In this document: one piece after another, positions 1 to 64,000 of the stretch
Layout: the number at the start of each line of letters is the position of its first letter
Position numbering within the stretch: position 1 is the stretch's first letter
NCBI GenBank assembly: GCA_035480235.1
Contig: DATIHX010000008.1
Coordinates: 96,104-160,103 of the forward strand
Direction: 5' to 3'
From: Candidatus Saccharimonadales bacterium
Lineage (GTDB): Bacteria > Patescibacteriota > UBA1384 > 2-12-FULL-50-11
DNA: 64,000 bases
Notes under the pieces: generated by a model
Database searches by the model: none
Told to the model about the DNA's origin: nothing
Seen by the model: only the letters and a program-made list of their open reading frames with translations
Made by a program: the position numbers and the translations under genes

Positions 1-2470
1 GCGGGACGGATCCTGCTTTCAGCAATCTTTCTACGGTGTTAGGTGGGTAATGAGTCAATACATAGCTTCCGTCGCCTACGCGCCGCTCTTCGCCTGTGAT
101 GCCCCATTCCTTCAACCTGTCTCGTATCCATTTATCGCTTCTTGGAACCATCCGACGCAAGTCAGCCAGTGTCAACCATTTGCCAGCCCTGGGTACTCTC
201 CTAAGCAGTGCACGCATCCTATCGACGATAGAAGGCGGATAGTGCTCAGCAGTATACCCGCTGCTACCGAGCCGTTTTTGCCCTTCTCCGCTAAAGCTAA
301 CTAGGATCATCCGTCTAACTGTGGACTCGTCTGAGCCTAAAGCATTAACGACTTGATTCACAGTCAGCCAGTCACCAGATAGCGGGTACTTCTCGAGAAC
401 CTCCTTCAGAGCTTTAACCGCCGAGGGAGGATAGTGGGGTTTAACGTAACCCTTTGATAGGGAACGCCGATTCTCACTTTTAATCTCAAGTTGCTTGAGC
501 CGTAGCTTGACAATAGCCTTGCTGCTTCCAACCTCCTTTACAAGCTGGCTAACGGTGAGCCAGTCGCCTGCATCTGGAGCCTGCCTTCGGTATTTCTCCA
601 GCGCTTCTTGTGTTTCGGGGGGATAGTACTCAAATACTTGTCCTCCGGAATTTTGGCGCAGTTCAGACTTGGCCCCAATTTCTTGAAGCGCTACCTGAGC
701 CCACCCTAGGCTGAACCCGAGCGAGTCACTCATTTCTTTTGCCGTCCTCCAATCCTCCTGATAGGGAACGGTGGGGACAGCGGCCTTGACTGCTTCTACC
801 ACCTCCGGCGGATAAACCTCTACTGGCCGGCCAATCCGATCCAGCTGCTTCTCCGCTTTTTTCCGAAATGGTTTCAGGCGTGTCGCGATCCAGTTCTGTG
901 ACTTTCCGATCTCCTGACTAAGCTGGTAGCAGCTACGCCATCCTTCTTTTTGCCATGGAAACTCTTCATTCTCCTTTCTCAAGTCTTCAAGAACGTAAGG
1001 GGGATAGTGAAGAGCAACTCCTCTCCTGAACACGCGCTGTTGCGCAATATCAGCAAAACGAAGAAGTCGGACTGCTATCCAAGGCTCTGATCTGCCCAGG
1101 CATTTAGCCATGTGTGCAGCCGTCATCCAATCTTCCGCAGGTGGATAGAAGGGAGTGACGAGGTCAAAGACCGAGACCAGATCCCCGCCCCGAGTAAAAT
1201 CGGGAGGAACTTGAACGGTTGGAAGCACGTAATCGGGCCCGATGTACATGATGCCATTTGGAAGTTCTTGAAGAACTTCCGTCGGCATGAACTGAGCGAA
1301 GTTGTAGCTGTAGCCGTAGTTTTCGATCATATAGACGAAATCGACGATTAAGCAGAACTTCTTGCCCGGACAGATTCGCGTTCCCCGCCCCACTACTTGG
1401 GTGTAGCGGACCGCGCTCATCGTTGGGGCAGCCCAGACCACGCACTCGGTCATCGGTGCATCGAATCCCTCACCAATCACTTGGGGAGAGATGAGTACCT
1501 GGATCGAATCCGGGTGCTCGGGCGGAAGTTTATAGCGGAAAATCGCGTCGGTTGTGACGAATTCTCCGCTTAATGCCCTTGACTTACCTTGATTGACGGC
1601 TAGGCCGACGCTGTAGCCCATCTGCTTGAGAATCCGGGCAATCACGCACGCTTCCTGTTCGATTCGGTTGACAATGATGACCGTCTTCATGCCCGAAGGC
1701 AGGAAGCGCGTGCCAACTTCCGTCGCAATCCGTTCGAAAAGGTGCGGGTGATTGCCGAGTGCCTTGTTGATCCTTCGGTAGTTGAGCTTATTCATCTCTT
1801 TAACTTCCTTAGGCAACAAGACATGGGTATCGATTGCGATACCTGCCATCGGCGAGAGCCAACCCTTCATTATGCACTCGGGGAGAGGCATCGCGTCGAC
1901 GATCTCGAAGCCATACTCATTCGGCCACTTGTAGGCGCCGCTTGAGCGATAGGCCGTTGCGGTCAGGCCGACGATTGCATCAGGAGCAAGCTCCCGAAGA
2001 ATGTCGAGCCGTCTCCAGGTTCCAGAGTTGTGGACTTCGTCTACAATCGCCAGACCGAACTTGATGTCCAACCCTTTAGAGCGACGGTAGGCGGAAGCGA
2101 GTCCCTGCCAAGTCGCAAGGACAACCTTTCCTGACGTATCGGGGAAGACGCTATAGTCCGTACTTCCGGATTCCTGTTTGGCGTAATCGATCAGCACCTG
2201 CTTGCTCTGGTCGAGCAAGAGATTTTTGGCGCCAACGATCAGCAAGATTTTCTTGTGCGGCATTTGGCGAAGAATCCTCTGAATGATTACTCCTTTGCCA
2301 AAGCCGGTGGGCAGTGCCAGCATCGGGTGCGGCTTGTGGTGTCCATGAGTCCTCCAGTATTCGAGGACTCTTTTGACGGCGGCGAGCTGGCGCCAGTTGC
2401 GTCCTTTCGAACGCTTCTCGTCCAGCACTCCGTCTCTATTGATGTCCCCGGTTACACCGTGGATTGTCAT
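1..2470 (-). CDS. SF2 DEAD/DEAH-type helicase fused to tandem HTH-like W...HYPP modules; 3' end leaves window (partial)
   Basis: Hand translation from ATG 2470-2468 stays open to position 2, so it is absent from the ORF track. Motifs LPTGFGKG (I), AIVDEVH (II), TAT (III), QVVGRGTR (VI). GAGGAG lies 9 nt upstream of the ATG. The C-terminal half holds seven YPP motifs with a ~64-aa period. Confidence 0.85.
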   Translation of the reverse strand, partial: MTIHGVTGDINRDGVLDEKRSKGRNWRQLAAVKRVLEYWRTHGHHKPHPMLALPTGFGKGVIIQRILRQMPHKKILLIVGAKNLLLDQSKQVLIDYAKQESGSTDYSVFPDTSGKVVLATWQGLASAYRRSKGLDIKFGLAIVDEVHNSGTWRRLDILRELAPDAIVGLTATAYRSSGAYKWPNEYGFEIVDAMPLPECIMKGWLSPMAGIAIDTHVLLPKEVKEMNKLNYRRINKALGNHPHLFERIATEVGTRFLPSGMKTVIIVNRIEQEACVIARILKQMGYSVGLAVNQGKSRALSGEFVTTDAIFRYKLPPEHPDSIQVLISPQVIGEGFDAPMTECVVWAAPTMSAVRYTQVVGRGTRICPGKKFCLIVDFVYMIENYGYSYNFAQFMPTEVLQELPNGIMYIGPDYVLPTVQVPPDFTRGGDLVSVFDLVTPFYPPAEDWMTAAHMAKCLGRSEPWIAVRLLRFADIAQQRVFRRGVALHYPPYVLEDLRKENEEFPWQKEGWRSCYQLSQEIGKSQNWIATRLKPFRKKAEKQLDRIGRPVEVYPPEVVEAVKAAVPTVPYQEDWRTAKEMSDSLGFSLGWAQVALQEIGAKSELRQNSGGQVFEYYPPETQEALEKYRRQAPDAGDWLTVSQLVKEVGSSKAIVKLRLKQLEIKSENRRSLSKGYVKPHYPPSAVKALKEVLEKYPLSGDWLTVNQVVNALGSDESTVRRMILVSFSGEGQKRLGSSGYTAEHYPPSIVDRMRALLRRVPRAGKWLTLADLRRMVPRSDKWIRDRLKEWGITGEERRVGDGSYVLTHYPPNTVERLLKAGSVP

Positions 2471-2516
2471 GTACATTCACTCCTCGACCGTAACTGTCAC
2501 TGCAATTTTTTAGCAG

Positions 2517-2566
2517 TTCTGTCGGTCGAACAGGGGCTGCTTTGAGCCCATCTTCGACCGACAGAA
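2517..2566 (-). promoter_or_regulatory. 14-bp perfect inverted repeat in the predicted helicase 5' leader
   Basis: TTCTGTCGGTCGAA (2517-2530) and TTCGACCGACAGAA (2553-2566) with a 22-nt spacer. It lies between the predicted promoter and the ATG at 2470. Confidence 0.6.
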
Positions 2567-2600
2567 TATTACTTAAATGTTAAGCTGCAAATTCACCCGC

Positions 2601-2629
2601 AATGTACCACTTCTAACCTGAAAAGTCAA
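2601..2629 (-). promoter_or_regulatory. sigma70-like promoter for the helicase gene
   Basis: Minus strand reads TTGACT (2629-2624), 17 nt, TACATT (2606-2601). Confidence 0.55.
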
Positions 2630-2654
2630 GAGATTTAGCCATATTTTGCCTACC

Positions 2655-2681
2655 AAAAAAGACCTCTTGCGAGGTCTTTTT
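2655..2681 (-). terminator. intrinsic terminator after the Ser-rich protein gene
   Basis: GACCTC-TTGC-GAGGTC hairpin flanked by an A-run and a T-run. Confidence 0.7.
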
Positions 2682-2694
2682 CAGTCAAGGCTGT

Positions 2695-3258
2695 TTAGGC
2701 CAAGAGTTTCGCTTCTTTGCGAGCGCTTAAAAAGCGCTTCACAGAAGCAGCGAACAGGGTCATTGCACCAGGCAAGACCACTGTTTCGGCACCGGCTTGC
2801 GGCAGCGTGGTGGTGACGGTTTTAGTCGTCCCACAGCTGGTCACAGCTTTGGCGGCGCTGGAACTCGAAGAACTCGAGACAGCGGCAGCCGCGGCGGCCG
2901 AAGCGCTTGGGCAGTTCTGCGAAGCGACGATGGTTTTACCACCGGCACTGGCAGAAGCCGAAGAGCTGGCAGCAGAACTAGCGCTGGATGAGCTGGACGA
3001 ACCAGAACTCGAACCGGCACCAGAACCACTATTGCTGCCTGAACCCGCACTACCACTTGCACCAGCACCCGCAGAGGCACCAGCACCGGCACCGGCCGAA
3101 GCCGAACCGTGGCCAGCACTCGCGGAGGCAGAACTGGACGAGGACGAGCTAGAGCTTGAAGAGCTCGAGCTAGAACTCGAAGCAGCACTTACCAAGGCCG
3201 GAGTGGACAAGGCAATTGTTAAGGCAACTAAGATGGAAACAATAATTGTATTTTTCAT
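2695..3258 (-). CDS. secreted Ser/Ala/Gly-rich low-complexity protein with an LPxTG-like (LPQAG) C-terminal sorting signal
   Basis: N-terminal signal peptide MKNTIIVSILVALTIALSTPALVSA. The C-terminus is LPQAG, then a hydrophobic stretch, then KRFLSARKEAK. AAGGAG lies upstream of the start. Confidence 0.75.
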   Translation of the reverse strand: MKNTIIVSILVALTIALSTPALVSAASSSSSSSSSSSSSSSSSASASAGHGSASAGAGAGASAGAGASGSAGSGSNSGSGAGSSSGSSSSSSASSAASSSASASAGGKTIVASQNCPSASAAAAAAVSSSSSSSAAKAVTSCGTTKTVTTTLPQAGAETVVLPGAMTLFAASVKRFLSARKEAKLLA

Positions 3259-3319
3259 ATTATTCTCCTTTTAACATCTCACTTGCCTGAAGGCAAGTGG
3301 CATATTCTTTTACGTTTGT

Positions 3320-3348
3320 ATTACATTCACTTCCTCAACCAATGTCGA
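3320..3348 (-). promoter_or_regulatory. candidate internal promoter
   Basis: Minus strand reads TCGACA, 17 nt, TGTAAT. Confidence 0.4.
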
Positions 3349-3374
3349 CTGACTCATTAGTTAAAGAAGAAATG

Positions 3375-3407
3375 TCTCCACCCAATCGCGTTTGTGACGG
3401 GTGGAGA
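3375..3407 (-). terminator. hairpin after the Tat-signal protein gene
   Basis: TCTCCACCC / GGGTGGAGA 9-bp stem followed on the minus strand by a U-rich tract. Confidence 0.5.
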
Positions 3408-3419
3408 AAGGAAGGGGCG

Positions 3420-4268
3420 TTAGCCGCCAGAAGCGGCTGCCGCTGCGGACGCAGAAGCAGACGCCGAGGCGCTGGATGAACTCGACGACGAGCTGCTGCT
3501 CGAGGACGAGTTGTTGATGTTGTCGGACCGGCGAACCAACATGCCAATTGGGAAGGACGCCACTTTCAGAAAGTCCAGGACGTTGTCCCAGAAACTCTTG
3601 CTGTACACCCACTCGCGATCAGCCTGCAAATTGCCGGTGATCCTCAGGTGGTAGTGGCCCTGCTCGGCCGGCGGAACGGTGATGTTAATATCGCGCAGCT
3701 CAGGGACGAGCTGTTGGATAATCACATCATGTTCCACTGTAACTGCGTAGGGCTTGGGAATCTCGACCGTTTGGACGACGACTCGCTCTTCAGTCCAGAC
3801 CGGCACCGTCAACCTAACCACAAACGGGTAGGGTAACGGGTTGCCGCAGTTGTGCACCCAGCGGACAGTGGCACTAACCAACCAAACCCCGTCGCGTTGA
3901 ACGCGATCGTTGATGGTGGCGACCAGCAACTCACCTGCCCGGAGCTTGCCGGTACGAGTGTACTTCTTCTGCCCATCCCAAAACGCCAATTGCATCTTGG
4001 GGATGTCATAGTTGAAGCTGAAGCTAATCGTCTCATCGGCCTTATCCCGCGACAACGAGTGGAAGAACGGCAGCAACTCGTTCGAAGTGATCTCCGGAGT
4101 TAGACCGCCCTTGATGAAGGGGTGGCTGTCGAGCCTGAAGAAGCCTTGACCGTCCACCGGTTCGGGTTCCTGCGCAAAGAGCATTGCTGTCGCCCGTCGA
4201 GGTTTCAACAAAGCTGCGCCAGCGGCCGTGATGGCCGCCCCTAAAAGAAACTGACGACGTGTCATCAC
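3420..4268 (-). CDS. secreted protein with a twin-arginine (Tat) signal and a poly-Ser/Ala tail
   Basis: N-terminus MMTRRQFLLGAAITAAGAALL. C-terminus is S14 followed by ASASASASAAAAASGG. Confidence 0.75.
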   Translation of the reverse strand: MMTRRQFLLGAAITAAGAALLKPRRATAMLFAQEPEPVDGQGFFRLDSHPFIKGGLTPEITSNELLPFFHSLSRDKADETISFSFNYDIPKMQLAFWDGQKKYTRTGKLRAGELLVATINDRVQRDGVWLVSATVRWVHNCGNPLPYPFVVRLTVPVWTEERVVVQTVEIPKPYAVTVEHDVIIQQLVPELRDINITVPPAEQGHYHLRITGNLQADREWVYSKSFWDNVLDFLKVASFPIGMLVRRSDNINNSSSSSSSSSSSSSASASASASAAAAASGG

Positions 4269-5209
4269 TTACCTCCTTGCGGCCTCGTTCGCCGCACCTC
4301 ACACTGGTCGATGTTAATATTGGACAAGACTTCCATCTTGACCCAGACCCGGTGATAGCTGTCGGCACCAGAGCCGATCACCACCACCTCGACGACAGAT
4401 GCCGTCGCGACGACTTGGCCGTTGACGTAAACGGTTAGTTGTTCGCGAAGATTTGGAACCGGTTCGTTGCAACTCCACTTGATTGGCAGATAGCGGCAGA
4501 GCTTGATCGGAGCCGAATTGGCACCAACCTTTTCTTCCCGAAGCCGATTGTTTTCGTCGGTCAAGTCTTTAATGCGACGCATCAGATCGTCGGTATTGGC
4601 GCCACCTGTTTGGGCAGCGTCGCGTTTCCCTTGATCGTAAGCTTGCTTAATCGCCGCGTCGAGCTGACCAGCAGTCATGGATTGACCACCCTTGGTGGTT
4701 GCTACCGTTTCTGGAGCGTCAGTGTCGATGACGAACTGCGTTGCCGGAGCAGCTGAGGCGTCCTTATTCTGGTTGCCTTTACTGTCCTGGCCGACGAAGT
4801 AGGCTTCGATCGAATGTTCCAAGCCAAAGAACATGTCGTCGACCTGGATGTCGTGCGCGTTATGATTGGAAAGACCTTTGACGTGGATCTCCTCGTCCTT
4901 AAGCGCTCTAATACAACCACCACGAGGAAGACGAATTCTCCCTTGGTACGGTGGCGCATCAAATACGGCAACAATCGAGCCGTCAAAACGGATGCCGCAT
5001 GGACCAGGGTTGTGATCACCAGTCAGCGGCAAAACCCGGTAGTCCAGGTACGGACCGAGCAAGTCTTCACCAAGCCGGACCGCAACTCGGCCTTGACTGG
5101 TGTAGCGAATGTGCCATGACCCTATGAGCGCTGGCTTGACAGCCGCATTCGCTGACAAAGACAGCCCTAGGGTGAGAACGACGAAAATCAAAGCAAGAAT
5201 TTTTCTCAC
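4265..5209 (-). CDS. secreted hypothetical protein (Sec signal peptide)
   Basis: GTG start with AGGAG upstream. Signal peptide MRKILALIFVVLTLGLSLSANA. A 4-nt overlap with the downstream gene suggests translational coupling. Confidence 0.75.
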   Translation of the reverse strand: MRKILALIFVVLTLGLSLSANAAVKPALIGSWHIRYTSQGRVAVRLGEDLLGPYLDYRVLPLTGDHNPGPCGIRFDGSIVAVFDAPPYQGRIRLPRGGCIRALKDEEIHVKGLSNHNAHDIQVDDMFFGLEHSIEAYFVGQDSKGNQNKDASAAPATQFVIDTDAPETVATTKGGQSMTAGQLDAAIKQAYDQGKRDAAQTGGANTDDLMRRIKDLTDENNRLREEKVGANSAPIKLCRYLPIKWSCNEPVPNLREQLTVYVNGQVVATASVVEVVVIGSGADSYHRVWVKMEVLSNINIDQCEVRRTRPQGGK

Positions 5210-5455
5210 TTGTCTTTACTCCTCGCCCCATACGGGGCCTTGAATTCAATTTGCTAGTATGTTCAGTTGCGTTCGCAACCGGACGCTTCGAAGTTGCTGG
5301 GTTGAAGCCCAACAAGGCGCGAAGTTTTACCAGCGCCGTCTCAGCCAGGAGGAGGGAAGGAGGGAAACTGTCAATGCAAGGCAAGCCGAGCATTGGTGAC
5401 AGCTCTCCCTGATCCCAGCCGAGACGGCACCGATAAATTGATGGTTGCGAATGTA
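5210..5455 (-). promoter_or_regulatory. ~245-nt structured 5' leader of the secreted-protein operon
   Basis: It lies between promoter 5461-5489 and the GTG at 5209. Nested helices include 5335-5342/5421-5428 (GCCGTCTC/GAGACGGC) and 5368-5373/5397-5402. Confidence 0.45.
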
Positions 5456-5460
5456 CTTGG

Positions 5461-5489
5461 ATACTAGCATATGCTAGTTATTCTGTCGA
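5461..5489 (-). promoter_or_regulatory. extended -10 promoter
   Basis: Minus strand reads TCGACA, 17 nt, (TGC)TAGTAT. Confidence 0.6.
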
Positions 5490-5528
5490 TAAAACCGACA
5501 TATTATTAGCATATATTTCTCTCCTTTT

Positions 5529-5573
5529 AGCTCGTACATATTGAAGTACAAAAAAATATTTTTTGTACGAGCT
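5529..5573 (-). terminator. hairpin with two alternative pairings downstream of the small ORF
   Basis: AGCTCGTACA/TGTACGAGCT forms a 10-bp stem. The inner alternative is GTACAAAAAA/TTTTTTGTAC. Confidence 0.45.
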
Positions 5574-5704
5574 AGAAGGAAAGGGTGAAGCGGGGTTGCC
5601 GCTTCGCCGGATTAATCATTCTCGGTAAAAGTCGTTGGATCGTCGGAGTTACGAAAAATCGAATTCGCAACCATTTCTTCCGTGATGATCGAAACTGCCA
5701 ACCA

Positions 5705-5983
5705 CTAGAATTTTGAAGCAATAGCGGGATTGAGAATTACGCAAAGGGTCATCGGTATGTTGTTAGCGTTCTGATAACTAACCTTAACGATCCGCTGACC
5801 TTCATTGGTAATCTGGGGGACATCCATGTCGTGACCCTCTTTGAGCAGTTGCCGAATCTTGCTGCGAATATCTTGACCGTTCATCCTTTTTAATTGCTTA
5901 TAGTTTGAACGCTCTTTAAAACGATTAACGCAGTGCTGGGTGACATGAATTCCACCCCGGATTTTGAAATTTGCTTGAGCCAT
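5705..5983 (-). CDS. hypothetical small protein (92 aa from the second ATG)
   Basis: Track ORF 5705..5995. The ATG at 5983 is preceded by GGAGGGAG. Confidence 0.6.
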   Translation of the reverse strand: MAQANFKIRGGIHVTQHCVNRFKERSNYKQLKRMNGQDIRSKIRQLLKEGHDMDVPQITNEGQRIVKVSYQNANNIPMTLCVILNPAIASKF

Positions 5984-6123
5984 TACTCCCTCCATTCAGC
6001 CCGCGCATATATAATAGTGGTGAGCTGGATGGAGAGAACAAGATGTTAAGGTGGGTCGGTATATGCCACGGCTCTTTAGACCGCGGCGGCACGACCTGCG
6101 CCACTAATGAAAGTTGGGCGGGT

Positions 6124-6242
6124 CGGGCACCTAGCTGCCGGCTAGCACATTATGGCCAAGCTCCAAAAAGAGTAAATGGTAAAACCACCGAAACTTGTTG
6201 AAGTTGTTCTTAGCCCGTGCTAGTCAGCATTTTAGGTGCCCG
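6124..6242 (-). ncRNA. 119-nt rod-like imperfect hairpin within a ~280-nt leader (unclassified)
   Basis: CGGGCACCTA/TAGGTGCCCG (10 bp), GCTG/CAGC, CTAGCAC/GTGCTAG, GGCCAAG/CTTAGCC. The one mismatch is a G-U pair only on the minus-strand transcript. Confidence 0.35.
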
Positions 6243-6280
6243 CAACAAGTAAGTTTTTAGGCCCCTCGTTGTGTGCTCGA

Positions 6281-6309
6281 ATAGTAGCATATGCTCTTCC
6301 AAAAGTCAA
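6281..6309 (-). promoter_or_regulatory. consensus-like extended -10 promoter
   Basis: Minus strand reads TTGACT, 17 nt, (TGC)TACTAT. An AT-rich tract lies immediately upstream. Confidence 0.65.
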
Positions 6310-6430
6310 GACCTTTTGGGGCAATAATTTAATAACCAATATTCAAGTTACAAATAATATCCAAGTTCTTAATACTTAAATATTTCCCGTTTTAAGTATT
6401 ATTTATAACTTAGCTATTGAATATTATTAC

Positions 6431-7765
6431 TTACCTCGGGATGTATTGTGTTCCGCTGTCGGAATCTACGACTTCGTAGCCGTGCTGGAGGAGTTCGGCT
6501 TTGCGGTTGTCGGCCGTTAAGAAATCGCCTCTGGTCCGGGCGGCGTCACGGTCGGTAGCTAATTGCATCGCCTCGGCGTTCTTTTCTATTGGGGTGTACA
6601 CCAGGCCGAAAATATCCAAGAGTTTTTCTATTTCGGGTTTGCTGAGTGCGTCGGCGTGTTCGCCCCAGATTTGGAGGGCTAGCGGTGAATCCAGGTCGTC
6701 GTTGAGGGCGCTAATAATTTCTTCAAAGGTTTTATTATCTGAGTTCTCTGGGGCAACAGCATATGCCATAAAAATTTTCTTCCGGAGCGCGACACCTTGT
6801 TCCATCGAGGCCTTGGTGTAATCGAACGGTTTGCGGTAATGGGTTAGGTAGAAGGCTAGCCGAAGCTCGTTGGCCGAATACTGTTTGAGGGCGTCAGTCA
6901 CCAAGATACCGTTATGGAACGACTTGCTCATCTTTTGGCCGTTGACCGACAGCATGCCGGAGTGAACCCAGTAATGGGCCATCTCTTTGCCGGTTAGGCT
7001 CTCACTCTGAGCGATCTCGTTCTCATGGTGCGGGAAGACGTGCTCCACGGCCGAACCGTGAATATCGAAGGTATCGCCCAAGTATTTGCGGCTCATGGCT
7101 GAACATTCGATGTGCCAACCGGGGTAGCCGCGACCCCAGGGCGAGTCCCAGATGTAATCGTGGGTGGTAACGGGAGCAGCTTTCCAGAGGGCAAAATCGG
7201 CTGGCGAGCGCTTGTCTGAGGCCGTTTCTACCCGGGTTCCTGTCAGGACCTCGGTGAGGCCGCGGTGGCTGAGTTTGCCGTAATCCATATCTTTAGCAAC
7301 GCTAAAATAGACGTTATTCTGGGCAGTAACATATGCGAAACCTTTTTGAACCAGTTGTTCGATAAACTTGATAATATCTCCGATATGCTCCGAAGCTCTG
7401 GGAAATTGGTCCGGCGGGAGAATGTTGAGGCTCTTCAAATCTGACAGGTGGGCCTCGGTGAAGTGCTCAACAATCTGGCGTACCGTCTCGCCACTCTCCT
7501 GGGCCTTCTGTTGAACCTTATCGCGGCCGACTTCGGCGTCACCGGCTAGGTGGCCGACATCAGTGATGTTTTGAATGTATTCAACCTGGTAACCAGAGAA
7601 CCGCAAAAAACGATTCAAAAGGTCGAAACTCAGGTATGTCCGGGCGTGGCCGACGTGATCGTAGTCGTAAACGGTCGGACCGCAGACGTACATTTTCACC
7701 TTGTTCGGCTCAACAGGGTTAAAGTCTTCTTTCCGGCCGGAGAGGGTGTTGTAGAGCTGGAACAT
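6431..7765 (-). CDS. cysS: cysteinyl-tRNA synthetase
   Basis: HVGHARTY (HIGH-type) and KMSKS motifs over the full-length class I fold. Confidence 0.95.
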   Translation of the reverse strand: MFQLYNTLSGRKEDFNPVEPNKVKMYVCGPTVYDYDHVGHARTYLSFDLLNRFLRFSGYQVEYIQNITDVGHLAGDAEVGRDKVQQKAQESGETVRQIVEHFTEAHLSDLKSLNILPPDQFPRASEHIGDIIKFIEQLVQKGFAYVTAQNNVYFSVAKDMDYGKLSHRGLTEVLTGTRVETASDKRSPADFALWKAAPVTTHDYIWDSPWGRGYPGWHIECSAMSRKYLGDTFDIHGSAVEHVFPHHENEIAQSESLTGKEMAHYWVHSGMLSVNGQKMSKSFHNGILVTDALKQYSANELRLAFYLTHYRKPFDYTKASMEQGVALRKKIFMAYAVAPENSDNKTFEEIISALNDDLDSPLALQIWGEHADALSKPEIEKLLDIFGLVYTPIEKNAEAMQLATDRDAARTRGDFLTADNRKAELLQHGYEVVDSDSGTQYIPR

Positions 7766-7823
7766 TAAGTTAGTTGTACCTGAAATTGACGGCGAAAAAA
7801 AGCCAACCGCCGACCAACTTCCC

Positions 7824-7843
7824 GTATACGTTATAACGTATAC
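7824..7843. repeat. 20-nt perfect palindrome upstream of cysS
   Basis: GTATACGTTATAACGTATAC, 59-78 nt upstream of the cysS ATG. Confidence 0.9.
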
Positions 7844-7888
7844 AGTGAACTAGAAAACAAACCAATCTGCCGACAAGCCTTGCCGTGG

Positions 7889-8167
7889 TTACTCGTTGCC
7901 GTATTCGCTGCCGTAGGCCGGTTCGTCTTCTTCTTCCTCGGCGCGAAGGGCGTCGAGCGAGACGGTGTTTTCCTCGGCGCCGGCGGCAATTTCTTTGTCC
8001 GAGAGAAGGGCGTCGTCGGTAAGATCATCATCTATGTCGTCGCGTCCCTTTTTGGCTTTGACCGGTTCGTGGGTCATCGGTTCACCGCAGTTTGGGCAGA
8101 CGTCGCTAGCAACGCTGGTGGCGTGGCCGCAATGTTCGCAGACGTACATTTCTTCGTGATCAGACAT
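7889..8167 (-). CDS. small zinc-ribbon protein with an acidic tail
   Basis: CEHC...CPNC followed by a D/E-rich C-terminus. Confidence 0.7.
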   Translation of the reverse strand: MSDHEEMYVCEHCGHATSVASDVCPNCGEPMTHEPVKAKKGRDDIDDDLTDDALLSDKEIAAGAEENTVSLDALRAEEEEDEPAYGSEYGNE

Positions 8168-8251
8168 GATGGTTTAATTTTACTAGGAAATTTGGATTTG
8201 CAATAGAAGATGGATACCTCTCGTCTTTTTACTTAGCAACAGTAAAACAGA

Positions 8252-8275
8252 CTTGATATATTATAATATATCAAG
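8252..8275. repeat. 24-nt perfect palindrome (the core of the 54760-54799 palindrome)
   Basis: CTTGATATATTATAATATATCAAG, 85 nt upstream of the zinc-ribbon gene start. Confidence 0.9.
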
Positions 8276-8321
8276 GCGTTCGAGGGGAAAGAAGATTGTG
8301 TGTGTAAACTGGTAAGAAGCG

Positions 8322-8951
8322 TTAATTATTGTAGCTTCGGCGACCTTCGATGGCCCGGGAAAGAGTGAGTTCGTCGGCGTATTCGAGGTCACCGCCCACC
8401 GGCAGGCCGCGGGCGAGGCGGGTAACGATAATTTCTTTGCCGATTCGGCCGGCTTTGATCCGTTCGCGGATTTGTTCGTCGATATATAAGGAAGTGGCTT
8501 CGCCTTCCAGCGTTGGGTCGGGCGCCAAAATAACTTCTTTAACGCTGCCGTCTTCTAGGCGCTTGAGGAGCGATTCCACTTCCAAGTCCCCCGGCCCGAC
8601 GTTGTTGATTGGTGAAATTTGGCCGCCCAGGACGTGGTAACGGCCGTCGAACCGGGCTTTTTCTAGCGCCAGAACGTCCAGCGGTTCTTCTACTACTGCC
8701 ACTTTGTGAGCGACGCGGTCTTTGTCGGTGCAGATGTCACACGGATCGGTTTCGGCGACGATGTGGCAGATGTGGCAAGTGGTTAAGTTATCTTTGAGGG
8801 TGGAAAAAGAAGCGCCGAATTTTTTCAGTTCGTCGTCGCTCCGGCCGAGCAGGTAAAAGGTGAGGCGGTTAGCGGTTTTTGGCCCGATGCCGGGCAGCGA
8901 CGATAAGACTTCAGAGAGTCGTTGGATGGATTTGGGGAGAATCGATTTCAT
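8322..8951 (-). CDS. recR: recombination protein RecR
   Basis: HhH motif (LPGIGPKTANRL), C4 zinc finger and Toprim domain. The start is taken at the internal ATG (MKSILPK). Confidence 0.93.
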   Translation of the reverse strand: MKSILPKSIQRLSEVLSSLPGIGPKTANRLTFYLLGRSDDELKKFGASFSTLKDNLTTCHICHIVAETDPCDICTDKDRVAHKVAVVEEPLDVLALEKARFDGRYHVLGGQISPINNVGPGDLEVESLLKRLEDGSVKEVILAPDPTLEGEATSLYIDEQIRERIKAGRIGKEIIVTRLARGLPVGGDLEYADELTLSRAIEGRRSYNN

Positions 8952-9001
8952 CGCTTCGTCATTGTACTGGAAAAATCGAGCGTGGAAACATGGCAAGCCT
9001 C

Positions 9002-9030
9002 TTGACTTTTCGTCTGTTTTTTGATAGAGT
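9002..9030 (+). promoter_or_regulatory. promoter for the frameshifted gene
   Basis: TTGACT, 17 nt, (TGA)TAGAGT. Confidence 0.6.
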
Positions 9031-9065
9031 ATTTCAGAACATTGTTCATCGACATGGAGGCGAAA

Positions 9066-9547
9066 ATGATTTCAATTAATGGCCTTGATAAGGCTGCTGT
9101 TCTGGCAGCACTCTACAATGCGTCGCGGCCGCAGGGGATGGGCTTTATGCACTATGACCCGAAGCCGATGGAGGTTGAAGAAGCCCGAACTCTTCTGAGG
9201 GGGGGTCTTACTTAGAGTATCTGAAGGGTCGTGTTATGAAGATCGACCTTTCCACCGATGAGCTCGATCCCCGTCTCTACGACAGGGATAATGGCGACGG
9301 AACAGCCCAGAGGATTATCGAGATTCTGGCGGAGACGGGCGCGAGTAACAGCATCGTAGGTCAAGTGATTCATAGCGACGGGCGATCTAAAGCTGGGGAC
9401 GCAGTGCTGGAAAACCTACACGGCGACACGACTTTCGCACGGGATGGATCGGTTACAACAGTGATGGTTGGCCTTTCCGATGTTGCGGACGTCTTGGAGC
9501 CTGCGGTGAAAGCTGCCGTCGACAAAACGCCCCCACCCGGAGTCTAG
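9066..9547 (+). pseudogene. hypothetical ~160-aa protein split by a frameshift at a G7 tract
   Basis: ORF 9066..9215 (GGAGG 5 nt upstream) and ORF ..9547 join into one frame if the G-run 9199-9205 is read as G8 (...LRGGSYLEYLKGRVMKIDL...). Confidence 0.6.
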
Positions 9548-9558
9548 CTCACATACGG

Positions 9559-9590
9559 CCGTTATCGCATAAAAGCGATAACGGTTTTTT
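9559..9590. terminator. bidirectional intrinsic terminator
   Basis: CCGTTATCGC-ATAAAA-GCGATAACGG followed by T6. Confidence 0.8.
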
Positions 9591-9591
9591 C

Positions 9592-11856
9592 TTACTCGGT
9601 TTTGGCGACGGCAGCTTCGGTGGCTTCTTTCGTGAAGTCGCAATTAGAGCACTTGAGGCCGTCTTTTTTCTTTAATAGTAAGTGACCGCAGTCGGGGCAC
9701 TTTTCGGTGGTGGGTTCGTCCCAAAAAGCGGTTTTGCAAGCGGGGTAGTTGTTACAGCCCCAGAAAATTTTGCCGCGTTTGGAACGCTTCTTAACTAAAT
9801 CGCCTTTGGCGCAGTTGGGGCATTTGACGCCGGAGCTAACTTCCACGGATTTGGTGTATTTGCACTTCGGGTAGTTGCTGCAGCCAATAAACGTGCCGAA
9901 ACGACTTTGCTTCACAATTAATTCGCCGCCGTCTTCCGGGCATTTCTCTTTAATCATTTCTTGCAGAATTGGGCTGATGGCTTTTTCTTCGCTGCCGCCG
10001 GCCGTGCCCAAAAACGGCTCAGTGTGTTTGCAATCGGGGAAGCCGCTGCAGGCGTAGAACTTACCGAAACGGCCGAGTTTCAGCACGAGCGGCTTACCGC
10101 ACTTTGGGCAGATTTTATCTGTTTCCTCCACCACGTTTTTCTTTTCCAATGTCCCCTCTTTTTCTTTGAGGAGTAACGCAAACGGCTCGTAGAAATCCCG
10201 CAAAACCGGCACCAGCTGTTTGTCGCCATCGGCGATGTCGTCCAGCTCGTCTTCCATTTTGGCAGTGAAGTCATAGTCGATAATAGCCGGGAAGTTTTCT
10301 ACTAGTAAATCGGTGACCACGCCAGCCACGTCTTCCGGCACAAAGCGGCCGGTTTGCTTAGTCACGTAACCGCGGTCAACGATGGTGCTCATAATTGGCG
10401 CGTAAGTGGACGGCCGGCCGATGCCGCGCTTTTCCAGTTCTTTAACCAGCGTGGCTTCGGAATAACGAGCTGGCGGTTCGGTGAAGTGCTGCTCGGTTTC
10501 CATTTTCTTGACCGTCACCTTCTCGCCGGCGGTCATTTTAGGAAGTTTCACAAAACGTTCTTCCGAGTCTGGGTAAACTTTAAGAAATCCGTCAAAAGAC
10601 AGTTCGCGGCCGCGGGCAATTAAATCAATTTTAGCCGAACTGCCAACCCTGACGATGGTATTTTTAACTTCGGCCGGCGTCATCTGCGAGGCCATCGCCG
10701 CTTGCCAAATTAAGGTGTAAAGGCGGGCGTGGTCGCGCTCTAGGCTTTTGCTGGCCACTGCCGGCAGCAAGGCGAAATCGGTTGGGCGGATGGCTTCGTG
10801 GGCTTCTTGGGCGCCGCGAACTTTTTTGGTGAAAGTATTAGGCACGGCGGGTTGGTAGCGCTCACCGTATTGGCTAACAATCTGGGCGCGGGCTTGGGTT
10901 TTAGCAGTGTTCGATAAATTGTACGAATCGGTTCGCATGTAAGTAATTAGACCTTGGGCTGGGCGGCCGTCGACACTCATACCTTCGTAAAGGTCCTGAG
11001 CAATTTTCATTGTCCGTTTGGCGGAAAATCCGAGAACGCGCGAGGCCATCTGCTGCAAAGTGGAGGTAATGAGCGGCGGCGATGGGCGCAGCGTGGTGTT
11101 AGTTTCACTGATGTCGGCCACATTGAAATCGGCGTTTTTCAGTTGGTTTAAGATTTTGTCGACTTCGGCTTTGGTAGCCAGTTCCAACTTGGCGGTGGAG
11201 CCTTCTTTAACAAGCGTGGCCGGGAATTCGCCAGCGGCCGCTTTCAAGATAGCTTCCAATGTCCAGGATTCTTTGGGCACAAAAGCTTTAATTTCCCGTT
11301 CGCGCTCCACCACTAACCGCACGGCCACGCTTTGGACCCGGCCGGCCGATAAGCCGCGGTAAACTTTTTTCCACAGTAGCGGCGAGAGTTTATAGCCAAC
11401 TAAACGGTCTAGGGCTCGGCGGGCTTGTTGAGCATCAACCAGATTTTGATCGATATCTCTGGGGTTAGCTACCGCCTCTTGAACCGCCTGCTTGGTGATT
11501 TCCGAGAAGCTGACTCGGTGAATTTTGGGATTTGGTTTTTGGGGTTTGGTTTTTTCCAGGCCAAGAGCCTGGATAAGATGCCACGCGATCGCCTCGCCTT
11601 CGCGGTCTGGGTCGGGCGCCAGGTAAAGTTCGTCTGCGTCAGCGATATCTTTCTTTAATTCGGCTAGAACTTTTTTTGCCCGGACGATCGGCTGATAGTC
11701 GATGGCGAAGTCGTGATCCACATCGATGCCGAGTTTACTCTTCGGCAAATCGCGGACGTGGCCGAAAGAGGCTTTGACCGTAAAGTCTTTGCCAAGATAG
11801 CCAGCGATGGTTTTGGCTTTGGCAGGAGATTCGACAATAACAAGTTTTTTAGGCAT
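9592..11856 (-). CDS. topA: DNA topoisomerase I
   Basis: Toprim N-terminus, ITYMRTDS active-site region and multiple C-terminal C4 zinc fingers. Confidence 0.97.
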   Translation of the reverse strand: MPKKLVIVESPAKAKTIAGYLGKDFTVKASFGHVRDLPKSKLGIDVDHDFAIDYQPIVRAKKVLAELKKDIADADELYLAPDPDREGEAIAWHLIQALGLEKTKPQKPNPKIHRVSFSEITKQAVQEAVANPRDIDQNLVDAQQARRALDRLVGYKLSPLLWKKVYRGLSAGRVQSVAVRLVVEREREIKAFVPKESWTLEAILKAAAGEFPATLVKEGSTAKLELATKAEVDKILNQLKNADFNVADISETNTTLRPSPPLITSTLQQMASRVLGFSAKRTMKIAQDLYEGMSVDGRPAQGLITYMRTDSYNLSNTAKTQARAQIVSQYGERYQPAVPNTFTKKVRGAQEAHEAIRPTDFALLPAVASKSLERDHARLYTLIWQAAMASQMTPAEVKNTIVRVGSSAKIDLIARGRELSFDGFLKVYPDSEERFVKLPKMTAGEKVTVKKMETEQHFTEPPARYSEATLVKELEKRGIGRPSTYAPIMSTIVDRGYVTKQTGRFVPEDVAGVVTDLLVENFPAIIDYDFTAKMEDELDDIADGDKQLVPVLRDFYEPFALLLKEKEGTLEKKNVVEETDKICPKCGKPLVLKLGRFGKFYACSGFPDCKHTEPFLGTAGGSEEKAISPILQEMIKEKCPEDGGELIVKQSRFGTFIGCSNYPKCKYTKSVEVSSGVKCPNCAKGDLVKKRSKRGKIFWGCNNYPACKTAFWDEPTTEKCPDCGHLLLKKKDGLKCSNCDFTKEATEAAVAKTE

Positions 11857-11891
11857 GGAGTTTGCTTAGTATAACCTATACTTCTAGTTCT

Positions 11892-12075
11892 CAGCCAGGG
11901 CTGCCGTTCTATTCCAAAGGACAAGGGGCTTTTTGCGAGGCAGCCCCTTATCCTGTGGAGACTCCAATCCCTTCTCGCTTCTCTACGAGGTAAGGAGAAA
12001 ACCTCCGACTGCAAACCGGCAAATGGCACTGTTTGCTCCTCCGGTTTTAGGAACTATTTTATAGGCGACAAAAAG
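11892..12075 (+). ncRNA. structured intergenic repeat family, copy A
   Basis: Shares a conserved core and helices with 16825-17008, 38781-38971 and 51192-51383 (see findings). Confidence 0.6.
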
Positions 12076-12087
12076 AGAGGTAATACC

Positions 12088-12116
12088 TTGACTTTTTGGG
12101 ACGAATCTGCTAGTAT
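12088..12116 (+). promoter_or_regulatory. consensus-like extended -10 promoter
   Basis: TTGACT, 17 nt, (TGC)TAGTAT. Confidence 0.7.
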
Positions 12117-12158
12117 TCACCTGTTCTTTTACAGAACGGATACGGCAGGGAGGGATAC

Positions 12159-12770
12159 ATGAAAAGAATTACACTTGGGCTTCAACCTCGGAAAAGCTCC
12201 GGTGCCGGAGAAGTCCTTCTGGGACTTTTCGGAGGCACCCTATCGTTGCAGCGCATAGTCTTGGAGCGGGCATTTAAAGTGTTCCAGCCCAAGGCGCTTG
12301 ATTTCATCTGGCACATTCGGGAGAGCGAGAACCTCATTGCAGAGCCTCACCAGCTTTGGGTCGACTACCAGGCGTCGTTCGTCGATGCTGATTTCGAAGT
12401 TAGCGATAAGCTAACGTTGCTTGGTCAGTATTTGAAGGCGTTCGACGGACACCTCTTCAACGATAGCGAGGTGTGGGATGACGTGCTCCGCAATATGCCA
12501 GACACGCCCTACTGGAACCCCGAGTGGCCAATGCCAGCGCGCATCAAGGTCGGATGGGAGTATAGCAAGCCTCCGTACGATCTCACGGTTATCTATGGAG
12601 CTGACAGCGATGAGCAGATGGCCCACTTGCTCACACACCACCACCTCGACGACATCCTCAACGGGATGTTGCCAATCATTGAGGAATTTCTCAACAGAAA
12701 GGTACAAGAAATACTCAAGATGGATCCTTCGTGGTTCGATGAGGAATCAGAAGTCCTAGTTGAGGATTGA
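12159..12770 (+). CDS. hypothetical protein
   Basis: 203-aa ORF with GGGAGGG upstream, its own promoter and its own terminator. I recognise no motif. Confidence 0.7.
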   Translation: MKRITLGLQPRKSSGAGEVLLGLFGGTLSLQRIVLERAFKVFQPKALDFIWHIRESENLIAEPHQLWVDYQASFVDADFEVSDKLTLLGQYLKAFDGHLFNDSEVWDDVLRNMPDTPYWNPEWPMPARIKVGWEYSKPPYDLTVIYGADSDEQMAHLLTHHHLDDILNGMLPIIEEFLNRKVQEILKMDPSWFDEESEVLVED

Positions 12771-12779
12771 CCACAATTC

Positions 12780-12816
12780 AGCCGGACGAGACAAAATCTC
12801 GCCCGGCTATTTTTTT
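12780..12816. terminator. bidirectional terminator
   Basis: AGCCGGACGAG...CTCGCCCGGCT followed by T7. Confidence 0.75.
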
Positions 12817-13892
12817 AGACAATATTTGCCGGCGTCGTCTTGATGGACGAGCTCTAAAAGTTCCAATTGAGTAACGAGCGCCAGGAGGGTTTCGACCGGT
12901 TGGCTGGTTAGCTCAATTAACTGATCGATAGTCAGCGGTTCAGAGAGATTTTTGACGACAGTTTTGAGCTCAACGGTTAGATCTTCCGTGACGCTCCGCT
13001 TCGAACGCAACCCGTAATAATCGTCGAGTTGCTCGGCGTCGTCCAACAGCATCGCGCCTTTTTTAATTAAGAAATTGGTGCCTTCGGCTTGGTGGCGGGT
13101 GATGTCGCCCGGCACGGCAAAGAGGTCGCGGTTGTAATCGATGACGGATTTAGCAGTGGTCAGGCTGCCAGATTTTATCTTGGCTTCGATGACGACGGTG
13201 GCTGGCGCCAGTCCAGCTAAGATCCGGTTGCGGACCGGGAACTTCCAGGGCGCTGGCCGGTCGAGCGGCGGATATTCGCTAATTAGCGCTCCCCCATTTT
13301 CCACAATTTTATCACTCAAGCGGAAATGGTCGGTTGGGTAGATGGAGTCCAGGCCGCCGGCCAAAACGGCGATGGTTTTGCCATGACATTCCAGCGACCG
13401 TTCGTGGGCGGTTTTGTCGATGCCATAAGCTAAGCCAGAAGCGATGACGATCTTGCTAGCGAGTTTATCACTAAGTAAAGTTTTAACAGCCGCGAGCGCG
13501 TACGAAGACGGCTTGCGCGTTCCGACCACACTTAAAGCTTTTTGATGAGCTATTTTAATATCGCCGCGGTGGTAAAGCCAAAGCGGCGGATCGGGAATTT
13601 CTTTTAATAGTGGCGGATAGTTGGGGTCATCGATAGTAATAAGCTGAATATTTTTCGATTTTAATAGTCGTTCGCTGGCCGAAGTATTGGTTGGCCGGTT
13701 GACCAAAGCGTCGACTTGGCCGTTGGCTAAGCCGAGCTCGCGCCAGCCCATCTCGCCCATATCTAATAGTTCGCGACAGCTGGGAACTTTGGCCCGCAAA
13801 CGATTCCAACTAATCGGCCCCAGCGGTTGCAGCACCCCCAGCGCAATAATTTCCGCTGGCGTAATCCCCTTCAACCAAGCCTTCTTTGCCAT
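12807..13892 (-). CDS. dprA: DNA processing protein DprA/Smf
   Basis: GLAYGIDKTAHE and Rossmann-like DprA core, with a C-terminal winged-helix-like region. Confidence 0.9.
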   Translation of the reverse strand: MAKKAWLKGITPAEIIALGVLQPLGPISWNRLRAKVPSCRELLDMGEMGWRELGLANGQVDALVNRPTNTSASERLLKSKNIQLITIDDPNYPPLLKEIPDPPLWLYHRGDIKIAHQKALSVVGTRKPSSYALAAVKTLLSDKLASKIVIASGLAYGIDKTAHERSLECHGKTIAVLAGGLDSIYPTDHFRLSDKIVENGGALISEYPPLDRPAPWKFPVRNRILAGLAPATVVIEAKIKSGSLTTAKSVIDYNRDLFAVPGDITRHQAEGTNFLIKKGAMLLDDAEQLDDYYGLRSKRSVTEDLTVELKTVVKNLSEPLTIDQLIELTSQPVETLLALVTQLELLELVHQDDAGKYCLKK

Positions 13893-13991
13893 TTCGCGAG
13901 CGTTAGCGAACGGAAGAGAATGAATAACTCATTCCTTATATATACTGGAAAAAGTTCTAAAAGGTAATTTCGCTCATTCTTTCCATTCCCC

Positions 13992-14013
13992 ATTATATCT
14001 TTAAAGATATAAT
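13992..14013. repeat. 22-nt perfect palindrome
   Basis: ATTATATCTTTAAAGATATAAT. Confidence 0.9.
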
Positions 14014-14040
14014 AGAAACCTCTCTTACCCAAGAAATATG

Positions 14041-14074
14041 TACTACGTTATGCTTTATAAAGCATAACGTAGTA
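14041..14074. repeat. 34-nt perfect palindrome
   Basis: TACTACGTTATGCTTTATAAAGCATAACGTAGTA. Confidence 0.9.
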
Positions 14075-14158
14075 TTGGCAAATACTTATTAAATCCACCA
14101 TATGTGTTTAAACATATACTGCAAGTTGGTGACGAAAAACTGAATTCAGCTAACCCTA

Positions 14159-14187
14159 TTGACAGATCTTCCAAAAAATAGTATATT
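14159..14187 (+). promoter_or_regulatory. consensus -35 promoter
   Basis: TTGACA, 17 nt, TATATT. Confidence 0.7.
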
Positions 14188-14291
14188 TCCCTTACTTTCT
14201 GCGCTACGTGCGGCGCCCTGGTCCAGTAATTTACGATTGGGGTATATACATAGTAACAAGCTCGTTCGAGCGTAGGAGGGAACAAGGAAAG

Positions 14292-14317
14292 GCCGCCAGC
14301 AATGGTGGCTTTTTCTT
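14292..14317 (+). terminator. intrinsic terminator inside the leader (attenuator or sRNA end)
   Basis: GCCGCCA-GCAA-TGGTGGC followed by TTTTTCTT. It lies ~57 nt before the ATG at 14374. Confidence 0.7.
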
Positions 14318-14373
14318 AATGACAACTGACGTGGTAATTGATAGAATAACTCCAACGACTGTTTGGAGGAATA

Positions 14374-14694
14374 ATGGAGCACCTTAGAAAGATTGGAGCC
14401 AACGCAGAGGTTTACGAAGACTTGGGGAATCTCATCCTGACCGTCCGCAGTATGAGAGAAACATTTAGCGTTTCCTTGCCAAAAAGCCTTGCCGGCGAAT
14501 TAAGACAAATTCGCCACGTCAACCCGAAAGAGTTTGACAATATTATGGCCAGCCTAGCGAACCTCTACGAGAATTTTCACCTAGTAGCCATAATGACTTT
14601 TGGACTGTCTAAAACAAAACCGGAAGTTATGAACGAGCTCCGAGCCTTGATATGGAATTTTGGTAATAAGGTCAGCGATAAGATAGAAGGATAA
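14374..14694 (+). CDS. hypothetical protein
   Basis: 106-aa ORF with GGAGGA upstream. Confidence 0.7.
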   Translation: MEHLRKIGANAEVYEDLGNLILTVRSMRETFSVSLPKSLAGELRQIRHVNPKEFDNIMASLANLYENFHLVAIMTFGLSKTKPEVMNELRALIWNFGNKVSDKIEG

Positions 14695-14702
14695 AAACCG
14701 TT

Positions 14703-14729
14703 CCGCCACCTATCAAACGGTGGCTTTTT
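14703..14729 (+). terminator. intrinsic terminator
   Basis: CCGCCACC...GGTGGC followed by T5. Its 3' half (GGTGGCTTTTTCTTAAT) is identical to the terminator at 14303-14319. Confidence 0.7.
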
Positions 14730-14742
14730 CTTAATACTAACC

Positions 14743-14768
14743 AAAACCGGGCTGACGCCCGGCTTTTT
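14743..14768. terminator. bidirectional terminator after rplK
   Basis: AAAACCGGGC-TGAC-GCCCGGCTTTTT. Confidence 0.75.
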
Positions 14769-14788
14769 CTTACCCAGTTTCTTATTGG

Positions 14789-15214
14789 TTACTTCGCAAC
14801 TTCAATACCCATCGAGCGGGCGGTGCCTTCGATGATGCGCTCAGCTTGTTCGGGTGTCCGGGCGTTCAAATCTTTCATCTTGTTTTCGGCGATAGCCCGA
14901 ATTTGGTCTTTCGTCACCTTGCCAACTTTTTCTTTTTTGGCTTGGCCGGAACCTTTTTCTAACCCAGCGGCTTTGAGTAGTTGGTTGGCGGCCGGCGGAG
15001 TTTTAGTAATAAAGCTAAAAGTCCGGTCTTCGTAGACGGTCAGCTCAACCGGAATGATATTGTCGCCCATCGCCTTAGTAGCTTCGTTGAAGCCGGTGAT
15101 GAACTCCATCATGTTAACGCCGTGCGGGCCGAGGGCCGTACCGATCTGTTGGCCGGGGACGGCTTTACCGGCCGGTGCTTGGAGCTTAATAACGACTTTA
15201 ACTTTCTTGGCCAT
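14789..15214 (-). CDS. rplK: 50S ribosomal protein L11
   Basis: Typical L11 sequence ([18 protein letters not shown]...PPAA). Confidence 0.97.
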
Positions 15215-15549
15215 TAGAATCCACCTCGCGCGAAGGTTAGTAGGCTAAACAAATACGCCAAAACTAAGATAAATACTAAAAGAATAATTGCTTGGAGGCG
15301 GCCCAGCCAATTTTCCTCTCGGCCAAGGGTGAAAATCCCAAAAATAAAGCCACTGACTAACAGAATTGGGACGCCGGCAAAAACGATCGGGTAAAGAGCG
15401 GCTAGATATGGGTTGGTCGGGGCAACGCCGCTAAAGGGCGTCGCGTTGGCGTGATCGAGAATAACGTTGAGGATCGATCCGATCAGAGCTAAGCCGACGA
15501 CGATACTTAAAGTGAAAATATTTTTTGATTGGGGTTTGTAAATTGGCAT
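15214..15549 (-). CDS. small integral membrane protein inserted between nusG and rplK
   Basis: Three predicted TM helices. Its start and stop overlap the neighbouring genes. Confidence 0.6.
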
Positions 15550-16175
15550 TAGATTTTTTTAACTTGAAGAAAGTCGAGGTTAACCGGAGTTTCCCGGCCG
15601 AACATCGAAACCGAAACTTTAATTTTGCCTTTGACCGGGTCGACATCGGTAATTTTGCCTTCGTAACCTTTGAGCGGGCCGTCATTAATCCGGACCAAGT
15701 CGTCCACACTCAAGTCGACGGTGTGCTCCGGCTCGTCTTTGGCCATCCGAGCTTTAATCGAGTCGATCTCGGATTGTGGGATTGGGGTCGGGCGAACGCC
15801 AGAGCCCAAGAAGCCAGTAACGCTTGGGGTGTTGCGAACAACGTACCAAGATTCGTCCGTAACAATCATATTAACGAAGACATAGCCGGGAAACGATCGT
15901 TTTTCGACGGTTTTGCGCTTGCCGTTTTTAATTTCCACTTGCTTTTCTTTGGGCACAACCACCTCAAAAATGAAGTCTTTAAGTTTCAAAGTTTCAGCCC
16001 GTTGGTTAATATTTTCCGCTACTTGGTCTTCATAACCGGCGTAGGTGTGGATAACATACCAGCCAGCCACACCCGCTTGGCGGCCGAGTTCTTCCGGCTT
16101 ATCGGAGATGAGTTTGCTCTCGTCAATTGGAGCGGCGTCGATAGTGTCTTTAATGTCGTCAGTTTTGTCTGGCAT
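15549..16175 (-). CDS. nusG: transcription termination/antitermination factor NusG
   Basis: NGN domain plus KOW (GDLVRINDGPLKGYEGKI). Confidence 0.95.
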   Translation of the reverse strand: MPDKTDDIKDTIDAAPIDESKLISDKPEELGRQAGVAGWYVIHTYAGYEDQVAENINQRAETLKLKDFIFEVVVPKEKQVEIKNGKRKTVEKRSFPGYVFVNMIVTDESWYVVRNTPSVTGFLGSGVRPTPIPQSEIDSIKARMAKDEPEHTVDLSVDDLVRINDGPLKGYEGKITDVDPVKGKIKVSVSMFGRETPVNLDFLQVKKI

Positions 16176-16183
16176 TTTTTTAT

Positions 16184-16372
16184 TTAACGGTTAATTGCTA
16201 AAAGGAGTAATTTTTGGAGCAAATAGTCGACGCCGGCGAAAATCAGGGTGGCGACGGCCAAAGTGATAACCACCATCAGACTGTGGCGAATGACCGTATC
16301 GCGGTTTGGCCAGATAGTTTTCTTGCCTTCGTCAACGACGCCGTTAATGAAATTGATGGGAGCGAATTTCAT
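16184..16372 (-). CDS. secE: preprotein translocase subunit SecE
   Basis: 62 aa with a single TM helix, in the conserved position upstream of nusG. Confidence 0.85.
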   Translation of the reverse strand: MKFAPINFINGVVDEGKKTIWPNRDTVIRHSLMVVITLAVATLIFAGVDYLLQKLLLLAINR

Positions 16373-16737
16373 TACTTAGCGGCTTTCTTCGGTGCAGCTT
16401 TCTTGGCGGCTGGGGCTTTGGCTTCTGCTTTCTCGACTGGCTTTTCCGCAACTTTTCCGCCAATCGAAATCACTTCCAGCGCGCTCAGGTTCTGGCGATG
16501 GCCGTAGTGGCGAATGTAGCGAACTTTGTTTTTGAACTTCAAGCCGTGGATTTTTTCACCGCGCAGTTCTTCGGTAACTTTAAGGGTGACCGGAGTTTGG
16601 TCGAGTAAACTTTTGACAGTAATGGTCTCGCCGGCCTTCGTCTCCAGGCGGTTAACCTGGATTTTACTGCCCGCCAAAACGAGGTGCTGTTTGCCCCCGA
16701 GCTCGACGACGGCCCAATTGGTTTCGGTAGATGTCAT
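16372..16737 (-). CDS. rplU: 50S ribosomal protein L21 with a Lys/Ala-rich tail
   Basis: WAVVELGGKQHLV...HYGHRQ signature. Confidence 0.9.
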   Translation of the reverse strand: MTSTETNWAVVELGGKQHLVLAGSKIQVNRLETKAGETITVKSLLDQTPVTLKVTEELRGEKIHGLKFKNKVRYIRHYGHRQNLSALEVISIGGKVAEKPVEKAEAKAPAAKKAAPKKAAK

Positions 16738-16824
16738 ATTTTTAGAGTGTAACAGAGAATATTGTACTATTTTTTTAGAAATGCGTCAACGCGAGAAATA
16801 AGATCTTTTGAAGAATGCTTTTTG

Positions 16825-17008
16825 CAGCCAAGGCTACAGTTTTCATTGGAAAGGACAGGGGGCCTATTTGCGAGGCAGCCCCCTATCCTCTCCACTCCAA
16901 CCCCTGCACGCTTCTCACAGAGGTGTGGTGAAAACCTCCGGCTGCAAACCGGCAACTGGCACTGTTTGCTCCTACGGTTTTAGGAACTATTTAATAGCTA
17001 CAAAAAAG
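16825..17008 (+). ncRNA. structured intergenic repeat family, copy B
   Basis: Same architecture as copy A. Confidence 0.6.
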
Positions 17009-17029
17009 CTCGGGATTTCAAACCCGAGC
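17002..17029 (-). terminator. terminator of the membrane protein gene
   Basis: GCTCGGG-TTTGAAAT-CCCGAGC followed by T6 on the minus strand. Confidence 0.75.
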
Positions 17030-17038
17030 ATTGGGGAA

Positions 17039-17416
17039 CTATCTGGAGATAGAGGGCTTTTTTCGGTCAAACCACTCCACGAGGTTATGTGCCTGGAAGT
17101 ATACGAACCACCCCCAGACGAAATAAGCGGCCAGCAGCATTACCCAATCCAAGAGAAAGATGAGGAAGATTGAGAGAGAAAAGTGCTGGTTGTAGAGCTG
17201 CAGCTTGAGAAAGGCTGCTGCCGTCGCCGAGACGAATCCAGTAGGGTATTGGTACAAGAAAAGTGTATCATTGACCACAACCTTAACTGAAGCAAAGATT
17301 GTGAGGCCGGTCAGGATCAAAAAGCCTAAGACCGCCAGAATAATTAAAAAGAGCGTCATAACTTGCCTCCAAGCAAATGTTGAGAAAAGCTTAGCAAAAA
17401 TTCTCGAGAAAGTCAA
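17039..17416 (-). CDS. hypothetical membrane protein
   Basis: 125 aa with multiple hydrophobic helices. It overlaps the rodA stop. Confidence 0.6.
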   Translation of the reverse strand: MTFSRIFAKLFSTFAWRQVMTLFLIILAVLGFLILTGLTIFASVKVVVNDTLFLYQYPTGFVSATAAAFLKLQLYNQHFSLSIFLIFLLDWVMLLAAYFVWGWFVYFQAHNLVEWFDRKKPSISR

Positions 17417-18528
17417 GAGGCGAAGACGAATTTTTTGTGGCGGATGTGGATGGATTCGAGGATACCGAGGGCGGCGAGGTCGACGATAATGGCAGTGCCG
17501 CCGTAGGACATGAACGGCAATGGGATACCGGTAACGGGCAGTAGCCCGACGTTAATGCCGATATGAACCACTACTTGAAATAAGAGTTTGGCGGCAATAC
17601 CGATGGCCACGAGCTGGCCGAACGGGTCGGTCGACTCTCGGGCAATCGCCAGCACCCGCAAAATTAAGAAGGCGTAGAGGCCGAGCAGGATCATCGAGCC
17701 GACAAAACCGGTGGCTTCAGCGTAGCCGGCGAAGATAAAGTCGGCGTGCGGCACCGGTAAAAAGTTAAGGACCGTTTGCGAGCCTTGGCCGAAACCGCGG
17801 CCGGTCAGCCCGCCCGAACCGACGGCGATCAGGGCCTGGCGGACGTTATAGCCTTGACCCTCTGGGTCGGAAGCGGGGTTGAGAAATGTTGCGACCCGGT
17901 TTTTTTGGTAGGGCTTGAGGTGTCCCCAGGCCAGTGGGACAGCGACCACGAACAGCGCCGCGATCACGGCGAGCGTTCGCCAGTTCGGCTTGGCCGCTAA
18001 AAACAGGACGAGAAAGATCGTTAACAAGCAACCAGCGGTACCGAGGTCGGGCTGGGCCAGAACCAAACCAAAAGAGGCAACGGCCAGTAAAATATATAGA
18101 GTGGCGGCGCGCCAACTAACCTTGCCAATTCGTCCGCTCAAAAACTTGGCTCCAAAAATAATCGCGATCAGCTTGAAAATTTCGGCCGGCTGGACTTGAA
18201 AAAACCCTAGCGTCAGCCAACGGTGGGCGCCAAAAACCTTCAACACAAACGGCAGATGACTGGCCCACATCGGCAAAAGCGGCAACAGTAAAAGTAGGCC
18301 GATAATAAAGAGGGTTGAACTGACCGAGCCGATCGCCCGGTAGTCCGAGAACATAAAAATCGCCATGAAAACCAGGCCGATAAACGCGTATAGCAGCTGG
18401 CTGAGCGCTAACGAGGCGTGATGAGCAGCAAAGGTAATGGTGTAAATAGTGACGATGCCGGTGAGGAGTAACAAGAGCGGGATGAGAAGGGAGAACCAGT
18501 CAATTGGCAAGCTAAAGAGCTTGCGCAT
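17413..18528 (-). CDS. rodA: SEDS family peptidoglycan polymerase (RodA-like)
   Basis: FtsW/RodA/SpoVE family pattern of 10 TM helices, located outside the dcw cluster. Confidence 0.88.
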   Translation of the reverse strand: MRKLFSLPIDWFSLLIPLLLLLTGIVTIYTITFAAHHASLALSQLLYAFIGLVFMAIFMFSDYRAIGSVSSTLFIIGLLLLLPLLPMWASHLPFVLKVFGAHRWLTLGFFQVQPAEIFKLIAIIFGAKFLSGRIGKVSWRAATLYILLAVASFGLVLAQPDLGTAGCLLTIFLVLFLAAKPNWRTLAVIAALFVVAVPLAWGHLKPYQKNRVATFLNPASDPEGQGYNVRQALIAVGSGGLTGRGFGQGSQTVLNFLPVPHADFIFAGYAEATGFVGSMILLGLYAFLILRVLAIARESTDPFGQLVAIGIAAKLLFQVVVHIGINVGLLPVTGIPLPFMSYGGTAIIVDLAALGILESIHIRHKKFVFAS

Positions 18529-18947
18529 TACAGCTCGCCGTCTAAGGCGAGGTTGCCCAATTCGTCGGCCCGTTGGTTTTGCTCGCGACGGACGTGAACA
18601 AAACTCACCAGGTTATCGGCTTGCTCTAGTTTCATTTTTAATTTTTGAATCGCCTCAAAATGCGGCCGGAGCTCAGCGTTTTTCATTTTGTACTCGCCGT
18701 TCAGCTGCTTGACCATTAGCTCCGAGTCGGCAAAACAGGTAATTTCGTCGCTTCGCGGCGCCAGATCGTTCAGTTTAGTTAAGGCCGCCAGCAACGCTTG
18801 ATATTCGGCCTGGTTGTTGGTGGTGGCGGGAATGGTTTCGGCGTGCTCAATTATATCAGCCGCGGGAATTTCGATGACGTAGGCGATGGCTGCTGGGCCG
18901 GGGTTACCACGAGCGGCGCCGTCGGTGTGGATACGAATTTCAGCCAT
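18528..18947 (-). CDS. rnhA: ribonuclease HI
   Basis: IHTDGAARGNPGPAA...QAEY... RNase H fold motifs. Confidence 0.9.
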   Translation of the reverse strand: MAEIRIHTDGAARGNPGPAAIAYVIEIPAADIIEHAETIPATTNNQAEYQALLAALTKLNDLAPRSDEITCFADSELMVKQLNGEYKMKNAELRPHFEAIQKLKMKLEQADNLVSFVHVRREQNQRADELGNLALDGEL

Positions 18948-18984
18948 TGCTGTACTCTAGCAATTTCGAGCAAAACTCACAATC

Positions 18985-20010
18985 CTACGGAGTGACGTTA
19001 CCGGTTCCCCCATAGACATTAAAGTCGTAGATACTAAGTAAAGTGCCGGATTTGCGGTCGACGGTGGCCAACAGCGTCCGTTTGGTGGCGCCGGCGTAAC
19101 CGGTGGCGGTGATTTTGCTGACGGTGGAATCGAAGTTAACGTTGGCGCTGGTGGTGCCGCTGGAGCTGGTGACGGTGGAAAAGGTGGCGCCGACGCTGCC
19201 CAAATTGTAACAACTGGAGCCGACGCCGCTGGTGCCGAGTGGCCGAATGCGCAAAGTGCTCGCCACGCTGCCGCCGCCGGTACCGCCTCGTATCAGCAAA
19301 TTGGTTCCCTGGGCTGCCGAGTCGTAAGTGGGCTGGCTGCCGATTTGGCTAACGACCACTTGTGGCTGGAATTGAGTGCCGCTACCGTTTTGGTTGATTT
19401 GTTGAATCGTCACCGAGCAGCCGCTGGGGTTGCCGGTCCAGCTGAATTGATAGCGAAGATAATAGTCGTTGGTTGAATCGGGAAAACCGGTTAATTCCAA
19501 GCTGTCGTCTTGGGCGATCGGGCTGGCTAATGTCAGAGCGGCGTTGGTGGTTTTGTAGTCGACTTTCAAGTCGTAGTATTGGTGAACTGGGTTGTAGCCG
19601 CTGGTCGAGGTGATGGTAGTGTTATCCTGAACGTTGCCAACGGCACTGCCGGCGGTTAGGTCGTAGCGCTCAGCAGTACTTAAGACAGCCCCGTTGGTGT
19701 CGCGGCGAATGGTGTCGACGTTGCGGCCGAACCTAAAGCGAACCAAGCCGTCTTCGATGCCGGCTTTGGCGGCGTAATAAGCAGCGACGTTATCTTCGTC
19801 GGCCGACGACTGGCCAAACTGCACCAGCGCCAACCGCTGAACGCCGAGGGTTACCGTGACGATGCCGGCCACCACCAGCATAACGAAAATTAGACTACTC
19901 GCCGAGGATCGGCGAGCAGAATTACTGAATCTTCGAATTACTGAATTACTGATTTTTTCCGGATTTAGTAATTTAGTCATTGAGTTATTACGTAATTCTT
20001 TCTTAGTCAT
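18985..20010 (-). CDS. pilin-like/minor pilin protein with an AT-rich-encoded leader
   Basis: The start is taken at the ATG overlapping the upstream stop (ATGA). N-terminus MTKKELRNNSMTKLLNPEKISNSVIRRFSNS followed by a hydrophobic helix. Confidence 0.6.
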   Translation of the reverse strand: MTKKELRNNSMTKLLNPEKISNSVIRRFSNSARRSSASSLIFVMLVVAGIVTVTLGVQRLALVQFGQSSADEDNVAAYYAAKAGIEDGLVRFRFGRNVDTIRRDTNGAVLSTAERYDLTAGSAVGNVQDNTTITSTSGYNPVHQYYDLKVDYKTTNAALTLASPIAQDDSLELTGFPDSTNDYYLRYQFSWTGNPSGCSVTIQQINQNGSGTQFQPQVVVSQIGSQPTYDSAAQGTNLLIRGGTGGGSVASTLRIRPLGTSGVGSSCYNLGSVGATFSTVTSSSGTTSANVNFDSTVSKITATGYAGATKRTLLATVDRKSGTLLSIYDFNVYGGTGNVTP

Positions 20011-20816
20011 ATTGCTCCCGGCACCACCGTGGTATCTAAAGTGTAACAGGTGCCGGCGCCGAGGGTGGCGCAAGTTTGGGCAGCATCGCCGGCCGGTTTC
20101 AGATCGAAGTGGATTTTGACGTACGGCGAAGCCGTGGCGCTTTTGGCAGCGGCGATGTCGAGACCGCTAAAGACCGGCGTCAGGCCGCCAAGGCCGTCGG
20201 CGACGTAGGCGCTGCTCAACAAGTCGGCCGGGGTGGCTGGTGGGCTGGCCGCCGCACACGGCGCGGTTTGGCTGGCGACCACGGGGTTGCCGCCGCCAAG
20301 TGGGGTGCAAACCGACAAGCCGCGCAACTCGTAGACGTAAACGCTTGGCCGGTTATTGAGGGTTTGGGCGGCGTAGAGGCGCCAAACCAAATCCCCTGCC
20401 CCGGTGGCGCCTGGGTACTTCAACAGCAGTTCGGCTTCGTCACAGCCAAAAGCGTTACCCAACCGAACGCCCGTAAAGATGCTAGCCGGCGAGCCGCAGC
20501 TGCTTTTGAGCGAAGCTGGTTGGTCGACGGTATCCACGTAGTGCAAGTCGTTGGTGAGTTGGTCAGTCACCGACCGAGCGGCTTGAACTTGGGCCCGGAC
20601 GACGTTACTTTGGCTGCTAGAGCTGACCGAACGGGCAAAAGCGGCAATGGCCAGAACGATGAGGCCGGAAAAGATCAGCACCGAGACCAGGAGTTCGATG
20701 AGGGTGTAGGCTCGGCGAGAAGCTCTCGCCGAATGACTAAATCTCTGAATTACTGAATTACTGAGTCTATTTAGTAATTTAGTAATTTCGTAATTTCGTA
20801 ATTTTTTTCTGATCAT
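20007..20816 (-). CDS. type IV pilin-like protein (pseudopilin)
   Basis: 36-aa leader, then YTLIELLVSVLIF. ATGA overlap with the upstream gene. Confidence 0.75.
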   Translation of the reverse strand: MIRKKLRNYEITKLLNRLSNSVIQRFSHSARASRRAYTLIELLVSVLIFSGLIVLAIAAFARSVSSSSQSNVVRAQVQAARSVTDQLTNDLHYVDTVDQPASLKSSCGSPASIFTGVRLGNAFGCDEAELLLKYPGATGAGDLVWRLYAAQTLNNRPSVYVYELRGLSVCTPLGGGNPVVASQTAPCAAASPPATPADLLSSAYVADGLGGLTPVFSGLDIAAAKSATASPYVKIHFDLKPAGDAAQTCATLGAGTCYTLDTTVVPGAI

Positions 20817-21640
20817 TGCCCGCTCCCCCCGGTGCCAAAGTTGGCGCCACTGAATCCAGCCGTTTGCTCAAAGCCTTTCCAGTTGGTGAGTAATGTTGCC
20901 ACGTCGGCGACGGTGAAGCCGGTTTTATTGCTTGTAACAACCACCGAGCGAACTTTGACGGCGTTGCCGGCCGGGATGATGGTGGGGCTGTTGGTAGCAA
21001 CGCTGGAGAGTTCGTCGCGATTAAGACTGGCTTGAGTGTTGGTGCAGTAGTTGTTAGCGCTGTCGCAAGGGGCGGTGGTGTGCGAGCGGTCGCCGTCGCT
21101 GGCGATCGCTGAGCCGCCGGCGCTAGTGTTACAGCTATCGGTGGTGGCGTCCCGCCGGGTAACAGCCCCGACCGACTCCAGGCAAATCAGGCGAAAAGCC
21201 GTCAGCGACTGGCTGGTTTTGGCTTCGCTATTGGTGTTGTTAAGGGTAGTAAAATCGATGGTATTGCCCAGACCAGTGGCTTTAGTGAGCGCCCAATTGT
21301 TACCGTTTTGGCTTAACGTGTACCAGCCGTAATTAGCCGGGTCGGTGGCTTCGTTGAGCCAAATTGAGTTATTGCCGTCGTTGTTGCCCGCCAGTAAATT
21401 ATCGTCGCGATGAGCGGCGGTGAGCTCCAACCCCTCGCTGGCCCAACGGTTGAGAATGGTGACATCGGCGTTAACGGCTGTCCCCCGGATAATTGAGTTG
21501 TTGAGGCCAACAATCGCCCCGGAAACGATAAATAAGATACCCCCGGCAATTAGTACTTCCAACAACGTGAAACCCTTCTTAGAATTACTAAATAACTTAA
21601 TTTTAGTAATTTTATTATTTAGTAATTTTCTTATTGCCAT
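20813..21640 (-). CDS. type IV pilin-like protein
   Basis: MAIRKLLNNKITKIKLFSNSKKG then FTLLEVLIAGGILF. Confidence 0.8.
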   Translation of the reverse strand: MAIRKLLNNKITKIKLFSNSKKGFTLLEVLIAGGILFIVSGAIVGLNNSIIRGTAVNADVTILNRWASEGLELTAAHRDDNLLAGNNDGNNSIWLNEATDPANYGWYTLSQNGNNWALTKATGLGNTIDFTTLNNTNSEAKTSQSLTAFRLICLESVGAVTRRDATTDSCNTSAGGSAIASDGDRSHTTAPCDSANNYCTNTQASLNRDELSSVATNSPTIIPAGNAVKVRSVVVTSNKTGFTVADVATLLTNWKGFEQTAGFSGANFGTGGSGQ

Positions 21641-21651
21641 TTAGTCATTAC

Positions 21652-22335
21652 CTAGTTATAGGTTGAAGTTATTTTACCGGTAAAATTATCTACATTAACT
21701 GTGGCGGTGCGGCCGTTGAAAGTCAATTGGAAAAGCGGATGAGTAAAATTGGTGATGGTATCAACCTGCCAGCTCTTGCCAACTTTGCTGAAGCTGGTCA
21801 GCTGCTTGATCGGGGCTTTGAACGCCACCACGGCCGAGCTGGCCGACTGGTTAGCGAGGCTGTCGCCGCCCGAAAGTTGATCCTGTTCAACCAAGCAGCT
21901 ACTCGAAGTGGCGGCGGCGTTGATGCCGCAACTGCCGCCGTTCAAATCGGTAGAGAGCTTAACGATCCGGTAGCTGGTTTGCCCGCTCCCCGGGGCGATG
22001 AGTAGGGCGTAATAGGTGCTGTCTGGGTCGGCTTGAAAGTTTGAACTACCCGAAGAAAGCTGGGTAGAACCGGCCAGCAGCCGGACGTACTCAATTTTAC
22101 TTTCTAGCAAGGTGACGTCGTCGGCCAGACGATTAACAGAAAGTGACCGCGAGACATTAGTCACCAAGATGCCGGTTAACAGGCCAATAATGGCGATGGT
22201 GATTAATAACTCGACCAGAGTAAAAGCCCGCTTGCGAGGGAATATCGAATATCGAATTTCGAATTTCGAAACAAATCCAAAATACAAATTCTTAAATTTC
22301 GGATTTCGGATTTCGGATTTCGGATTTTCTTTCAT
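21652..22335 (-). CDS. type IV pilin-like protein
   Basis: The start ATG overlaps the pilD stop (ATGA). 37-aa leader MKENPKSEIRNPKFKN...RKRA followed by FTLVELLITIAIIG. Confidence 0.8.
   Translation of the reverse strand: MKENPKSEIRNPKFKNLYFGFVSKFEIRYSIFPRKRAFTLVELLITIAIIGLLTGILVTNVSRSLSVNRLADDVTLLESKIEYVRLLAGSTQLSSGSSNFQADPDSTYYALLIAPGSGQTSYRIVKLSTDLNGGSCGINAAATSSSCLVEQDQLSGGDSLANQSASSAVVAFKAPIKQLTSFSKVGKSWQVDTITNFTHPLFQLTFNGRTATVNVDNFTGKITSTYN
22240..22323 (-). repeat. two heptanucleotide tandem repeats inside the pilin leader coding region
   Basis: (GAATWTC)x4 at 22240-22267 and (ATTTCGG)x4 at 22296-22323. Confidence 0.9.
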
Positions 22336-23108
22336 AGCCCCATCCCCCCAAGGTACCAAGCGATAGCCGTGGTTCCCCAAAAAAGGGCGAGCAGGCCGCC
22401 GATAATCAGGAACGGCCCAAAGGGCACGGCGGTTTTCAGTTTAGCCCGTTTGGTTAAGAGTAAAATCGCCCCAAAAACGCCGCCGATCACAAAAGCCAAT
22501 GAGACAAAAACAATGGCGTTCGGGTAACCGGCCAGTAACCCTAGGCCGGCGGCTAGCTTCAAGTCGCCCTCGCCCATCCAGGTGCCGCGGCTGGGGTAAA
22601 CCAGGAGCGCCACCGGCAGAAAACCAATCAGTGCCCCGTACAAACTGTGCAATGGGTTCTGGTAGTACAAAAGCGAAAAAATGGCGGCGCCAAAAAGCAA
22701 AACGTAGGCAAAAAAGTCCGGGATCAACATCTCTTTAAGGTCGTGGAAAAACATCACTACCAAAGCGCCAATAGCGACGATAAAAGCGATGAAAGCGCCA
22801 ATTTGGGAGGCGAGGGTTAAGCTGGAAGTATTGAAAATTAAAAAGTAGCCGCCGGCCAGCAAAAAAGCCGTGGCAGTTTCCACTACCGGGTACTGCCAGG
22901 AAATTGGCCGGCCGCAGTAACGACAGCGGCCTTTGAGGGTGGCGTAACTAATAACCGGGATCAGGTCGTACCATCTTAAATCGGTGCGGCAGTCTGGGCA
23001 GTGGGAGCGACCGGTTAAAATGGTCCGCCACTCGTCAAAGCGCAAAATCACCACGTTCAAGAATGAGCCGAAGACTAAGCCGAAAACAAAAGCGACGATT
23101 CCCCCCAT
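22332..23108 (-). CDS. pilD: prepilin peptidase (A24 family)
   Basis: CPDC...RCRYC zinc motif, multi-TM, aspartyl peptidase A24 pattern. Confidence 0.93.
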   Translation of the reverse strand: MGGIVAFVFGLVFGSFLNVVILRFDEWRTILTGRSHCPDCRTDLRWYDLIPVISYATLKGRCRYCGRPISWQYPVVETATAFLLAGGYFLIFNTSSLTLASQIGAFIAFIVAIGALVVMFFHDLKEMLIPDFFAYVLLFGAAIFSLLYYQNPLHSLYGALIGFLPVALLVYPSRGTWMGEGDLKLAAGLGLLAGYPNAIVFVSLAFVIGGVFGAILLLTKRAKLKTAVPFGPFLIIGGLLALFWGTTAIAWYLGGMGL

Positions 23109-23197
23109 ACTTCATTCATAGTAACAGTTTTAGGCGCCGAGCAAAGGAGGGATTATCCCACTTTCAATTTTCCTTAATCGATAGATTCAATTCTACT

Positions 23198-23221
23198 AAA
23201 GGCAGGGTTTCCCCTGCCTTT
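23198..23221 (-). terminator. terminator after pilA
   Basis: AAAGGCAGGG-TTTC-CCCTGCCTTT. Confidence 0.75.
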
Positions 23222-23288
23222 AGAGTTTTTCAATGAAGTTGAAAAACTATTGCGGACCGCGATGCGGGACGCAAAGAGCCTGAAATCT

Positions 23289-23855
23289 CTATTGCGGACC
23301 GTAAACGACCCAAGCTCGGACGTTGTTACCCATAGTGGTTAACTGATACGCCGCGCCGTTACCTGGCGTTACTGTACCGGTCGCGCCGGCCAAGTACTCA
23401 CCGTTACCGGTGGCGACTGTGCCTTCCGTGCCGTTCTGCAAAGCCGCGGCCGCCGCATAGTTGGTGGTCGTAGCGTTCGAGGTGTATTTGGCGGTGTTGT
23501 AGCCAGTAAACACCTGCGAAGTCGCGCCGCCGGTGACGTACGAAGCCAAACAAGCGCCCAGCGTTACCCCAGCGTTGGCGCAGTTGGAAACCGTGCCGCC
23601 GTTGATGTTGACGCCGTTAGCCGCCGCCGTTGGGTAGGCCCCGGTCGTTTGATCGGAGTAGTACTGCTCCAACGTAGTCGAGAGCGTGCGCAAGTTATTC
23701 TTGGTTTGAGTGTCGGCGGCTCGCAGACGAGCACCGGTCAGCGAAGTAATAATCAACGCCGCCAAGATACCGATAATGGCGATGACGACGAGCAATTCAA
23801 TTAACGTAAACCCGCGCCGGCCAACCAAAGCAAAACCTTTTTTCATCTTATTCAT
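23289..23855 (-). CDS. pilA: type IV major pilin
   Basis: MNKMKKGFALVGRRG then FTLIELLVVIAIIGILAAL. It has its own promoter and terminator. Confidence 0.9.
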   Translation of the reverse strand: MNKMKKGFALVGRRGFTLIELLVVIAIIGILAALIITSLTGARLRAADTQTKNNLRTLSTTLEQYYSDQTTGAYPTAAANGVNINGGTVSNCANAGVTLGACLASYVTGGATSQVFTGYNTAKYTSNATTTNYAAAAALQNGTEGTVATGNGEYLAGATGTVTPGNGAAYQLTTMGNNVRAWVVYGPQ

Positions 23856-23939
23856 TGTTTCTCCTTTAAAGACTCATGAAGATTCAGCTTTCGTCGACCG
23901 CCCCTCTCGCAAACTATACCGGTGAAAGCCATTAACCTT

Positions 23940-23968
23940 ACTATCACCTGCCACATAATGGCTGTCAA
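23940..23968 (-). promoter_or_regulatory. pilA promoter
   Basis: Minus strand reads TTGACA, 17 nt, GATAGT. Confidence 0.6.
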
Positions 23969-23987
23969 GGTGACGCGGGAAAAAGCG

Positions 23988-25064
23988 TTATTGAATGACG
24001 CTGGAAAGGTTGTAGATCGGCACGATGATGGAGAAGATCAAGAACGCCACGCCGAGGCCGACAATCACAAAGACGATCGGCTCGACCAGCGCCGAGATAT
24101 TTTTAATCTGTTGGTTGGTTTGGGCTTCGTAGAAGTCGGCCAATTTTGATAAGACCTGTTCGAGTTTGCCGGTTTTTTCGCCGGCGGCGACCATTTCGGT
24201 GATGGCCGCTGGAAATTCGGGGAATTTGGCTAAGGTTTGGGAGATCGGGGCGCCGCGCTCGACGTTGCGGGCCACCACTAAGAGAGCGTCGCGGTAGACG
24301 ACGCTGTCGAGCACCAACGCCACCGAATCGAGGGCCGTAATAATCGGCACGCCGGCCGAGATCATAATGCCCAGAATCCGGGTGAAGCGGGCCATTTCCA
24401 AAGAAACGAACATCCCGCCGAAAACCGGAATTTTAATGACCCAAGTATTAATAAAACGCTGACCTTCTTCGCTCCGGACAAAGCGGATAATTAAGTAAAT
24501 TAATATTCCCAGGCCGATAATATAGAGGTACCAGTAGGCGATCAGCGAATTGGTCAGCGCTACGACCGTCCGGGTGGTCCAGGGCAAGGTGGCGTGGCTT
24601 TGTTTGAAGACTACTTCGAGGGCTGGGACGATCTTGGTGACCATAATAATGCCAACGAAAAACATCGCCACAATAATGAAAGCTGGGTAGAGTAAGGCCC
24701 CCAAAACTTTCGAGCGGAAGCCATAATCGCGCTCCAGTTCGTCGGCTAAGAGACCTAAAGCAACGTCGAGTTTACCCGAGGCTTCGCCGGCCGCCACCAC
24801 CGAAACAAAAACGTGATTGAAAACTTTTGGATGTTTTTGGATGGCATCGGAGAATTTGTAGCCGTTTTCCAAATCAGCGACGATCGCCGTTAAGGCCGTT
24901 TGAACGGCTTTGTTTTGCGACTGCTCGGCCAGCGAACGGGTGGCTTGGGCTAGCGGCAAGCCGGCATCCAGCATCACCGCCAGTTGCCGAGCCACAAACG
25001 ACCGATCCGACGCCGGCACCGTGCCCAAAATATTGGCAATAGACAGGCTTTGGGTCTGGGCCAC
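23988..25064 (-). CDS. pilC: type IV pilus platform protein (GspF/PilC family)
   Basis: Two GspF-like repeats with three TM helices. GTG start. Confidence 0.93.
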   Translation of the reverse strand: MAQTQSLSIANILGTVPASDRSFVARQLAVMLDAGLPLAQATRSLAEQSQNKAVQTALTAIVADLENGYKFSDAIQKHPKVFNHVFVSVVAAGEASGKLDVALGLLADELERDYGFRSKVLGALLYPAFIIVAMFFVGIIMVTKIVPALEVVFKQSHATLPWTTRTVVALTNSLIAYWYLYIIGLGILIYLIIRFVRSEEGQRFINTWVIKIPVFGGMFVSLEMARFTRILGIMISAGVPIITALDSVALVLDSVVYRDALLVVARNVERGAPISQTLAKFPEFPAAITEMVAAGEKTGKLEQVLSKLADFYEAQTNQQIKNISALVEPIVFVIVGLGVAFLIFSIIVPIYNLSSVIQ

Positions 25065-25129
25065 TAGAAATCTCCGATTTCTAGAATTACTAAATTACTG
25101 AATTTTTCCGGATTTAGTAATTTAATCAT
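25064..25129 (-). other. 21-codon AT-rich mini-ORF whose stop overlaps the pilC start (TAGTG)
   Basis: MIKLLNPEKFSNLVILEIGDF*. The nucleotide module is shared with the pilin leaders. Confidence 0.4.
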
Positions 25130-25197
25130 TTTGCGAAGTGATAACAGAGCGAATGTAAATGGATAATACATTTAGTAATTTAGTAATTATTTCCTCG

Positions 25198-26265
25198 TTA
25201 GTAGACCATCATCTTGAAGGCTTTCGGGTCGATCGCCCAAGCCAGCGCCGTGTCGATGGTAATCTCGCCGCGACTGACTAATTCGGCTAAGACTTTATCG
25301 AGGGCGATCATCCCTTCAGAGGCCGAGGTCTGAATAATGTTGGGTAGTTGGTGAGTCTTGCCTTCGCGGATGGTGTTACGAACGGCTGAGTTGGCCACCA
25401 TAATTTCGGTGGCCAGCACCCGCCCGCCCTGAACTTTCGGCAACAAACGCTGCGAGACCACGCCCAAAAGGACGTTAGCGAGTTGCATCCGCACTTGCAT
25501 TTGTTGATGCGGCGGGAAAACGTCGATAATTCGGTCGGCGGTTTGGGCGGCCGAGTTGGTGTGTAAAGTAGTGAACACCAGGTGGCCGGTTTCAGCCAGG
25601 GTTAAGGCGGCTTCGATGGTTTCCAAATCGCGCATCTCGCCCACTAAAACCACGTTCGGGTCCTCGCGCAAGGCGCTGCGCAAAGCCCGGCTGAAGGAAT
25701 TGGTATCAACGCCAACTTCTCGCTGAACGACGATCGACTTTTGATGCTCAAAAACGTACTCGATCGGGTCTTCGATGGTAATAATGTGTTCGGCCCGGGT
25801 TTGGTTGATATGCTCCACCAGCGCCGCCAAGGTGGTGGATTTGCCGTGACCGGTTGGGCCGGTAATGATCACAAAACCCTGGCTGGGCTCGGCAAAGCGC
25901 TCGAGAATTGGCGGCACGCCGAGTTGTTCCATCGTTTTAATGGCCACTGGAATCAGCCGCAGCGCCGCCCCGATGTTGCCCTTTTGGTAAAAAGCGTTGG
26001 TTCGGAAGCGCATCTTTTGGTAACCGAATGAAAAATCCAGCTCCCGCCGGGTAGTCAGCCGCTCTGTTTGCTCCGGCGTCATAATGCTGGAGAGTAGCCG
26101 TTCGGCCGTTTCGGCGGTCAGGACGCCTTGGTCGGTCAGCGCCAACAGCCGGCCGTCAACTCGCAAAATCGGTGGCGTCCCCACCGTGATATGTAAATCC
26201 GAAGCGTTTTTCTCGACCGCTAAGTCGAGTAAACTTTTCATCTGGGCAGTCAAAGCTTCAGCCAT
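25198..26265 (-). CDS. pilT: twitching motility ATPase PilT
   Basis: GPTGHGKST Walker A, 355 aa, PilT family. Confidence 0.95.
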   Translation of the reverse strand: MAEALTAQMKSLLDLAVEKNASDLHITVGTPPILRVDGRLLALTDQGVLTAETAERLLSSIMTPEQTERLTTRRELDFSFGYQKMRFRTNAFYQKGNIGAALRLIPVAIKTMEQLGVPPILERFAEPSQGFVIITGPTGHGKSTTLAALVEHINQTRAEHIITIEDPIEYVFEHQKSIVVQREVGVDTNSFSRALRSALREDPNVVLVGEMRDLETIEAALTLAETGHLVFTTLHTNSAAQTADRIIDVFPPHQQMQVRMQLANVLLGVVSQRLLPKVQGGRVLATEIMVANSAVRNTIREGKTHQLPNIIQTSASEGMIALDKVLAELVSRGEITIDTALAWAIDPKAFKMMVY

Positions 26266-26428
26266 TGTTAATTCCCTCCATGCTTATTCCCATCGTACAA
26301 TAAATAATTTTCATCGGCGAATCTGCCAACATTACAAATATCCAATAACCAATAATCAAGTAGCAAGGATTGAATATTAATTATTTGATTATTATTTGAA
26401 TATTGACTATTGATTATTGAAAATTTTT

Positions 26429-28903
26429 TCATTCGGTCGTTCCTGGTACTTCTTTAATCGAGGTCATGGTGACGCGCATCACTTCATCCACCGTCGTTAA
26501 GCCCTTGAGGGCTTTCATCAAGCCGTCTTGGACCATCGTCACCATGCCGTTTTTGATCGCCGCTTTCTGCAGCTCCGAGGCCGGGGCTTTCTTGACGGCC
26601 AAGTTTTCGATTTCTTCGTTCATCGCCATAACTTCGAAGATACCCACCCGGCCGCGGAAGCCATCGGTGCAGTTCGGGCAGCCTTTGCCGTGGTAGAAAA
26701 CCAGTTGCTCCAGATCCACCGCCTTCAACTGGCCGCTCGGCACGGCCGCCAATTCCCGTTGAGCCCGGGCCAACACCGCCGGCGGCACCGCCACTTTTTC
26801 CCGGCAGTCTTCGCAAATCCGCCGCACCAACCGCTGGCCGATGACGGCGTTTAACGACGAAGTGATGAGGAACGGCTCGATGCCCATATCGATCAAGCGC
26901 GGCAGCGCCCCCGAGGCTTCGTTGGTGTGAAGGGTGGAAAGCACCAAGTGGCCGGTCAGGGCCGCCTGGGTAGCCATCGCCGCCGTTTCCAAATCGCGGA
27001 TTTCGCCGACCATAATGACATTCGGGTCTTGGCGCAGCACCGAGCGCAAACCTTCGGCAAAAGTAAAGCCGATCTGCGGCATCACCTGGGCTTGGTTCAA
27101 ACCTGGCAGCTCGTACTCTACCGGGTCTTCCAGGGTAATAATGTTGACGCCGGGGCGGGAGATGCGCGTTAAAATGGAGTAAAGCGTGGTCGATTTACCG
27201 CTACCGGTCGGGCCGGTAGAGAGGATAATGCCGTACGGCTTGGCGATGTTTTTAATTAAGACGTCGAAGTTCGAGCCGGTCAGGCCCAACTGCTCCAGCG
27301 TTTGCATGCCCTCGGATTTATCCAGCAAGCGCATCACCACTTTTTCGCCGTGAATGGTCGGCAAGGTGGAAACCCGCAAATCGACTTGCCGTTTATCCAG
27401 CACCACATCAAACCGGCCGTCTTGCGGCACCCGGCTCTCGTCGATTTTCATTTTGGAGAGGATCTTAATGCGGGCGATGAGCGGCGCGTGCAAAAAGCTC
27501 GGCGCCTTAACGATGTCGTGCAAAATGCCGTCGATCCGGTAACGAATCCGCAAGTACTCTTTTTCGGTTTCCAGGTGGACGTCGCTGGCCCGCATCCGGA
27601 TGGCTAAGAACAGCACCGCTGCCACTACTTCCGGCACCATGCCGGTTTTGAAGACTTCGGCCAAATCAGCGGTGGAAGTGACTGGTTTTTTGATCAATTT
27701 ATCGAGGTCTTGGTCTTCCAATGAGGCCTGCTGGGCCTCGGCCATCCGGGCCAGCTCCTTCACCGACTCGGCTGTTGGCCGGTTGACGATATCGCCAGCC
27801 GTTAAGGTGACCAATGTTTGCTCGCCGGCGGCTGGCGGTTGGCTTTCACTCCTTAAAATCGGCGACGGGGTGGCCGAAGCTGGCACGGTTTCGCCGGTGG
27901 CAGCGCCTGGCGGGGCACCGGCCGTTTCCGCCAGAGGCGCGGCCGAAGGCAGCGCGCTTGGTGGTTGTTCGACCTGGCGAGCCGGATGGTAATACTTGGC
28001 TTCGGGGTAGAGCTTGAGCGCCGCTTCAAAAGAGGCCGTCGTCGTGCGGTAGCGGTCGATCAGCAGTTTGTTCCGGTTTTCGATGTAGGCCAAAATTTCT
28101 TTGACGTGGAGGCTCTCGGGTTCCACCATCGCCACTTTAATCATCGGCGGCTCGAATGGCCCGGGGTGGCGGCTGGCGTCAAAAACAATCAGTTGGTACC
28201 GTTTGGCTACCGCGTAAGGGATTTGGTTGAGAGTGGCCGGCGGAATTGCTTGGCCAGTTAAATCAATGGTTTTACCGACGCCTTCGACGGTTTTATGGAG
28301 CTCGGAATGTGCCGGCGTCGCGGCGATTGGCAGGCTTTTGGGCGGGGCCGGCGGAAGCGGCAGAATGTCGAGCGGAGCCGGTTTCAACTCGGCCGCTGGT
28401 TGGTCGTAGGCTTTAATCACCACCGCCTCGGCGTCGCCCGGCGGCACCACCACCAATTTAATATGGAGGCCTTTTTCTTTGCGCAGCCGCACCAACGCCC
28501 CCGGGGCGTCGCGCTGCAACAGCGCCGGGTCGGTAACGGCCAGGGTCAAAACGGCATTTTTCAGCTCGAAGGGTAGCACCTTATAGCGTTCGATCGCCTC
28601 GCGCGGCAAGAGCTTGACCACGCTGGGGTTAATCGGCCGGTCAACTAACCGTTCAAACGGTAAGCCAAAAAATTCGGCCAAGAGCTCCAAGAGCGGCTGC
28701 GGCTCAACCAGCCGGTGGTGCAGAATATAGGCGCGAATTTCGGCGATGGTTCGGCCGTGCAAAACTTGCCGGAAGCCGGGTTTCAGCAGCCCTTTTTCCA
28801 CCAAAAAATTCAGCAAACTCCGGGCAGAAGCGCTGGCTGGGGCGGAGAGATCGCCGGGCCGCGCTACCTTGTCCTCAACCGGTAAGTGGGTGTTGGCCGG
28901 CAT
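26429..28903 (-). CDS. pilB: type IV pilus assembly ATPase PilB/GspE with a long N-terminal extension
   Basis: GPTGSGKST, tetracysteine CEDC...CPNC, N-terminal GspE_N-like domains and a Pro/Ala-rich linker. Confidence 0.93.
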   Translation of the reverse strand: MPANTHLPVEDKVARPGDLSAPASASARSLLNFLVEKGLLKPGFRQVLHGRTIAEIRAYILHHRLVEPQPLLELLAEFFGLPFERLVDRPINPSVVKLLPREAIERYKVLPFELKNAVLTLAVTDPALLQRDAPGALVRLRKEKGLHIKLVVVPPGDAEAVVIKAYDQPAAELKPAPLDILPLPPAPPKSLPIAATPAHSELHKTVEGVGKTIDLTGQAIPPATLNQIPYAVAKRYQLIVFDASRHPGPFEPPMIKVAMVEPESLHVKEILAYIENRNKLLIDRYRTTTASFEAALKLYPEAKYYHPARQVEQPPSALPSAAPLAETAGAPPGAATGETVPASATPSPILRSESQPPAAGEQTLVTLTAGDIVNRPTAESVKELARMAEAQQASLEDQDLDKLIKKPVTSTADLAEVFKTGMVPEVVAAVLFLAIRMRASDVHLETEKEYLRIRYRIDGILHDIVKAPSFLHAPLIARIKILSKMKIDESRVPQDGRFDVVLDKRQVDLRVSTLPTIHGEKVVMRLLDKSEGMQTLEQLGLTGSNFDVLIKNIAKPYGIILSTGPTGSGKSTTLYSILTRISRPGVNIITLEDPVEYELPGLNQAQVMPQIGFTFAEGLRSVLRQDPNVIMVGEIRDLETAAMATQAALTGHLVLSTLHTNEASGALPRLIDMGIEPFLITSSLNAVIGQRLVRRICEDCREKVAVPPAVLARAQRELAAVPSGQLKAVDLEQLVFYHGKGCPNCTDGFRGRVGIFEVMAMNEEIENLAVKKAPASELQKAAIKNGMVTMVQDGLMKALKGLTTVDEVMRVTMTSIKEVPGTTE

Positions 28904-28906
28904 CCA

Positions 28907-29173
28907 TTAGAATCCGGCAAAAACGTTGTCGCGGCCGACTTCGCTCGGCTGAACATTGACCGGCACGTTCGACGGCACGTTCAGCTGGCTAACTTGCTTG
29001 TTTAAGGGGTTGGTAGACGCAAAAAGGTCGCGGGGAATGGTCGGCACCACCCGGGCTTTGGCGGTGACAGCAGCGCCCTTAGGCAAACTGAAAATTAGTT
29101 CCAAAATGAAGGCGACGATGACAATAATTAACAAGCCGATGCCGATCCAGGTTTCAATTTTACTATTTCGCAT
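28907..29173 (-). CDS. small single-TM pilus-cluster protein
   Basis: 88 aa with an N-terminal TM helix. The call rests on position only. Confidence 0.5.
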   Translation of the reverse strand: MRNSKIETWIGIGLLIIVIVAFILELIFSLPKGAAVTAKARVVPTIPRDLFASTNPLNKQVSQLNVPSNVPVNVQPSEVGRDNVFAGF

Positions 29174-29678
29174 TAACTACTCCTTGATAGACGAGCCCAA
29201 GCTGAATGGTGACGTTTAAGTTGCCGCTTTGGTCAGTGGCAACCGACTGGCTTTTCACCACCGCCGTCCGGATATTTTTATTAACGGCCGAAAGAAAAGC
29301 GCTGACCGCCGCTTGGCTACCGGTAAACGACAGGTGAACTGGCACCTGGGAGCCATCCGGCGTGCCGACGTTCACTTCGTTAAAGGTGACGCCACTACTG
29401 GAACCCAAGCCCTCCACCATCACTAGCACTTCCGGCACTTGGGCGGCTTTCGGCATCGCTAAAAAGAGGGCGGTCAGGGTGGCGGTGACGCCGCTGCCTT
29501 GGGCGCGGATGGCGTCGAGGTCGCTTAAGCGTTGGTTGTACGAGGCCACCTCCAGGTTAGCAACTTTCGCGTCTAAGGTGTTGGCGGAAAAGGCCTTAAC
29601 TTGGCCGTTAATCAGCCCAAACCAACCGACAATCGCCGCCAGCAGTAAAATCAGGCCGAGATGGCGTTTTTTCTTCAT
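29163..29678 (-). CDS. PilO-like pilus assembly protein
   Basis: N-terminal TM helix plus coiled coil. The call rests on position in the cluster. Confidence 0.55.
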   Translation of the reverse strand: MKKKRHLGLILLLAAIVGWFGLINGQVKAFSANTLDAKVANLEVASYNQRLSDLDAIRAQGSGVTATLTALFLAMPKAAQVPEVLVMVEGLGSSSGVTFNEVNVGTPDGSQVPVHLSFTGSQAAVSAFLSAVNKNIRTAVVKSQSVATDQSGNLNVTIQLGLVYQGVVNAK

Positions 29679-30292
29679 CGCAATACCCCTAGGTTAATTT
29701 GGCCGGAAATCGAAAAGGTTACTTGCCGGCTGCCGGAAGTAGCGGCGGTGAAGCCATTGGTGGCCAAGGTAACAGTGGAAAACGGCGTCGGCGTTCTAGC
29801 CTGTCCTTGCTGCCAAACCACCAAAGCTTTGGCCAAGCTGTCCAACGAGGCGGTTTTACCGTCGGCTTTAAACTGGCCGGCGTCGGTGATCGACAGGGTG
29901 GTCAGCTGGACGTTTTTGGGCGTCACGGCGTTGAGCTGGCTATAAAATTTCCCCCAGTCAACCTTACTGCTCAAAGCCGAGGCCAAGAGCGTGTTGCCGG
30001 AGAGGACCTGGTTGACTTCGTCGTTGATGGTTTTGTAATTGGCGGTTTGCAGCAAGGTTTGTTTGGCCGCTAAGGTTTTGTTGGCCGAGCTAATCCGGCT
30101 TTTTTGGTACAAATTTAACCCGACCAGCAAAATGATTTGAACCAGCACCACGAAAAAGATGATCGTCCCGAAGGTGTCGATGGTGTAGGTGTTAGCCGTG
30201 ACAGCGGCGATATCTTCCTTGAGCTGCGGTTGTGGGTTGCTGGGCAACCCCGTTTGCGGTTCCAAAATCCCCTCCTTACTTCTTATATTCAC
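29675..30292 (-). CDS. PilN-like pilus assembly protein
   Basis: Single TM helix plus a coiled-coil periplasmic region. The call rests on position. Confidence 0.55.
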   Translation of the reverse strand: MNIRSKEGILEPQTGLPSNPQPQLKEDIAAVTANTYTIDTFGTIIFFVVLVQIILLVGLNLYQKSRISSANKTLAAKQTLLQTANYKTINDEVNQVLSGNTLLASALSSKVDWGKFYSQLNAVTPKNVQLTTLSITDAGQFKADGKTASLDSLAKALVVWQQGQARTPTPFSTVTLATNGFTAATSGSRQVTFSISGQINLGVLR

Positions 30293-30386
30293 TGTACACG
30301 GCGGGCAAAAGAGGTGTCAATGCTTGAAAAATAGACCCGTTCCAGGTATCGTCGAGCTAATTGAACATTACAACTTGGAGGTTGAT

Positions 30387-31085
30387 GTGAACAAACGAGA
30401 ATTAGTTATTGCCATGTGGGCAGCCGGCATTATTCGATTCGCTGGAGAGGAGGAGGAAGGCTTCCGCTGGCAGCTGCACCGCCCTGGTCGGTTTCCGGAG
30501 GCGTCACTATCGCCGATGAAAATCGAATTTCGCTCAGCGGATACCGACAAGGAAAGACACGCTATAGTAGGTCTTCTGAAACTTAAAGCTGGAAAAGTGA
30601 TCGGCGACTACGTACGCCAAGAAAAATTAACGCCTCCCCAGCTGGTCTGCGGTGTGCCGAACGTTGGCATGACCGTAGCGGCCGGGCTTGTTCAGTACTG
30701 GCCATCGGTATCACAACCCCCTAGATTCTTCGCCGGTCTTCGCAAGCTTAACGATGAAATTAGCCTCAACCCACTGGCAAACTGGCCGAACAACGCCGAA
30801 GTTATGTTGGTTGACGACGTTTTGTCACACGCCGACAGTAAACTTCAAGCAATTAATATCTTAAAAGGACGAGCTTCAGTAAAAGCCATTGCCGTACTGG
30901 TTGACTATCAATTAGGCGGGCAGGCGAAGCTGGAAAGCGCTGGGGTGAAGGTGCTGGCCGTTATGCACGCAACAGAACTGTTGAACACGCTCGTGGATGA
31001 CAATCTCATTCCCTGGAGCACCCACAGTCGTTGCCTTCGTTGGTTTGAAGAAATTCGCCAGCTGACAGCTGCCGTCCGTGCTTGA
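30387..31085 (+). CDS. phosphoribosyltransferase (orotate PRTase-like)
   Basis: GTG start 5 nt after GGAGG. PRPP-binding loop VMLVDDVLSHADSKL. Confidence 0.72.
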   Translation: MNKRELVIAMWAAGIIRFAGEEEEGFRWQLHRPGRFPEASLSPMKIEFRSADTDKERHAIVGLLKLKAGKVIGDYVRQEKLTPPQLVCGVPNVGMTVAAGLVQYWPSVSQPPRFFAGLRKLNDEISLNPLANWPNNAEVMLVDDVLSHADSKLQAINILKGRASVKAIAVLVDYQLGGQAKLESAGVKVLAVMHATELLNTLVDDNLIPWSTHSRCLRWFEEIRQLTAAVRA

Positions 31086-31097
31086 TTCCCCACTCTT

Positions 31098-31120
31098 CCC
31101 GGCTCGTCCGGGATTTTTTT
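31098..31120 (+). terminator. intrinsic terminator
   Basis: CCCGG-CTCGT-CCGGG followed by T7. Confidence 0.7.
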
Positions 31121-31544
31121 AAATAAATTTTGTGTATTCAATAAAGTCCGTGTGTTGCATATCGTTTGGGCGGCGAGCGGTTTCTTTATAGCTGAGCTTT
31201 TCATAGAATTTTATGGCTGGCCAACCGTCGCCGGTTACTAGTCGAATCTTGTGCGCCTTATTCTCTACGGCGTACTCTTCAATCTTCGCCATTAGCTCGG
31301 TGCCGATTCCTTGGCCGCGTCTATTATGAGCAACGATTAAGTCGTTGATAGTACAGACACCGCCTTGAATTTTTCCCTGAATGATTCCTAATATTTCACC
31401 GTTATCTTCGGCCGAAAGATAGAATGGACGAGTAGTAAAATCAACATCAGCCGTACCATAATGCTCTTTATCGGCAATTGGCCATTCAATTTGCTCAAAC
31501 CTTTTAAGAGCATCCGATTTTTCTGTAACAAGATTTATATTCAT
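31119..31544 (-). CDS. GNAT family N-acetyltransferase
   Basis: RRGQGIGTELM acetyl-CoA motif. The start is taken at the internal ATG (MNINLV). Confidence 0.85.
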   Translation of the reverse strand: MNINLVTEKSDALKRFEQIEWPIADKEHYGTADVDFTTRPFYLSAEDNGEILGIIQGKIQGGVCTINDLIVAHNRRGQGIGTELMAKIEEYAVENKAHKIRLVTGDGWPAIKFYEKLSYKETARRPNDMQHTDFIEYTKFI

Positions 31545-31728
31545 GCAGCCCTTACACGACGCAATACGCAACCTCTCGCTGGAGTTTGAAGTTGATCTTA
31601 GCCATCTCAATAGTCTAAATAATAAGCTCAAACTTGTAACAGTCAATTCTTTTTCAGCTAAGGGTTTGCTATATTAGCATCGGTTGATACGTTGCCCAGA
31701 AAAGTGGCAGCTAGACCAAGGAAGTATC

Positions 31729-32505
31729 ATGCCAAGAACGTTAACATTAGAGCGCGAGCTCCTTCGCACCTTTAAGAGGTTGGACAAGTGGTCCGACTTC
31801 CTCGACCTATGGCCCCAGGTTGACACCGAAGAGGAGGCAAACAGTCTACTCTTCGTCGGGACTAAAATACTGTTAAGCACCACCCTACTGGACGCAAAAG
31901 CATTTTTGGAGGTAAGCGAACGGGCAGATTTTTATCTAACCATCAGTAATCACTCCAATCGCACATTGGCCACGACTGCCCAGCAACTAATCGTGAAGTA
32001 TCTTCTCCCGCAAGCTCAGACCGAAAACAGCTGGGCCGAATTGCATCTGAAGTTTCTGAAGTTTCTCGAGGAGCCGCTAACGAGCCTCTATGAGCCGCCG
32101 TATCCCCGTTTTGTTCACCAATACTTGTCAGATAGACTACTGAAAGCCACGCTTGGAGCAAAGCCCCGGTTAACGGCTCTAACACCGGTTTCCCCAGAGC
32201 TTCTAGGCCCACTAGTCGCTTGGGGCCTGGTTAGTGAACTTAGCTACTATCAGCTCACCGACTCCCAGAGGAAGCTCCTGGTGGAGTACTTTTCAAAGTA
32301 TCTCAAAGAACGGGAGCTCAGTCCGCTGGGTGCGTTCCAGAATTTTTACCCGAACGCGGGTTGGGATCGGATTAATAATGAGGTCTTGAGACATGGGGTG
32401 GATCAGCGGGTAGCTGAAGCCTTAGTTAGTATTACAGGCCACCAAGACTTTCACGCAGCCGCTCAAGGCCGGGAACCAACAGCGCTCCTCAAGGCCCTTG
32501 CTTAG
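31729..32505 (+). CDS. hypothetical protein
   Basis: ATG preceded by AAGGAAG. I recognise no motif. Confidence 0.6.
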   Translation: MPRTLTLERELLRTFKRLDKWSDFLDLWPQVDTEEEANSLLFVGTKILLSTTLLDAKAFLEVSERADFYLTISNHSNRTLATTAQQLIVKYLLPQAQTENSWAELHLKFLKFLEEPLTSLYEPPYPRFVHQYLSDRLLKATLGAKPRLTALTPVSPELLGPLVAWGLVSELSYYQLTDSQRKLLVEYFSKYLKERELSPLGAFQNFYPNAGWDRINNEVLRHGVDQRVAEALVSITGHQDFHAAAQGREPTALLKALA

Positions 32506-32659
32506 CCTATCTTTCTTCCCCGGAAAATCCGGGGATTTTTATTTCTGCAGGGGTTAGTTGACGCATTTCAAACAGCAGCTATAAATGCCGATGATGATTT
32601 CAAATTAAAAGATTTAGTCACGACTTTCAACTTATCAGGCGATTTATTAGCCACCAGGG

Positions 32660-33040
32660 CTAGCTAGTAATGTACCGACTCCCGGATTTTGAATAAGCTT
32701 CAACTTCGTATTTGTTGTCACTGTAACCTTTAGTTAAAGATTCGATTGTGTAAAGAAACGGGTGGATGAACGGTTCTCTTTCATACTGCTGGACGTGAAT
32801 CAACTCGTGAGCTAAATCTTTTTCATCAGCTGTCGGTCCTAGCTGAACGACACTGCCATTAACTAACGCTCTGATGCCCTTTTGACCCGGCAACCAAGAG
32901 TACCACCAAAAGCTCCTCACCTTAAAAATAAAGGCAAACGGTTTACGTGATACAGCCAAGCTGAGGGGAAGCGACAAAAGCACTAAAACCAAACCCACTA
33001 TAGTCCAAGGCAGATTCAGTATGAAGCTAATTAGTTTCAT
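32660..33040 (-). CDS. membrane-anchored HExxH metallopeptidase-like protein
   Basis: N-terminal TM helix and LAHELIHVQQ motif. Confidence 0.6.
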   Translation of the reverse strand: MKLISFILNLPWTIVGLVLVLLSLPLSLAVSRKPFAFIFKVRSFWWYSWLPGQKGIRALVNGSVVQLGPTADEKDLAHELIHVQQYEREPFIHPFLYTIESLTKGYSDNKYEVEAYSKSGSRYITS

Positions 33041-33692
33041 CGAGCCGGAAGAGTCCGTAAGTCATAAAACCGAAGCCAGTTCCCGGCCCGATGGCCGAAT
33101 TCAGTTCTTTAATTTCAAGGTTATTTTCTTTCGCTAATTCCGGCAGTAACTTTAAATCTGCAAAATCACCCCAAGAAAGATATACTCTTGCCCCCGGCTT
33201 TAGATGACTTTTTAACTCACGGAAAAATCGTTTAGTTGCTTGGTTGTTTTCGTCCCAAAAACAGATTTCGGTTTTATTGGATGGTTTTTTAGCCGTAAAA
33301 GGTGGATTGATTGTTATTACGTCGAATTTTTTGTCTTTCACTGGTTCAAATAAATCCCCTTCGATGAACTCGATATTCTTCAGTCCTAATTTCTTTTTAT
33401 TAAAGTTAGCGTTCTTGACCGCTTCTGGATTAAGGTCAACACCAATAACGTGACCCGCTCCGAGCGTGGCTGCTTTTAGGGCAATAACTCCCATTCCAGT
33501 ACACAGGTCAAGCACCTCGTCGCCTTTATAAACCTCCATTACCTCACACATCAATCGACTATCTGAGCCGCCGCCATAGACGTGAGGAAAGATTGTTAGG
33601 TCTAAATCCACCAAGTTCTTATCGTATGGGTCACTTAGTGTACTGATTTTTTTAATTTCTTCCGCCTGACGTTGCAAAGACGCTTTTGTCAT
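33027..33692 (-). CDS. class I SAM-dependent methyltransferase (NPPF type)
   Basis: DLCTGMGVIAL motif I and ITINPPF motif IV. The start ATG overlaps the SET gene stop. Confidence 0.85.
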   Translation of the reverse strand: MTKASLQRQAEEIKKISTLSDPYDKNLVDLDLTIFPHVYGGGSDSRLMCEVMEVYKGDEVLDLCTGMGVIALKAATLGAGHVIGVDLNPEAVKNANFNKKKLGLKNIEFIEGDLFEPVKDKKFDVITINPPFTAKKPSNKTEICFWDENNQATKRFFRELKSHLKPGARVYLSWGDFADLKLLPELAKENNLEIKELNSAIGPGTGFGFMTYGLFRLDETN

Positions 33693-34189
33693 CTCATTTT
33701 TCCTAGGATAAACCAGGCGAAGTTGTTGCCGTATTTTTGTTGGAGCTCCGGCTTTTGCCAATCACGGCCGGTAATATGATGGCGGCACGTGGGGTTGCCA
33801 CAGCTACACTCAAAGTTATCGTCGTTATTAAAAATCGTGGCGTAGTCGACGCTTAACTCTTCACCGGCGTGAATATCCCGTAGAGCCACGCAGGCGATTT
33901 GCCCATTGATAGCCATATTCGGCTCACAGCAGTGGTTGAAGAAAATCATCGACTCTTCGAACTCGTCCTTAGTCAGCGGAGCCATATAAATATCATCGGT
34001 AATTTGAATATGAGAGTGATTAACAATATCCCAATTAGCCTCTAGAGTTGCCCGGTCAATTAGATGGCCATTTTTAACGGCTAATAGCTCACCTTTTTTA
34101 ATAGCCTCTTTTGCAAAAAAACCTCGGCCGCTGATGTGGCTCGGCTTTCCTTTTTCGGTCTTTGGTGAAATCCACGAAGCAACACTCAT
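33689..34189 (-). CDS. SET-domain protein (putative lysine methyltransferase)
   Basis: GRGFFA..., FFNHCCEPN, ELSVDY and post-SET CSCGNPTCR. Confidence 0.85.
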   Translation of the reverse strand: MSVASWISPKTEKGKPSHISGRGFFAKEAIKKGELLAVKNGHLIDRATLEANWDIVNHSHIQITDDIYMAPLTKDEFEESMIFFNHCCEPNMAINGQIACVALRDIHAGEELSVDYATIFNNDDNFECSCGNPTCRHHITGRDWQKPELQQKYGNNFAWFILGKMR

Positions 34190-34260
34190 AGACGTATTTT
34201 ACTCCTGGGATTAGGATTGTCGAGCTATAACTTTTTAATAGAATTGGCTAGTTCGGGGAA

Positions 34261-34977
34261 ATGTTCAATAAATGTTTGGTGGTCAAGGGCGAGCGTAAAC
34301 ACGATATGACCAAGTACGATTCTGAGTGGTTCACGCTCAAAAAGATAGTTAAATGCAAAAAGTGTGGTCGAGCCGTTTCCTCTTATTGGGGTCGCAAGAA
34401 CATCTACCTCCGCTGTAGCGGCTCAGGCCAGAATAGCTGTGGCAACCCAAATACCGCCGAATCGCTCGTCATTGGCCCGATTATCGATGATATCGCTCAA
34501 GCTCAAGTACCCGAGAATCTTATCCCAAAAGTGATTGCTGAACTAAAGAATCGGCACGAAAACCAGCAGCTCTATTTCACGCAAAATATCGAGCAAACCA
34601 GGAAAGAGTACGACGGAATCAAGGAAAAAATGAAAAGAATTTACTACGACCTAATGGACGGTCGTATTACTCCGCAGCTGCACGACGAAATCGCAAATGA
34701 ATTAGAAGGTCGGCAGCAGATTCTTAACGACCGGCTCAAAAAGCTAACGAGTGATAACAAAAGCTTCCAAGTAACCGCTTCTTACCTGTTAGACCTCGCC
34801 CAGCGAGCTTCTGAGCTTTTCAAATGTTCGAATTACGAGCTTAGACACAAGCTTCTGAGTTACATGCTTTCGAACATCGAATTAGAGGACAAAAAGCTCT
34901 CGTATGTGCTCAACGACCCCTTTAAAACCATCATCGAGCAAAAGAAAAAGGCCCAAGCTGGACCTAATTCTACTATT
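34261..34977 (+). pseudogene. C-terminal fragment of a large serine recombinase (zinc ribbon plus coiled coil, no catalytic domain)
   Basis: CKKCG...LRCSG...CGN zinc-ribbon pattern and coiled coil. The resolvase N-terminus is missing. The ORF tail reads through the antisense of tRNA-Trp. Confidence 0.6.
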
Positions 34978-35051
34978 TGGCAGGGACGGGGAGAATCGAA
35001 CTCCCAGTTCGGGTTTTGGAGACCCGTGGTTTACCATTAACCGACGTCCCT
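34978..35051 (-). tRNA. tRNA-Trp (CCA)
   Basis: Folded by hand: acceptor AGGGACG/CGTCCCT, anticodon loop CTCCAAA, T-arm GGGAG-TTCGATT-CTCCC, CCA encoded. Confidence 0.92.
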
Positions 35052-35096
35052 AAAGAACTGTTTAATCTTACCAATTGTTGCTCTTTGGGTCGAGGT

Positions 35097-35120
35097 AAGA
35101 AAAAAGGCCCCGAAGGGGCC
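35097..35120 (-). terminator. terminator after the kinase-like gene
   Basis: GGCCCC-GAA-GGGGCC followed on the minus strand by a U-run. Confidence 0.75.
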
Positions 35121-35128
35121 GTGGTAAT

Positions 35129-35701
35129 TCAGCGATAGAATTGGATAACTTCCCAGTTGTCGGTAGCCCAGCACTTCAAAAACTGATGAAGATTAGCCAA
35201 CTCCCCGGTGTTGTTAACGACAACATCCGCCATCGCGATGGGACCGCCAGTCTGAAGGTTCTCCAGCTGGGCGTGATCACGAGCGATAGCATCCTCACGA
35301 GAAAGCGCCCGATCAGGCCGTTTGGCGGCTCGATCATAGCGCAATTCTGGCGGGGCCCAGACGGCCATAACGATCATTTGAGGAAACCTCTCCTTGAGAA
35401 ATAGGTACTCAGCCCAAGAGTAAAGGCCATCAATGACCGTGTCTCCCAACTTGAGTTTCGCCTCAATCTCTTCCAGGTTAAGCAATGCCATTGCCGCCGG
35501 GCCGTGATCCCTGCGGAGCTGTTCGCGAAGCGGTTTCTCATGTTCCTGGGTGTGGGGTAATCCTTTTTCATCAAGAACCCTCAAGACCGTGCCACCGAAA
35601 TAGACCTTCTCAAAACGCATATATTCGACGAGGTACGAGACAACCTCGCCCTTTCCGCTGAAGGGCATCCCTACAACGGCAATCAGACGATTACTTGCCA
35701 T
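35129..35701 (-). CDS. P-loop nucleotide/nucleoside kinase-like protein
   Basis: Walker A VVGMPFSGKGEV, ~190 aa, kinase-sized. Confidence 0.6.
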   Translation of the reverse strand: MASNRLIAVVGMPFSGKGEVVSYLVEYMRFEKVYFGGTVLRVLDEKGLPHTQEHEKPLREQLRRDHGPAAMALLNLEEIEAKLKLGDTVIDGLYSWAEYLFLKERFPQMIVMAVWAPPELRYDRAAKRPDRALSREDAIARDHAQLENLQTGGPIAMADVVVNNTGELANLHQFLKCWATDNWEVIQFYR

Positions 35702-35748
35702 AGCGGAATACTACTTGTTTTCAACCGAGATGTCCAGACCCTCAGGCC

Positions 35749-35913
35749 TTACTTACTCTCTTTGTGAGCGGTGGCTTTTTGGCAACGCTTGCAAAACTTC
35801 ATCAACTCCAGGCGGGTTGGGGTTTTGACTTTGTTTTTCTCACTATAATAGTTCCGTTCTTTGCAGACGGAGCATTCCAGCGTGATGCGTTCGCGGGTGG
35901 ATTTCTTGGCCAT
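35749..35913 (-). CDS. rpmG: 50S ribosomal protein L33 (zinc-binding type)
   Basis: Hand-translated 54 aa, [54 protein letters not shown]. It falls below the ORF-track size cut-off. Confidence 0.9.
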
Positions 35914-35969
35914 TTGTTTTTCTAGTTTATCTGAAAAATATTAAACTGTCCAGATTATATTGTTTTTTG

Positions 35970-36041
35970 AGCCGCCCGTGGGAATTGGACCCACGACCCC
36001 TTCCTTACCATGGAAGTGCTCTGCCACTGAGCTAGGGCGGC
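35970..36041 (-). tRNA. tRNA-Thr (GGT)
   Basis: Acceptor GCCGCCC/GGGCGGC and anticodon loop ATGGTAA. The T-loop reads TCCAATT, with C at position 55, which is unusual. Confidence 0.82.
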
Positions 36042-36093
36042 GATTGGCTAACAGAACAATTTTACCAAAAAGTCTACTGAAAAATAAGAGAAG

Positions 36094-36181
36094 GCTGGGG
36101 GTAGGAAGTCGTCGAGTACTCCTCCGGAAACTCGTCCGCGAGTAAGCGACAATACTCGCGAACTCGTTAGCGAACCCCAGC
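36094..36181 (-). other. tRNA-Tyr-derived tRNA-like element or pseudogene
   Basis: It shares the acceptor stem (GCTGGGG/CCCCAGC), the AACGAG D-region and the CCTAC T-stem half with tRNA-Tyr. The interior is replaced by other hairpins. Confidence 0.4.
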
Positions 36182-36205
36182 AAAGCTGACGGTTCGAGCC
36201 TCTAG

Positions 36206-36244
36206 CACACATAAAAGCTCCCGATTTGGGAGCTTTTATGTGTG
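36206..36244. terminator. 17-bp perfect hairpin directly after tRNA-Tyr
   Basis: CACACATAAAAGCTCCC-GATTT-GGGAGCTTTTATGTGTG. Confidence 0.6.
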
Positions 36245-36326
36245 CTGGGGGTAGGATTCGAACCTACGAAGACACAAGGCCAGCAGATTTACAGTCTGCC
36301 CTCGTTGACCGCTTGAGTACCCCAGC
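36243..36326 (-). tRNA. tRNA-Tyr (GTA)
   Basis: Acceptor GCTGGGG/CCCCAGC, anticodon loop CTGTAAA, long variable arm and T-arm GTAGG-TTCGAAT-CCTAC. Confidence 0.92.
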
Positions 36327-36390
36327 AAAAACATAAGGTGCTCACTAATTCTAACAAAAATATGGTTAGAATTCGACAGCGGGCGATAGC

Positions 36391-36981
36391 TTAACGCTTT
36401 TTGGCCAGTAACCAATCTGGCTCTGGAATAAAAGTAATTTCTTTCCAGTTATCGATCTCATGCTCAGTAAAGTCGTAATATTTTTGGTAGGCGGTCTCGA
36501 CGCTACCGTGCATCGCCTCTTGCCAGTTCAACTCAAGCTTCTGAGCTAGCTCTTTTAACTCGCTTTCTGAACTAGCTTCAAGCTCGACAAAAGTTGGGAT
36601 CCACGGCCAGGTATCGATAGTAATCTCACCAGTCCCAAATTTCCATTTTTCCCTTTTAGTTTCTTGATAGGCCTTTTGCTCCAGCCCAATTGCGATTAAC
36701 AAATCGGCGGTCTTTTGAAAATCGCCAACCGTCGTTTCGATTTCCTTAGTGCCGTGCAGCGAGCGGTCATTAAGCTGTTTGTAAGTAAAGGTAATTTTGT
36801 CGCCTTCGTCGCGGACCCGAACCCAACCGCCGATTTTTTCAAGGCGTGAATCTGGATAATCAAAAACGATCCGGCGCATTTGCCGTTCGGAATACTCCAA
36901 TCTTGCTCCAAGTTTTTTAAGCAATTTCCGGAGCTTTTCTGGGTCGATATCTAAAAACTTGGCTTCAACTTCTACTTCCAT
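36391..36981 (-). CDS. CYTH-domain protein (CyaB/thiamine triphosphatase-like)
   Basis: N-terminal EVEVEAKF (ExExK) signature, 196 aa. Confidence 0.8.
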   Translation of the reverse strand: MEVEVEAKFLDIDPEKLRKLLKKLGARLEYSERQMRRIVFDYPDSRLEKIGGWVRVRDEGDKITFTYKQLNDRSLHGTKEIETTVGDFQKTADLLIAIGLEQKAYQETKREKWKFGTGEITIDTWPWIPTFVELEASSESELKELAQKLELNWQEAMHGSVETAYQKYYDFTEHEIDNWKEITFIPEPDWLLAKKR

Positions 36982-36983
36982 CG

Positions 36984-37056
36984 AGCCACCTGTCGGATTT
37001 GAACCGACGACCCGCGCATTACAAATGCGCCGCTCTGGCCGCTGAGCTAAGGTGGC
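36984..37056 (-). tRNA. tRNA-Thr (TGT)
   Basis: Acceptor GCCACCT/AGGTGGC, anticodon loop TTTGTAA and T-arm GTCGG-TTCAAAT-CCGAC. Confidence 0.92.
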
Positions 37057-37149
37057 AAAATCTCAAAATTCTGCGAATTTTGGTGGGAACAAAATACAAA
37101 GATGCGGGATTCACGAACAAGCTATATTTTACCCTAAAAACCGGGAAAC

Positions 37150-37764
37150 TTAACCGTTTAAGAGCTGTTCAAGCAGCGTTCGGTACTTCGGCGTCACCGG
37201 GTCAATCGTGATCGCTTCCCGCACCGACGCGATGGCTTTTTGCTCGTCTTTATTGCCCATATAGGCTAGCGCCAAGTTGTAGTGGCGACTGGGGTTGTAT
37301 TTATCGAGTTTAACGGCCACTTTCAACGACTCGATAGCGTCGGAAAAACTTTTTTGCTGCAAGTAAAGCAGGCCGAGCTTGGCGTAGGCCCGGGCGTCTT
37401 TGGGGTTATTGGCGGCGGCTTTGAGGAAAAATTGCTCGGCTTCGCTGTATTTTTTCTCTTTTAAGAGCCGGTCACCCTCTTCAAAATGGCTGGATAGCTC
37501 TGGTTTGTCGCTCATCGGCTCTTCTTGCCAAAACTGGTGTTCGCCACCCAAGCTGACTGGCACCCCAGTCGGCCGGCCGGAGCGAACCCGTTCGCGCTGG
37601 CGAATTTGGGCGATCGTCCGCGCCCACAAACGGTTGAGCGCCGCCATCACCGCCTGGGCGGACCGGTTGAGTGTTTGGCCGATGGCGCCACCGCTATAGA
37701 GCCGGCGGGCCAGTAAAATAATCACTAGCGCCACCGCCACAAAGAAAATAATCTGGCTAAGCAT
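37150..37764 (-). CDS. membrane-anchored TPR-repeat protein
   Basis: The start is taken at MLSQIIFFVAVALVIILLA. C-terminal TPR-like repeats. Confidence 0.7.
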   Translation of the reverse strand: MLSQIIFFVAVALVIILLARRLYSGGAIGQTLNRSAQAVMAALNRLWARTIAQIRQRERVRSGRPTGVPVSLGGEHQFWQEEPMSDKPELSSHFEEGDRLLKEKKYSEAEQFFLKAAANNPKDARAYAKLGLLYLQQKSFSDAIESLKVAVKLDKYNPSRHYNLALAYMGNKDEQKAIASVREAITIDPVTPKYRTLLEQLLNG

Positions 37765-38374
37765 TCTTCTTGTTTTTACTCTGATTAGCCGGCCGCTGCA
37801 AGAGGAACCGGTCGATAACCAGTTTTTGGTTGCAGTTGTGCTCCAGGCGGGTAACGGCTGCTTCCAGGGCCGACAAGCAGTTGCCGTCGGCCAACTCCCC
37901 AAACTGGTCTAGTTGGTAGTGCAGCTCCCGCCGAAACAGCTCAATCAGCCCGGTCCGGTCTTTAGCGCTTTGTAAAATTTTCAGGTCCGCCGAGACCTCG
38001 CCAGTTAACACCGGCTGAAGCTGGGCGGCGGCAGCCTGGCCGATCACCACTTGAAGGCGCGAACGAACGGTGGGCAACAACCCTTCGGCCGAGCGGACTT
38101 CCAGGATGATGGTTAAGGCCGGTGGTGGTTCTTCCAAAACTTTTAGGAGCGTATTTTGGTGGATGACGCTCAAGGCTTCGGCGTTTTTGATAAGCGCTAA
38201 GCGTTGCGCACCATGCGGGCGCTGGTAAAAGGTGGCGATTAGTTGGCGGAGCGTTTTCACTTCCAGACCCCCGGCGTTTACCGTCAACCGGTCGACTGGC
38301 AACACATCGGTTAGCGCCGCTTCGTCGAGCTGGCCGACTACCACATACGACCGGCCGGGCAGGAAATTTGGCAT
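37757..38374 (-). CDS. holB: DNA polymerase III delta-prime-like subunit (short form)
   Basis: LLKVLEEPPP and PTVRSRLQ motifs. The N-terminal P-loop region is lacking. Confidence 0.75.
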   Translation of the reverse strand: MPNFLPGRSYVVVGQLDEAALTDVLPVDRLTVNAGGLEVKTLRQLIATFYQRPHGAQRLALIKNAEALSVIHQNTLLKVLEEPPPALTIILEVRSAEGLLPTVRSRLQVVIGQAAAAQLQPVLTGEVSADLKILQSAKDRTGLIELFRRELHYQLDQFGELADGNCLSALEAAVTRLEHNCNQKLVIDRFLLQRPANQSKNKKNA

Positions 38375-38428
38375 GAAGGCATTGTAGCGCAAGCGCGGCG
38401 CCGAGCAAGAAAGGGGCTTGCGCAATCT

Positions 38429-38457
38429 TTGACGGCTAGGGCGGCGTTTGGTATCAT
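38429..38457 (+). promoter_or_regulatory. promoter giving a leaderless or near-leaderless transcript
   Basis: TTGACG, 17 nt, TATCAT. The ATG lies 8 nt after the -10. Confidence 0.6.
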
Positions 38458-38465
38458 ATACCTAC

Positions 38466-38750
38466 ATGCCTTTTGAAGACAAAACCCTCAAGTGCAAAGA
38501 GTGCGGCCAAGATTTTATATGGACGGCCGGCGAGCAGCAATTTTTTGCCGACAAAGGTTTTACTAATAAGCCGACCCGCTGCAAAGACTGCCGCAAGATG
38601 AACCGCCAAAAAGTGGAAGCGGAATACTACAAAATTACCTGTTCTGATTGCGGCCAGATCGGCGAGGCGATGTTTAAGCCGAAAGATCCAGATGCCAAGA
38701 TTTATTGCAAAAACTGCTTCGAAACCCGCTTTTTGACGAAGGCAGCCTAG
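38466..38750 (+). CDS. double zinc-ribbon protein
   Basis: CKECG...CKDC and CSDCG...CKNC. Confidence 0.75.
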   Translation: MPFEDKTLKCKECGQDFIWTAGEQQFFADKGFTNKPTRCKDCRKMNRQKVEAEYYKITCSDCGQIGEAMFKPKDPDAKIYCKNCFETRFLTKAA

Positions 38751-38780
38751 GCTGCAGAACTATTTTTTATTTACTGTCTT

Positions 38781-38971
38781 ATGTGGCTAGCGCCACTGAC
38801 TATTATTTGAGGGTGAGGGGGCTAATTTGCTAAGCCGCCCCCTACACCCTCAAACTCCCTACCCCCGCAAGCTTCCTTTGCGGGGCAGTGGTGCAAGCTG
38901 ATGGCTGTCAACCGGCAACTGGCACTGTTTCCTCCATCAGCTTGAAGAACTATTTTATCGGCGGCAAAAAA
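38781..38971 (+). ncRNA. structured intergenic repeat family, copy C
   Basis: See findings. Confidence 0.6.
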
Positions 38972-38984
38972 TTGGGGAAAAGCA

Positions 38985-39013
38985 TTGACAATTAGTTCGA
39001 AATATGCTATAGT
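38985..39013 (+). promoter_or_regulatory. consensus extended -10 promoter
   Basis: TTGACA, 17 nt, (TGC)TATAGT. Confidence 0.72.
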
Positions 39014-39037
39014 TTCTCGGTGTGACGCAACACAAAT

Positions 39038-39295
39038 ATGATTATGCGCACACCACTAAACGGCCTTCGGCCGCCAACAGCATTGCCGCAAGGCATTACT
39101 ATCGTCAACGTTCAGGTACTTTGGGCGACGGGAATACCTGTCTTTGTAAGCCTACCAGCTGGTGTTGAACTAGCTAGTCAGGACTTCATTGGTGGTGTTA
39201 TCCGTTTACCTAAAGGCTCTTACTACTGGAGCTGGCAACTTACCATCTGGGTAGAGTGTCTAACCGAAGTAGTCAGGAGCGGCACTTGGATATGA
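39038..39295 (+). CDS. hypothetical small protein
   Basis: 85-aa ORF lying between a consensus promoter and a terminator. Confidence 0.6.
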   Translation: MIMRTPLNGLRPPTALPQGITIVNVQVLWATGIPVFVSLPAGVELASQDFIGGVIRLPKGSYYWSWQLTIWVECLTEVVRSGTWI

Positions 39296-39299
39296 ATTC

Positions 39300-39328
39300 T
39301 TTGCTCGCCTTCCCAGGCGAGCTTTTTC
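39300..39328. terminator. bidirectional terminator
   Basis: GCTCGCC-TTCCCAG-GCGAGC followed by T5. Confidence 0.75.
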
Positions 39329-39562
39329 TTACGCGGATTTGGCGGGAGTTGAAGTAGCGGCAGCGGGGACGCGGGCGGTTTTGGAGTTCAGGCCGGCGGC
39401 TTTGAGAGTCCGGCGGCAACGGGAACAGATATACAAACCGTTCCACTTTTGAAGGTTTGGCCGCATCAGCCGCTTGGTTTTATGCAGCGACTTGGGGCGG
39501 TTGTTGGCGGATACGGCAGTTTTACCGCAGAGCGCACAAAATGTATTTTTCGAAACTTCCAT
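39329..39562 (-). CDS. rpmB: 50S ribosomal protein L28
   Basis: CALCGK...NNRPKSLHKTKRLMRPNLQ pattern. Confidence 0.88.
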   Translation of the reverse strand: MEVSKNTFCALCGKTAVSANNRPKSLHKTKRLMRPNLQKWNGLYICSRCRRTLKAAGLNSKTARVPAAATSTPAKSA

Positions 39563-39634
39563 TTTATGAAGCCTCGGCGGAATAAAAGAAAGATAACAAT
39601 TTCATCTGGTACGTCCCATGATATACTAAACCGG

Positions 39635-40270
39635 ATGTCTCTTCAAGCGCTCGGCCCGAGTTTATTGCAGGCCGTTATCCTTATTGTCATCTTACTTTTC
39701 AGCTTATCGGTTCACGAAGCGGCCCACGGCGCGGTGGCTTATTTATTTGGCGACGACACCGCCAAACGGTTTGGCCGGTTAACGCTTAACCCGCTGGCTC
39801 ACTGGGACCGCGTTGGGACGACGTTACTCGCGGGGCTGATTTTACTCAACGCTTTCGGCATCGCCGTGCCGGTGATCGGCTGGGGCAAACCAGTGCCGGT
39901 GGACGAAAGCAAAATGGACAATCCCCGCTTCCAGGGCCTGCAAGTGGCGTTAGCCGGCCCGATGAGCAACTTTATTTTAGCGGCGATCATCGCCTTAATC
40001 GCCCGTTTCATCCCGATGCCAGCTTGGCTCAGCAGCGCGTTGGCTTTAGCGGTTTTTATTAATTTATTCCTAATGTTTTTCAACCTGCTGCCGATCCCGC
40101 CGCTCGACGGCTCGCGGATTTTGCGGCTTTTTATCAGCGACGAGGCCTACTACCGCCTCGCCTCCAACCCTATTCTTTTCTTCGTTATTTTCTTTGTAGT
40201 GATTTACTACTTGGCCGCGCCGCTCCAAACCCTCACTAGCCATTTGGCCGGCTTTCTACTGGGCGGGTAA
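39635..40270 (+). CDS. site-2 protease family (M50) membrane metalloprotease
   Basis: HEAAHG motif and multi-TM. The start is taken at the ATG 7 nt after TATACT. Confidence 0.8.
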   Translation: MSLQALGPSLLQAVILIVILLFSLSVHEAAHGAVAYLFGDDTAKRFGRLTLNPLAHWDRVGTTLLAGLILLNAFGIAVPVIGWGKPVPVDESKMDNPRFQGLQVALAGPMSNFILAAIIALIARFIPMPAWLSSALALAVFINLFLMFFNLLPIPPLDGSRILRLFISDEAYYRLASNPILFFVIFFVVIYYLAAPLQTLTSHLAGFLLGG

Positions 40271-40287
40271 TAATAATTGTGGTTTGA

Positions 40288-40419
40288 CCAGAAAACAATT
40301 TTTGCTGACTTACGCAGCCGATTTGCTTGGTTCCGAGGTTACTGCCGAGGAAAATCGGCGAGGAATTAAGTGAGGAGCCGCTGGAAGCGACGAGCGGTCG
40401 AGGAAATTCGGTTTTCTGG
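40288..40419 (+). ncRNA. 132-nt closed multi-helix domain in an ORF-free region (unclassified; strand uncertain)
   Basis: CCAGAAAAC/GTTTTCTGG closing helix, GCCGATTT/AAATCGGC and CCGCT/AGCGG. Confidence 0.35.
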
Positions 40420-40701
40420 CCTAGGCACCGCCTTTTTCGCTTCCCTCCATTGAGCTGACAACCAAAATCCCCTATTCTAAACTCTGCTTCGCTGCTGATT
40501 TTACGAAGTGGCTCGTAATAATTTCACCGGGAATCTGCCCGTTGGGCGGCGCTCTGTTTTACTCGGCGTCGATCGGCCATAGCCTTGGCTAAGACCAGAG
40601 GATTCCGTTCTTCCCAGTATTGCTTGGTTGGGATTCGTCTCGATTTGGCATTTTGGGGCCAAGAAAATCGGTGCCACTTCGTTACTCGGTAGCGGAGCTT
40701 G

Positions 40702-40947
40702 CGGAGTGTGGCGCAGTTGGGCCGAAGCGGTAATGAGAAGCAAACTGCTTTGCTTCGAATCGCTGAGGCGGGTTTTGGCCTGTCGCATACTTGCGACGAC
40801 AAAACCCCGGAAGCGCGCAAAGCATTTTGGTCAGGCCATAGCGCAGTTGGTAGCGCGTCGGGCTGGGGGTCCGAAGGTCGTGAGTTCAAATCTCACTGGC
40901 CTGACCAAGATGCTTTGAGGTCGCTGGTTCAAATCCAGTCACTCCGA
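40702..40947 (+). other. tRNA-shaped scaffold whose helices bracket tRNA-Pro (nested or disrupted tRNA)
   Basis: Acceptor 40702-40708/40940-40946, D-stem 40711-40714/40813-40816, 8-bp helix 40818-40825/40910-40917 and T-arm 40923-40939. Confidence 0.45.
40832..40907 (+). tRNA. tRNA-Pro (GGG)
   Basis: C1-G72 acceptor CAGGCCA/TGGCCTG, anticodon loop CTGGGGG, T-arm GTGAG-TTCAAAT-CTCAC, CCA encoded. Confidence 0.92.
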
Positions 40948-40997
40948 CAGAAGAGTTGCCCTTCAAGAGCAAAACGGTGTATACGTAAAGGAAGGTA

Positions 40998-42932
40998 ATG
41001 ACCCAAACCGAGAATACCTTTTCAGTTGTTAAGCTACACTCTACTGAGCGACCAGCTGATCGTTTTATCGGCGCCGAAACCGAGCAACTTATCGCCAGCG
41101 GCCAAGAAGTCCTTTTGGTTAGCTTGGTGGAAATAAACAATCGCTGGCAGACCGCCATCGATTTGGGGAAAACCATCCATTCGGCCTTTGTAAAAAGTTA
41201 CAAAGAAAGCACCCAGCGGTCGCTCTTAACCAAATTCGAAAGCGCCCTGAAAACGCTCAATCAGCTGCTCGACGACGCCGAAGCCAAAGCGACAGAGCCG
41301 GTCCATTGCGCGCTCGGGGTTTTTTCGGGCGGGCAGCTCTATTTTTCCACTATTAATTACGGCCACATTCTGCTCTGGCGGCGGCAGAAACTCAGCCAAA
41401 TTAGTGGAGCTCATTTGGCGGGCGAACGGTTCGCTTCGGTGACCAGCGGCGATATTAAAAAAGACGATTGGCTGATTTTTGGTAGCCAAACGCTGAGAGA
41501 ACTAGTAAAGAAAAATGACGGCGAAGGCTGGGAGACGGGCGATAAAAAAACACTGCTCAAGGACATAGCCGAAAGCGCTGAGGCGACCGACTACCCGTTG
41601 CTGGCCGCTATTGCCGTGGCGCCAAGCCAACTAAGCCAGTTCGAAACGATCAAGCTCGACGTTAGCGGCGCCAAACCAATCGTTACTATTTCTGGTATTT
41701 TGGCCAGCTTAGCGACGGCCGGGCAAGCCATCAAAACTATTTTTAGCCGCTCTGTCACTGCAGCAAAAACCCGAAAAAAACCCGCCAAGCCCGCCGAAGT
41801 GAAGGGGTCAGAGCCAACAGACGAAGGCGATCAGCTACAAGGTGAGTTAGCAGCTCCAACGCCGAAACGCCGCCGTTTTCCGGTTATTCCAGTGCTGGCT
41901 GGCGTGGTAGTACTTGCCCTGCTGATCGCGGGCGGCATTATTATCCGCAACGAATTTCGCCGCGTCGGCAAAGTACCGACCGTAGCCGCTTCAAATATCA
42001 GCGATTTAGCCGCGAAAACCGCAACCAAAGATATGTTCGCTTTTATCGAACAAAATCTGACCGTCGACAATTACAAAAACTTAACCGCTAAACAGCGAGC
42101 TGCTTTCGGCCAAACGCTGGCCGCTCAAAATATCGGTATCGTTGACCAAACCGCCAAGGCCGCGACGTTGGATAACCCGATCGTGGCGATGGACAACACC
42201 GCCGGCAGTTTGTATTTGATCGACAATACCGGCCAGCTCTGGCGTCAGCAGACCAGCACTCCAACCAAAGTGACGCAAGCGAGTTTAATCGCCAACCCGG
42301 TTAGCTTGGCGGCGCTGGCCGACAATAAAATACTAGTCGCTGATCAAGCTGGGGCGATCTGGTTATTTGACGGCTCGGCTAGCCAGCCGGTTAATCTAAC
42401 CTTACCGACGACGCTGACTCAGGGGCCGAAACTCTTGCAAAAATTCGGCAGCAGCAATTTATATATTTACCAAACTTCCACCGGCGCTATTTATAAAGTG
42501 GGCGGCTTTGTTCACGATATCGTGCCGACCGGCAGCACCACTACGCCCGGGCCGGACGGGACCACCCCCCCGCCGCCGCCCTGGGTAGCTAGCAGCGTTT
42601 TGAATTTCGGCACTTTTGATGACTGGGCCGTGCCGGGCGATTTCATCGGCGGGGTCGATAGTGGCGTCATTAAGAACTTCACCAAAAATAAATTGGAGAA
42701 TTTGAGCGTCCAATATTACACCGACAATACGCCGCTCCGCTTGAGTTTAACCGCCACTGCCAACCAACTGGCTGTCGCTCGTGGCAAATTCGTGACAATT
42801 TATTCAACCACCGATGGCGGTAAGCAGAGCGAAAAAGCTCTGGTTTCCGACGCCACAATTACCGATCTCTCTCCCGGCCCCGGCGGCAGTTTGTTCGTCG
42901 CGGCTGGCAAAACCCTCTTCAAAATTCCGTAA
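40998..42932 (+). CDS. large hypothetical membrane protein (cytoplasmic N-domain, one TM helix, extracytoplasmic C-domain)
   Basis: 644-aa ORF with TM helix FPVIPVLAGVVVLALLIAGGIII and a proline run before the C-terminal region. Confidence 0.75.
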   Translation: MTQTENTFSVVKLHSTERPADRFIGAETEQLIASGQEVLLVSLVEINNRWQTAIDLGKTIHSAFVKSYKESTQRSLLTKFESALKTLNQLLDDAEAKATEPVHCALGVFSGGQLYFSTINYGHILLWRRQKLSQISGAHLAGERFASVTSGDIKKDDWLIFGSQTLRELVKKNDGEGWETGDKKTLLKDIAESAEATDYPLLAAIAVAPSQLSQFETIKLDVSGAKPIVTISGILASLATAGQAIKTIFSRSVTAAKTRKKPAKPAEVKGSEPTDEGDQLQGELAAPTPKRRRFPVIPVLAGVVVLALLIAGGIIIRNEFRRVGKVPTVAASNISDLAAKTATKDMFAFIEQNLTVDNYKNLTAKQRAAFGQTLAAQNIGIVDQTAKAATLDNPIVAMDNTAGSLYLIDNTGQLWRQQTSTPTKVTQASLIANPVSLAALADNKILVADQAGAIWLFDGSASQPVNLTLPTTLTQGPKLLQKFGSSNLYIYQTSTGAIYKVGGFVHDIVPTGSTTTPGPDGTTPPPPPWVASSVLNFGTFDDWAVPGDFIGGVDSGVIKNFTKNKLENLSVQYYTDNTPLRLSLTATANQLAVARGKFVTIYSTTDGGKQSEKALVSDATITDLSPGPGGSLFVAAGKTLFKIP

Positions 42933-42961
42933 AAAAAATCCCCGAAGACTCAGCTTCGGGG
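42932..42961 (-). terminator. terminator (U-run on the minus strand)
   Basis: CCCCGAAG-ACTCAG-CTTCGGGG with an A8 run on the plus side. Confidence 0.7.
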
Positions 42962-43058
42962 ACAAGTGTTCACTTCGCCCACTCTTTCAACCGTCGTCGG
43001 TAGATTTGGGCGACGATCGCTACCTGGCTAGCGGCGTACTCCTTAATTGGCTGTTTGG

Positions 43059-43979
43059 TTACGGGTGAGTTCGTTTGCTGTCGTGAGCAGCTAACAGCCC
43101 CGTTCTAGTGAGCCAAATAATTTGAATCCTGCTCAAACCCGTCTCATTTACCACGTCTCTCATCCGCAGCCACTGCTCTTCTTCGAGAAGTTGATGGCTA
43201 GCCAAAGCTTTCTCGAGTTCGGCCTGCCAGCTGTCAGGATGATGAACGGTCTTTCCGGGGTTGAGGTAGTAACCCCTGGCCCCTTTTTCAAGACTGCGAA
43301 GCCTTTGATGACAGGCAGGCGAACAAGTTCTCCGCCGGCGCATCCCCTTGACAATAAGGTTATTGCATTCGGGATTCTCGCACTTGCTTTTATCAAGCAA
43401 CGCTGAGAGCTCCGCGAAGCCTTCTCGTGTCAGAACGATTCGATTGCGGTCAACCCGCCGCCAACCGGCAATTCTCCCTGTTAAGCACCAATTTTCAATC
43501 GTTTTCTCATCCTTAACACCCGTTTTAGTGCACGCCTTCTTAAGGCTGACGCAAGACTTCTTCAAGGCCTGGGGGCCGAAGAGTTTCTTAATCAACCGCA
43601 ATCTCCGGTGAACAGGGGGGTAATGCGGCCAGGTTGACAAGGCAAGTGTCTTAGCGATGTATCCGATGGAGTAACCTTGCCTATAAAGTGCCCAAACAAC
43701 GAACAAAGACTTCAGCTCGTAATATCCTCTTGGTCGCGGCCGAACTCCTTCTGTTGTATGCCGAACTGGTTGATCAAGCTTATTGAAAACAAAACGGAGC
43801 TGACCGCTGGATAGATCCAATTGATCCAGGATTTCTTGGAACGCATAGCCCTGGTCGATCAACGTCTGAACCTCCCTCATCCGGCGCTGAATACGAAGTT
43901 GGGTACTGCCTTTTACCTGACCGGGTCGTTTGGCTTTAACCACCCCAAGAGGTGGCGTGCGATCTAATTGTTGAGACAT
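43059..43979 (-). CDS. multi-HTH protein with a zinc ribbon and a HYPP module
   Basis: The start ATG is preceded by GGAGG. Excisionase/MerR-like HTH segments (ETGLSRIQIIWLTRTGLL; TIENWCLTGRIAGWRR), CENPEC...CSPAC and WPHYPP. Confidence 0.7.
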   Translation of the reverse strand: MSQQLDRTPPLGVVKAKRPGQVKGSTQLRIQRRMREVQTLIDQGYAFQEILDQLDLSSGQLRFVFNKLDQPVRHTTEGVRPRPRGYYELKSLFVVWALYRQGYSIGYIAKTLALSTWPHYPPVHRRLRLIKKLFGPQALKKSCVSLKKACTKTGVKDEKTIENWCLTGRIAGWRRVDRNRIVLTREGFAELSALLDKSKCENPECNNLIVKGMRRRRTCSPACHQRLRSLEKGARGYYLNPGKTVHHPDSWQAELEKALASHQLLEEEQWLRMRDVVNETGLSRIQIIWLTRTGLLAAHDSKRTHP

Positions 43980-44028
43980 CCGATACCTCCGAAGGTGGAA
44001 ATGTGCGCCCGAAAATCCGAGCAATTGA

Positions 44029-44057
44029 ATAATACTTGAATTGGCTTAAGAAATCAA
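44029..44057 (-). promoter_or_regulatory. promoter of the multi-HTH gene
   Basis: Minus strand reads TTGATT, 17 nt, TATTAT. Confidence 0.6.
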
Positions 44058-44061
44058 GAGA

Positions 44062-45666
44062 CTAAGTGCTTTTTTCTTTGACCATCTTGCTCGGCGCAGA
44101 AATCCCCATCAACTCCAGCGTTCGCTTGACGGTAATACTCGCTGCTTTCAAAATTGCTAAGCGGGATTGAGCGATTTCCGCTGGTTCGCCCAGCACCCGG
44201 AGCTTCTCGTAAAACGTGTGAACGTCGGTGGCCAAAGCTGTAGCGAAATGGGCCAGTTTGTGAACTTCCAAACTTCCGCTGAGTTCGGCCACCAAATCCG
44301 GAAATTGAATAATCCGCAGCAATAACTGCCGCTCGGCTGGCTGCGACAAAACGATTTTTTCCGGCAACTCAAACTCGTTTTCCTTGGAAAATTCCCGAAA
44401 GATCGAGGAAATCCGGGCGTAGGCGTATTGAATATAAAACACCGGATTTTGGCTGGAACTCGACTTGGCGATATCAAAATTAAAATCGAGATGGCTATCA
44501 ACCGAGCGTGACAGGAAAAAGAACCGGGCGACGTCAGCACCGACTTCATCCAACACTTCATCCAACGCCACGTAATTGCCGGCTCGTTTACTCATCTTCA
44601 CTTCTTTGCCTTTTTCAAACAGCCGAACAATTTGGGTGATCACCCAATCGAGCTGGCCGCCCCAGGTGTAATGATCACGGAGCACCCCTTCAATAACCAT
44701 GTTCATTTGACGAGTGTACTGGAAGTGGTCAGCGCCGCCGACCCAAATCAACCGGTGATAACCACGTTGGATTTTGTAGCTATGATAAGCGATGTCGTTC
44801 GCAAAGTACGTCGGCAAGCCGTCGGAACGGACCAAAACCCGGTCTTCCGAGTCGCCAAAACGAGTGGTCGAGAGCCAAGTGGCGCCGTCAGCGTCGTAGG
44901 TGAGGCCGCGCAGCTTCAATAAATCCATCGTTTTTTTATAAACGCCGGTTTGATGCAACGATTTTTCCGAGAAAAACTGATGGAAATTAATCCCTAACTG
45001 ACGCAAAACCGGCTTAATCATCGTTTCCATGATAATCACCACCGCCTCTTCGCCGGCGTCGCGATCGGTTTTAGCCTTAATTCGGCTCCGGAGCTCGTCG
45101 ACGTACGGACCGCTATATTGTTTGGCTGGATCGTCGCCGTGCAAAACCGAGTGGCCCAGGTGATCGACTTGGGTGCCGGTATCGTTCAAGTAGAACTCCC
45201 GCATCACCGTACAGCCGTAGAGCTCGAGGACCCGGGCGATCGCTTCGCCCACAAAGGCGCCGCGACCGTTAGCCAGCGTTAATGGCCCGGTTGGGTTAGC
45301 CGAAACATATTCCAACAAAACCCGGGTTTCTTTGCCGGCATCGCTTTTGCCGAAATTGTCGGGCGATTTCAATATTGCCGCAACAGTAGTGGCCAAATAA
45401 TCGTCGGTGACGGTGAAATTAATAAAACCGGGCGTGGCGACGTTAACCGAGCGAAAACTCTGATGAGCCGTTAACTCGGCGACAATTTTTTGAGCCAGGG
45501 CCACCGGGGCCTGGCCGGCCGGCTCGGCGCCGACCAAAGCGACGTTAGTGGAAAAATCGCCGAAAATTGGTTTTTTCGCCGGCTCGATAGCAAAAACCGG
45601 TGGCTCGGCTTGAACCACTTTTTTATAAGCCTGACGAATATGTTCGCGCAGTTCGCCTAAAACCAT
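44062..45666 (-). CDS. argS: arginyl-tRNA synthetase
   Basis: SANPTGPL (HIGH-equivalent), MSKRAG and a DALR anticodon-binding C-terminus. Confidence 0.95.
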   Translation of the reverse strand: MVLGELREHIRQAYKKVVQAEPPVFAIEPAKKPIFGDFSTNVALVGAEPAGQAPVALAQKIVAELTAHQSFRSVNVATPGFINFTVTDDYLATTVAAILKSPDNFGKSDAGKETRVLLEYVSANPTGPLTLANGRGAFVGEAIARVLELYGCTVMREFYLNDTGTQVDHLGHSVLHGDDPAKQYSGPYVDELRSRIKAKTDRDAGEEAVVIIMETMIKPVLRQLGINFHQFFSEKSLHQTGVYKKTMDLLKLRGLTYDADGATWLSTTRFGDSEDRVLVRSDGLPTYFANDIAYHSYKIQRGYHRLIWVGGADHFQYTRQMNMVIEGVLRDHYTWGGQLDWVITQIVRLFEKGKEVKMSKRAGNYVALDEVLDEVGADVARFFFLSRSVDSHLDFNFDIAKSSSSQNPVFYIQYAYARISSIFREFSKENEFELPEKIVLSQPAERQLLLRIIQFPDLVAELSGSLEVHKLAHFATALATDVHTFYEKLRVLGEPAEIAQSRLAILKAASITVKRTLELMGISAPSKMVKEKST

Positions 45667-45667
45667 A

Positions 45668-45733
45668 TCAATAAAGAATTATTAAATTACTGAATTTTTG
45701 AATTACAAAATTAGAATTGAGTAATTTAGTCAT
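45668..45733 (-). other. 21-codon AT-rich mini-ORF ending 1 nt before the argS ATG
   Basis: MTKLLNSNFVIQKFSNLIILY*. The module is shared with the pilin leaders. Confidence 0.4.
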
Positions 45734-45822
45734 TGAGTTATTTAGTAATTTGGCCAGGCGGAATTGATCGTACCGACTAAACAACAACCCCAGTATATTC
45801 TTCACTTAGCCAATCAGCAACA

Positions 45823-46689
45823 CTATTGCCCGACGTAGTAATTGTATGGTCCAGGATTGGTGGTACCGCCACCACCACCGCCCGTGTCCGGTACGCAAAC
45901 GCCGTTAACCAAGATTTGGCCGACTGGGCAGCTGGTGGTACCGCCGCCCCCACCGCCGCCATCGCAAGTTGTTGTGCCGTCGGGGTTAACGTGGCAAGTC
46001 CCGCCTCCCACTTGAGCGTGGGCAACAGTGGCAAAAAGCCCACCTGGCGGTAAAATCGTGATATAGTTTGTTGCTATTTTCACCCCGCTAGCGCTACGTG
46101 AAATAACATGTTGATCGCAGTCATAGGGCTGGCCGCCAAAGCTGGCGATCCAAACGTGGCTGAGGCGAACGCACTCCAGCTGGTCGGCGCTGCCGGCGGC
46201 GAATTGGTGTTCCAGCGATGTTGTCAAACGATAGTGTTTGGCCACGGCCGCTACAGAAGCGGCCCCGCTGGTTTCGGTAGTTGAAAGGTTGAAATAATAG
46301 GAAAAGGTCGGCGAGCGAACGTCGTTGGGAATAGTCGGCAGGTAATGGCTGAAGGTGCCGCAGCCATCGCTGTAGGAGGCTAATTGGCTGGTTTTTGTCC
46401 AAACCAGTGTTGGGCTGGGGTTGAGGCCACCGCCCGGGTAAACGCCAACGGCTGATTGATCGCTACAGGTTTTATCCAACTGCCGGGCGCTAAAAGCTTG
46501 AGCGATTTGGTTTAAATCGGATTTACGCACCGCGTCGCGGGCTTGCGCCTGGGCTTGAGCGTAAACGTAGGTGCCCAGCGCCAAGAGTATGCCGATGATG
46601 GCGATAACAGCCAGCGACTCAATGAGAGTAAAGCCGCGACGAGCATGATTGGAGATCAGTGATTTAGGGCTTAGAATCTTAAGCTGCAT
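45823..46689 (-). CDS. type IV pilin-like protein with a Gly/Thr/Cys-rich C-terminus
   Basis: MQLKILSPKSLISNHARRG then FTLIESLAVIAIIGILLAL. GGGGGGTT repeats near the C-terminus. Confidence 0.85.
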   Translation of the reverse strand: MQLKILSPKSLISNHARRGFTLIESLAVIAIIGILLALGTYVYAQAQAQARDAVRKSDLNQIAQAFSARQLDKTCSDQSAVGVYPGGGLNPSPTLVWTKTSQLASYSDGCGTFSHYLPTIPNDVRSPTFSYYFNLSTTETSGAASVAAVAKHYRLTTSLEHQFAAGSADQLECVRLSHVWIASFGGQPYDCDQHVISRSASGVKIATNYITILPPGGLFATVAHAQVGGGTCHVNPDGTTTCDGGGGGGGTTSCPVGQILVNGVCVPDTGGGGGGTTNPGPYNYYVGQ

Positions 46690-46726
46690 CTTGCGGTTAT
46701 TTTCGTAAATCTTAATTCCTCAATCT

Positions 46727-47905
46727 TTATTCCTTGCCCTTGTAGTGTAATTCATAAAACCGGTGCTTGCCAATTTGCAAAGCCGCTGGGCCGGTCGTGA
46801 GATTAATTTTGGTCGTTGGATTGTTCGCCACTTTTTTACCTAAGCGAACCGCCCCTTGTTCAATTAAACGACGGGCTTCCGAGCTACTTTCGTGAGTGGC
46901 GATGACCACGGCTTGGATTACGGTAATTTCCGAGTCGGGTGAGTCGACTTTTTTGACCAATGACGGGTCGAGCTGTTTGTCGCGGAAAGTTTTATTGAAA
47001 ATACTTTCAGCTTGATCGGCGACCTCTTGGCCGTGGTAAAGGGCCACTATTTGAGCGGCGACTTCGGCTTTAGCCTCGCGCGGGTGAGGCTCGAGTTTTT
47101 TGACTTGCGCATCGTCCATCACAGCCGCCAAGACGGCATAATCTTTAATGATACTGTCTGGTATGCGCATTAATTTGCCGAACATCTGATCGGCTGGCTC
47201 GCTTAAACCCACGTAGTTACCGAACGATTTACTCATTTTTTTAACGCCATCTAGCCCGAGTAATGGCTTCATACAAATCACCGCTTGCGGCTGTTTGCCC
47301 AGCTTCTTTTGGAGCTCTCGGCCCATCAGCATATTGAGACGTTGGTCCCAACCGCCAATCTCCACGTCGATCTCTAAATGAACGGAATCAATGCCCTGAA
47401 CAATTGGGTAAAAGAGTTCGTGAAAACCGACCGATTCCTTGTTTTTTAACCGATTGGCGAAATCTTCACGCTCAATTAAAGTATTTAACGACACCTGCAT
47501 AGCCGTACCGATAAAACTACCGAGCGTTAACGGTTGTAGCCACTCCGAATTGTAGATGATATGGGTATTTTGAACGTCTAAAACCAATTCCGCTTGTTTC
47601 AGATAGGTTTCCATATTGGCCCGGATCTCGGCTTCGCTCAAAACCGGCCGGGCGTTCTGCCGGCCGGACGGGTCGCCGATTGAGGCCGTAAAATCACCGA
47701 TCACGAGATAGCATTGATGACCGAGCTCTTGGAATTGCTTGAGTTTGCGTAGCACTACGGCGTGACCCAGGTGTAAGTCGGGGCTGGTTGGGTCGACGCC
47801 GAGCTTAATATTCAGCGGTCTCTCAGAGGCCAAGAGTAAGTTAAGCTCACCCTCCGTGATGATTTCTTGGATGCCCCAGGTTAATATCTCGCTCGTGGCT
47901 TGCAT
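46727..47905 (-). CDS. tyrS: tyrosyl-tRNA synthetase
   Basis: DLHLGH, KMSKS and a C-terminal S4-like domain. Confidence 0.95.
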   Translation of the reverse strand: MQATSEILTWGIQEIITEGELNLLLASERPLNIKLGVDPTSPDLHLGHAVVLRKLKQFQELGHQCYLVIGDFTASIGDPSGRQNARPVLSEAEIRANMETYLKQAELVLDVQNTHIIYNSEWLQPLTLGSFIGTAMQVSLNTLIEREDFANRLKNKESVGFHELFYPIVQGIDSVHLEIDVEIGGWDQRLNMLMGRELQKKLGKQPQAVICMKPLLGLDGVKKMSKSFGNYVGLSEPADQMFGKLMRIPDSIIKDYAVLAAVMDDAQVKKLEPHPREAKAEVAAQIVALYHGQEVADQAESIFNKTFRDKQLDPSLVKKVDSPDSEITVIQAVVIATHESSSEARRLIEQGAVRLGKKVANNPTTKINLTTGPAALQIGKHRFYELHYKGKE

Positions 47906-47909
47906 TGCT

Positions 47910-47939
47910 TTGACTTAGTATATCTCTGTACAATATAAG
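47910..47939 (+). promoter_or_regulatory. promoter of the PBP gene (leaderless-type spacing)
   Basis: TTGACT, 18 nt, TATAAG. The ATG lies 6 nt after the -10. Confidence 0.55.
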
Positions 47940-47945
47940 TTGTCG

Positions 47946-50828
47946 ATGGCGAAGAAATTCCCAATCCGCTGGCCCCGATTCCGTAACCCGCTGAAAAACC
48001 CGGTCAACTTAACTCAGATCCAAAAGAATCTTTTTGGCAAAAAATCAGCCAAAAGTTTCCGCTGGAGCTGGAAAACCGCTGGGAAGATTTTCCTGTGGGG
48101 GCTGGCGGCTTTTGTTTTAATTATTGTTTTTCTATTCGCCTGGTACGCCAAAGACTTGCCGACGCCTGGCAAACTCAAAACCCTGATCGCCGCCAGCGGC
48201 TCCACCCGCCTTTATGACCGCAACGGCGGCGCCCTCTACACCATTTCTGGCGACAAGCGGCAGATCGTCATCGACTCGAATCAAATTCCTCAAAATGTTA
48301 AACAGGCGACTGTGGCGATCGAGGACAAACGCTTTTATTCCAACCCTGGCGTCGACGTTCGTGGCATCGCCCGGGCGGCCTTTGTGGACCTCTTCCATCG
48401 CGGCGGGCTGCAGGGCGCTTCCACCATCACCCAACAATTAGTCAAGCAAACGGTGGTGAACGGCACCAGCCGCTCGCTCACCTATAAAATCAAAGACGCC
48501 ATTGTGGCGATTGAAGTGGAGGCGCTCTTCACCAAAGACGAAATTTTAACGATGTATTTGAACGCCATTCCCTACGGCGGCAATAACTACGGCATCGAAG
48601 CGGCGGCTCGGGCTTTTTATGGGGTCAGCGCCAAAGACTTAACTTTAAGCCAAGCCGCCACCTTGGCTTCACTGCCCCAGCGACCAACGACCCTTTCGCC
48701 GTACGGCCCCCATACCGACCTGTTGCTTCAGCGCCGCAATTACACGCTGGACGTGATGACCAAACAGGGCAACATCACCACTGCCCAAGCCAAAGATGCC
48801 AAAGCTCAAGCCCTCGGCACCATTGCCCGGGGCGCCGCCGATTCGTCAACCGCCCCGCATTTCGTGCAATACGTCAAAGACTGGTTAGTTAGTTACTTCA
48901 AAGCCCAACTCGGCGACGAGCAGCTAGCCGAAGCGAAAGTGGAAGACGGCGGCCTGAAAGTTGTCACGACGCTTGACCCAAGCAAACAAGGCCTGGCCGA
49001 ACAGGCGATCCAGCAAGGCGTGGCCACTACCCTCAAACGAGCCGGGGCCAGCAACGCCTCAATGGTTTCGCTCGATCCGAAAACCGGGCAGATCTTGGCG
49101 ATGGTCGGCTCGATCGACTACTCCAACTCGAAATTTGGTCAAGTTAATATGGCGGTGTCACCGCGGCAACCCGGTTCCAGTTTCAAGCCGATCGTCTACG
49201 CCACCGCTTTTAAAGGTTCGTTCAGCCCTGGCACCACTTTATTTGACTTGAAAACTGATTTTGGCGGCGGTTACGTGCCACAAAACTACACCGGCGGTTT
49301 TGTGGGGCCGATCACCATCCGTAACGCCATCGGTAACTCGCTCAACATTCCGGCTGTTAAGACGCTGGGCTTAATTGGCGTGGACCAAGCTTTAAAAACC
49401 GCTAGTGATTTGGGAATTACCACGCTCGGCACCGACCCGGGCAAATACGGCTTATCGCTCGCTTTGGGCTCTGGCGAAGTTCGAGTGGTTGATATGGCTG
49501 CCGCCTACGGCGCGTTTGCCAACAACGGGATGGCGATGGGCAGTACCCCCATTTTGAAAATCACTGATTCCAGCAATAAAGTGCTGGTGGACAACACTAA
49601 CCCGCCGGCCGGCAAACAGGTTTTGGATCCGGCTATCGCCTACGAAATTTCCAATATGCTCTCTGACGTCAACGCTAAAAAACCAGAATTTGCCCGAGTG
49701 CTGAACGTCCTAACCTTGCCAAACCGCCCCGTCGCTACCAAAACTGGGACCTCCAACAACACCCGCGACGCTTGGACGATCGGCTACACACCGCAGCTGG
49801 TTACCGCCGTTTGGGCCGGCAACAACGACAACACGCCGATGGGTAGCGCTTCGATCGGTGCCATCGCTGCCGCCCCGATGTGGGAACAATTTATGCAAAA
49901 TGCGCTCAAAGATCAGCCAGTTGTGCAGTTTGATAAGCCGTCAACCGTCACCACCGCCACTATCGATCGGTATTCTAATTTACTGCCCAGCCCCAACGAC
50001 CCGGCCACCACCACCGACATTTTCGCCCCCTGGCAAATCCCCACCAAGCCCGACGGCACCCACGTTTCGGTCCGGGTCTGCCGCGAAAACGGCCTGCCCG
50101 CCGACAGCTCAATTCCCGACGCCCTCACCACCACCAAAATTTTCACCGCCGTTCACTCGGAAATGCCCAATAACCCCAATTGGGAGGGGCCGGTTCATGC
50201 CTGGGCGGTCGCTAACGGTTTGTACGGTCCGCCGCCGAGCGATAAATGCACCAGCGGCAATAACACCGCGCCAACCGTGACGATTACTAGCCCGGCCAAC
50301 CACGCCACCGTCAGCGGCCCGACTGCGATTGCGGCCGACGCCAGCGCGCCGAGCGGCGTTGCGTCGGTTCAATTCAGTATTGATAATACGGCGATTGCCA
50401 CCGACTCCGACGCGCCGTATTCCACCAGCTACGATATGAACCAGCTGACGAGCGGCTCGCACACCATTTCGGCGCTGGTGACCAGCAGCTCTGGTTCCAC
50501 GGCCACCAGCCAAATTACCGTCACCGTTTCGAGTGACACGACGGCGCCGCACGAAGTGAGTAGTTTCAACGGCACGGCGATTGTTGGCGGCGTCACCTTA
50601 ACTTGGGCGAATCCGAATGATTCGGACTTTGTCACCACCCGCATTTATTATCGCCGTCAAAATTCCGGCTCAGTCTATACGGTATTGCCGGTGAACGGCG
50701 CGCCCGGTTCCAGTGGCAACGCCACCATCACTGGCCTGGCTCACGTCGCCTACGAGTTCGTCGCTAAAACGGTGGACTCGAGCGGTAACGAATCCAGCGG
50801 TACGACAATCTTTCTTACCCCGCTATAG
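47946..50828 (+). CDS. class A penicillin-binding protein (PBP1A) with C-terminal Ig/FN3-like domains
   Basis: GT51 motif EDKRFYSNPGVD and transpeptidase motifs SSFKP and KTGT. N-terminal TM helix. Confidence 0.93.
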   Translation: MAKKFPIRWPRFRNPLKNPVNLTQIQKNLFGKKSAKSFRWSWKTAGKIFLWGLAAFVLIIVFLFAWYAKDLPTPGKLKTLIAASGSTRLYDRNGGALYTISGDKRQIVIDSNQIPQNVKQATVAIEDKRFYSNPGVDVRGIARAAFVDLFHRGGLQGASTITQQLVKQTVVNGTSRSLTYKIKDAIVAIEVEALFTKDEILTMYLNAIPYGGNNYGIEAAARAFYGVSAKDLTLSQAATLASLPQRPTTLSPYGPHTDLLLQRRNYTLDVMTKQGNITTAQAKDAKAQALGTIARGAADSSTAPHFVQYVKDWLVSYFKAQLGDEQLAEAKVEDGGLKVVTTLDPSKQGLAEQAIQQGVATTLKRAGASNASMVSLDPKTGQILAMVGSIDYSNSKFGQVNMAVSPRQPGSSFKPIVYATAFKGSFSPGTTLFDLKTDFGGGYVPQNYTGGFVGPITIRNAIGNSLNIPAVKTLGLIGVDQALKTASDLGITTLGTDPGKYGLSLALGSGEVRVVDMAAAYGAFANNGMAMGSTPILKITDSSNKVLVDNTNPPAGKQVLDPAIAYEISNMLSDVNAKKPEFARVLNVLTLPNRPVATKTGTSNNTRDAWTIGYTPQLVTAVWAGNNDNTPMGSASIGAIAAAPMWEQFMQNALKDQPVVQFDKPSTVTTATIDRYSNLLPSPNDPATTTDIFAPWQIPTKPDGTHVSVRVCRENGLPADSSIPDALTTTKIFTAVHSEMPNNPNWEGPVHAWAVANGLYGPPPSDKCTSGNNTAPTVTITSPANHATVSGPTAIAADASAPSGVASVQFSIDNTAIATDSDAPYSTSYDMNQLTSGSHTISALVTSSSGSTATSQITVTVSSDTTAPHEVSSFNGTAIVGGVTLTWANPNDSDFVTTRIYYRRQNSGSVYTVLPVNGAPGSSGNATITGLAHVAYEFVAKTVDSSGNESSGTTIFLTPL

Positions 50829-50886
50829 GGCTTGATTTTTCTACCTTTTTGGCACACACTACTCTTAACACTCGTCTGGGAGATGA

Positions 50887-51159
50887 ATGCGCATGCTTAA
50901 CTTCGTCCTAATCTTGATTGTTTGCCAGCTTGCTTTGGCTATTTACTCCTTCCTGGAGGGAAAATGGGGCAAGAAAAACTCCTCCAAGCTACTCCTTGCT
51001 GGAGTAACGACTATGACTACCTATCTTTCGTTTCTGTTGCTAGCACCACTGCTGAAGGATAATCTGTCACCCTATCTTGTGGGAAGCAGCATCTCTTTGT
51101 TTGTCTGTTTGCTCAGCTATTACTGGGGCTTAGTCAGCTCTCGTAACAATGCCGCCTAG
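50887..51159 (+). CDS. small membrane protein
   Basis: 90 aa with three hydrophobic helices. Confidence 0.55.
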   Translation: MRMLNFVLILIVCQLALAIYSFLEGKWGKKNSSKLLLAGVTTMTTYLSFLLLAPLLKDNLSPYLVGSSISLFVCLLSYYWGLVSSRNNAA

Positions 51160-51163
51160 TTCC

Positions 51164-51187
51164 GCCGCGCGCCAGCGCGGCTTTTTT
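51164..51187 (+). terminator. intrinsic terminator
   Basis: GCCGCGC-GCCA-GCGCGGC followed by T6. Confidence 0.8.
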
Positions 51188-51191
51188 GATT

Positions 51192-51383
51192 CTTTTTGCC
51201 GTCAATACAATAGTTCCTAAAACCGGAGGAGGAAACAGTGCCAGTTGCCGGTTGACAGCCGGAGGTTTTCTCCTTGTTCCCGACCAGGGAAGCGTGCCGG
51301 GGTACGGGGGTTTGGGGGCCTAGGGGGCGGCGTCGCAATAAGCCCCCTGGCCCCCAAATAATAGTAAGTGGCGCTAGCCACAT
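51192..51383 (-). ncRNA. structured intergenic repeat family, copy D
   Basis: Inverted orientation. It begins 10 nt after the radA stop. Confidence 0.6.
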
Positions 51384-51393
51384 AAAATGGTGA

Positions 51394-52707
51394 TTACTTA
51401 ATCGTAAATAATTTCGGCAGATCGCGGATCGAGTTGAATTTTGTCGCGACGGTGTAACCGAGCCGTTTAGCTTCTTTGGCCCGGCGCTCGGCGCCAAAGG
51501 CGGCTCGGACTTCGCCGAGCAAACCGACCTCACCAAAAATCACCAACTTCGGCGGTAAGGTTTTTTTATTTAAGCCGGAGACGCAGGCGGCACAGACGGC
51601 CACATCAACGCCGGGATCTTTCAGCGTAAAGCCGCCAACCACATTCACATAAACATCGTAGGAGCTAAAAGCGGCGCCAAGACGATTTTCCAAAACCGCC
51701 AGCAGTAGCGTTAAACGATTAGCATCGATCCCCTGGGCTGTTCGTTTCGGGTAACCGAAACTGGTTTTCGTCACCAGCGCCTGAATCTCTACCACAAACG
51801 CTCGGCTTCCTTCCATCGTCATCGTCAGCGCTCGGCCGGGCACGTCTTCCGTTAGAAGCCCGGCAAAAATCCGGCCTGGGTCGGCCACTACTTCAAAGCC
51901 GGTTTCGCCGAGCTGCCAAATACCGACTTCTTCGGTCGAACCAAACCGGTTTTTATCGGGCCGAAGCACGCGCAGGCCGGTCCGGCGTTCGCCTTCCAGA
52001 TACAAAACCACATCGACTAAATGCTCCAAAACTCGTGGCCCGGCCATCACCCCTTCTTTGGTCACGTGGCCGACCAACAAAATTGCGACGCCGGTCAGTT
52101 TGGCGAGTTGCTGGAAGCGCCAGCCGTTATCGCGCACTTGGGTGAGCGACCCGGGTGCGCCTGGTAAGGCGTCGTCGTAAATAGTTTGGATAGAATCGAT
52201 CACCACCAGTGCCGGTTTTTCGTTTTTAATGGCCGCGATAATTTTATTGATGTTGCGTTCAGGGCTAAGGCGGAGTTTGGTTTTATTCAGACCCAGGCGG
52301 GTTGAGCGCAAGTGAATTTGCTCCAACGATTCTTCAGCCGAAAAATAGAGCGAATTTGGGACGCTGGCGGCCAGTTGTAAAAGCAGCGTACTTTTACCGA
52401 CGCCCGGGTTGCCAGCGAGTAACATAATCGAGCCCGGCACAATGCCGGGGTCGTCCCCGCCTAACACTCGGTCGAATTCGGCCAGCCCGCTTTGAATGCG
52501 TAAGTGTTTGGCAACGGTAATTTGGCTAATTTCCGTCAGCTCAGCTGGGTCACTATTAACGGCGACGCCGCCCCGGCCAGTGACAGTCGGTTCGATCGCC
52601 TCTTCCACGATCGTATTCCACTCACCACAGACCGGGCATTTGCCGGCCCACGAACCAAAATGCGACCCGCAGCTTTCGCAAACAAAACTTTGTTTCGGCT
52701 TGGCCAT
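51394..52707 (-). CDS. radA: DNA repair protein RadA/Sms
   Basis: C4 zinc finger, GNPGVGKST, KNRFG and a Lon-like C-terminal domain. Confidence 0.95.
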   Translation of the reverse strand: MAKPKQSFVCESCGSHFGSWAGKCPVCGEWNTIVEEAIEPTVTGRGGVAVNSDPAELTEISQITVAKHLRIQSGLAEFDRVLGGDDPGIVPGSIMLLAGNPGVGKSTLLLQLAASVPNSLYFSAEESLEQIHLRSTRLGLNKTKLRLSPERNINKIIAAIKNEKPALVVIDSIQTIYDDALPGAPGSLTQVRDNGWRFQQLAKLTGVAILLVGHVTKEGVMAGPRVLEHLVDVVLYLEGERRTGLRVLRPDKNRFGSTEEVGIWQLGETGFEVVADPGRIFAGLLTEDVPGRALTMTMEGSRAFVVEIQALVTKTSFGYPKRTAQGIDANRLTLLLAVLENRLGAAFSSYDVYVNVVGGFTLKDPGVDVAVCAACVSGLNKKTLPPKLVIFGEVGLLGEVRAAFGAERRAKEAKRLGYTVATKFNSIRDLPKLFTIK

Positions 52708-52732
52708 TGGTTTCAAGCTGCCAGGAAATTAA

Positions 52733-52987
52733 CTAAAAGAAAAGAGGCCCCGGTTGGGCCTCGATGCGATAGGATGTTTTGGGCTTCGATTCCTCGAAGG
52801 CCTTACCATGGCCGGTTTGGTCACTGACATAGGCGAGAAATGAGAACGCCAGGCCTAGAACCATAAGGCCAATTCCGCCAATCATTCCCCTCAGCTGTAC
52901 CTCTCCCTTGCTAAGTAACCAAGCGAACATAAAGGCAACTGCCCCAATGAACGAGACCCCCGAACTAATTATCAACACTGCGATCAT
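52733..52987 (-). CDS. small membrane protein
   Basis: 84 aa with two TM helices. Confidence 0.5.
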   Translation of the reverse strand: MIAVLIISSGVSFIGAVAFMFAWLLSKGEVQLRGMIGGIGLMVLGLAFSFLAYVSDQTGHGKAFEESKPKTSYRIEAQPGPLFF

Positions 52988-53040
52988 ACTTCACCAACCT
53001 ATAAAGGATTGGTGTTACTATACCAGAAATCGCTGACAAT

Positions 53041-54720
53041 TCAAGAGTTTCGAGTGACTTTTTCAATCCTGTGATCGGTCGGCTGGTAGTCGGCGAGTTT
53101 GAATTGTAAACGAGTATTACCGTTCCAGTGGTTTTGCTCCAAAGCGCCAAAAAGGTGGGCGGTAGTATGCGGCGATTCGGCGAAACGGCCGGCCAGCCCA
53201 AAACCAACCACTTCCAAATCTCGGCCGTCCAATTTAGCTTGCCATTTCAAATGCCTGCCGTCTTTACCCATCGTCCGCGGGCTGTCGAGCTTGGCATATT
53301 TAATAATGAATTTTGGTGACGGATTAGCTTGCCCAAACGGCGCCAATTTTTCCACTGCCTTGGCAGTTGTTAAACTAACTTCGTCCGGGGTTAAAATCGC
53401 GTCGGCCGTTAAGACCGGCACTAAATCTTCTGGCGCAATATTTTTTTTGGCGTGAGCTTTCAAACTATCAACGAATTTTGGCAGCTCGGTTTTTTTCAGC
53501 CGTAAACCGGCGGCTTGCTGATGGCCACCGTGACTAAGTAGGTGCTCGGCTGAGAAATCCAAGCCGTCAATGATTGAGTACTCGCCGATCGACCGAGCGC
53601 TGCCGGTCAATTCCTCGCCCTGACCAGTCAAAATAACCACTGGTCGGTTGTGCCGATAACTAAGTTTGCCGGCTGAGAGACCAATCACCCCGGCCGGCCA
53701 AGCATCGCCGGCTATCACAAAAAGATGGTCGTCAATTTTATTTTGAGCCCACAACGCCTTCTCGGCTTCCGCCGTCGCGGTTTCCATTACCCCTTGGCGT
53801 TCGGTATTGAGTTGGTTAATGATTCGAGCTTTTTCTTGGGCCTCTTCGATGGTTTTGGCCATCAATAATTCAAAGGCCGGGTAGTTGTCGCCCATTCGGC
53901 CGGAAGCGTTAAGGCGCGGCCCCAAAACGTAGCCCAAATTTTCGGCCGAAAGTTTAAGCGGATCGAGGCCAGCGATATCAAGCAAAGCTTGTAAACCTAG
54001 TCGCTGAGTTTTACGCAACACTTGCAAACCGTAGTGAACGAGCAAGCGGTTCTCGCCCTTCATCACCATCATGTCGGCGACGGTCGAGATGGCCACTAAA
54101 TCTAAAAGCCACTTGCGAAAACCTTCGGTCAATATGCCAGGGAAATCGGCCGAAAGCGCTTCCACAAACTTGTAAGCCAAGGCGCAGCCGCAGAGATAGT
54201 TGAATGGGTACTTCGAGCCGGGGACGTACGGGTCGATCACGGCGTCGGCCGGCGGTAATTCGGTTTTCGGCAAGTGATGATCGAGGACAATCACTGCTAG
54301 GCCGAGTTTTTTGGCGAGCGTGATTTCTTCAACGGCCGCGATGCCGGTATCAACGGTAATTAATAATTGTGACGATTTGGCCGCTATTTCAACGTCTTTC
54401 AATTTCAAGCCGTAGCCATCGGCCCGGGTGGGAATGACCACCTTATACCGAAGTCCGAGCCGTTCCATCAAAGTCGCCAGCACCGCTGAGGCGGGTGTGC
54501 CGTCGGCGTCGTAATCACCGAAGATTGTCACGAACCATTTGGCTTTGACGGCTTTTTTCATTAATTCCCGGGCCGCTTTCATATCGGGCAACAAATTTGG
54601 GTCGTGCAGATTGGCAAAATCGAGCGCCAAATCGGTTTCGGTGAGTCCGCGAATTTTGGACAAGTGCGTTACTAAATCGTCATCTTGGCGGGCGTAAACC
54701 CGCCATCTGGTTTTTGGCAT
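53041..54720 (-). CDS. recJ: single-stranded-DNA-specific exonuclease RecJ
   Basis: DHH family motifs (GDYDADG, VLDHH) and a DHHA1 domain. ATG at 54720; the alternative GTG is at 54729. Confidence 0.93.
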   Translation of the reverse strand: MPKTRWRVYARQDDDLVTHLSKIRGLTETDLALDFANLHDPNLLPDMKAARELMKKAVKAKWFVTIFGDYDADGTPASAVLATLMERLGLRYKVVIPTRADGYGLKLKDVEIAAKSSQLLITVDTGIAAVEEITLAKKLGLAVIVLDHHLPKTELPPADAVIDPYVPGSKYPFNYLCGCALAYKFVEALSADFPGILTEGFRKWLLDLVAISTVADMMVMKGENRLLVHYGLQVLRKTQRLGLQALLDIAGLDPLKLSAENLGYVLGPRLNASGRMGDNYPAFELLMAKTIEEAQEKARIINQLNTERQGVMETATAEAEKALWAQNKIDDHLFVIAGDAWPAGVIGLSAGKLSYRHNRPVVILTGQGEELTGSARSIGEYSIIDGLDFSAEHLLSHGGHQQAAGLRLKKTELPKFVDSLKAHAKKNIAPEDLVPVLTADAILTPDEVSLTTAKAVEKLAPFGQANPSPKFIIKYAKLDSPRTMGKDGRHLKWQAKLDGRDLEVVGFGLAGRFAESPHTTAHLFGALEQNHWNGNTRLQFKLADYQPTDHRIEKVTRNS

Positions 54721-54759
54721 GAGCCCCACTGTAACACAAGTTCAAAAATACTCTTCGCT

Positions 54760-54799
54760 CACGTACCCTTGATATATTATAATATATCAAGGGTACGTG
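54760..54799. repeat. 40-nt perfect palindrome upstream of recJ
   Basis: CACGTACCCTTGATATATTATAATATATCAAGGGTACGTG. The inner 24 nt are identical to 8252-8275. Confidence 0.92.
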
Positions 54800-54946
54800 T
54801 TTTATGCTTTGCGGGAATACCTCAATTGGTAAGCCGCGCGGGGGAGCAGTCACCGAAGGCGAAGCGGCAGGCGAAGAAGTAGCTGCCAAGGGCGAAAGTC
54901 TGGGAGATTCATTGATGAGTCCAGCTCACAACACCGGCTATCTTGG

Positions 54947-55744
54947 TTATTGGACATAAGCGCTGCCGGGAACGCGTAAATCCACATGGTCGTGGATGGC
55001 GTCGTGTTTGGCTTTGAGGATTTCTATGAGCGTTGCCACTTGGCCGGTGGCCGGTTGATCGAGGGTGAAAAGCGCACTGATTGGGCTATTAGCGGCAAAG
55101 GGGACGGTTGGGTCGGTGGAAGCGGTTAAGCTCGCCCCGACTTGAAACAAACTATCGCCGATAAATAATTGGCTGGTCGTTAAATGGCTACTGGTAAGAG
55201 CGGTAAAAAGTTCAACGTATTTTTCGACGGTTTGGCGCGAGGCCACGGTTTGGCCCAGGTGCGGGGCGCTCCCGCCGCGATCTTCTATTATTATTGCCCC
55301 GGTTGGTGGTGTGGCGGCAGCGTAGGCAAAACCGTCCGCATCAACCGCCATAATTTTATCTCCGGCCTTCCAATAGAGGGTGGCATGGCGAAGCGTAACC
55401 GCACATTTGAGCGTGCCGGGTATCCCCCGCCGGCAGTTAAGCTGCGAGAGAGTTGGCAAGCTATTTTTGACCCGCGTCACATCGGCAAACAAGGTGCCGG
55501 ATAGTAAAGAATCGCCTTTGAGTTTTTGCAAAGCGGCTACTAATTCTGGTGTGCCGCCCCCCGCTAACTCGACCGTTTGGACCCGGAAAGCCGGCAGTTG
55601 GCCGACGATATAAAATGCCACCACTAGCGCCAAAAGGCAAAAGAGCGGCCAGAGCTTACGATATTGGGAGAGGTCTAACCGGGCTGGCGGCGGCCGGTAC
55701 GACGCATTAAAAACTTTCGGCGTTCGCCGAGCTCGGCCCATCAT
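54947..55744 (-). CDS. ftsQ: FtsQ-like cell division protein (TM helix plus POTRA)
   Basis: Single TM helix followed by FRVQTVELAGG (POTRA-like). The start is uncertain (55744 or 55801) and overlaps the murB end. Confidence 0.7.
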   Translation of the reverse strand: MMGRARRTPKVFNASYRPPPARLDLSQYRKLWPLFCLLALVVAFYIVGQLPAFRVQTVELAGGGTPELVAALQKLKGDSLLSGTLFADVTRVKNSLPTLSQLNCRRGIPGTLKCAVTLRHATLYWKAGDKIMAVDADGFAYAAATPPTGAIIIEDRGGSAPHLGQTVASRQTVEKYVELFTALTSSHLTTSQLFIGDSLFQVGASLTASTDPTVPFAANSPISALFTLDQPATGQVATLIEILKAKHDAIHDHVDLRVPGSAYVQ

Positions 55745-56699
55745 CCGTTGCTGCCGCTCCCTCATCTGGCCAGTATCCCAAAAAATGGAGCCGCTCATCA
55801 AGCGGGTAGCCGCTCCCCGCCGCCAAAGCCTTCAATTCGCTGACAACTTGGCGAAAAACTTGGGCGTTAGCGCGGTCGTGCCGCCGCTTAATGAGGCCGG
55901 TCGTTGGGTCGAAATGAACGCCGAGTTTCCGCCAGCGGTTGAGGGCGGCTTTATCGTTCAATTCAACCGGCCAGTTTTGCACGAAGACTTGCCCCAGCGC
56001 CGGGCGGGCCAACAGCGGTGCCCGGGCCTGCCGAAAAGTTTTCAAGCGCCGGAGAATCTCCGTTTGGTCAATTTGGGAAAACTGGAGCCGAACGCTTAAG
56101 ATTACCGGCGTTTCGATGATTGAGTCTGGGAACATCCGCCCGAAGGCCGGGCTGGCAATTTCTGAACCGCTGACGCTAATTACCTGGCCGGCCGCGCCGC
56201 CAGGCACAAACAAAATTAATTCTTTGACCGCGCCCAAAATATGTTTGCCGGTGAAGCCGGCGTTGGTGGCTACCGCGCCGCCGAGGGTGCCTGGCACAGC
56301 CGCTAAAAACTCCAGACCGCCCAACCCTTGGGCGGCCGCCACATTTAATAATCGGTCAGTGGAAACACCCGAATCAACAACGATATGGCTGGTCTGGTGG
56401 TCGCCCATTATTCGGTTACTCCGATTAATAATGACTAGGCCAGGGAAACCGATGTCGGAGGCCAGCATCCCCGAGCCGCCGCCAACCACGGCGAGCGGCA
56501 CCCGAAACTGGCTGGCTAGCCGGGTGGCATCAATCAAGTCGGCAACGGCGTTGGCTGTCACCAAATATTCGGCCGTGCCACCTAACTTTGTAGAAAAATA
56601 CTGGCCCAGCGGCTGGTGAGCGCTAAACTGCTCACCGAAGCGAGCACGAAGTTCAGTGGTAAAACTAGCTGGTTTTTCTGGCTTTGCCCGCGCGCTCAT
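55707..56699 (-). CDS. murB: UDP-N-acetylenolpyruvoylglucosamine reductase
   Basis: FAD-binding VVGGGSGML and a MurB C-terminal domain. Confidence 0.9.
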   Translation of the reverse strand: MSARAKPEKPASFTTELRARFGEQFSAHQPLGQYFSTKLGGTAEYLVTANAVADLIDATRLASQFRVPLAVVGGGSGMLASDIGFPGLVIINRSNRIMGDHQTSHIVVDSGVSTDRLLNVAAAQGLGGLEFLAAVPGTLGGAVATNAGFTGKHILGAVKELILFVPGGAAGQVISVSGSEIASPAFGRMFPDSIIETPVILSVRLQFSQIDQTEILRRLKTFRQARAPLLARPALGQVFVQNWPVELNDKAALNRWRKLGVHFDPTTGLIKRRHDRANAQVFRQVVSELKALAAGSGYPLDERLHFLGYWPDEGAAATDDGPSSANAESF

Positions 56700-56708
56700 C
56701 GCCGGCCG

Positions 56709-58121
56709 CTATTCGGTCCGGCCTAGCTTATCGTAAATCTTATAGACGTCGCCGGCGCCAATCAGTAGCACCACGTCTTTGCTGGTGACGAAACTTTTCA
56801 AATAGAGCGCTGCTTCGTCGAGCGACGAGCGGTACTCGACGTCCGGCTTCAAAAGTTTCGTCGCATCGATTAGATCTTTAATCGTCACATAGCCGGATTT
56901 TTCCCGGGCTGAGGCCCAGATATTTAACAAAATTAACTTGTCGGCCTCCCGCAAGGCCGAGGCGAACTCTTTGAGCATTTTGCCGGTTCTTGAATAGGTG
57001 TGCGGCTGGAAAACGGCGACGATCCGCTTGGTGGGAAAACGGCGGCGGGCGGCATCGAACAAAAACCGCAAAGCCGTGGGGTGGTGGGCGTAATCGTCGA
57101 AAATTTCGGCGCCGTTAAACTGGCCCAGTAACTCGAACCGGCGCTTGGGTGCGGCAAAATGTCGGAGGGCTTTAACAATCGCCGCTTCGGTAACGCCCAG
57201 TTGCAAAGCCATCAAAACCGCGGCGGTCGCATTCAAGACGTTGTGGCGGCCCGGCAAGGTTAATTCAACCGGTCCGATCGTTCGGTCGGCGGCCTTAATT
57301 TTGAAGGTTAGCTGGACGGGCGTTTCTTTTAAATCGGTAATTTGATATTTGGCGCCCGGTTCGAAGCCGAACGTTAGCACCTCGCGGTCGACGCGCCGCG
57401 CCGCCAACCGCCGAACTAGCGGCCAATCGCTGCAGGCCACCATCACCCCATCGCGCGGCAGCTTCAAGCTTAAGCGGTAAAAGACGTTATAAATTTGCTC
57501 GACCGTTTGGTAAACGTCGGGATGGTCGTATTCGATGGAAGTCACAATTAAATGTTTGAGCGGTAAATCCAGAAATTTCGCCTCTAAGTCGGTGTCGGAT
57601 TTTTTGTACTCGTCGGCTTCGGCCACAAAATATTTGCCGTCGCCGATATGGCCGTTGCCGGACAGGCCGGGAATATCACTAGTGCCAATCGAGTAACTGG
57701 GCGAGAAGCCGGCGCTCACTAGAATGAAGGCCAGCATTGAGCAGGTAGTGGTTTTGCCGTGGGTGCCGGCGACGCCGACGCCTTCAAAATTATTCATCAG
57801 CCGGCCGAGCATCTCGGAACTGGAGATAATTGGCAGCCGTAAACTCTTGGCGGCTTTGAATTCGATGTTGGTCGGACCAAACGAGGCGCCGACCACCACC
57901 AAATCCGGCTTGTTGGCTTTATTTAAGTGAGCGGCGTCAAAGCCGTTAAAATACTTTAGATTATGCTCTTTCAGCAAATGATCCGTTATAAATTCCTCGG
58001 CCACGTCGCTACCCCTAACTTCGTAACCGAGCTCTTTGGCCATCACCGCCAGGCCGCTCATCGCCACGCCTTTGATGCCGATGAAATAGACCGACTTCGG
58101 CTCGGGCTTCGGCTTAGCCAT
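56709..58121 (-). CDS. murC: UDP-N-acetylmuramate--L-alanine ligase
   Basis: GIKGVAMSGLA and GTHGKTTT. Confidence 0.95.
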   Translation of the reverse strand: MAKPKPEPKSVYFIGIKGVAMSGLAVMAKELGYEVRGSDVAEEFITDHLLKEHNLKYFNGFDAAHLNKANKPDLVVVGASFGPTNIEFKAAKSLRLPIISSSEMLGRLMNNFEGVGVAGTHGKTTTCSMLAFILVSAGFSPSYSIGTSDIPGLSGNGHIGDGKYFVAEADEYKKSDTDLEAKFLDLPLKHLIVTSIEYDHPDVYQTVEQIYNVFYRLSLKLPRDGVMVACSDWPLVRRLAARRVDREVLTFGFEPGAKYQITDLKETPVQLTFKIKAADRTIGPVELTLPGRHNVLNATAAVLMALQLGVTEAAIVKALRHFAAPKRRFELLGQFNGAEIFDDYAHHPTALRFLFDAARRRFPTKRIVAVFQPHTYSRTGKMLKEFASALREADKLILLNIWASAREKSGYVTIKDLIDATKLLKPDVEYRSSLDEAALYLKSFVTSKDVVLLIGAGDVYKIYDKLGRTE

Positions 58122-59238
58122 TGGTTATCTCCGTCATCACTTTGTTTAAAGTGCCAGCTTCGTCGAAATAGTTGTGAAGAGTTTGCCCCAGTTGCTCCCG
58201 CTGCTCGGCGTTAGTTAGTAAATCTTCAACGATGTTAGCGAATAATTCCGGGGTTAGTTGGTGCTGTTCGCGCACCACTGCCGCGCCGGCTTTCTCCAGA
58301 ATCTTGGCGTTAATCACCTGGTGGTTGCCAGCTGCTGTGGGCAGTGGAATGAGAAAAACTGGCTTTTTAAAAAGTGCCGCTTCGGCCGTGGTAGTGGCGC
58401 TCGCCCGGGTAATTAACAGGTCGGCCATCTGAAAATAAAGCGGCAGTTCGCGGTCGATGAAGCTATACGGCTTGTAGTGATTTTGATCCTTGGCCGGCAG
58501 TTGGTTTTTTAGGGCCATACACTGCTCATACTCCTTTTCGCCCGTTAAGTGAACCACGTCGGCGCTAGAGAGCAAGCGGCCGAGAGTTTTTTTAACATAA
58601 GCGTTGATGGCGATGGAACCTTGACTGCCCGGCAAAATCAAAACTAATAGTCGGGCTTTTTTTGGCGCTTTCAGTGCCGCCGCTTGGCGGAGTGCCCGGC
58701 GGATCGGCATCCCCACTTGCTGGAAGCGGCGGTCGGCAAACGGAAAAACTGATGGCGAAAAGTTGGTCAAAACCCGCCGCGCGAAACGGGCGCCAATTTT
58801 GTTGGCCAATCCCATCACTGCGTCCGATTCATGCACCAGAATCGGCACTCCGACCAATTTGGCCGCCACCACCATCGGCACCGCTACCGCCCCCCCCTTA
58901 CTAAAAACTAACCGCGGCCTGAGGCGGCGCAGTATTGCGAAGGCCTGAAAAAACCCCACCAGCACCCGGCCGGCATCGGCCAAGTTAGCGAAAAACGCCG
59001 ACCAATTGCCGTAGCGGCGCAATTTGCCGCTCATTATTCCCAGAAACGGCCAGCCCAATTCGGCCATCATTGTTTCTTCGCGGCTTTGCCGAGAACCAAC
59101 AAAAATAAACGGCAGTTGCCGGCTTTTTAACTCTTCGCCGATGGCGATAAGCGGCGTTATATGGCCGCCGGTCCCACCGCCAACTAACAAGATTGGACGA
59201 TTTGGGAGCGGACGAATTTTCCGACCGTTTTCTGCCAT
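58114..59238 (-). CDS. murG: undecaprenyldiphospho-muramoylpentapeptide beta-N-acetylglucosaminyltransferase
   Basis: GGGTGGHITP, GT28 family. Confidence 0.95.
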   Translation of the reverse strand: MAENGRKIRPLPNRPILLVGGGTGGHITPLIAIGEELKSRQLPFIFVGSRQSREETMMAELGWPFLGIMSGKLRRYGNWSAFFANLADAGRVLVGFFQAFAILRRLRPRLVFSKGGAVAVPMVVAAKLVGVPILVHESDAVMGLANKIGARFARRVLTNFSPSVFPFADRRFQQVGMPIRRALRQAAALKAPKKARLLVLILPGSQGSIAINAYVKKTLGRLLSSADVVHLTGEKEYEQCMALKNQLPAKDQNHYKPYSFIDRELPLYFQMADLLITRASATTTAEAALFKKPVFLIPLPTAAGNHQVINAKILEKAGAAVVREQHQLTPELFANIVEDLLTNAEQREQLGQTLHNYFDEAGTLNKVMTEITNG

Positions 59239-59241
59239 CTC

Positions 59242-60357
59242 TTAATCTGTAGTTTCTCTGGAGCAATTTGTCAAAAGCCCGAGCATCGCCATCGAAACAA
59301 CCAGCGACGAACCGCCGTAACTAACAAACGGTAGTGGTACGCCGGTTAAGGGGATGGCGCCGAGCATCCCGCCGATATTAATTAAGGCTTGCACGATAAT
59401 AACTGTCGCCACCCCTACCGCCACCAGTTGAACAAATTGGCTGTTAGCCCGGCCAGCCAGTAAATAACCGCGCCAGGCCAAAAATACAAAAGCCACAATT
59501 ACCAGTGAGGCTCGCACAAAACCGAGCTCTTCAGCAATCACTGCAAAAATCGAGTCCGTGTAGGCTTGCGGCAGGTAAGCGTACTTGCTAATTCCCTGGC
59601 CGAAACCGACGCCCCACGGCCCGCCGCTGCCGATAGCGATCACCGCTTGCTGGGTGTGGTAGGCGCCGCCCAAGGTGTCGGTACTTTGGTTGTTTTGATG
59701 CAAAAACGTCGTCAGCCGAGCCGCCCGGTACGGCGCAATCAGAATTAAGCCCACAATCGCCACGCCGATCACGGCTAACACCCCCCCAAATTGCCACCAA
59801 CTGGCTCTGGCGACGAAAAAAATCGTCAGCGCTAAAGCCACTAAAATCAACATCGTCCCCATATCTTTCTCTAAAATCACCAGGCCGCCGATCGCCGCCA
59901 GAATTCCCAAAAACGGCAATAGGCCTTGGGTAAAACTCTTAATTTTATCGCCCTTGGCGGCAAACCAGCCGGCTAAATAAATAACCAAAAAGAGTTTGGC
60001 AAATTCTGACGGCTGGAACTGAAAAAACCCTAAATTAATCCAGCGGTGAACGCCAGCGATTTTCGGGCCGATCACCAAAACCAAAACCAAGAGCACCAAG
60101 GTCGCAATTAAATACCGGGACCGGGCAGCGTACAATCGGTCCAGCGGCAGGCGCAAAAAATAGAAAAAACCGGCCAAGCCAATCAACCAAAAGATCAACT
60201 GACGAATAAAAAAATAATATTGGTTGCCGAAATTATTAGCGGCAATAATTTGCGAAGCCGAAAGCACCATCACTAAACCAAACAGCGACAAGATAATACC
60301 GACCGTCGGGATGCTCACATCAATGCGTTTGTGCAGACGAAGTTTAAAGCTGCTCAT
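59242..60357 (-). CDS. ftsW: SEDS protein FtsW
   Basis: FtsW/RodA family within the dcw cluster. The start is taken at MSSFKLRL. Confidence 0.9.
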   Translation of the reverse strand: MSSFKLRLHKRIDVSIPTVGIILSLFGLVMVLSASQIIAANNFGNQYYFFIRQLIFWLIGLAGFFYFLRLPLDRLYAARSRYLIATLVLLVLVLVIGPKIAGVHRWINLGFFQFQPSEFAKLFLVIYLAGWFAAKGDKIKSFTQGLLPFLGILAAIGGLVILEKDMGTMLILVALALTIFFVARASWWQFGGVLAVIGVAIVGLILIAPYRAARLTTFLHQNNQSTDTLGGAYHTQQAVIAIGSGGPWGVGFGQGISKYAYLPQAYTDSIFAVIAEELGFVRASLVIVAFVFLAWRGYLLAGRANSQFVQLVAVGVATVIIVQALINIGGMLGAIPLTGVPLPFVSYGGSSLVVSMAMLGLLTNCSRETTD

Positions 60358-61705
60358 TGACCGCCCCTTGAAACTTCTCACCGCGGTCAGCCGCGTTCTC
60401 AAACATATCTTTGCTAGCGCAAGCTGGGCTAAGTAACACCGTGTCGCCGGCCTGGGCCCGGGCCTTCGCCAACTGGACAGCCTCAGCCATGCTGGCGGCC
60501 TCAAAAATCGGCAGCGCCTGGTTGAGTTTTTCGATCGCCGTTTTCAGCCGTGGCCCTTCTTCGCCGAGCAAAACCACTATTTTGATAGTTGATTCAACGA
60601 CAGTTCGGGCTAAATCTTCAAATTGCGCGCCCTTGCGCGAGCCACCACCGATCCAAACCAGCGGCGTTTCAATACTTTCAATCGCCGCCATCGCCGCGTC
60701 CGGCGCCGTCGCGTACGAGTCGTCCACGTAAGTCACGCCGCCGAACGTCCCGATAGTTTGCAGGCGATGCGGCAGCGGCTGAAAGTTTCTTAAGCCTTGC
60801 TTGATAGCTGGGACATCACATCCTAATTCCCGCGCCACCGCCGTGGCTAAGGCCGCGTCCAAATAGATGTGGCGGCCCTTCAGGCCGAGTTCCTTAAAAT
60901 TAATCATTTCGTTATGACCAACATCAACTTCGCCGGTTGGCTCAACGACGATATCGCCCCTTTCTTCGCCGACGCCCAAACGGCGCGCCGTCGAATTGTT
61001 AGCGATGTCTTGAACAATTTTGGAGTCGGCGGCGTAGACCAAAAAGTCGGTGGTGGTTTGAAAAGCGGTGATGTTAGCCTTGGCTTCAGCGTATTTTTCA
61101 AAAGTCGGGTGAAAATTCGGGCTACGAGCAGACAGCGGCGCTAAATGATCCGGAACAATCGGCAAGGTGACGGCGATGTGCGGGCTGTGACTAATGTCTT
61201 CAAGCTGAAAACTCGAAAGTTCCATTACTACCACAGTGTCCGGGTGAATGTCGTCTAGAACTTCAAAGATGACTTTACCGATATTGCCGGCCACAATGAC
61301 GTCGCGGCCGGCTGATTCCAAAATCGAACCAATCATTGTGCTGGTAGTGCCCTTGCCCTTGGTGCCGGTGACGCCAACGGTGACCCCCAGCCCGAGGGCG
61401 AAAAAAAGATCCATCGCCGAAGTCCGGACCGGCTGGGCCGTTTTGTCCTTTAGAGCCTCATCGACTCGGGCGACGGGCAGCCCCGGCGAACGGAAAACGT
61501 AATCGAATTGATCGAGGTTCTCTAAATGGGCGTCACCGATATTCAACCGGACGTGGCCTTCGTAAACATTCGCCAATGTTACCGGCCACTGCTCGCAAAG
61601 CGTCACTACCGCCCGGTGTTCCAGCAGGTGGGAAATGAGGCTCATATTTTCCATTCCGGCACCGAGCAAAGCGACTTTTTTGTCCTGAAAATCCGACCAC
61701 TGCAT
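60344..61705 (-). CDS. murD: UDP-N-acetylmuramoylalanine--D-glutamate ligase
   Basis: GTKGKGTT and Mur ligase domains. The start is taken at MQWSDF. Confidence 0.93.
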   Translation of the reverse strand: MQWSDFQDKKVALLGAGMENMSLISHLLEHRAVVTLCEQWPVTLANVYEGHVRLNIGDAHLENLDQFDYVFRSPGLPVARVDEALKDKTAQPVRTSAMDLFFALGLGVTVGVTGTKGKGTTSTMIGSILESAGRDVIVAGNIGKVIFEVLDDIHPDTVVVMELSSFQLEDISHSPHIAVTLPIVPDHLAPLSARSPNFHPTFEKYAEAKANITAFQTTTDFLVYAADSKIVQDIANNSTARRLGVGEERGDIVVEPTGEVDVGHNEMINFKELGLKGRHIYLDAALATAVARELGCDVPAIKQGLRNFQPLPHRLQTIGTFGGVTYVDDSYATAPDAAMAAIESIETPLVWIGGGSRKGAQFEDLARTVVESTIKIVVLLGEEGPRLKTAIEKLNQALPIFEAASMAEAVQLAKARAQAGDTVLLSPACASKDMFENAADRGEKFQGAVNEQL

Positions 61706-61794
61706 CTCTTTGAGTATGCCAGAATTAGCCTGAGAAAAGAACCGACAAAATATGTTATTGTGAGGACAAAGCTGAACCTTGGGAGTATAAACTG

Positions 61795-62043
61795 ATGGAC
61801 GCAAAAACCTTACTTGAGCAATTCCGGGAAGAGAAGATCTCCCCTCAAGCATTTCATGAATCGGTCAATTGCTTGTCGGCAAACGAGAAGCGAAAATTTC
61901 AAGTGTTAGCCCGTGAGAAGCTTCGCCAAAGTCTGAAAGACGGTAGCCTAATGAGACGGGTCTACGACGCGGCTCGACCAGTTCTCGAAAGACATGACAT
62001 GATAATGCGTTACGACGGCCAATCCGGCCGTTACCGTGTCTGA
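61795..62043 (+). CDS. hypothetical small protein on the opposite strand inside the dcw cluster
   Basis: 82-aa ORF followed by a strong terminator. Confidence 0.55.
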   Translation: MDAKTLLEQFREEKISPQAFHESVNCLSANEKRKFQVLAREKLRQSLKDGSLMRRVYDAARPVLERHDMIMRYDGQSGRYRV

Positions 62044-62052
62044 CAACTTTTC

Positions 62053-62075
62053 AGCTCCTTCGGGAGCTTTTTTTA
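62053..62075 (+). terminator. intrinsic terminator
   Basis: AGCTCC-TTCG-GGAGCT followed by T7. Confidence 0.8.
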
Positions 62076-62113
62076 TAGCCGCCCTAAAGCGGCTAAGTTT
62101 TCAGTACTAGAAA

Positions 62114-63139
62114 CTATCGTCCAATCACGTACACAAACAACCCCAAAAGCGAGGCAACAAAAGAGATGACCCAAAAGCGCATGGTTATTTTTGGCTCGGG
62201 CCAGCCAAGCGCCTCCAAATGATGGTGAACCGGTGCTGAAAGAAAAATCTTCTTGCCGTGCCGGAGTTTTTTACTGAGAATTTGCAAAATGGTGGTAATG
62301 CCTTCGGCGTAAAGAATAAAAGCAATCAGCGGCAGGATAATGACCGTATCGGTGAGGAAGGCTAAGACAGCGATAGTAATCCCCAGCGCCATCGCGCCAG
62401 TATCGCCCATGAAGAAGCGGGCCGGATAGATATTAAACCACAAGAAGGCCATCAGCGCCCCGAGCATGGTGCCGCAAAAGGCCGCCAGTTCGGTCTTGCC
62501 TTGCAGGAGCGCGATAATGCCAAAAGCGGCGAAACAACTGGCGGCGGTGCCGCCGAGCAGGCCGTCCAGCCCATCAGTTTGGTTGGCCGAAAATGTCGTA
62601 AAGACCACCACCAGCACAAACAACGGGATGTACCAGGCGCCGATCGTTTGCACGCCGAGGCCGGGAATGGATAAGACATTAAAGCCGAGTTTGGAGTAAA
62701 ACCACCAAGCACCAATTAAGGCGATGACGGCGTAGAGCAAGAGTTTCCAGCGAAATTTTAGGCCGCCGCGGTTCGGCCCGACGCCGTAGATATTCATCAA
62801 GTCGTCGGCCGCGCCCACCAGGCCGGTGGAAACTAGCACAAAAAGCGGCAGCCAGGTTTGGGCCCGACTTAAGTTCATTAAGAGCGTAATAACGGCGACG
62901 GTAATCCAAATCAGCAACCCGCCCATCGTCGGGGTATTTTCTTTGTGCTTGTGCAACGAATAAAAAATTGGGGCCTTTTTCTCGTCGAAACCGGTTTGGC
63001 GAATTTTTTTACCCAAACGGTTTTTGTATAAAAAGTCGGTGAAGAGCGGCGTCCACAAAATAGCGACGATAAACGACAAGCTAGAAAGCCAGAAGGTTTT
63101 GGCCAGGGCGAAATGGGTGACGTCAAGTAGGTTACTCAT
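62114..63139 (-). CDS. mraY: phospho-N-acetylmuramoyl-pentapeptide transferase
   Basis: 10-TM MraY pattern with the NxxNxxDGxDGL-like motif (ANQTDGLDGL). Confidence 0.95.
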   Translation of the reverse strand: MSNLLDVTHFALAKTFWLSSLSFIVAILWTPLFTDFLYKNRLGKKIRQTGFDEKKAPIFYSLHKHKENTPTMGGLLIWITVAVITLLMNLSRAQTWLPLFVLVSTGLVGAADDLMNIYGVGPNRGGLKFRWKLLLYAVIALIGAWWFYSKLGFNVLSIPGLGVQTIGAWYIPLFVLVVVFTTFSANQTDGLDGLLGGTAASCFAAFGIIALLQGKTELAAFCGTMLGALMAFLWFNIYPARFFMGDTGAMALGITIAVLAFLTDTVIILPLIAFILYAEGITTILQILSKKLRHGKKIFLSAPVHHHLEALGWPEPKITMRFWVISFVASLLGLFVYVIGR

Positions 63140-64000
63140 GGATGTTGGCCTGGTTTTCTAGCGCGGTAATTATCTTTTCTAAATGAAGCGAGTGCGACCC
63201 CTTCACCAGCACTGTATCCCCATCTTTCAAAATTGCCAAGATGCCTTTGGCGGCCTCGTCGGCGGTCGCGTACCACTGGTCAGGTTGATAATGCTTGGCT
63301 AGCTCACCGACTCCAATAATTAGGTTGACACTTGATCGGGCTAATTGCCCTATTTGACCGTGAAATTTTGCCTCCCCTGGCCCCAATTCGCGCATCTCCC
63401 CCAGGACAGCGACATGCCGGCCGGGCAGCAGCCGCAACCGGTTGAAGGCCGCCTCCATCGCTAACGGCGAGGCGTTATACGAGTCGTCCAACACTCGCCA
63501 CGAGCCGATTCTTTTCTCATCGAAGCGGTGCTCGGGTTGGTGATAATTTTTCAGCCCACTGGCAATTTTTTCGGTATGGACTTTTAGTTCGGCACCAACC
63601 GCCTTGGCAAATTCGGTGGCGATAAGTTCCAGCGGCGTCACAATTTCCCGGACTTTGGCTTTGGCTCGCGAACGGTGCGCTTCGCGGTACGGGTCGGCGT
63701 GGTTTAAGAAAACGACGCCGGTTGGTTTAGTCCGCTCGGCCAGGAACCCTTCGTCGTGCGCCATCTCGGCCTCATCTTTGTAATTCATTAAATGAGCCGG
63801 CCCGACGATGGTAATGACGCCGTAATCCGGCTGAAGTTTTTTGGTAATTTTGTCTAAATCGCCGGTTTGGTCGGTGCCGAACTCGAGCACTAAGTATTTT
63901 GGCAGCCGGCCAAATAGGCCGCGCCACTTGGCGCTAATTAAGATTTTTAGCCAACCCCAAAACCCGACCTTGTGCTTGTAAAAATCGATCTCAAAGCCCA
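63132..64000 (-). CDS. murF: UDP-N-acetylmuramoyl-tripeptide--D-alanyl-D-alanine ligase (5' end beyond window)
   Basis: The frame stays open upstream of the track ORF to position 64000 (checked by hand). Mur ligase middle and C-terminal domains. Confidence 0.88.
   Translation of the reverse strand, partial: GFEIDFYKHKVGFWGWLKILISAKWRGLFGRLPKYLVLEFGTDQTGDLDKITKKLQPDYGVITIVGPAHLMNYKDEAEMAHDEGFLAERTKPTGVVFLNHADPYREAHRSRAKAKVREIVTPLELIATEFAKAVGAELKVHTEKIASGLKNYHQPEHRFDEKRIGSWRVLDDSYNASPLAMEAAFNRLRLLPGRHVAVLGEMRELGPGEAKFHGQIGQLARSSVNLIIGVGELAKHYQPDQWYATADEAAKGILAILKDGDTVLVKGSHSLHLEKIITALENQANIHE

Follow-up and report, generated by a model that had tools for sequence, protein, structure and literature searches.

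Rickettsia palindromic elements (RPEs) are inserted in frame into Rickettsia genes (PMC10969869). Like RPEs, the element described here is a short palindromic repeat dispersed in a reduced genome, has an open frame encoding a conserved peptide, and forms in-frame fusions to host ORFs that are missing from the orthologues (PMC10969869). Compared by description, the two differ in build and in location. The present element is about 50-100 nt long and consists of two inverted arrays, each of tandem units of 7-8 nt, whereas RPEs are about 150 bp without short tandem units. It is inserted only at gene boundaries and in cleavable N-terminal leaders, whereas RPEs lie in protein interiors, and, unlike RPEs, its non-fused copies are bridging ORFs with translational coupling to the gene that follows.

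TAACTGA direct heptamers, found in Beggiatoaceae, Cyanobacteria and Bacteroidetes, are tolerated at protein termini (MacGregor 2015, PMC4679880). Like these repeats and the cyanobacterial STRR heptamers, the present element has short-period AT-rich tandem units, here TTACTGA(A). Like the TAACTGA repeats it clusters at or just 5' of start codons, ribosomal protein genes among them, and is sometimes translated at protein termini, the reverse TAACTGA as LSVISYQ and the present element as SNSVIQ (PMC4679880). However, the unit here is 8 nt long with another sequence, and its arrays are short (2-4 units) with an inverted partner, which gives a hairpin. Perfect arrays have stops in all frames, whereas most of the examined Saccharimonadales copies keep one frame open.

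Bacterial MITEs and intergenic palindromes (Correia/NEMIS, ERIC, BOX, REP/BIME) are, like the present element, small, non-autonomous, hairpin-forming and located at operon junctions, and they are likewise co-transcribed and sometimes make in-frame fusions (PMC10969869). The AT-rich tandem-unit build is unlike those families. In contrast to them, we identified here no partner transposase, no clear terminal inverted repeats around a unique core (the palindrome as a whole aside), and no target-site duplication that was consistent among copies (AAGA occurs on both sides only in gene g2, see below).

Gene organization of the pilus operon

The window, which is the whole 64-kb stretch of DNA analysed, has a GC content of 52% and carries an operon with T4a-like machinery (PilB, PilT, PilC, PilO and FTLIEL-type N-termini). 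The order on the minus strand is pilD, g1, g2, g3, g4. The prepilin peptidase gene pilD (22332-23108) was in the ORF list and matched Pfam A24_N_bact (1.6e-32) and Peptidase_A24 (1.2e-14). Three genes encode minor-pilin-like prepilins: g1 (21652-22335, 227 aa; N_methyl 30.7 bits at residues 34-57, TIGR02532 25.7 bits), g2 (20813-21640, 275 aa; TIGR02532 16.4 bits against a cut-off of 16.3 bits, Pfam N_methyl 19.9 bits) and g3 (20007-20816, 269 aa; TIGR02532 18.2 bits at residues 35-57). The product of g4 (18985-20010, 341 aa) is at the position expected for a PilX-like minor pilin; profile searches gave no Pfam or NCBIfam match to it.

A first-pass annotation of this DNA had placed four pilin-like genes downstream of pilD, and the ORF list and gene calls agree. 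It had also described the four as chained by ATGA overlaps and as sharing a mature N-terminus (F/Y)TL(I/L/V)E behind leaders of 23-37 aa. The TGA stop of pilD and the ATG of g1 do overlap as ATGA (22335/22332), as do g2/g3 (20816/20813) and g3/g4 (20010/20007), but g1 and g2 are separated by 11 nt. Independent gene calls in two other assemblies gave the same starts. The prepilin N-methylation motif lies at residues 34-57 in g1, 19-43 in g2 and 32-57 in g3, and the leaders defined from it are 37, 23 and 36 aa long. The description does not extend to g4, in which an N-terminal hydrophobic helix (SLIFVMLVVAG) follows about 39 residues, with no (F/Y)TLxE or class III cleavage motif, no Glu5 and no match to any prepilin model. 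Canonical prepilins are therefore only three of the four, g1, g2 and g3.

The leaders of type IVb and Tad/Flp prepilins are 15-30 aa long, hydrophilic and removed by the prepilin peptidase (PMC4471445). The g2 leader is inside this range and those of g1 and g3 (36-37 aa) are above it. Unlike type IVb and Tad systems, however, the machinery here is T4a-like, the orthologues have 5-12-aa leaders, and the extra length is repeat DNA and no conserved family trait.

Anatomy of the leader-coding segments

The g1 leader is MKENPKSEIRNPKFKNLYFGFVSKFEIRYSIFPRKRA, followed by FTLVELL; that of g2 is MAIRKLLNNKITKIKLFSNSKKG, followed by FTLLEV; and that of g3 is MIRKKLRNYEITKLLNRLSNSVIQRFSHSARASRRA, followed by YTLIELL. 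The 39 residues before the g4 helix are MTKKELRNNSMTKLLNPEKISNSVIRRFSNSARRSSASS. The computed net charge of the leaders is +7 to +9. GC content was 0.35 (g1), 0.19 (g2), 0.34 (g3) and 0.35 (g4), that is, 19-35% across the first 23-39 codons as compared with 52-62% in the remainder of each gene, and these values replace the earlier estimate of 25-30% in a genome of about 58% GC.

The 7-8-nt repeats are arranged as inverted arrays forming a long interrupted hairpin, an architecture absent from the first-pass annotation, and a short GC stem-loop often lies 3' of it. All four segments are on the minus strand. The g1 segment (22225-22335, 35% GC, family D8) has (AAATCCG)4 at 22296-22329, then a 12-nt loop, and at 22241-22283 ATTTTGGATTTG and (TTCGAAA)2(TTCGATA)2, which are partly complementary to the 5' array; its fold z-score was 0, no better than for shuffled sequence. 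The g2 segment (21572-21640, 19% GC, fold z -2.6) has arms at 21583-21602 and 21608-21627 that are 85% complementary. The g3 segment (20709-20816, 34% GC, fold z -4.4) has an octamer hairpin at about 20732-20804, consisting of (AAATTACG)2(AAATTACT)2, a loop, and (TCAGTAAT)2 TCAGAGAT TTAGTCAT, and a GC stem-loop, CGGCGAGA-gct-TCTCGCCG, at 20713-20731. The g4 segment (19894-20010, 35% GC, fold z -3.7) has octamer arms at 19918-19950 and 19967-19999 and a terminator-like GC stem-loop, CTGCTCGCCGA-tcc-TCGGCGAGTAG, at 19895-19919 with a T-rich run after it.

The inverted arms were detected in g2, g4 and the copies upstream of pilC and argS. Fold z-scores were -2.4 to -4.4 for g2, g3, g4 and the pilC-upstream, pilB/pilT and cysS elements, and -2.0 to -5.1 in 7 of 10 copies from other genomes. 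The predicted energies of 83-143-nt window segments, some of which include the GC stem-loop, were -10 to -30 kcal/mol. No Rfam family matched the hairpins.

Kinship and distribution of the copies

The short repeat words that the first-pass annotation had seen in the leaders are real and well above chance: AAATTACTNAAT with at most 1 mismatch gave 23 matches (1.35 expected) and TCAGTAATTYAGTAATTC with at most 2 mismatches gave 7 (0 expected). The unit differs among genes, being (AAATCCG)4 with (AAATTCG)2(ATATTCG)2 in g1 and AAATTAC(T/G) with its complement in g2-g4. Octamers occur in 2-4 copies in g3 and g4, and g1 has four perfect tandem heptamers inside the ORF. The common peptide (T)KLLN...SNSVI(Q/R)RFS was found in g3 and g4. 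When aligned, the g3 and g4 elements were 77% identical over 92 nt, and g4 was 93% identical to the pilT-pilC intergenic copy over 47 nt, loop included. Copies from other genomes (L037, L134 and L140) were 72-82% identical to those of g3 and g4 over 76-97 nt. The leader DNA is thus, as had been proposed, unlike ordinary coding sequence; it consists of copies of a repeated module. Since the copies share loops and flanks, the repeated unit is the whole hairpin. Octamer arrays of the type (TCAGTAAT)n were found at more than 118 genome loci in many phyla.

The family is also present at pilT/pilC, pilin/argS and S14/S8 and after mraZ, none of which the first-pass annotation had reported. In the pilT-pilC copy (25064-25189, minus strand, fold z -2.4), an octamer array occupies 25170-25189, the hairpin arms lie at 25085-25103 and 25112-25130, and there is a stem-loop, CTAGAAATC-gga-GATTTCTAG, whose loop includes GGAG. 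This copy contains a 35-aa ORF (25171-25064) whose TAG overlaps the GTG of pilC, and the orthologous copy at L004 has the same ORF end (...ILEMGDF*, TAGTG). Between a pilin-like gene (45823-46689) and argS (44062-45666), another copy (45668-45805, minus strand; arms 45684-45713 and 45722-45751) leaves the whole spacer open in frame, ending TGA-T-ATG(argS). The S14/S8 copy forms an ORF of 48 aa that overlaps both neighbours, its start sharing TAATG with the upstream stop and its stop overlapping the ATG of S8. At the three junctions at which this relation was read (pilC, argS and S8), the short ORF reaches, overlaps or stops 1 nt short of the next start.

Two further AT-rich hairpins were found. 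The one at pilB/pilT (26268-26432, minus strand, fold z -2.6) has a different unit and contains a 54-aa ORF whose ATG overlaps the pilB stop (ATGA) and whose stop is 2 nt before the pilT ATG (P = 0.004 for an open frame after shuffling); the pilB-pilT spacer of L003 and L006 is 61-64 nt long without a hairpin element. The spacer downstream of cysS has a tandem-repeat hairpin (6330-6426, fold z -2.8) with 30-nt arms that are 80% complementary, the only such element in the window not adjoining a pilus gene. By approximate counts, hairpins in the window occupy 7 of about 15 pilus-gene junctions and 1 of about 45 others (Fisher p = 1e-4). This enrichment may reflect tolerance, local copying or a function.

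Orthologues with short leaders

Orthologues were found in six related Saccharimonadales loci, with mature proteins 58-84% identical; for g3, this is accompanied by leaders of 10-36 aa. For each of g1-g4, some relative has a canonical leader of 5-12 aa (MRHRRG|FTL, MQKRG|FTL, MSKRGSS|LIF). Leaders of g1 orthologues include MRHRRG|, MKRTA| and MMTNRKAETSYRRA|, that of the L004 g2 orthologue is MQKRG|, and g4 orthologues begin MSKRGSS|LIF or MKNISQLKKRGSS|LIF. As compared with its L008 orthologue, g1 has 93 nt inserted in frame after ATGAAA and before CGC; as compared with L004, g2 has an insert of about 48 nt with AAGA on either side. The g3 gene of L005 lacks a hairpin copy at 84% protein identity, and in L006 and L007, with the same operon, hairpins are absent for all genes covered.

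Other hairpin repeats occur elsewhere, in the 47-aa leader of L004 g1 and as inserts in L004 g3, L004 g4 and L008 g3. A second pilin family likewise has leaders ranging from MKKNG| to element leaders of 35 aa, and the three pilins of L134 fit this pattern too. The L003 g1 orthologue carries a proto-repeat, AAATCGGAAAGCGGAAAC, which hints at expansion in place instead of insertion. The relatives show that hairpin repeats have been gained, lost or turned over in the course of evolution; they do not show exchange of cassettes.

Start codons and reading frame

Between the repeat and the hydrophobic helix there is no in-frame ATG, GTG or TTG in g2 and g3. The internal candidates are TTG codon 17 of g1, giving a 21-aa leader, and ATG codon 11 of g4, giving a 29-aa leader, so that no canonical start in g1-g4 yields a short leader. 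The ATGs of g1, g3 and g4 that overlap the upstream stop are retained in insert-free orthologues, and the first codons match those of the window, as ATGATCA(A/G)AAAA in L005 and as ATGAAA in L008. The annotated start codon is thus the ancestral one. G-rich SD-like sequences lie 5' of the annotated ATGs of g1, g3 and g4. Each of the two other frames of the leader segments has 1-7 stops, and after shuffling just 5-6% of trials left the leader frame open. The unit variants TAC GAA, CAG AGA, CGA AGA and CAA AAA are found at points at which an unaltered unit would create TAA. Because no ATG, GTG or TTG separates the repeat from the mature N-terminus, the repeats are most likely translated and then removed by PilD.

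Origin of the long leaders

We consider it probable (about 0.62) that the long leaders are lineage-specific, in-frame-tolerated copies of a dispersed AT-rich palindromic repeat at gene boundaries, which PilD removes. The leaders would be unusually long because the element sits in frame inside the part that is normally cleaved. In the transcript, the two inverted arrays of 7-8-nt units would form a hairpin of about 7-bp helices parted by single mismatches. The element would accumulate at the boundaries of compact, translationally coupled operons in this Saccharimonadales clade and, because genes abut or overlap there, a copy would survive only if ribosomes can traverse it. Ahead of ordinary genes, the element would persist as a short bridging ORF; in prepilin genes, a copy 3' of the conserved overlapping start would be absorbed in frame into the leader. 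Of all parts of a pilin, only the leader combines a cytoplasmic location with a hydrophilic, basic character, and it is the part that PilD takes off. A Lys/Asn/Ile/Ser/Arg-rich peptide (+7 to +9) from AT-rich codons would suit it and leave the mature pilin unaltered. Initiation at the upstream ATG is predicted from sequence, as is PilD cleavage of leaders 23-37 aa long, of which two end in Ala. We infer near-neutrality of the insertions and, likewise, the route of element copying. Overall, the elements look like repeat DNA that the genes tolerate; they do not look like a novel mechanism of piliation.

It is possible, although we think it unlikely, that the hairpins are functional cis-acting RNA at cistron boundaries, affecting re-initiation, ribosome speed after the start, or segmental mRNA stability. 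They could then set the stoichiometry of pilus components, by analogy with REP/BIME in enterobacterial operons, and the long leader would be a by-product of fitting an RNA element inside overlapping genes. The enrichment at pilus-gene junctions is consistent with such a role, as is the fact that hairpins recur in several distinct Saccharimonadales-like genomes, there too within pilin leaders. At the orthologous pilT/pilC site, pairing is maintained though unit sequences differ, and the end of the coupled pilC uORF is conserved between L001 and L004 despite diverged arms; both would fit selection acting on structure or translation. The start or SD is sometimes in the loop (ATG in L037 and L004 g4, GGAG before pilC), the g4 GC stem-loop resembles a terminator, and start-proximal TAACTGA repeats have been proposed as post-transcriptional signals (PMC4679880). 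However, hairpins are missing from close relatives that have the same operon (L006, L007 and, for g3, L005), copies lie in unrelated operons (the ribosomal protein cluster and after mraZ), and the position relative to the start codon may be upstream, spanning or downstream. A single trans factor is unlikely because unit sequences differ. The AT-rich arms are weak and contribute only part of the predicted energy, translating ribosomes should melt them, and the lack of an Rfam match also weighs against this role.

Much more doubtful is that the tandem units are contingency repeats switching minor pilins off and on, giving phase-variable piliation in an episymbiont. Neither 7 nor 8 is divisible by 3, so a slipped-strand event that adds or removes one unit would shift the frame, and downstream genes could also be affected through translational coupling. 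In Neisseria, leader-region repeats of opa (CTCTT) phase-vary surface proteins, and there as here the unit is not a multiple of three and lies where a surface-structure gene encodes its signal or leader. SSR-dependent phase variation has also been described in Haemophilus (PMC12721329). The perfect heptamers of g1 and the octamers of g3 and g4 would suit such switching, but copy numbers are low and most units imperfect, so that slippage rates should be low. In addition, the window and two further assemblies of this organism, L001 and L002, one of these two from an independent read set, were identical in the operon regions, with one SNP elsewhere; the leader repeats are no assembly artefact, and because the leader regions are identical, no switching or copy-number variation was seen among these three assemblies, unlike in opa. 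Contingency repeats also leave the inverted arrays and the non-coding copies unexplained.

Very improbable is that the annotation misleads and that g1-g3 start at ATA, ATT or ATC shortly before the cleavage site, the hairpins being untranslated spacers. In-frame ATA and ATT codons exist, and ATA codon 31 of g1 would give (M)FPRKRA|FTL, with a canonical 7-aa leader; in L037 and L004 g4 the ATG is in the apical loop and the 5' arm is untranslated. Against this, the ATA/ATT candidates have no purine-rich SD, whereas SD-like sequence precedes the annotated ATGs of g1, g3 and g4, which are the conserved stop-overlapping starts of insert-free orthologues, and 23-39 AT-rich codons are open, with stop-avoiding unit variants, while both other frames have stops.

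The recombining leader cassette envisaged in the first-pass annotation, swapped among pilin genes to vary the leader, is the least credible reading: g3, g4 and the pilC-upstream copy do share mosaic stretches (77-93% identity), and the conserved pilin N-terminal coding region could provide homology for gene conversion, but the module is also at non-pilin junctions, relatives show turnover, the leaders did not vary among the three assemblies, the 64-kb window showed no silent donor cassettes, and a cleaved leader is no obvious phenotypic target, since changes in a segment removed ahead of assembly would leave the pilus itself unvaried.

Several points weigh against the favoured reading of tolerated repeat copies, among them that no transposase or consistent target-site duplication was identified, the proto-repeat of L003 g1, and the fold z-score of 0 for the g1 element. 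Two features of the leaders do so as well. Those of g1 and g3, at 36-37 aa, are longer than the 6-26 aa that a review quotes (PMC4471445). As the first-pass annotation had noticed, two leaders, those of g1 and g3, have Ala at position -1, where Gly is described as nearly invariant.

Pilus cluster and pilin-like genes

The unusually long leaders of four pilin-like genes, g1 to g4, are most likely lineage-specific copies of a dispersed, AT-rich hairpin repeat (the element), which would be tolerated in frame within cleavable prepilin leaders. The genes belong to a type IV pilus cluster on the minus strand, in the order pilO, pilB, pilT, pilC, major pilin gene (23289-23855), pilD (22332-23108), g1 (21652-22335), g2 (20813-21640), g3 (20007-20816), g4 (18985-20010) and then rnhA. 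The prepilin peptidase gene pilD, directly upstream of g1, and the assembly genes are thus neighbours of g1 to g4 in one cluster. The three ATGA overlaps described in the first-pass annotation are present (pilD/g1, g2/g3 and g3/g4), and an 11-nt spacer separates g1 and g2. The leader-coding GC content is 35, 19, 34 and 35% in g1 to g4, compared with 52-62% in the rest of each gene; that of the window is 52%. A contig of the MAG GCA_964636455.1, annotated as Candidatus Saccharimonadales, matches the window except for a single SNP.

Between the major pilin gene and pilD there is a strong GC-rich stem-loop of 12 bp (23196-23223). This is probably the terminator or attenuator of pilA, which would reduce read-through into pilD and g1 to g4.

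Hairpin structure of the leader segments

The repeat words reported in the first-pass annotation are real and far more frequent than chance, one having 23 matches against 1.35 expected and another 7 against 0. What that reading had missed is their arrangement: in each leader, direct 7-8-nt units follow one another, and beyond a short loop the complementary unit is repeated in the same way. In g2 to g4 the unit is the octamer AAATTAC(T/G), with its complement; g1 has the 7-nt units AAATCCG or AAATTCG. Inverted arms of 19-33 nt with 73-85% complementarity were detected in g2, in g4 and upstream of pilC and argS; over all elements the arms reach 73-89%. The RNA of most segments folds into long hairpins, in which helices of about 7 bp are separated by single mismatches. 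Relative to dinucleotide shuffles, the folds of g2, g3 and g4 had z-scores of -2.6, -4.4 and -3.7, and the g1 hairpin was no better than its shuffles (z = 0.0). Most copies of the element scored between -2 and -5; g1, the copy upstream of argS and, in related loci, L004 g1, L008 g3 and the copy upstream of L003 pilC scored between 0 and -1.7.

Directly after the hairpin, g3 and g4 have a perfect 8-bp GC stem-loop, CGGCGAGA-gct-TCTCGCCG in g3 and CTCGCCGA-tcc-TCGGCGAG in g4, which codes for Arg/Ala/Ser-rich residues before the hydrophobic helix. That of g4 (19895-19919, minus strand), which is followed by TCTAATTTTC, scores like an intrinsic terminator and was the only such site among the leader elements in a terminator scan; a similar stem occurs in the L003 orthologue. 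It could attenuate expression of g4. A promoter scan gave 7 promoter-like sites compared with 5.4 in shuffles, which is no excess, and none of them was at a leader element. No curated family reached its gathering score in an Rfam search of 18500-26700 (E <= 1). The only match, of the mir-1290 precursor to the g1 hairpin (22240-22329, plus strand), was rejected as spurious, since its 28 bits fall far short of the gathering score (82) and it is on the opposite strand; AT-rich hairpins draw such chance miRNA matches.

Probable translation of the repeats

Translation from an internal start downstream of the AT-rich segment, the alternative named in the first-pass annotation, finds no candidate in g2 and g3, where no in-frame ATG, GTG or TTG lies between the repeat and the mature N-terminus. 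Internal candidates in the other two genes are a TTG in g1 (codon 17), which leaves 21 residues, and an ATG in g4 (codon 11), which leaves 29. No internal start with an RBS was found. Candidate ATA and ATT codons have no purine-rich tract upstream, and G-rich Shine-Dalgarno-like sequences precede the annotated ATGs of g1, g3 and g4. The pilin frame is open over 23-39 AT-rich codons, while each of the other two frames has 1-7 stops; just 5-6% of shuffled leaders are open. Whatever the frame, a perfect octamer array runs into a stop codon by about the third unit. In the leaders, the third unit of the 3' array has been changed to CAG AGA, CGA AGA or CAA AAA, and 5' units reading TAC TAA have become TAC GAA, both of which avoid stops. 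The encoded peptides are hydrophilic and basic, with a net charge of +7 to +9. From the lack of internal starts, the open frame, the stop-avoiding units and the character of the peptides, translation of the repeats as part of the leader is the most likely reading, and they would be removed with it.

Prepilins were identified with the models Pfam PF07963 and TIGR02532, either of which recognises an N-terminal G↓FxxxE motif (arrow, cleavage site) and the hydrophobic helix after it. The cleavage/methylation motif was found at residues 34-57 of g1 (PF07963, 30.7 bits, cut-off 21.2; TIGR02532, 25.7 bits, cut-off 16.3), 19-43 of g2 (TIGR02532, borderline at 16.4 bits against a cut-off of 16.3) and 32-57 of g3 (TIGR02532, 18.2 bits, cut-off 16.3). 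This makes all three canonical prepilins; their leaders measure 37, 23 and 36 aa. The first-pass annotation had placed (F/Y)TL(I/L/V)E after a 23-37-aa leader in all four proteins; this holds for g1, g2 and g3, and g4 lacks the motif. The g4 protein matched neither PF07963 nor TIGR02532 and has no Glu5, so it is only a candidate prepilin; its hydrophobic helix, SLIFVMLVVAG, is preceded by about 39 residues.

Class III leaders have 6-26 aa, and those of T4a pilins are usually shorter than 10 aa and reach 18 (PMC4471445). All three prepilin leaders exceed the T4a norm, and those of g1 and g3 fall outside the 6-26-aa range. A cytoplasmic class III leader needs a basic, hydrophilic character (PMC4471445). 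As noted previously, two leaders end in Ala rather than Gly at position -1, namely those of g1 and g3 (Gly in g2), which is unusual. The Ala of g1 is common to 4 of 5 orthologues and is therefore independent of the insert; that of g3 is found only in this genome, with Gly in 6 of 6 orthologues. Should PilD process leaders of 36-37 aa with a terminal Ala, prepilin peptidases would have a wider range of substrates than is now accepted.

Filled and empty sites in related loci

Six syntenic Saccharimonadales loci were recovered for comparison. Across them the mature g3 protein is 58-84% identical and its leader varies from 10 to 36 aa. Short g3 leaders include MKIGLTKQPG↓ and MKTRLKKRGG↓, and the closest relative (84% identity) has a 12-aa leader, MIKKFRFSRKPG↓. 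For every one of g1 to g4, some relative has a short canonical leader, such as MRHRRG↓ and MKRTA↓ (g1), MQKRG↓ (g2) and MSKRGSS↓ (g4). The element is thus in frame within the host ORFs and absent from orthologues. Other lineages have other hairpin repeats in other pilin genes: L004 has a 47-aa g1 leader with an ITKLL...SNSAIQSF element and further inserts in g3 and g4, and L008 g3 carries a AGTTTTCAAAG/AAACTGG hairpin.

The start codon, with its overlap of a stop, and the opening codons are common to filled and empty sites, ATGATCA(A/G)AAAA being found in the window and L005 and ATGAAA in the window and L008. In this genome the ancestral start is therefore upstream of the inserts. The insert in g1 has 93 nt, a multiple of three. 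When filled sites were set against empty ones, a possible duplication of 4 bp (AAGA) emerged for g2 only, and g1 and g3 showed no target-site duplication, an inconsistent pattern.

The g2 orthologue of L003 (9144-10004, GCA_034680565.1) has a duplicated prepilin N-terminus, MQKRGQKKRKG↓FSLLEVLI...(32 aa)...RS↓FTLLEVLIAGG. Many short pilin-like proteins of the PVC group found in the profile search (P0010-P0025) have the same doubled architecture, FTLIELLV...FTLIELLVVIAII.

Copies outside the pilin genes and alternative explanations

Five AATTACT-type copies lie within the 64-kb window, and further copies with 64-82% identity were found in L004 and in other genomes (L037/L138, L134, L140 and L141). 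The copy in the pilT-pilC spacer is 93% identical to that of g4 over 47 nt including the loop, and is followed by a stem-loop whose loop contains GGAG; the copy is traversed by a 35-aa ORF, the TAG of which overlaps the GTG of pilC. The whole spacer from a second pilin-like gene (45823-46689) to argS is taken up by another copy, with a frame open throughout and a stop 1 nt before the argS ATG. Between pilB and pilT, a hairpin repeat of 26% GC with different units, such as CAATAAT/ATTATTG, encodes the whole of a 54-aa ORF (26268-26432, minus strand). Its ATG overlaps the pilB stop, its own stop is 2 nt before the pilT ATG, and its frame is open in only 0.4% of shuffles. This ORF is called as a gene in L001, a second assembly of the same organism, and in L004; L003 and L006 have only a spacer of 61-64 nt. 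In other metagenomes, one copy forms a 48-aa ORF between the genes of ribosomal proteins S14 and S8 that overlaps both neighbours, and one directly follows mraZ. Non-fused copies end at, overlap or stop 1 nt before the next start (pilC, argS, S8); those in g1 to g4 sit downstream of the start codon.

The element is therefore a nucleotide-level repeat and not a pilin leader module. The first-pass annotation was right that the leader DNA is repeat-derived rather than ordinary coding sequence; its mechanism, a recombining pilin leader cassette, has no support beyond the paralogy of the copies and is at odds with their presence outside pilin genes.

A regulatory RNA role of the hairpins is the alternative that survives best, and we consider it unlikely. 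Pilus junctions in the window are enriched in hairpins (7 of about 15 against 1 of about 45; p = 1e-4, from approximate counts), start codons or Shine-Dalgarno sequences sometimes fall in loops, and the end of the upstream ORF at pilC is kept from L001 to L004 though the arms have diverged. However, the hairpins are absent from relatives with the same operon, their units and their position relative to the start vary, and copies also occur in unrelated operons. An element specific to a pilus regulon is ruled out as the sole explanation by the copies at S14-S8 and after mraZ.

Somewhat less probable still, the octamer hairpin would be a translated repeat suited to the compact, coupled operons of Saccharibacteria, bridging cistrons with its own start codon and open frame, and co-opted in pilus operons. 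There, the hairpin and long leader would determine when, or in what amount, minor pilins are made or processed by PilD, or would make this switchable by slippage of units. If this were true, a repeat lying within a signal peptide would tune the piliation of an episymbiont. Phase variation through slippage of units is conceivable for the four perfect heptamers of g1, but the leader regions show no differences and no repeat-number polymorphism in the three assemblies. Variation of the leaders, which the first-pass annotation suggested looking for among strains, was likewise not seen in these assemblies, L002 being identical to L001 and the window differing from L001 by one SNP elsewhere. An assembly artefact is ruled out by the agreement of the three assemblies.

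Distribution of the element and of octamer arrays

Metagenomes were scanned for two AGTAATTC words followed within 38 nt by sequence coding for FTLIE, and more pilins with the same element were found. Contig L134 has three pilin genes with leaders ending in ...SNLVIQKF(S/R)NSxSG↓F(T/S)LIE. An exhaustive profile (HMM) search of 1.84 billion representative proteins gave only 22 matches (E <= 0.001), among them one pilin family with leaders ranging from MKKNG↓ and MRKPA↓ up to repeat-encoded ones of 27-35 aa, and a few stand-alone ORFs of 35-89 aa that are the translated element. Element-bearing leaders are thus recurrent in this clade and rare overall. A profile of leader plus pilin N-terminus against a word-indexed protein database was swamped by ordinary pilins.

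The octamer array (TCAGTAAT)n is present in more than 118 loci of a species-level genome collection, in phyla that include Bacteroidota, Kapaibacteria, Gammaproteobacteria, Planctomycetota and Cyanobacteria. These arrays are mostly intergenic, often beside start codons or tRNA genes. Outside Saccharibacteria they have no link to pilins: the pilin motif occurs in 3 of 118 loci, which is background, and only the Saccharibacteria locus L037 is real among those with it. The loci (L010-L127) also contain the variants CCGTACTT and CAGTACCT, often pair the array with an inverse one (GGAATTAC...), and frequently have it at contig ends. Kapaibacterium ZLKRG19 has at least 10 of them. Two contigs (L017 and L025), one of them labelled 'Patescibacteria group bacterium' (JBILLF01) and the other from Kapaibacterium, share an identical tRNA-flanked array region, which suggests that the bin is mislabelled.

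Relation to known repeats

Pilin predictors and signal-peptide tools presume short class III leaders, and Saccharibacteria pilins with repeat-encoded leaders of 23-47 aa may be missed or mis-started in annotation. Saccharibacteria use type IV pili to attach to their hosts and to move (PMC11623550).

In function, the nearest analogue is the Rickettsia palindromic element (RPE), which enters genes in frame and there codes for a conserved peptide (PMC10969869). Like the RPE, the element is dispersed, palindromic, in frame and absent from orthologues. Its unit structure and size differ from those of the RPE, with which it was compared by description, and the likeness is therefore one of analogy and not of membership; it carries the RPE concept over to another phylum and to signal peptides. 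A classical MITE has terminal inverted repeats, a target-site duplication and a related autonomous IS; in the present case the inverted repeat takes up the entire element, and the possible duplication is that of g2.

Of the repeats described in the literature, the nearest is the TAACTGA heptamer repeat of Beggiatoaceae, Cyanobacteria and Bacteroidetes, which lies just upstream of start codons and is occasionally translated at protein termini (LSVISYQ) (PMC4679880). The element is related in kind and is not the same repeat: TAACTGA forms a direct heptamer array, in contrast to the 8-nt and 7-nt units described here. A literature search for the exact octamer strings found none. The octamer arrays, which occur in many phyla, may belong with the little-understood TAACTGA/STRR repeats in a wider repeat class. 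New here are the organisation of units into hairpins copied whole, the copies in class III signal-peptide leaders, and the bridging ORFs consistently present at non-fused sites. A compact genome of overlapping genes can thus accommodate repeat DNA in cleavable leaders and short bridging ORFs.

Other palindromes in the window

A perfect 40-nt palindrome, with the halves CACGTACCCTTGATATATTA and TAATATATCAAGGGTACGTG, lies at 54760-54799. Its core, CTTGATATATTATAATATATCAAG, recurs at an intergenic site at about 8262-8287, and it may serve as an operator or a terminator, or represent a further repeat family. A 111-aa ORF between nusG and rplK (15214-15549, minus strand), with no Pfam match on record, is also found in L007 and is absent from L003 and L006. 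Upstream of the rplK region, a 300-nt intergenic AT-rich island of 31% GC (13902-14200) contains a perfect 34-nt palindrome, with the halves TACTACGTTATGCTTTA and TAAAGCATAACGTAGTA, at 14041-14074.

Follow-up and report, generated by a model that had tools for sequence, protein, structure and literature searches.

Paired heptanucleotide arrays in the leader of a type IV minor pilin gene of a Candidatus Saccharimonadales bacterium

The minor pilin gene p1 and the arrays in its leader

The window analyzed here is a stretch of 64,000 nucleotides from a Candidatus Saccharimonadales bacterium (assembly GCA_035480235.1, contig DATIHX010000008.1, positions 96,104 to 160,103 of the forward strand). 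It carries a type IV pilus operon in which the genes for PilD, PilB, PilT, PilC and the major pilin are adjacent to a minor pilin gene, p1, and this synteny is kept in the comparison loci L015 to L017. Around the major pilin gene, a promoter/terminator scan picked out one promoter-like site and one hairpin resembling a terminator. The features of p1 and its leader are the following:

22332..23108, minus strand: prepilin peptidase PilD (Pfam A24_N_bact, 1.6e-32; Peptidase_A24, 1.2e-14), translationally coupled to p1
21652..22335, minus strand: minor (pseudo)pilin gene p1, 227 aa, with six orthologues 54-81% identical over the mature part
22225..22335, minus strand: leader-coding region of p1, 37 codons, ending in RKRA/FTLVE (slash at the cleavage site), its ATG overlapping the pilD stop (ATGA)
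22296..22327, minus strand: array 1, (AAATCCG) x4.6 on the sense strand (TRF period 7, 100% matches, units identical), leader codons 3-14
22268..22295, minus strand: 28-nt spacer (4 x 7 nt), ATTTAAG AATTTGT ATTTTGG ATTTGTT, which resembles decayed complementary units and is predicted to pair with array 1 in the sense RNA
22240..22270, minus strand: array 2, (TTCGAAA) x2 (TTCGATA) x2 TTC on the sense strand (TRF period 7, 4.4 copies, 95%), leader codons 22-32

The p1 product was matched by Pfam N_methyl (PF07963) at amino acids 34-57 with 30.7 bits (cut-off 21.2 bits), and direct reading of RKRA/FTLVE gave the type IV prepilin pattern of a small residue at -1, F at +1 and E at +5 with a hydrophobic helix after it. 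By this motif and by its neighbor genes, p1 is predicted to be a type IV prepilin and a class III signal peptide substrate of PilD. The 37-aa leader reads MKENPKSEIRNPKFKNLYFGFVSKFEIRYSIFPRKRA and is followed by the mature start FTLVELL. The three genes that follow p1, p2 to p4, are closely coupled: 11 nt separate p2 from p1, and the two junctions after that are ATGA overlaps.

A sequence-only reading of this DNA had placed heptamer repeats within the first 32 codons of p1 and noted that they encode the periodic peptide NPKSEIRNPK. These positions were right, although TRF extended both arrays a few bases past the ends given there; the arrays occupy codons 3-32, and the peptide was confirmed by translation. 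On the plus strand, array 2 reads as GAATATC x2 followed by GAATTTC x2, and array 1 as ATTTCGG units. The heptamer unit is nearly palindromic, and the two arrays match each other at 6/7 positions as direct repeats and at 5/7 as inverted repeats. By direct reading, the array 1 unit AAATCCG is stop-free in all three frames, as the heptamer units are generally. The arrays begin 8 nt past the ATG that overlaps the pilD stop, i.e., at the boundary of two co-directional genes, and p1 is translated through them: no in-frame ATG, GTG or TTG lies between array 2 and the cleavage site, and the sole alternative start is a TTG at codon 17, between both arrays (direct readings).

Chance occurrence was assessed with 200 second-order Markov simulations of the window, using as criterion an array of period 7 or 8 with at least 4 units and at most 1 mismatch. 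Such an array was present in 0/200 simulated windows, which puts the p1 arrays far above chance. No further copy of the array 1 unit was found in the window or in the non-identical comparison loci, and the p1 heptamers, being unique there, show no consensus of a dispersed-repeat family. [quoted passage not shown]

The leader is the part of p1 that its six orthologues do not share. Five of them have leaders of 4-14 aa, and the sixth (P0003/L015) has one of 47 aa with a different sequence built from 8-mer arrays. The ATG or GTG overlapping the pilD stop is kept in all five syntenic loci, and the start position is conserved in L014-L017. In the closest orthologue, L014 (81% identical), the leader has 6 aa, and compared with it p1 carries 31 additional codons (93 nt) in frame; the element is absent from L014, L016 and L017, and is thus dispensable for pilus function. 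The p1 arrays are, on this alignment, a lineage-specific in-frame insert in the part that PilD is predicted to remove.

An array class at pilus-gene junctions and in other genomes

The architecture seen in p1 recurs at six further sites in the window:

21578..21640, minus strand: 8-mer array hairpin in the 23-aa leader of minor pilin p2 (fold z -4.3)
20730..20812, minus strand: 8-mer array pair in the 36-aa leader of p3, AAATTACG/T x4.5 and TCAGTAAT x2.5 plus degenerate units
19912..20002, minus strand: 8-mer array pair in the N-terminal extension of p4 (TRF, folding, alignment)
25078..25140, minus strand: 8-mer hairpin element in the pilT-pilC spacer, within a 35-aa relay uORF (25064-25171) whose stop overlaps the pilC GTG
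26337..26425, minus strand: period-7 array hairpin in the pilB-pilT spacer (fold z -4.2), within a 54-aa bridging ORF (26268-26432)
45672..45755, minus strand: 8-mer hairpin element between a second pilin-like gene (45823..46689) and argS, in a 45-aa ORF ending 2 nt before the argS ATG

Arrays are thus present at 6/9 junctions of the pilus operon. A laxer periodicity scan of the window returned 8 arrays against approximately 0.03 expected under the null, all 8 of them in the pilus operon or beside the second pilin-like gene. The array at 11523-11554 was considered as a further member and rejected, since it falls within the coding sequence for topoisomerase I, as an unrelated coding repeat. By alignment, the 8-mer elements of the window form a dispersed family with common irregular units and a loop motif.

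These arrays carry the marks of translation. Each coding array pair has exactly one open frame, which is the frame in use, and each of the "intergenic" copies in the window likewise retains one open frame. In p3 and p4, direct reading showed 8-mer units changed exactly where an in-frame TAA or TAG would arise. In all four species, relay ORFs span the interval from pilB to pilT and terminate where pilC starts, and their peptides are not conserved; the small ORFs of the pilB-pilT spacer were accordingly rejected as conserved proteins, given that no peptide similarity was found between species (e.g., L015).

Beyond the window, paired arrays of about four 7- to 8-nt units, mostly mutually complementary, occur at related and unrelated Patescibacteria loci. 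Examples are L015, the Patescibacteria locus L006 (hairpin z -7 to -9), L088 (a 36-aa pilin leader) and L095, where the arms bracket the ribosome binding site and ATG; both p3 and p4 of L015 have their start codon in the hairpin loop or stem. The window and L015 have inserts at the same junctions with different units. A PilD-anchored genome scan yielded only relatives of at most 39% identity, among which L006 exposed the array class. When metagenomes were scanned with the orthologue alignment, the matches were to generic N-termini of pilins and not to orthologues; these N-termini were used as an unbiased sample of pilins. Nor are the arrays universal, as the distant Saccharimonadia L004, L005, L007 and L012 have ordinary short leaders.

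The pattern (AAATCCG)~4 was also present in approximately 19 distinct viral (phage) contigs, which are rich in heptamer arrays. The array lengths have a mode of 30-32 nt and 73% of the arrays lie at gene boundaries; upstream of starts, no clear rule of sense-strand composition or distance was apparent. Viral matches to the 8-mer pattern were set aside, since most came from AT-rich giant-virus MAGs and are probably low-complexity background. Arrays of the same kind also occur at non-coding junctions. This occurrence at non-coding junctions and in phages, together with the narrow 30-32 nt mode, points to a length-constrained structural element over a free-running slippage tract.

Partner arms across the class had a mean inverted-repeat match of 0.85, against 0.55 for non-partners, despite unrelated units. 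The p1 arrays, taken as a complementary pair, reach 5/7 against this class mean; their perfect complement, CGGATTT, would be stop-free, so that coding constraint does not explain the weak pairing between them. The p1 element is also the weakest hairpin of the set. On the sense strand, its full array region folded no better than shuffles (z -1.1 to -1.4), as did array 2 alone (z -1.1). The only part to stand out was the sub-hairpin of array 1 and the spacer (22266-22335, minus strand), which has its base at the AUG and a predicted energy of -16.6 kcal/mol (z -2.60; 1/200 shuffles as good). A search of Rfam over 18500-27000 at E<=1 returned a single chance match, mir-1290, to a plus-strand hairpin (28 bits against a cut-off of 82 bits). 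The arrays were also tried as promoters or intrinsic terminators and rejected, as scan counts were not above those of shuffles.

Candidate explanations for the p1 arrays

Our best reading, to which we give about an even chance, is that the p1 arrays are a young, slippage-grown, STRR-like element lying in frame in a cleaved leader and likely acting in cis on the mRNA. The element belongs to a class of arrays of about four 7- to 8-nt units, some 30 nt per arm, usually with a complementary partner with which a hairpin forms. In this Saccharimonadales lineage, such arrays have colonized the type IV pilus operon at its translated junctions, i.e., in prepilin leaders and short relay ORFs. In p1, the first minor-pilin gene downstream of pilD, the in-frame insertion of 31 codons would have been accepted because PilD cleaves the leader off, which lets this segment tolerate almost any stop-free sequence, and slippage clearly built the arrays over evolutionary time. 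The pairing of array 1 with its decayed complement in a hairpin based at the AUG suggests the most likely effect: initiation at p1 may depend on ribosomes coming from pilD (translational coupling), and/or the hairpin may alter local mRNA stability. Counting against this reading are the weak sense-strand fold of the p1 region as a whole, the lack of the element in L014, L016 and L017, and the better folding of the antisense strand in most array pairs.

A possible, though not the expected, explanation is that the arrays are neutral or selfish passengers, by-products of slippage, template switching or palindromic-repeat copying that are kept where harmless and have no effect on expression. This would account for their patchy distribution among close relatives (absent from L014, L016 and L017) and for the poor complementarity of the p1 arms, and the common units and loop motif of the dispersed 8-mer family imply spread by copying. 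The single open frame of each "intergenic" copy is likewise what would be expected if only stop-free inserts survive in a coupled operon, and the palindromic elements of Rickettsia offer a precedent for in-frame palindromic inserts (PMC10969869). A passive origin is harder to square with the strong clustering of arrays where pilus genes adjoin, with the recurrence of inserts of differing units at junctions common to the window and L015, with an arm complementarity upheld across unrelated units, and with a length mode of about 30-32 nt that is narrow across phages and bacteria. Some of these signs of constraint (concentration, recurrence, complementarity and length) could stem from a requirement of propagation.

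The cis-acting reading can be carried further, in a form that we put forward tentatively and regard as doubtful. Arrays of about 30 nt made of heptamers or octamers, usually with a complementary partner, may constitute a widespread, length-controlled class of cis-elements at cistron boundaries in Patescibacteria and many phages, in which register-degenerate hairpins opened only by translating ribosomes would enforce coupling or set the fate of the mRNA. Gene overlap would force the class into translated leaders, where selection would keep it stop-free, and low-frequency frameshift switching might be added. To our knowledge, such a junction-array class has not been described outside the cyanobacterial STRRs.

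Phase variation was what the sequence-only reading had proposed: slipped-strand mispairing would alter the unit number appreciably often and turn p1, and by polarity p2-p4, off and on. Part of this proposal stands. The 7-nt unit is not divisible by 3 and lies inside an ORF, and in simulation, adding or removing a single unit of array 1 or array 2 cut the ORF to 16-61 aa, with the loss of one unit in array 1 plus the gain of one in array 2 restoring the p1 frame. The tight coupling of the three downstream genes makes a polar effect plausible, the perfect homogeneity of array 1 indicates recent slippage, and leader-region repeats of pilus and adhesin genes provide precedents (PMC3894217, PMC12721329). 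The CTCTT repeat of Neisseria opa is a further precedent. Additionally, two independent Logan contigs (k=31) end or begin within array 1, which could reflect read heterogeneity; Logan contigs are continuous through the 8-mer arrays. The observed breaks at 22302/22323 matched neither those predicted for a mixture of 3 and 4 units (22303/22320) nor those for 4 and 5 units (22298/22325), and are ambiguous as a sign of a simple unit mixture.

The switch itself gained no positive evidence. The arrays have only about four units (4.4 and 4.6), against a natural minimum of 11 in hmw (PMC12721329), and all 12 array-bearing pilin leaders examined, from five genomes or contigs, were in frame. No variant allele appeared in available assemblies or in a search of 5.8 billion proteins. 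Contingency genes are often found in the off state. No copy-number variants were present among the window, GCA_964636455.1 and the SRR9179560 Logan contigs, which are probably one dataset; assemblies of the species were identical and showed no ON/OFF polymorphism of the contingency-locus kind, in a small sample that is probably not independent. The comparison of related assemblies suggested in the sequence-only reading gave the same picture, with orthologues that differ by presence or absence of the insert and not by unit number. Such arrays also occur where frame is irrelevant, and their copy-number distribution is narrow. Altogether, a switch of this kind is improbable at p1, and the arrays do not appear to be a device dedicated to phase variation.

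An element acting at the level of DNA or of the opposite strand, i.e., a protein-binding array or a functional plus-strand structure in antisense RNA or single-stranded DNA, is quite improbable. It would fit the better folding of the plus strand, both in p1 (-27 kcal/mol and z -2.3, with the sense strand at z -1.1; whole-region z on the plus strand from -2.0 to -2.3) and in most array pairs, and the location of the sole Rfam match, far below threshold, in a plus-strand hairpin. For coding copies, and for these only, the asymmetry between strands is explained by the avoidance of stop codons. Unit sequences are unrelated between instances and so provide no common recognition sequence, no promoter or terminator consensus is enriched, and a period of 7-8 bp does not fit the helical repeat of DNA.

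Least probable is an artefact of assembly, in which a tandem repeat of greater length was collapsed to roughly the size of a k-mer, which would suit array lengths clustering near 31 nt (a common k-mer size) and the Logan breaks inside array 1 but is contradicted by the 12/12 leaders in frame (collapse by whole 7-nt units would hold the frame one time in three), by the 2+2 pattern of variant units in array 2, by the agreement of assemblies from different pipelines, and by the k-mers much longer than 31 used for IMG/VR and NCBI assemblies.

Relation to known repeats and significance

The closest known kind, on our best reading and by analogy of description, would be the heptanucleotide STRRs of heterocyst-forming cyanobacteria. 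Here 7-bp units fold into hairpins in the intergenic space of co-transcribed genes, hupS-hupL for example, and roles in transcript stability or translational coupling have been proposed for them (PMC2670836); STRRs have also been reported inside a functional RNase P RNA gene (Vioque 1997 as cited in PMC4046671). Tandem 7-bp units, varied unit sequences and hairpins are common to both. Unlike the cyanobacterial STRRs, the present arrays are found in Saccharimonadales and other Patescibacteria and in phage contigs, those of p1 lie within a translated and later cleaved prepilin leader, the copy number is held tightly at about 4.4, and 8-nt units occur too. The likeness is one of description and does not imply common descent, as the units differ and are too short and variable for homology to be inferred.

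In the 5'-UTR of hmw1A, an adhesin gene of Haemophilus influenzae, (ATCTTTC)n supplies one of the arms of a long hairpin in the RNA, by which expression is controlled (PMC12721329). As in p1, a 7-nt unit is found upstream of or at the 5' end of the gene; unlike in p1, the repeat is not coding, has at least 11 units and pairs with a non-repeated G-rich right arm. Copy-number variation and dependence on RNase III are documented for hmw1A. In pil1 of Streptococcus gallolyticus, GCAGA repeats lie in a leader peptide, and ribosome passage controls a downstream stem-loop (PMC3894217). Both pil1 and p1 have non-triplet tandem repeats, those of pil1 in a translated leader upstream of pilus genes, but pil1 uses a separate leader-peptide ORF with a transcription terminator, serves a sortase-dependent and not a type IV pilus, and has had its switching demonstrated by experiment.

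Repeats in the leader itself are represented by the Neisseria opa (CTCTT)n and pilC poly-G tracts, non-triplet repeats in the signal-peptide coding regions of genes for surface structures, the arrangement on which the switch model for p1 is patterned. These are single tracts of many units, with high strain variation and frequent OFF alleles, whereas in p1 the units number about four, the arrays are paired and every allele is in frame.

Among dispersed elements, Rickettsia palindromic elements insert in frame into ORFs and are translated, and transcribed Correia copies change mRNA processing or stability, e.g., through RNase III cleavage (PMC10969869). The p1 insert shares with the Rickettsia elements its in-frame insertion relative to orthologues, and the 8-mer elements of the window resemble these types, including ERIC, as a dispersed family. 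The Rickettsia, Correia and ERIC-type elements are approximately 100-150 bp long, keep a family sequence and lack tandem periodicity within the element, whereas the p1 heptamer units are unique in the window.

The p1 case carries a practical message, that a non-triplet repeat in a leader does not on its own demonstrate phase variation, and a warning for annotation, as a translated repeat element may be what lies behind a long, odd prepilin leader or a small ORF called "hypothetical" between pilus genes. The wider pattern, in Patescibacteria and many phage contigs with a strikingly narrow length distribution, may outweigh the p1 case. Heptamer arrays of about 4.4 units have for decades been a curiosity of heterocystous cyanobacteria and a tool for strain fingerprinting, and arrays outside the cyanobacteria could make STRR function testable in other systems. 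If the arrays do act on mRNA, these streamlined, regulator-poor episymbionts would set the ratio of minor to major pilins by means of disposable RNA hairpins in a coding piece that is later discarded.

Position and origin of the heptamer arrays

The genes of this region all lie on the minus strand, in the order pilB, pilT, pilC, major pilin and pilD, followed by the minor-pilin-like genes p1-p4, and constitute a type IV pilus operon. The source is a Candidatus Saccharimonadales metagenome-assembled genome (MAG), and a second assembly (L001, GCA_964636455.1) was identical to the window. The p1 start codon overlaps the pilD stop codon (ATGA), and the starts of p3 and p4 likewise overlap the stop codons before them. 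Two arrays were called in p1 by Tandem Repeats Finder:

21652..22335, minus strand: p1, carrying both period-7 arrays
22296-22327: array 1, period 7, 4.6 copies, 100% matches
22240-22270: array 2, period 7, 4.4 copies, 95% matches

The sense strand reads, 5' to 3', (AAATCCG)x4.6, a 28-nt spacer and (TTCGAAA)x2(TTCGATA)x2. The sequence-only reading, which had reported heptamer arrays among the early codons of a pilin leader, was borne out: the arrays fall within codons 3-32 of p1. An array of period 7 or 8 with at least four units arose in 0/200 second-order Markov simulations of the window. The heptamer units are unique within the window; the units of array 1 are uniform and those of array 2 follow a 2+2 pattern, both signs of recent slippage or conversion. 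By Pfam, the prepilin N-methylation motif spans residues 34-57, so the p1 leader is 37 aa long (MKENPKSEIRNPKFKNLYFGFVSKFEIRYSIFPRKRA/FTLVELL, the slash marking cleavage).

Across the mature protein, six p1 orthologues were 54-81% identical, with matches spanning only 85% of the query, and the leader was not conserved among them: 4-8 aa in four of the six (closest, MTSRRA/FTL), 14 aa in one and 47 aa in P0003, the orthologue of locus L015. DNA was compared for four syntenic loci (L014, L015, L016 and L017), all of which retain a p1 start codon in overlap with the pilD stop, so the upstream ATG of p1 is the real start. The L014 leader has no arrays, L015 carries a different 8-mer pair at the same place (AATTACTA x3.9 and AATTCAGT x4.6), L016 has AAATCGGAAAGCGGAAAC only, possibly a two-unit vestige, and L017 has neither array nor remnant at the target position. 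Inflated p2-p4 leaders were likewise seen, among the loci compared, in the window and L015 only. As the orthologue leaders at this conserved start are short, array-free or differently built, the target is a lineage-specific, in-frame 31-codon insert within the segment removed by PilD; for p1-p4 alike, short leaders are the ancestral state, with inflation only in the window and L015.

The major pilin leader was observed to contain a duplicated cleavage-like motif, MNKMKKGFALVGRRG/FTLIELL (KKGFALV then RRGFTLI), kept in four species:

23289-23855, minus strand: major pilin with doubled motif (L015 4474-5043; L016 3878-4507; L017 4524-5075)

Junction arrays in the operon, in relatives and in viral contigs

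A periodicity scan of the window found 8 arrays against about 0.03 under the null, and 8/8 lie in the pilus operon or beside a second pilin-like gene. Short-period array pairs mark the 5' end of each of p2, p3 and p4, and further pairs sit in two spacers, pilT-pilC and pilB-pilT, and in the gap separating the second pilin-like gene from argS. Most pairs are hairpin arms; fold z ranges from -2 to -4.8 for the window's pairs, from -3 to -5.6 for those of L015 and from -7.4 to -8.8 for those of L006; over 16 pairs, the mean inverted-repeat match was 0.85 for partner arms vs 0.55 for non-partners. The 8-mer hairpins form a dispersed family, (AAATTACT)n, loop, (AGTAATTC)n, shared by two species with 73% identity between their p1 proteins. 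Because copies share irregular units and, in two of them, the loop motif AAATCCGGAAAAA, these elements have spread by copying.

8-mer array hairpin family, minus strand:
19912-20002
20730-20812
21578-21640
25078-25140
45672-45755
L015 6006-6130

L006, an unrelated Patescibacteria MAG reached through PilD, has pairs with wholly different units (TAGAAGT/CTTCTAA, TAGGTCTG/TACAGACC, AGAGATC/GATCTCC and AGCCAGT/CTACTGG) in minor-pilin leaders as well as in untranslated spacers. Two loci of a pilin-anchored metagenome sample extend the class: L088 has a target-like architecture within a 36-aa leader, and in L095 the arms lie on either side of the RBS and ATG, one within the 5'-UTR and its partner within the leader.

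Other repeats were also noted. The hairpin after cysS (6330-6426) and that of the pilB-pilT spacer (26337-26425) have TTGAATATTGG(T)TATT in common and may represent a second small repeat family. Perfect palindromes without a spacer occur at 54760-54799 (20+20 nt) and 14041-14074 (17+17 nt). On the GC-rich metagenome contig L051 (2008-2211, intergenic), (GTCAGAA) x11.7 faces (CTGACCT) x13.1, so copy number is not always about 4. The repeat at 11523-11554 was rejected as a junction array, being a period-7/14 coding repeat in the topoisomerase I gene that encodes a KTKPQKPNPK-like stretch.

An exact 21-mer of three target units was found in 24 IMG/VR viral stretches (about 19 when only distinct ones are counted), on contigs of 33% to 67% GC, the array being 23-33 nt in every case ((AAATCCG) x3.3-4.7). 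The same loci hold 66 period-7 arrays in 190 kb (about 4 per 10 kb), 7 being the dominant period, with many different unit sequences and some complementary partners; array length is narrowly distributed, with its mode at 30-32 nt, and copy numbers of the non-queried arrays cluster at 4.3-4.6. About 73% lie at gene boundaries, even though about 90% of the sequence falls within mechanical ORFs. No simple rule for orientation or distance emerged for these viral arrays.

Translation and folding of the arrays

Short relay ORFs occupy the pilB-pilT and pilT-pilC junctions in 4/4 species, the second ending exactly at the pilC start codon:

26268-26432, minus strand: relay ORF, 54 aa, running from the pilB stop codon to within 3 nt of pilT
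25064-25171, minus strand: relay uORF, 35 aa, stop overlapping the pilC GTG
45668-45805, minus strand: ORF, 45 aa, ending 2 nt before argS
L015 1879-2040 and 3139-3216: relay ORFs, pilB-pilT and pilT-pilC junctions
L016 1198-1254 and 2404-2475: relay ORFs, same junctions
L017 2142-2207 and 3319-3372: relay ORFs, same junctions

Their peptides showed no conservation among the four species save a C-terminal LEIGDF or LEMGDF before the stop. This end coincides with a 9-bp hairpin (25064-25084) whose loop contains or adjoins a GGAG Shine-Dalgarno and whose end carries the TAG/GTG overlap. The relay ORFs and this hairpin suggest that the operon is run by translational coupling. Because every one of the four species bridges these junctions with relay ORFs whose peptides are not conserved, the operon appears to be built on such coupling, with arrays placed in translated linkers; the window's "intergenic" copies likewise lie inside short ORFs bridging the flanking genes.

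Each coding array pair has exactly one open frame, which is the frame in use. An 8-mer array visits each reading frame once per 24 nt, so unaltered AAATTACT and AGTAATTT would inevitably give an in-frame TAA or TAG; direct reading showed real units altered precisely at the would-be stops (AAATTACG; TCAGAGAT; TTAGTCAT). Similarly, the L006 p3 unit is GATCTCC, not GATCTCT, whereby TGA is avoided, and the target heptamers are stop-free in every frame. Stop-codon avoidance accounts for the A.C mismatches that recur periodically in coding hairpins and for much of the better antisense-strand folding of coding copies. The antisense strand folds at least as well as the sense in nearly all of 15 pairs from the window, L015 and L006 (at 45672-45755, antisense -18.9 vs sense -8.1 kcal/mol), an excess that stop avoidance fails to explain in the untranslated L006 spacer pairs.

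Within the class, the target resembles a hairpin least. Its arrays match each other 6/7 as direct repeats and only 5/7 inverted, because the unit (GAATTTC, plus strand) is nearly palindromic. The whole region folded no better than shuffles on the sense strand (z -1.1 to -1.4) and marginally on the antisense (z -2.0 to -2.3). The spacer reads like four decayed units complementary to array 1, and the computed hairpin of these two begins at the AUG (-16.6 kcal/mol, z -2.6, 1/200 shuffles as good); array 2 contributes little.

Alternative explanations and proposed role

The insert could be a neutral passenger, which together with phase switching is the main rival and which we consider possible but rather doubtful. 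A switch, in which unit slippage toggles p1, finds no more than partial support and is improbable. Its frameshift logic held in simulation, where a change of one unit shortened p1 to 16-61 aa and the frame was restored when the other array changed to compensate, but positive evidence for switching was not found: unit number per array is only about 4, variant alleles were not found, 12/12 array-bearing leaders are in frame and copy numbers are narrowly distributed across the class. The single hint of a switch is that two contigs of an independent k=31 assembly (Logan, SRR9179560) break inside array 1 (L002 ends at 22302, L100 starts at 22323) and run unbroken through three 8-mer array pairs. 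Heterogeneous copy number, stutter in sequencing or low coverage could each produce such a break. Low coverage suffices to explain it, since the contigs are short and a simple two-allele graph does not predict the observed break points. Array lengths produced by assembly collapse are unlikely, given the in-frame leaders, the internal heterogeneity of array 2 and the agreement of independent pipelines.

The closest described kind is the cyanobacterial heptanucleotide repeats (STRRs), usually 7-bp repeats that can form hairpin loops between co-transcribed genes and whose roles in transcript stability or translational coupling are only proposed (PMC2670836). The target resembles them in its period-7 units and gene-junction setting, and most pairs of its class form hairpins. 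Mechanistic precedents for repeats plus hairpins 5' in adhesin or pilus genes are H. influenzae hmw, with a heptamer/RNase III hairpin at the 5' end of an adhesin gene (PMC12721329), and S. gallolyticus pil1, with leader-peptide repeats at the 5' end of pilus genes (PMC3894217). In-frame palindromic inserts are known in Rickettsia, and Correia elements, when transcribed, are cleaved by RNase III (PMC10969869). In the literature searched, no such arrays are described for Patescibacteria, prepilin leaders or phages.

Around the major pilin, a 12-bp GC-rich palindromic hairpin before pilD (23196-23223) is a candidate terminator or attenuator, and a promoter-like TTGACA-17-GATAGT lies upstream (23940-23968); together they would yield the usual pattern, in which the major pilin is expressed strongly and the minor pilins weakly. 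At 12807-13892, about 5 kb off the operon, lies a DprA (DNA-processing protein A) gene, consistent with a DNA-uptake pilus.

Altogether, we favor, with middling confidence, an STRR-like insert, in frame and built by slippage, within a disposable leader, one of the operon's set of junction arrays and hairpins, with a plausible cis role at the mRNA level. The proposed role is that the insert would act in cis on mRNA structure and translational coupling.

Follow-up and report, generated by a model that had tools for sequence, protein, structure and literature searches.

The window analysed here, a stretch of 64,000 nucleotides from an uncultivated Berkelbacteria genome, raises the question of what separates the pilus genes pilT and pilC, and whether the short reading frame that stops on the pilC start codon takes part in pilC translation. 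The initial annotation had described an AT-rich cassette with a mini-ORF at this junction, and both are there. The 46-mer that it quoted lies one position away from where it had been placed (at 25084-25129), its minus-strand reading MIKLLNPEKFSNLVILEIGDF does end in a TAG that overlaps the pilC GTG, and the second copy occurs as TTTAGTAATTTAGTAATT with an exact span of 25171-25188.

Inverted repeat arrays in the pilT-pilC spacer

The spacer contains inverted arrays of an 8-bp unit (TTACTAAA / TTTAGTAA) and has the following parts.

25198-26265, minus strand: pilT
25065-25197, minus strand: pilT-pilC spacer, 133 nt, nearly all inserted DNA
25193-25197, minus strand: CGAGG, a likely remnant of the ancestral pilC Shine-Dalgarno sequence (SD), judged against the L083 and L084 junctions
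25171-25188, minus strand: far-left array, two 8-bp units AATTACTAAATTACTAAA, continuing into the ATG at 25171-25169
25130-25168, minus strand: 39-nt module that L081 carries as well, there between the arrays of its third minor-pilin cassette
25112-25126, minus strand: near-left array ATTAAATTACTAAAT
25104-25111, minus strand: hairpin loop CCGGAAAA, common to the copy at 19955-19963
25085-25103, minus strand: right array ATTCAGTAATTTAGTAATT, complementary to both left arrays
25064-25084, minus strand: second hairpin CTAGAAATC-GGA-GATTTCTAG, with an SD-like GGAG in its loop
23988-25064, minus strand: pilC (T2SSF family), GTG start, its position conserved with the ATG of L083

The ancestral-type junctions used for comparison read TAA-GAGGGTT-ATG in L083 and TAA-GGAGGGT-ATT in L084. 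Together, the core hairpin and the second hairpin fold with -16 kcal/mol (z = -3.2), and pairing of the far-left with the right array is possible as well, as in the centroid structure. The second hairpin is preserved in the relative L081, where A has changed to G and a G.U pair results, and L092 (before rpsG) and L081 (before pilT) have analogous stem-GGA-stem-start hairpins. For the 39-nt module, CTTCGCAAAATGA occurs, among 96 loci, only in the pilT-pilC spacer (window, L087 and L088) and in L081. An assembly artefact as source of the spacer is ruled out, since the MAG contig L087 (NCBI; one mismatch in 21 kb) and a Logan assembly made independently, L088 (100%), have exactly this sequence. 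We also rejected a terminator, as the AU hairpin has no U-tail, and a CsrA-type GGA loop in the main hairpin, as CCGGAAAA is present in only two window copies and the other loops are unrelated.

Close relatives lack the cassette

The same junction is found filled and empty. Palindromic cassettes of 108-144 nt lie at pilT-pilC in the window, L081 (spacer of 108 nt), L082 (144 nt), L091 and L099. The junctions of L083, L084/85, L086 and L100, whose PilC proteins are 86%, 78-80%, 69-70% and 67% identical to that of the window, consist only of an SD and 4-10 nt (spacer of 4 nt in L100). Filled and empty sites were likewise seen at pilB-pilT, in four prepilin leaders and in the argS leader; cassette-free prepilin leaders (L084, L099, L100 and pilin 2 of L081) have 5-11 residues versus 23-37 in the window. 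Searching genome contigs with PilC returned only relatives of at most 37% identity, of no value for synteny. Judged from the junctions compared, the pilT-pilC cassette is a lineage-specific insertion, the cassette-free state being taken as ancestral.

These empty junctions bear on the idea that the spacer is an evolved RNA switch, in which the two left arrays would compete for the one right array, translation of or stalling on the mini-ORF would decide whether the hairpin with the pilC SD opens, and the cassette would tune the PilC:PilT ratio in the manner of leader-peptide translational attenuation or an AU-rich RNA thermometer. Mutually exclusive pairings are predicted (near-left/right at minimum energy, far-left/right in the centroid), and the SD sits in a hairpin loop directly before the GTG, an arrangement conserved in L081 by the G.U change. 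The pilT-pilC and pilB-pilT junctions were moreover hit independently (window/L081, L082, L091 and L099), which could mean benefit over tolerance. However, close relatives work with a junction of 4-10 nt, loops, units and lengths vary between lineages, and the same elements precede housekeeping genes and separate tRNAs. Covariation does not extend beyond the palindromic origin. Rfam gave no matching family: at the gathering threshold only tRNAs were returned for the window, and with a permissive threshold the best score in 24950-25300 was 16 bits against a cut-off of 48. We regard a switch as improbable.

The cassette belongs to a family of palindromic elements at gene boundaries

Further cassettes and an ORF spanning another spacer were located in the window.

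19920-19990, minus strand: paralogous cassette at the 5' end of the coding region of the pilin-like gene 18985-20010
20732-20803, minus strand: cassette of 4+4 units in the 36-residue leader of prepilin 20007-20816
21583-21650, minus strand: cassette forming part of the 23-residue leader of prepilin 20813-21640
22240-22330, minus strand: cassette built of other units, within the 37-residue leader of prepilin 21652-22335
26268-26432, minus strand: 54-codon ORF across the entire pilB-pilT spacer
45668-45750, minus strand: argS 5' leader cassette, carrying the 21-codon mini-ORF MTKLLNSNFVIQKFSNLIILY plus stop (45733-45668)

The spacer core (25085-25129) and 19936-19982 are identical at 42 of 45 positions, loop and ATG included, and all three substitutions change an amino acid; the identity is 84% over 62 nt. 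The near-identical copy that had been reported from a pilin leader is thus real, but gene 18985-20010, the last of the minor-pilin operon, lacks a Pfam N_methyl motif; it is pilin-like and does not count as a proven prepilin. Its cassette is followed by the GC hairpin CTCGCCGA-TCC-TCGGCGAG. True prepilin genes with cassettes in their leaders are nearby, three in number (20007-20816, 20813-21640 and 21652-22335): the cassette is in frame and stop-free, the N_methyl motif follows, and the orthologs have short leaders, such as MQKRG before FTLLE, without cassette, in the L081 ortholog of 20813-21640. The units at 22240-22330 read (AAATCCG)x4.6 ... (GATATTC/GAAATTC)n. Between pilB and pilT, an AT-rich palindromic insertion occupies about 26345-26428 (fold z = -4.3), and the 54-codon ORF has an ATG overlapping the pilB stop (ATGA) and a stop 2 nt ahead of the pilT ATG. 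The argS mini-ORF ends in a TGA 1 nt ahead of the argS ATG; its cassette is missing in the relative L098 and half-present in L097. With respect to a possible partner transposase or autonomous element, the only genes noticed in the window were a 259-aa ORF (34261-35040), which has a Zn_ribbon_recom domain, and one for an HTH_7 protein (43059-44024).

At up to one mismatch, the 10-mer TTTAGTAATT has 33 matches in the window against 3.8 +/- 2.1 in shuffles (33 were found in 0 of 100), and the real matches cluster at six sites. The repeat that had been taken for one cassette is real, but it is a palindromic array of 7-8-bp units and not a single fixed sequence. The elements are inverted repeats of 45-130 nt, too small for transposase coding, whose arrays have a period of 7-8, just 2-4.6 copies and 68-100% match, and are interrupted by variant units; between cassettes of one operon the units themselves differ (AATTACT, AAATCCG, ATTGAAT). 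Hairpin z-scores ranged from -3 to -4.5 for 6 of 10 cassettes folded as one batch, and in separate folding two of five window copies stood at -4.4 and -4.5.

In a metagenome scan the same cassette turned up upstream of topA, rpsL, alr and pilC, as well as within two prepilin leaders and between tRNAs. Other unit types in the same architecture lie at rpsL-rpsG, rpsG-fusA, nusG-rplK, pilB-pilT and the L099 pilT-pilC junction; related groundwater genomes have cassette-type architecture before rpsG, fusA, rplK, argS and pilT as well, and Rifle and Hainich relatives carry several copies apiece. Since rpsL, topA, alr and tRNA sites carry the same cassette, a pilus-specific element is rejected. The initial annotation had missed that the pilT-pilC cassette was inserted recently and that it belongs to a wider family not confined to pilus genes.

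A DNA-level control site of a pilus regulon, whether an operator array bound by a dimeric regulator at TTA(C/G)TAA, a promoter or an UP element, is very unlikely on this distribution. It would account for the placement of six of seven window cassette sites at pilus genes (binomial p = 4e-4), with the seventh directly 3' of another pilin gene, and the unit is a 7-bp pseudo-palindrome. Against it, units differ within one operon, identical cassettes precede rpsL and topA and alr and lie between tRNAs in relatives, close relatives have the same junction without cassette, and the strict orientation to transcription is unexpected of a symmetric operator. The coding strand carries no sigma-70-like match; the sole match in a -35/-10 consensus scan of the spacer was on the opposite strand, such scans being weak evidence. 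A promoter is also unneeded at pilT-pilC, because close relatives have only an SD and a few bases there (7 nt in L083). The promoter or UP element that had been suggested is accordingly not borne out.

Slippage of the 7- or 8-bp units could in principle shift the frame of a minor pilin or of the mini-ORF and so turn pilus components on and off, as unit lengths are not multiples of three, the arrays lie in 5' coding ends of surface-structure genes, and both unit number and period (7 or 8) vary between the window and L081. We find such phase variation hardly credible. The window, L087 and L088, three consensus assemblies of the same strain, are identical over all cassettes, the tracts are short (2-4.6 units) and broken by variant units, every ortholog seen is in frame, and elements also sit where a frame switch is meaningless (between tRNAs, upstream of promoters).

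TIGR arrays are common in CPR bacteria. Their published units of 36 nt contain two spacers and the arrays lie beside a Nop-domain Tas gene (PMC12045711); the units here have 7-8 nt without spacers and pil genes as neighbours, and TIGR guide arrays were rejected on these grounds.

The sequences show copying within a genome. Copies in one genome resemble one another far more than they do their counterparts at the orthologous site in a 94% relative: L095 and L089, on the same contig, are identical at 43 of 46 positions, and the orthologous spacer of L081 hardly aligns with the window's spacer core, whose best match seen in the other genomes is a pilin leader in L097 (MIKLRNINLEKFSNS...). This pattern lends some support to the earlier suggestion of a recombination substrate for leader exchange. 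In 8 of 8 independent AATTACT-type copies the orientation with respect to the gene downstream was the same (p = 0.008). Flanking direct repeats of 8-11 nt that include the start codon were found in L089 (p~0.03), L092 (p~0.05) and L081 (p~0.06) and were absent from five other sites including the window's own; their lengths vary, so that no fixed-length duplication is established. As no transposase was identified, classical transposition is unproven.

Reading frames bridge the cassettes up to the next start codon

The frame that crosses the pilT-pilC cassette can be read from either of two start codons.

25064-25171, minus strand: 35-codon mini-ORF MYYPFTFALLSLRKMIKLLNPEKFSNLVILEIGDF plus stop, ATG at 25171-25169, stop TAG at 25066-25064
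25064-25129, minus strand: 21-codon version from an internal ATG at 25129-25127, within the 35-codon mini-ORF

The last base of the TAG (25066-25064) is also the first of the pilC GTG (25064-25062), giving TAGTG at 25066-25062. The 21-codon mini-ORF described earlier is therefore open and ends at the GTG as claimed, but its ATG is internal and the full ORF has 35 codons. The frame is open in L081 too, despite a different 5' half of the cassette, and only 1.8% of shuffled pilT-pilC spacers contained a bridging ORF of at least 20 codons. Neither ATG has a well-placed SD, the CGAGG of the old SD being 22 nt upstream of the first. The GGAG in the second-hairpin loop lies 7 nt before the GTG, and pilC might thus start independently of the mini-ORF.

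An ATG-initiated ORF of at least 20 codons that crosses the cassette and stops within -6 to +2 nt of the next start was present in 13 of 21 cassette spacers and in 2 of 38 cassette-free same-strand spacers (Fisher p = 3.7e-6), a comparison in which spacers were classed partly by eye and some cases share ancestry. Each of the first 10 cassette spacers tested contained an ORF of 23 codons or more whose end fell at -5 to +1, whereas at least 20 codons were reached in 1.5-6% of trials with shuffled spacers. At the L099 junction, pilT-TAATG is followed by 47 codons and TAATG-pilC; links in relatives are TGATG, TAATG, ATGA or a gap of 1-2 nt. A strict bridging ORF was lacking at L089 topA, L091 pilB-pilT, L082 (GTG start only) and L097. 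Antisense frames are long and open too in some cassettes, so part of the openness is due to the unit sequence. The cassette-bridging ORFs are nevertheless non-random, and the recurrence of predicted ORFs stopping at the next start gives indirect support to the leader peptide or coupler that had been proposed. Conservation of a functional peptide was rejected, as the recurring motifs ITK/LLN and SN/LVI are simply the only two stop-free frames of each unit.

Could the spacer be an inert relic, that is, a prepilin 5' end with start codon and leader cassette copied by illegitimate recombination or gene conversion, its ORF without role and its open frame and stop on the pilC start inherited or accidental? 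The core, with ATG and reading frame, is 93% identical to the copy in gene 18985-20010 and close to the L097 pilin leader, the three paralog substitutions all alter the peptide, and pilC has an SD of its own. An accident would, however, leave the census of bridging ORFs of unrelated sequence (13/21 versus 2/38) unexplained, and the L081 frame has stayed open although half of its cassette has changed. We consider a roleless relic unlikely.

A palindromic element proposed to persist where ribosomes read through it

The reading that we prefer, with a probability of roughly 55%, is that a small AT-rich palindromic element, MITE-like and similar to the Rickettsia palindromic elements, was inserted before pilC in this lineage, that it survives only if translated through, and that a relay ORF keeps pilT and pilC coupled. 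Each element has two arrays of 7-8-bp units, one on the left and its inverted partner on the right (here TTACTAA(A)/TTTAGTAA), with a short loop between them, and such elements spread inside Berkelbacteria genomes and lie at gene boundaries. At pilT-pilC, the insertion separates the pilC start codon from what is probably the ancestral SD. Survival of such insertions is apparently limited to sites where ribosomes read through. In prepilin genes the element would be translated as an additional leader peptide and removed by the prepilin peptidase PilD; before pilC, pilT, argS, rpsL, rpsG, fusA, rplK and alr, it would be spanned by a short relay ORF that begins on or close to the preceding stop or the former SD/ATG and ends on or beside the true start codon. 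For pilC we infer that translation of the 35-codon ORF melts both the long AU-rich hairpin and the small hairpin with the pilC SD in its loop, and that the ribosome released at TAGTG makes PilC by termination-reinitiation coupling with pilT.

A bolder version, which we hold only tentatively, takes the cassettes as an undescribed class of mobile palindromic elements that bring their own ATG and insert at or beside start codons, duplicating the codon. The old start would then drive a 'self-healing' relay ORF across the element to the regenerated start, and prepilins would merely acquire a longer leader that is cleaved. Such elements would occur in Berkelbacteria, perhaps also in further CPR bacteria whose operons are tightly packed and translationally coupled, and the cell may have co-opted the cassettes to set translation ratios in pilus and ribosomal-protein operons.

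Relation to known repeats and coupling systems

We set Rickettsia palindromic elements (RPEs) beside the cassettes by published description. RPEs are short dispersed palindromic repeats that lie in frame in genes and are translated, adding a peptide without destroying the host protein (PMC10969869), a likeness seen here in three prepilin leaders and one pilin-like gene. They differ in measuring about 100-150 bp, in not being made of 7-8-bp tandem units and in occupying many positions in metabolic genes, whereas the cassettes are confined to intergenic positions and the extreme 5' end; separate relay ORFs occur here too, and the phylum is CPR instead of Alphaproteobacteria.

The MITEs of bacterial operons, such as Correia elements (CREE) of Neisseria and ERIC/IRU of enterobacteria, are likewise non-autonomous and palindromic, vary in presence between strains, and lie mostly just upstream of genes, where they are co-transcribed, form hairpins and can alter expression (PMC10969869). 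Unlike the unit-variable cassettes they have fixed consensus sequences and defined terminal repeats, and they act by promoters, IHF sites or RNase III/E cleavage. Correia and ERIC elements make a TA duplication. Systematic through-translation by stop-start-linked mini-ORFs is not described for them, and our literature searches found no description of such cassettes and no paper joining MITE and translational coupling.

Termination-reinitiation coupling at overlapping stop and start codons (ATGA, TAATG, TGATG) is known from many bacterial operons. The overlap of the mini-ORF stop with the pilC start (TAGTG) resembles it, but the upstream cistron here is a sequence-variable, productless filler ORF of repeat DNA. 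In the translational attenuation of ermC and cat, a short leader ORF precedes a hairpin with the SD or start; a short ORF ahead of an SD hairpin and possible alternative pairings are predicted here as well. The cassettes have neither a conserved stalling peptide nor an inducer logic, and the ORF does not stop ahead of the hairpins but extends to the start codon. The short tandemly repeated heptamers (STRR) of cyanobacteria and the CTCTT repeat in the Neisseria opa leader, which causes phase variation, share with the cassettes tandem units of 5-8 bp between genes or in signal/leader coding DNA of surface proteins. The arrays here differ in being short, interrupted and paired with an inverted array, with no copy-number polymorphism among the three consensus assemblies.

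Implications

If the relay-ORF reading is true, a streamlined genome with overlapping, coupled genes would tolerate selfish palindromic DNA by having ribosomes read it, as a disposable leader peptide or a filler cistron. This would explain the small 'hypothetical proteins' called between pilB and pilT (L087, L081) and account for the unusually long prepilin leaders of the lineage. The combination of palindromic array, ORF across it and stop-start overlap would provide a search rule that also serves start-codon correction in metagenome-assembled CPR genomes, and the cassettes would constitute a natural test set for termination-reinitiation coupling over strong hairpins.

Pilus locus and the pilT-pilC spacer

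A type IV pilus locus lies on the minus strand of the window. PilC homologues assign the organism to Candidatus Berkelbacteria, which belongs to the Candidate Phyla Radiation (CPR, = Patescibacteria).

Genes of the pilus locus
26429-28903, minus, pilB
25198-26265, minus, pilT
23988-25064, minus, pilC (GTG start)
23289-23855, minus, major pilin
22332-23108, minus, prepilin peptidase (pilD)
21652-22335, minus, minor prepilin
20813-21640, minus, minor prepilin
20007-20816, minus, minor prepilin
18985-20010, minus, pilin-like gene

The sequence is real and stable between assemblies, as an NCBI MAG contig (L087) differs from it by one mismatch in 21 kb and an independent Logan assembly (L088) matches it at 100%.

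All features described in the initial annotation were found, subject to three corrections. The 46-mer of the spacer is present, but at 25084-25129. The mini-ORF does end in a TAG sharing its G with the pilC GTG; its frame, however, is open upstream to an ATG at 25171-25169, giving 35 codons instead of 21. The copy at 19937-19980, assigned to a pilin leader, exists in a gene lacking an N-methylation motif. Allowing one mismatch, a cassette 10-mer occurs 33 times (3.8 expected), far above chance.

The cassette has no fixed sequence; copies of an 8-bp unit form a left array, TTACTAAA, and, inverted, a right array, TTTAGTAA, with a short loop between them. In coding-strand order the spacer reads pilT TAA, CGAGG (probably the old Shine-Dalgarno site, SD), two left units, ATG, a 39-nt module, an internal ATG, two left units, the loop CCGGAAAA, two right units, a second hairpin CTAGAAATC-GGA-GATTTCTAG and finally TG, completing the pilC GTG whose first G is the last base of that hairpin. 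The second hairpin has GGAG in its loop, 7 nt upstream of the pilC start. TTA(C/G)TAA, the core of the unit and a pseudo-palindrome, is stop-free in only two of three frames, so the recurring ITK/LLN and SN/LVI peptides require no peptide selection. Phase variation through these repeats is contradicted by the identity of the assemblies and by the short, interrupted tracts. Neither TIGR arrays nor Rfam families fit the cassettes.

Further cassettes in the window
20732-20803, prepilin leader of gene 20007-20816
21583-21650, prepilin leader of gene 20813-21640
22240-22330, prepilin leader of gene 21652-22335, different 7-bp unit
5' coding end of gene 18985-20010
about 26345-26428, after the pilB stop
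45677-45750, before argS

A 118-nt AT-rich palindromic island (6320-6437) directly follows the cysS stop; its ATTGAAT-like units recall the insertion between pilB and pilT. A TATACT box conserved in three genomes (window 45775-45800; L097 about 2890-2905; L098 about 2930-2945, the latter two being related loci) is located between the pilin stop and argS and points to an argS promoter lying ahead of the cassette.

The window also contains a GC-normal repeat family unrelated to the cassettes (about 90-215 nt, 73-89% between copies: 11961-12082, 16894-17015, 38759-38978 and, inverted, 51191-51405); the one copy scanned (38650-39050) had no Rfam match. Two copies of one perfect 25-nt palindrome, CTTGATATATTATAATATATCAAGG, lie 46 kb from each other (8252-8276, 54767-54791). 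Two ORFs may be remnants of an integrated element: 34261-35040 (plus strand, 259 aa), with only a recombinase zinc-ribbon domain and adjoining a five-tRNA-gene cluster (34981-37056), and 43059-44024 (minus strand, 321 aa), with a resolvase-type HTH.

Filled and empty sites

Syntenic relatives, obtained via PilC homologues, indicate that the pilT-pilC cassette is an insertion.

The pilT-pilC junction in relatives (PilC identity to the window)
L081, 94%, palindromic cassette, 108 nt
L082, 89%, palindromic cassette, 144 nt
L083, 86%, 7 nt
L084/85, 78-80%, pilC frame starts immediately after the SD
L086, 69-70%, pilC frame starts immediately after the SD
L100, 67%, 4 nt
L099, 63%, palindromic cassette, 142 nt
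L091, 62%, palindromic cassette

Units, loops and junctions differ among the four filled sites. Annotated pilC starts lie too far downstream in L084 (6063-6159), L085 (1967-2063) and L086 (9924-10000), where the conserved PilC N-terminus directly follows the pilT stop and SD, apparently with a non-ATG start (ATT/ATC in L084). The same comparison argues for insertion into prepilin leaders, which span 23-37 residues in the cassette-bearing genes of the window and 5-11 in L084, L099, L100 and pilin 2 of L081. L098 lacks the cassette of the argS leader, and L097 has only half of it.

The cassettes spread within genomes. In the window, the pilT-pilC spacer core and the copy in gene 18985-20010 are identical at 42 of 45 positions, including loop and ATG, while the core is barely alignable with the orthologous spacer of L081. 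Two cassettes on a single Hainich contig agree at 43 of 46 positions. Among the sequences seen in other genomes, a pilin leader of L097 (MIKLRNINLEKFSNS...) comes closest to the core, which supports copying between leaders and spacers.

Scanning metagenomes with a two-armed cassette pattern yielded eight loci from Rifle and Hainich groundwater. The same cassette precedes topA, rpsL, alr, pilC and a pilin promoter there, sits in two prepilin leaders and separates two tRNA genes; the spacers rpsL-rpsG, rpsG-fusA and nusG-rplK are occupied by cassettes built from other units. The family is thus not pilus-specific. All eight independent AATTACT-type copies share one orientation relative to the downstream gene. 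L096, an unrelated-looking contig of GC 0.43, has at 8575-8670 a ~70-nt perfect palindrome centred on the same 8-bp units, flanked by GAGCGAAAAGTAACA and its complement.

An operator role, like the promoter role proposed initially, is contradicted by the unit diversity within a single operon, the absence of cassettes from close relatives and the sites outside pilus genes. A dedicated RNA switch is possible, as two alternative pairings are predicted, but the cassettes' lack of conservation from lineage to lineage and their occurrence at housekeeping and tRNA genes speak against it.

Putative relay ORFs

The most striking regularity of the cassettes is the putative relay ORF, a short frame crossing the cassette-bearing spacer and ending at the next start. 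All ten cassette spacers tested first have such an ORF of 23-54 codons, ending at -5 to +1 of the next start (TAGTG, TGATG, ATGA or a 1-2-nt gap); composition-matched shuffles reached at least 20 codons in only 1.5-6% of trials. Under a strict rule (ATG start, at least 20 codons, stop at -6 to +2), 13 of 21 cassette spacers qualified against 2 of 38 cassette-free same-strand spacers of the same loci (Fisher p = 3.7e-6). Several relay ORFs also start on the upstream stop codon (pilB-pilT of the window and L081; nusG-rplK of L095), and L099 reads pilT-TAATG-47 codons-TAATG-pilC. Openness is not automatic: where a cassette lies in front of a promoter and SD that have been retained (L091 pilB-pilT and pilC-pilin), all frames contain stops. 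What seems to count is the frame and not its product, since peptides from different lineages are unrelated. A pure relic without a role fails to explain the recurrence of these bridging frames.

In several lineages, including cassette-free L084, a small ORF of 21-58 codons spans the whole pilB-pilT spacer from pilB stop to pilT start (window 26268-26432; L081 6802-6963; L084 4931-4994; L099 about 4616-4792); gene callers annotated it as a protein in two loci.

Comparison with known elements and proposed mechanism

The nearest described counterparts are the in-frame translated Rickettsia palindromic elements and MITEs embedded in operons, among them Correia and ERIC (PMC10969869). The cassettes differ from both in their arrays of 7-8-bp units, their confinement to gene 5' boundaries, their strict orientation and, chiefly, their stop-start-linked relay ORFs. 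Our literature search found no published description of them.

Around some insertions there are direct repeats of 8-11 nt that include the start codon (L089, L092, L081), and around some there are longer duplicates of gene 5' ends (fusA' in L092, alr' in L090). In L092 the real fusA is preceded by a diverged fusA fragment of 33 codons (2247-2390), L090 has a 20-nt duplicate of the alr start (minus strand, about 2860-2960), and in two minor pilins the N-methylation motif is doubled next to an insertion (L082 14141-14300; L086 12661-12790).

From these sequences we infer that the element may insert at start codons or next to them. In genes that can spare their N-terminus, such as prepilins whose leader is cut off by PilD, it would simply be translated. 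Elsewhere, a filler ORF would lead ribosomes, whether they come from the upstream gene or from the old SD, across the AU-rich hairpin and set them free on the true start, its translation melting the hairpins and preserving coupling.
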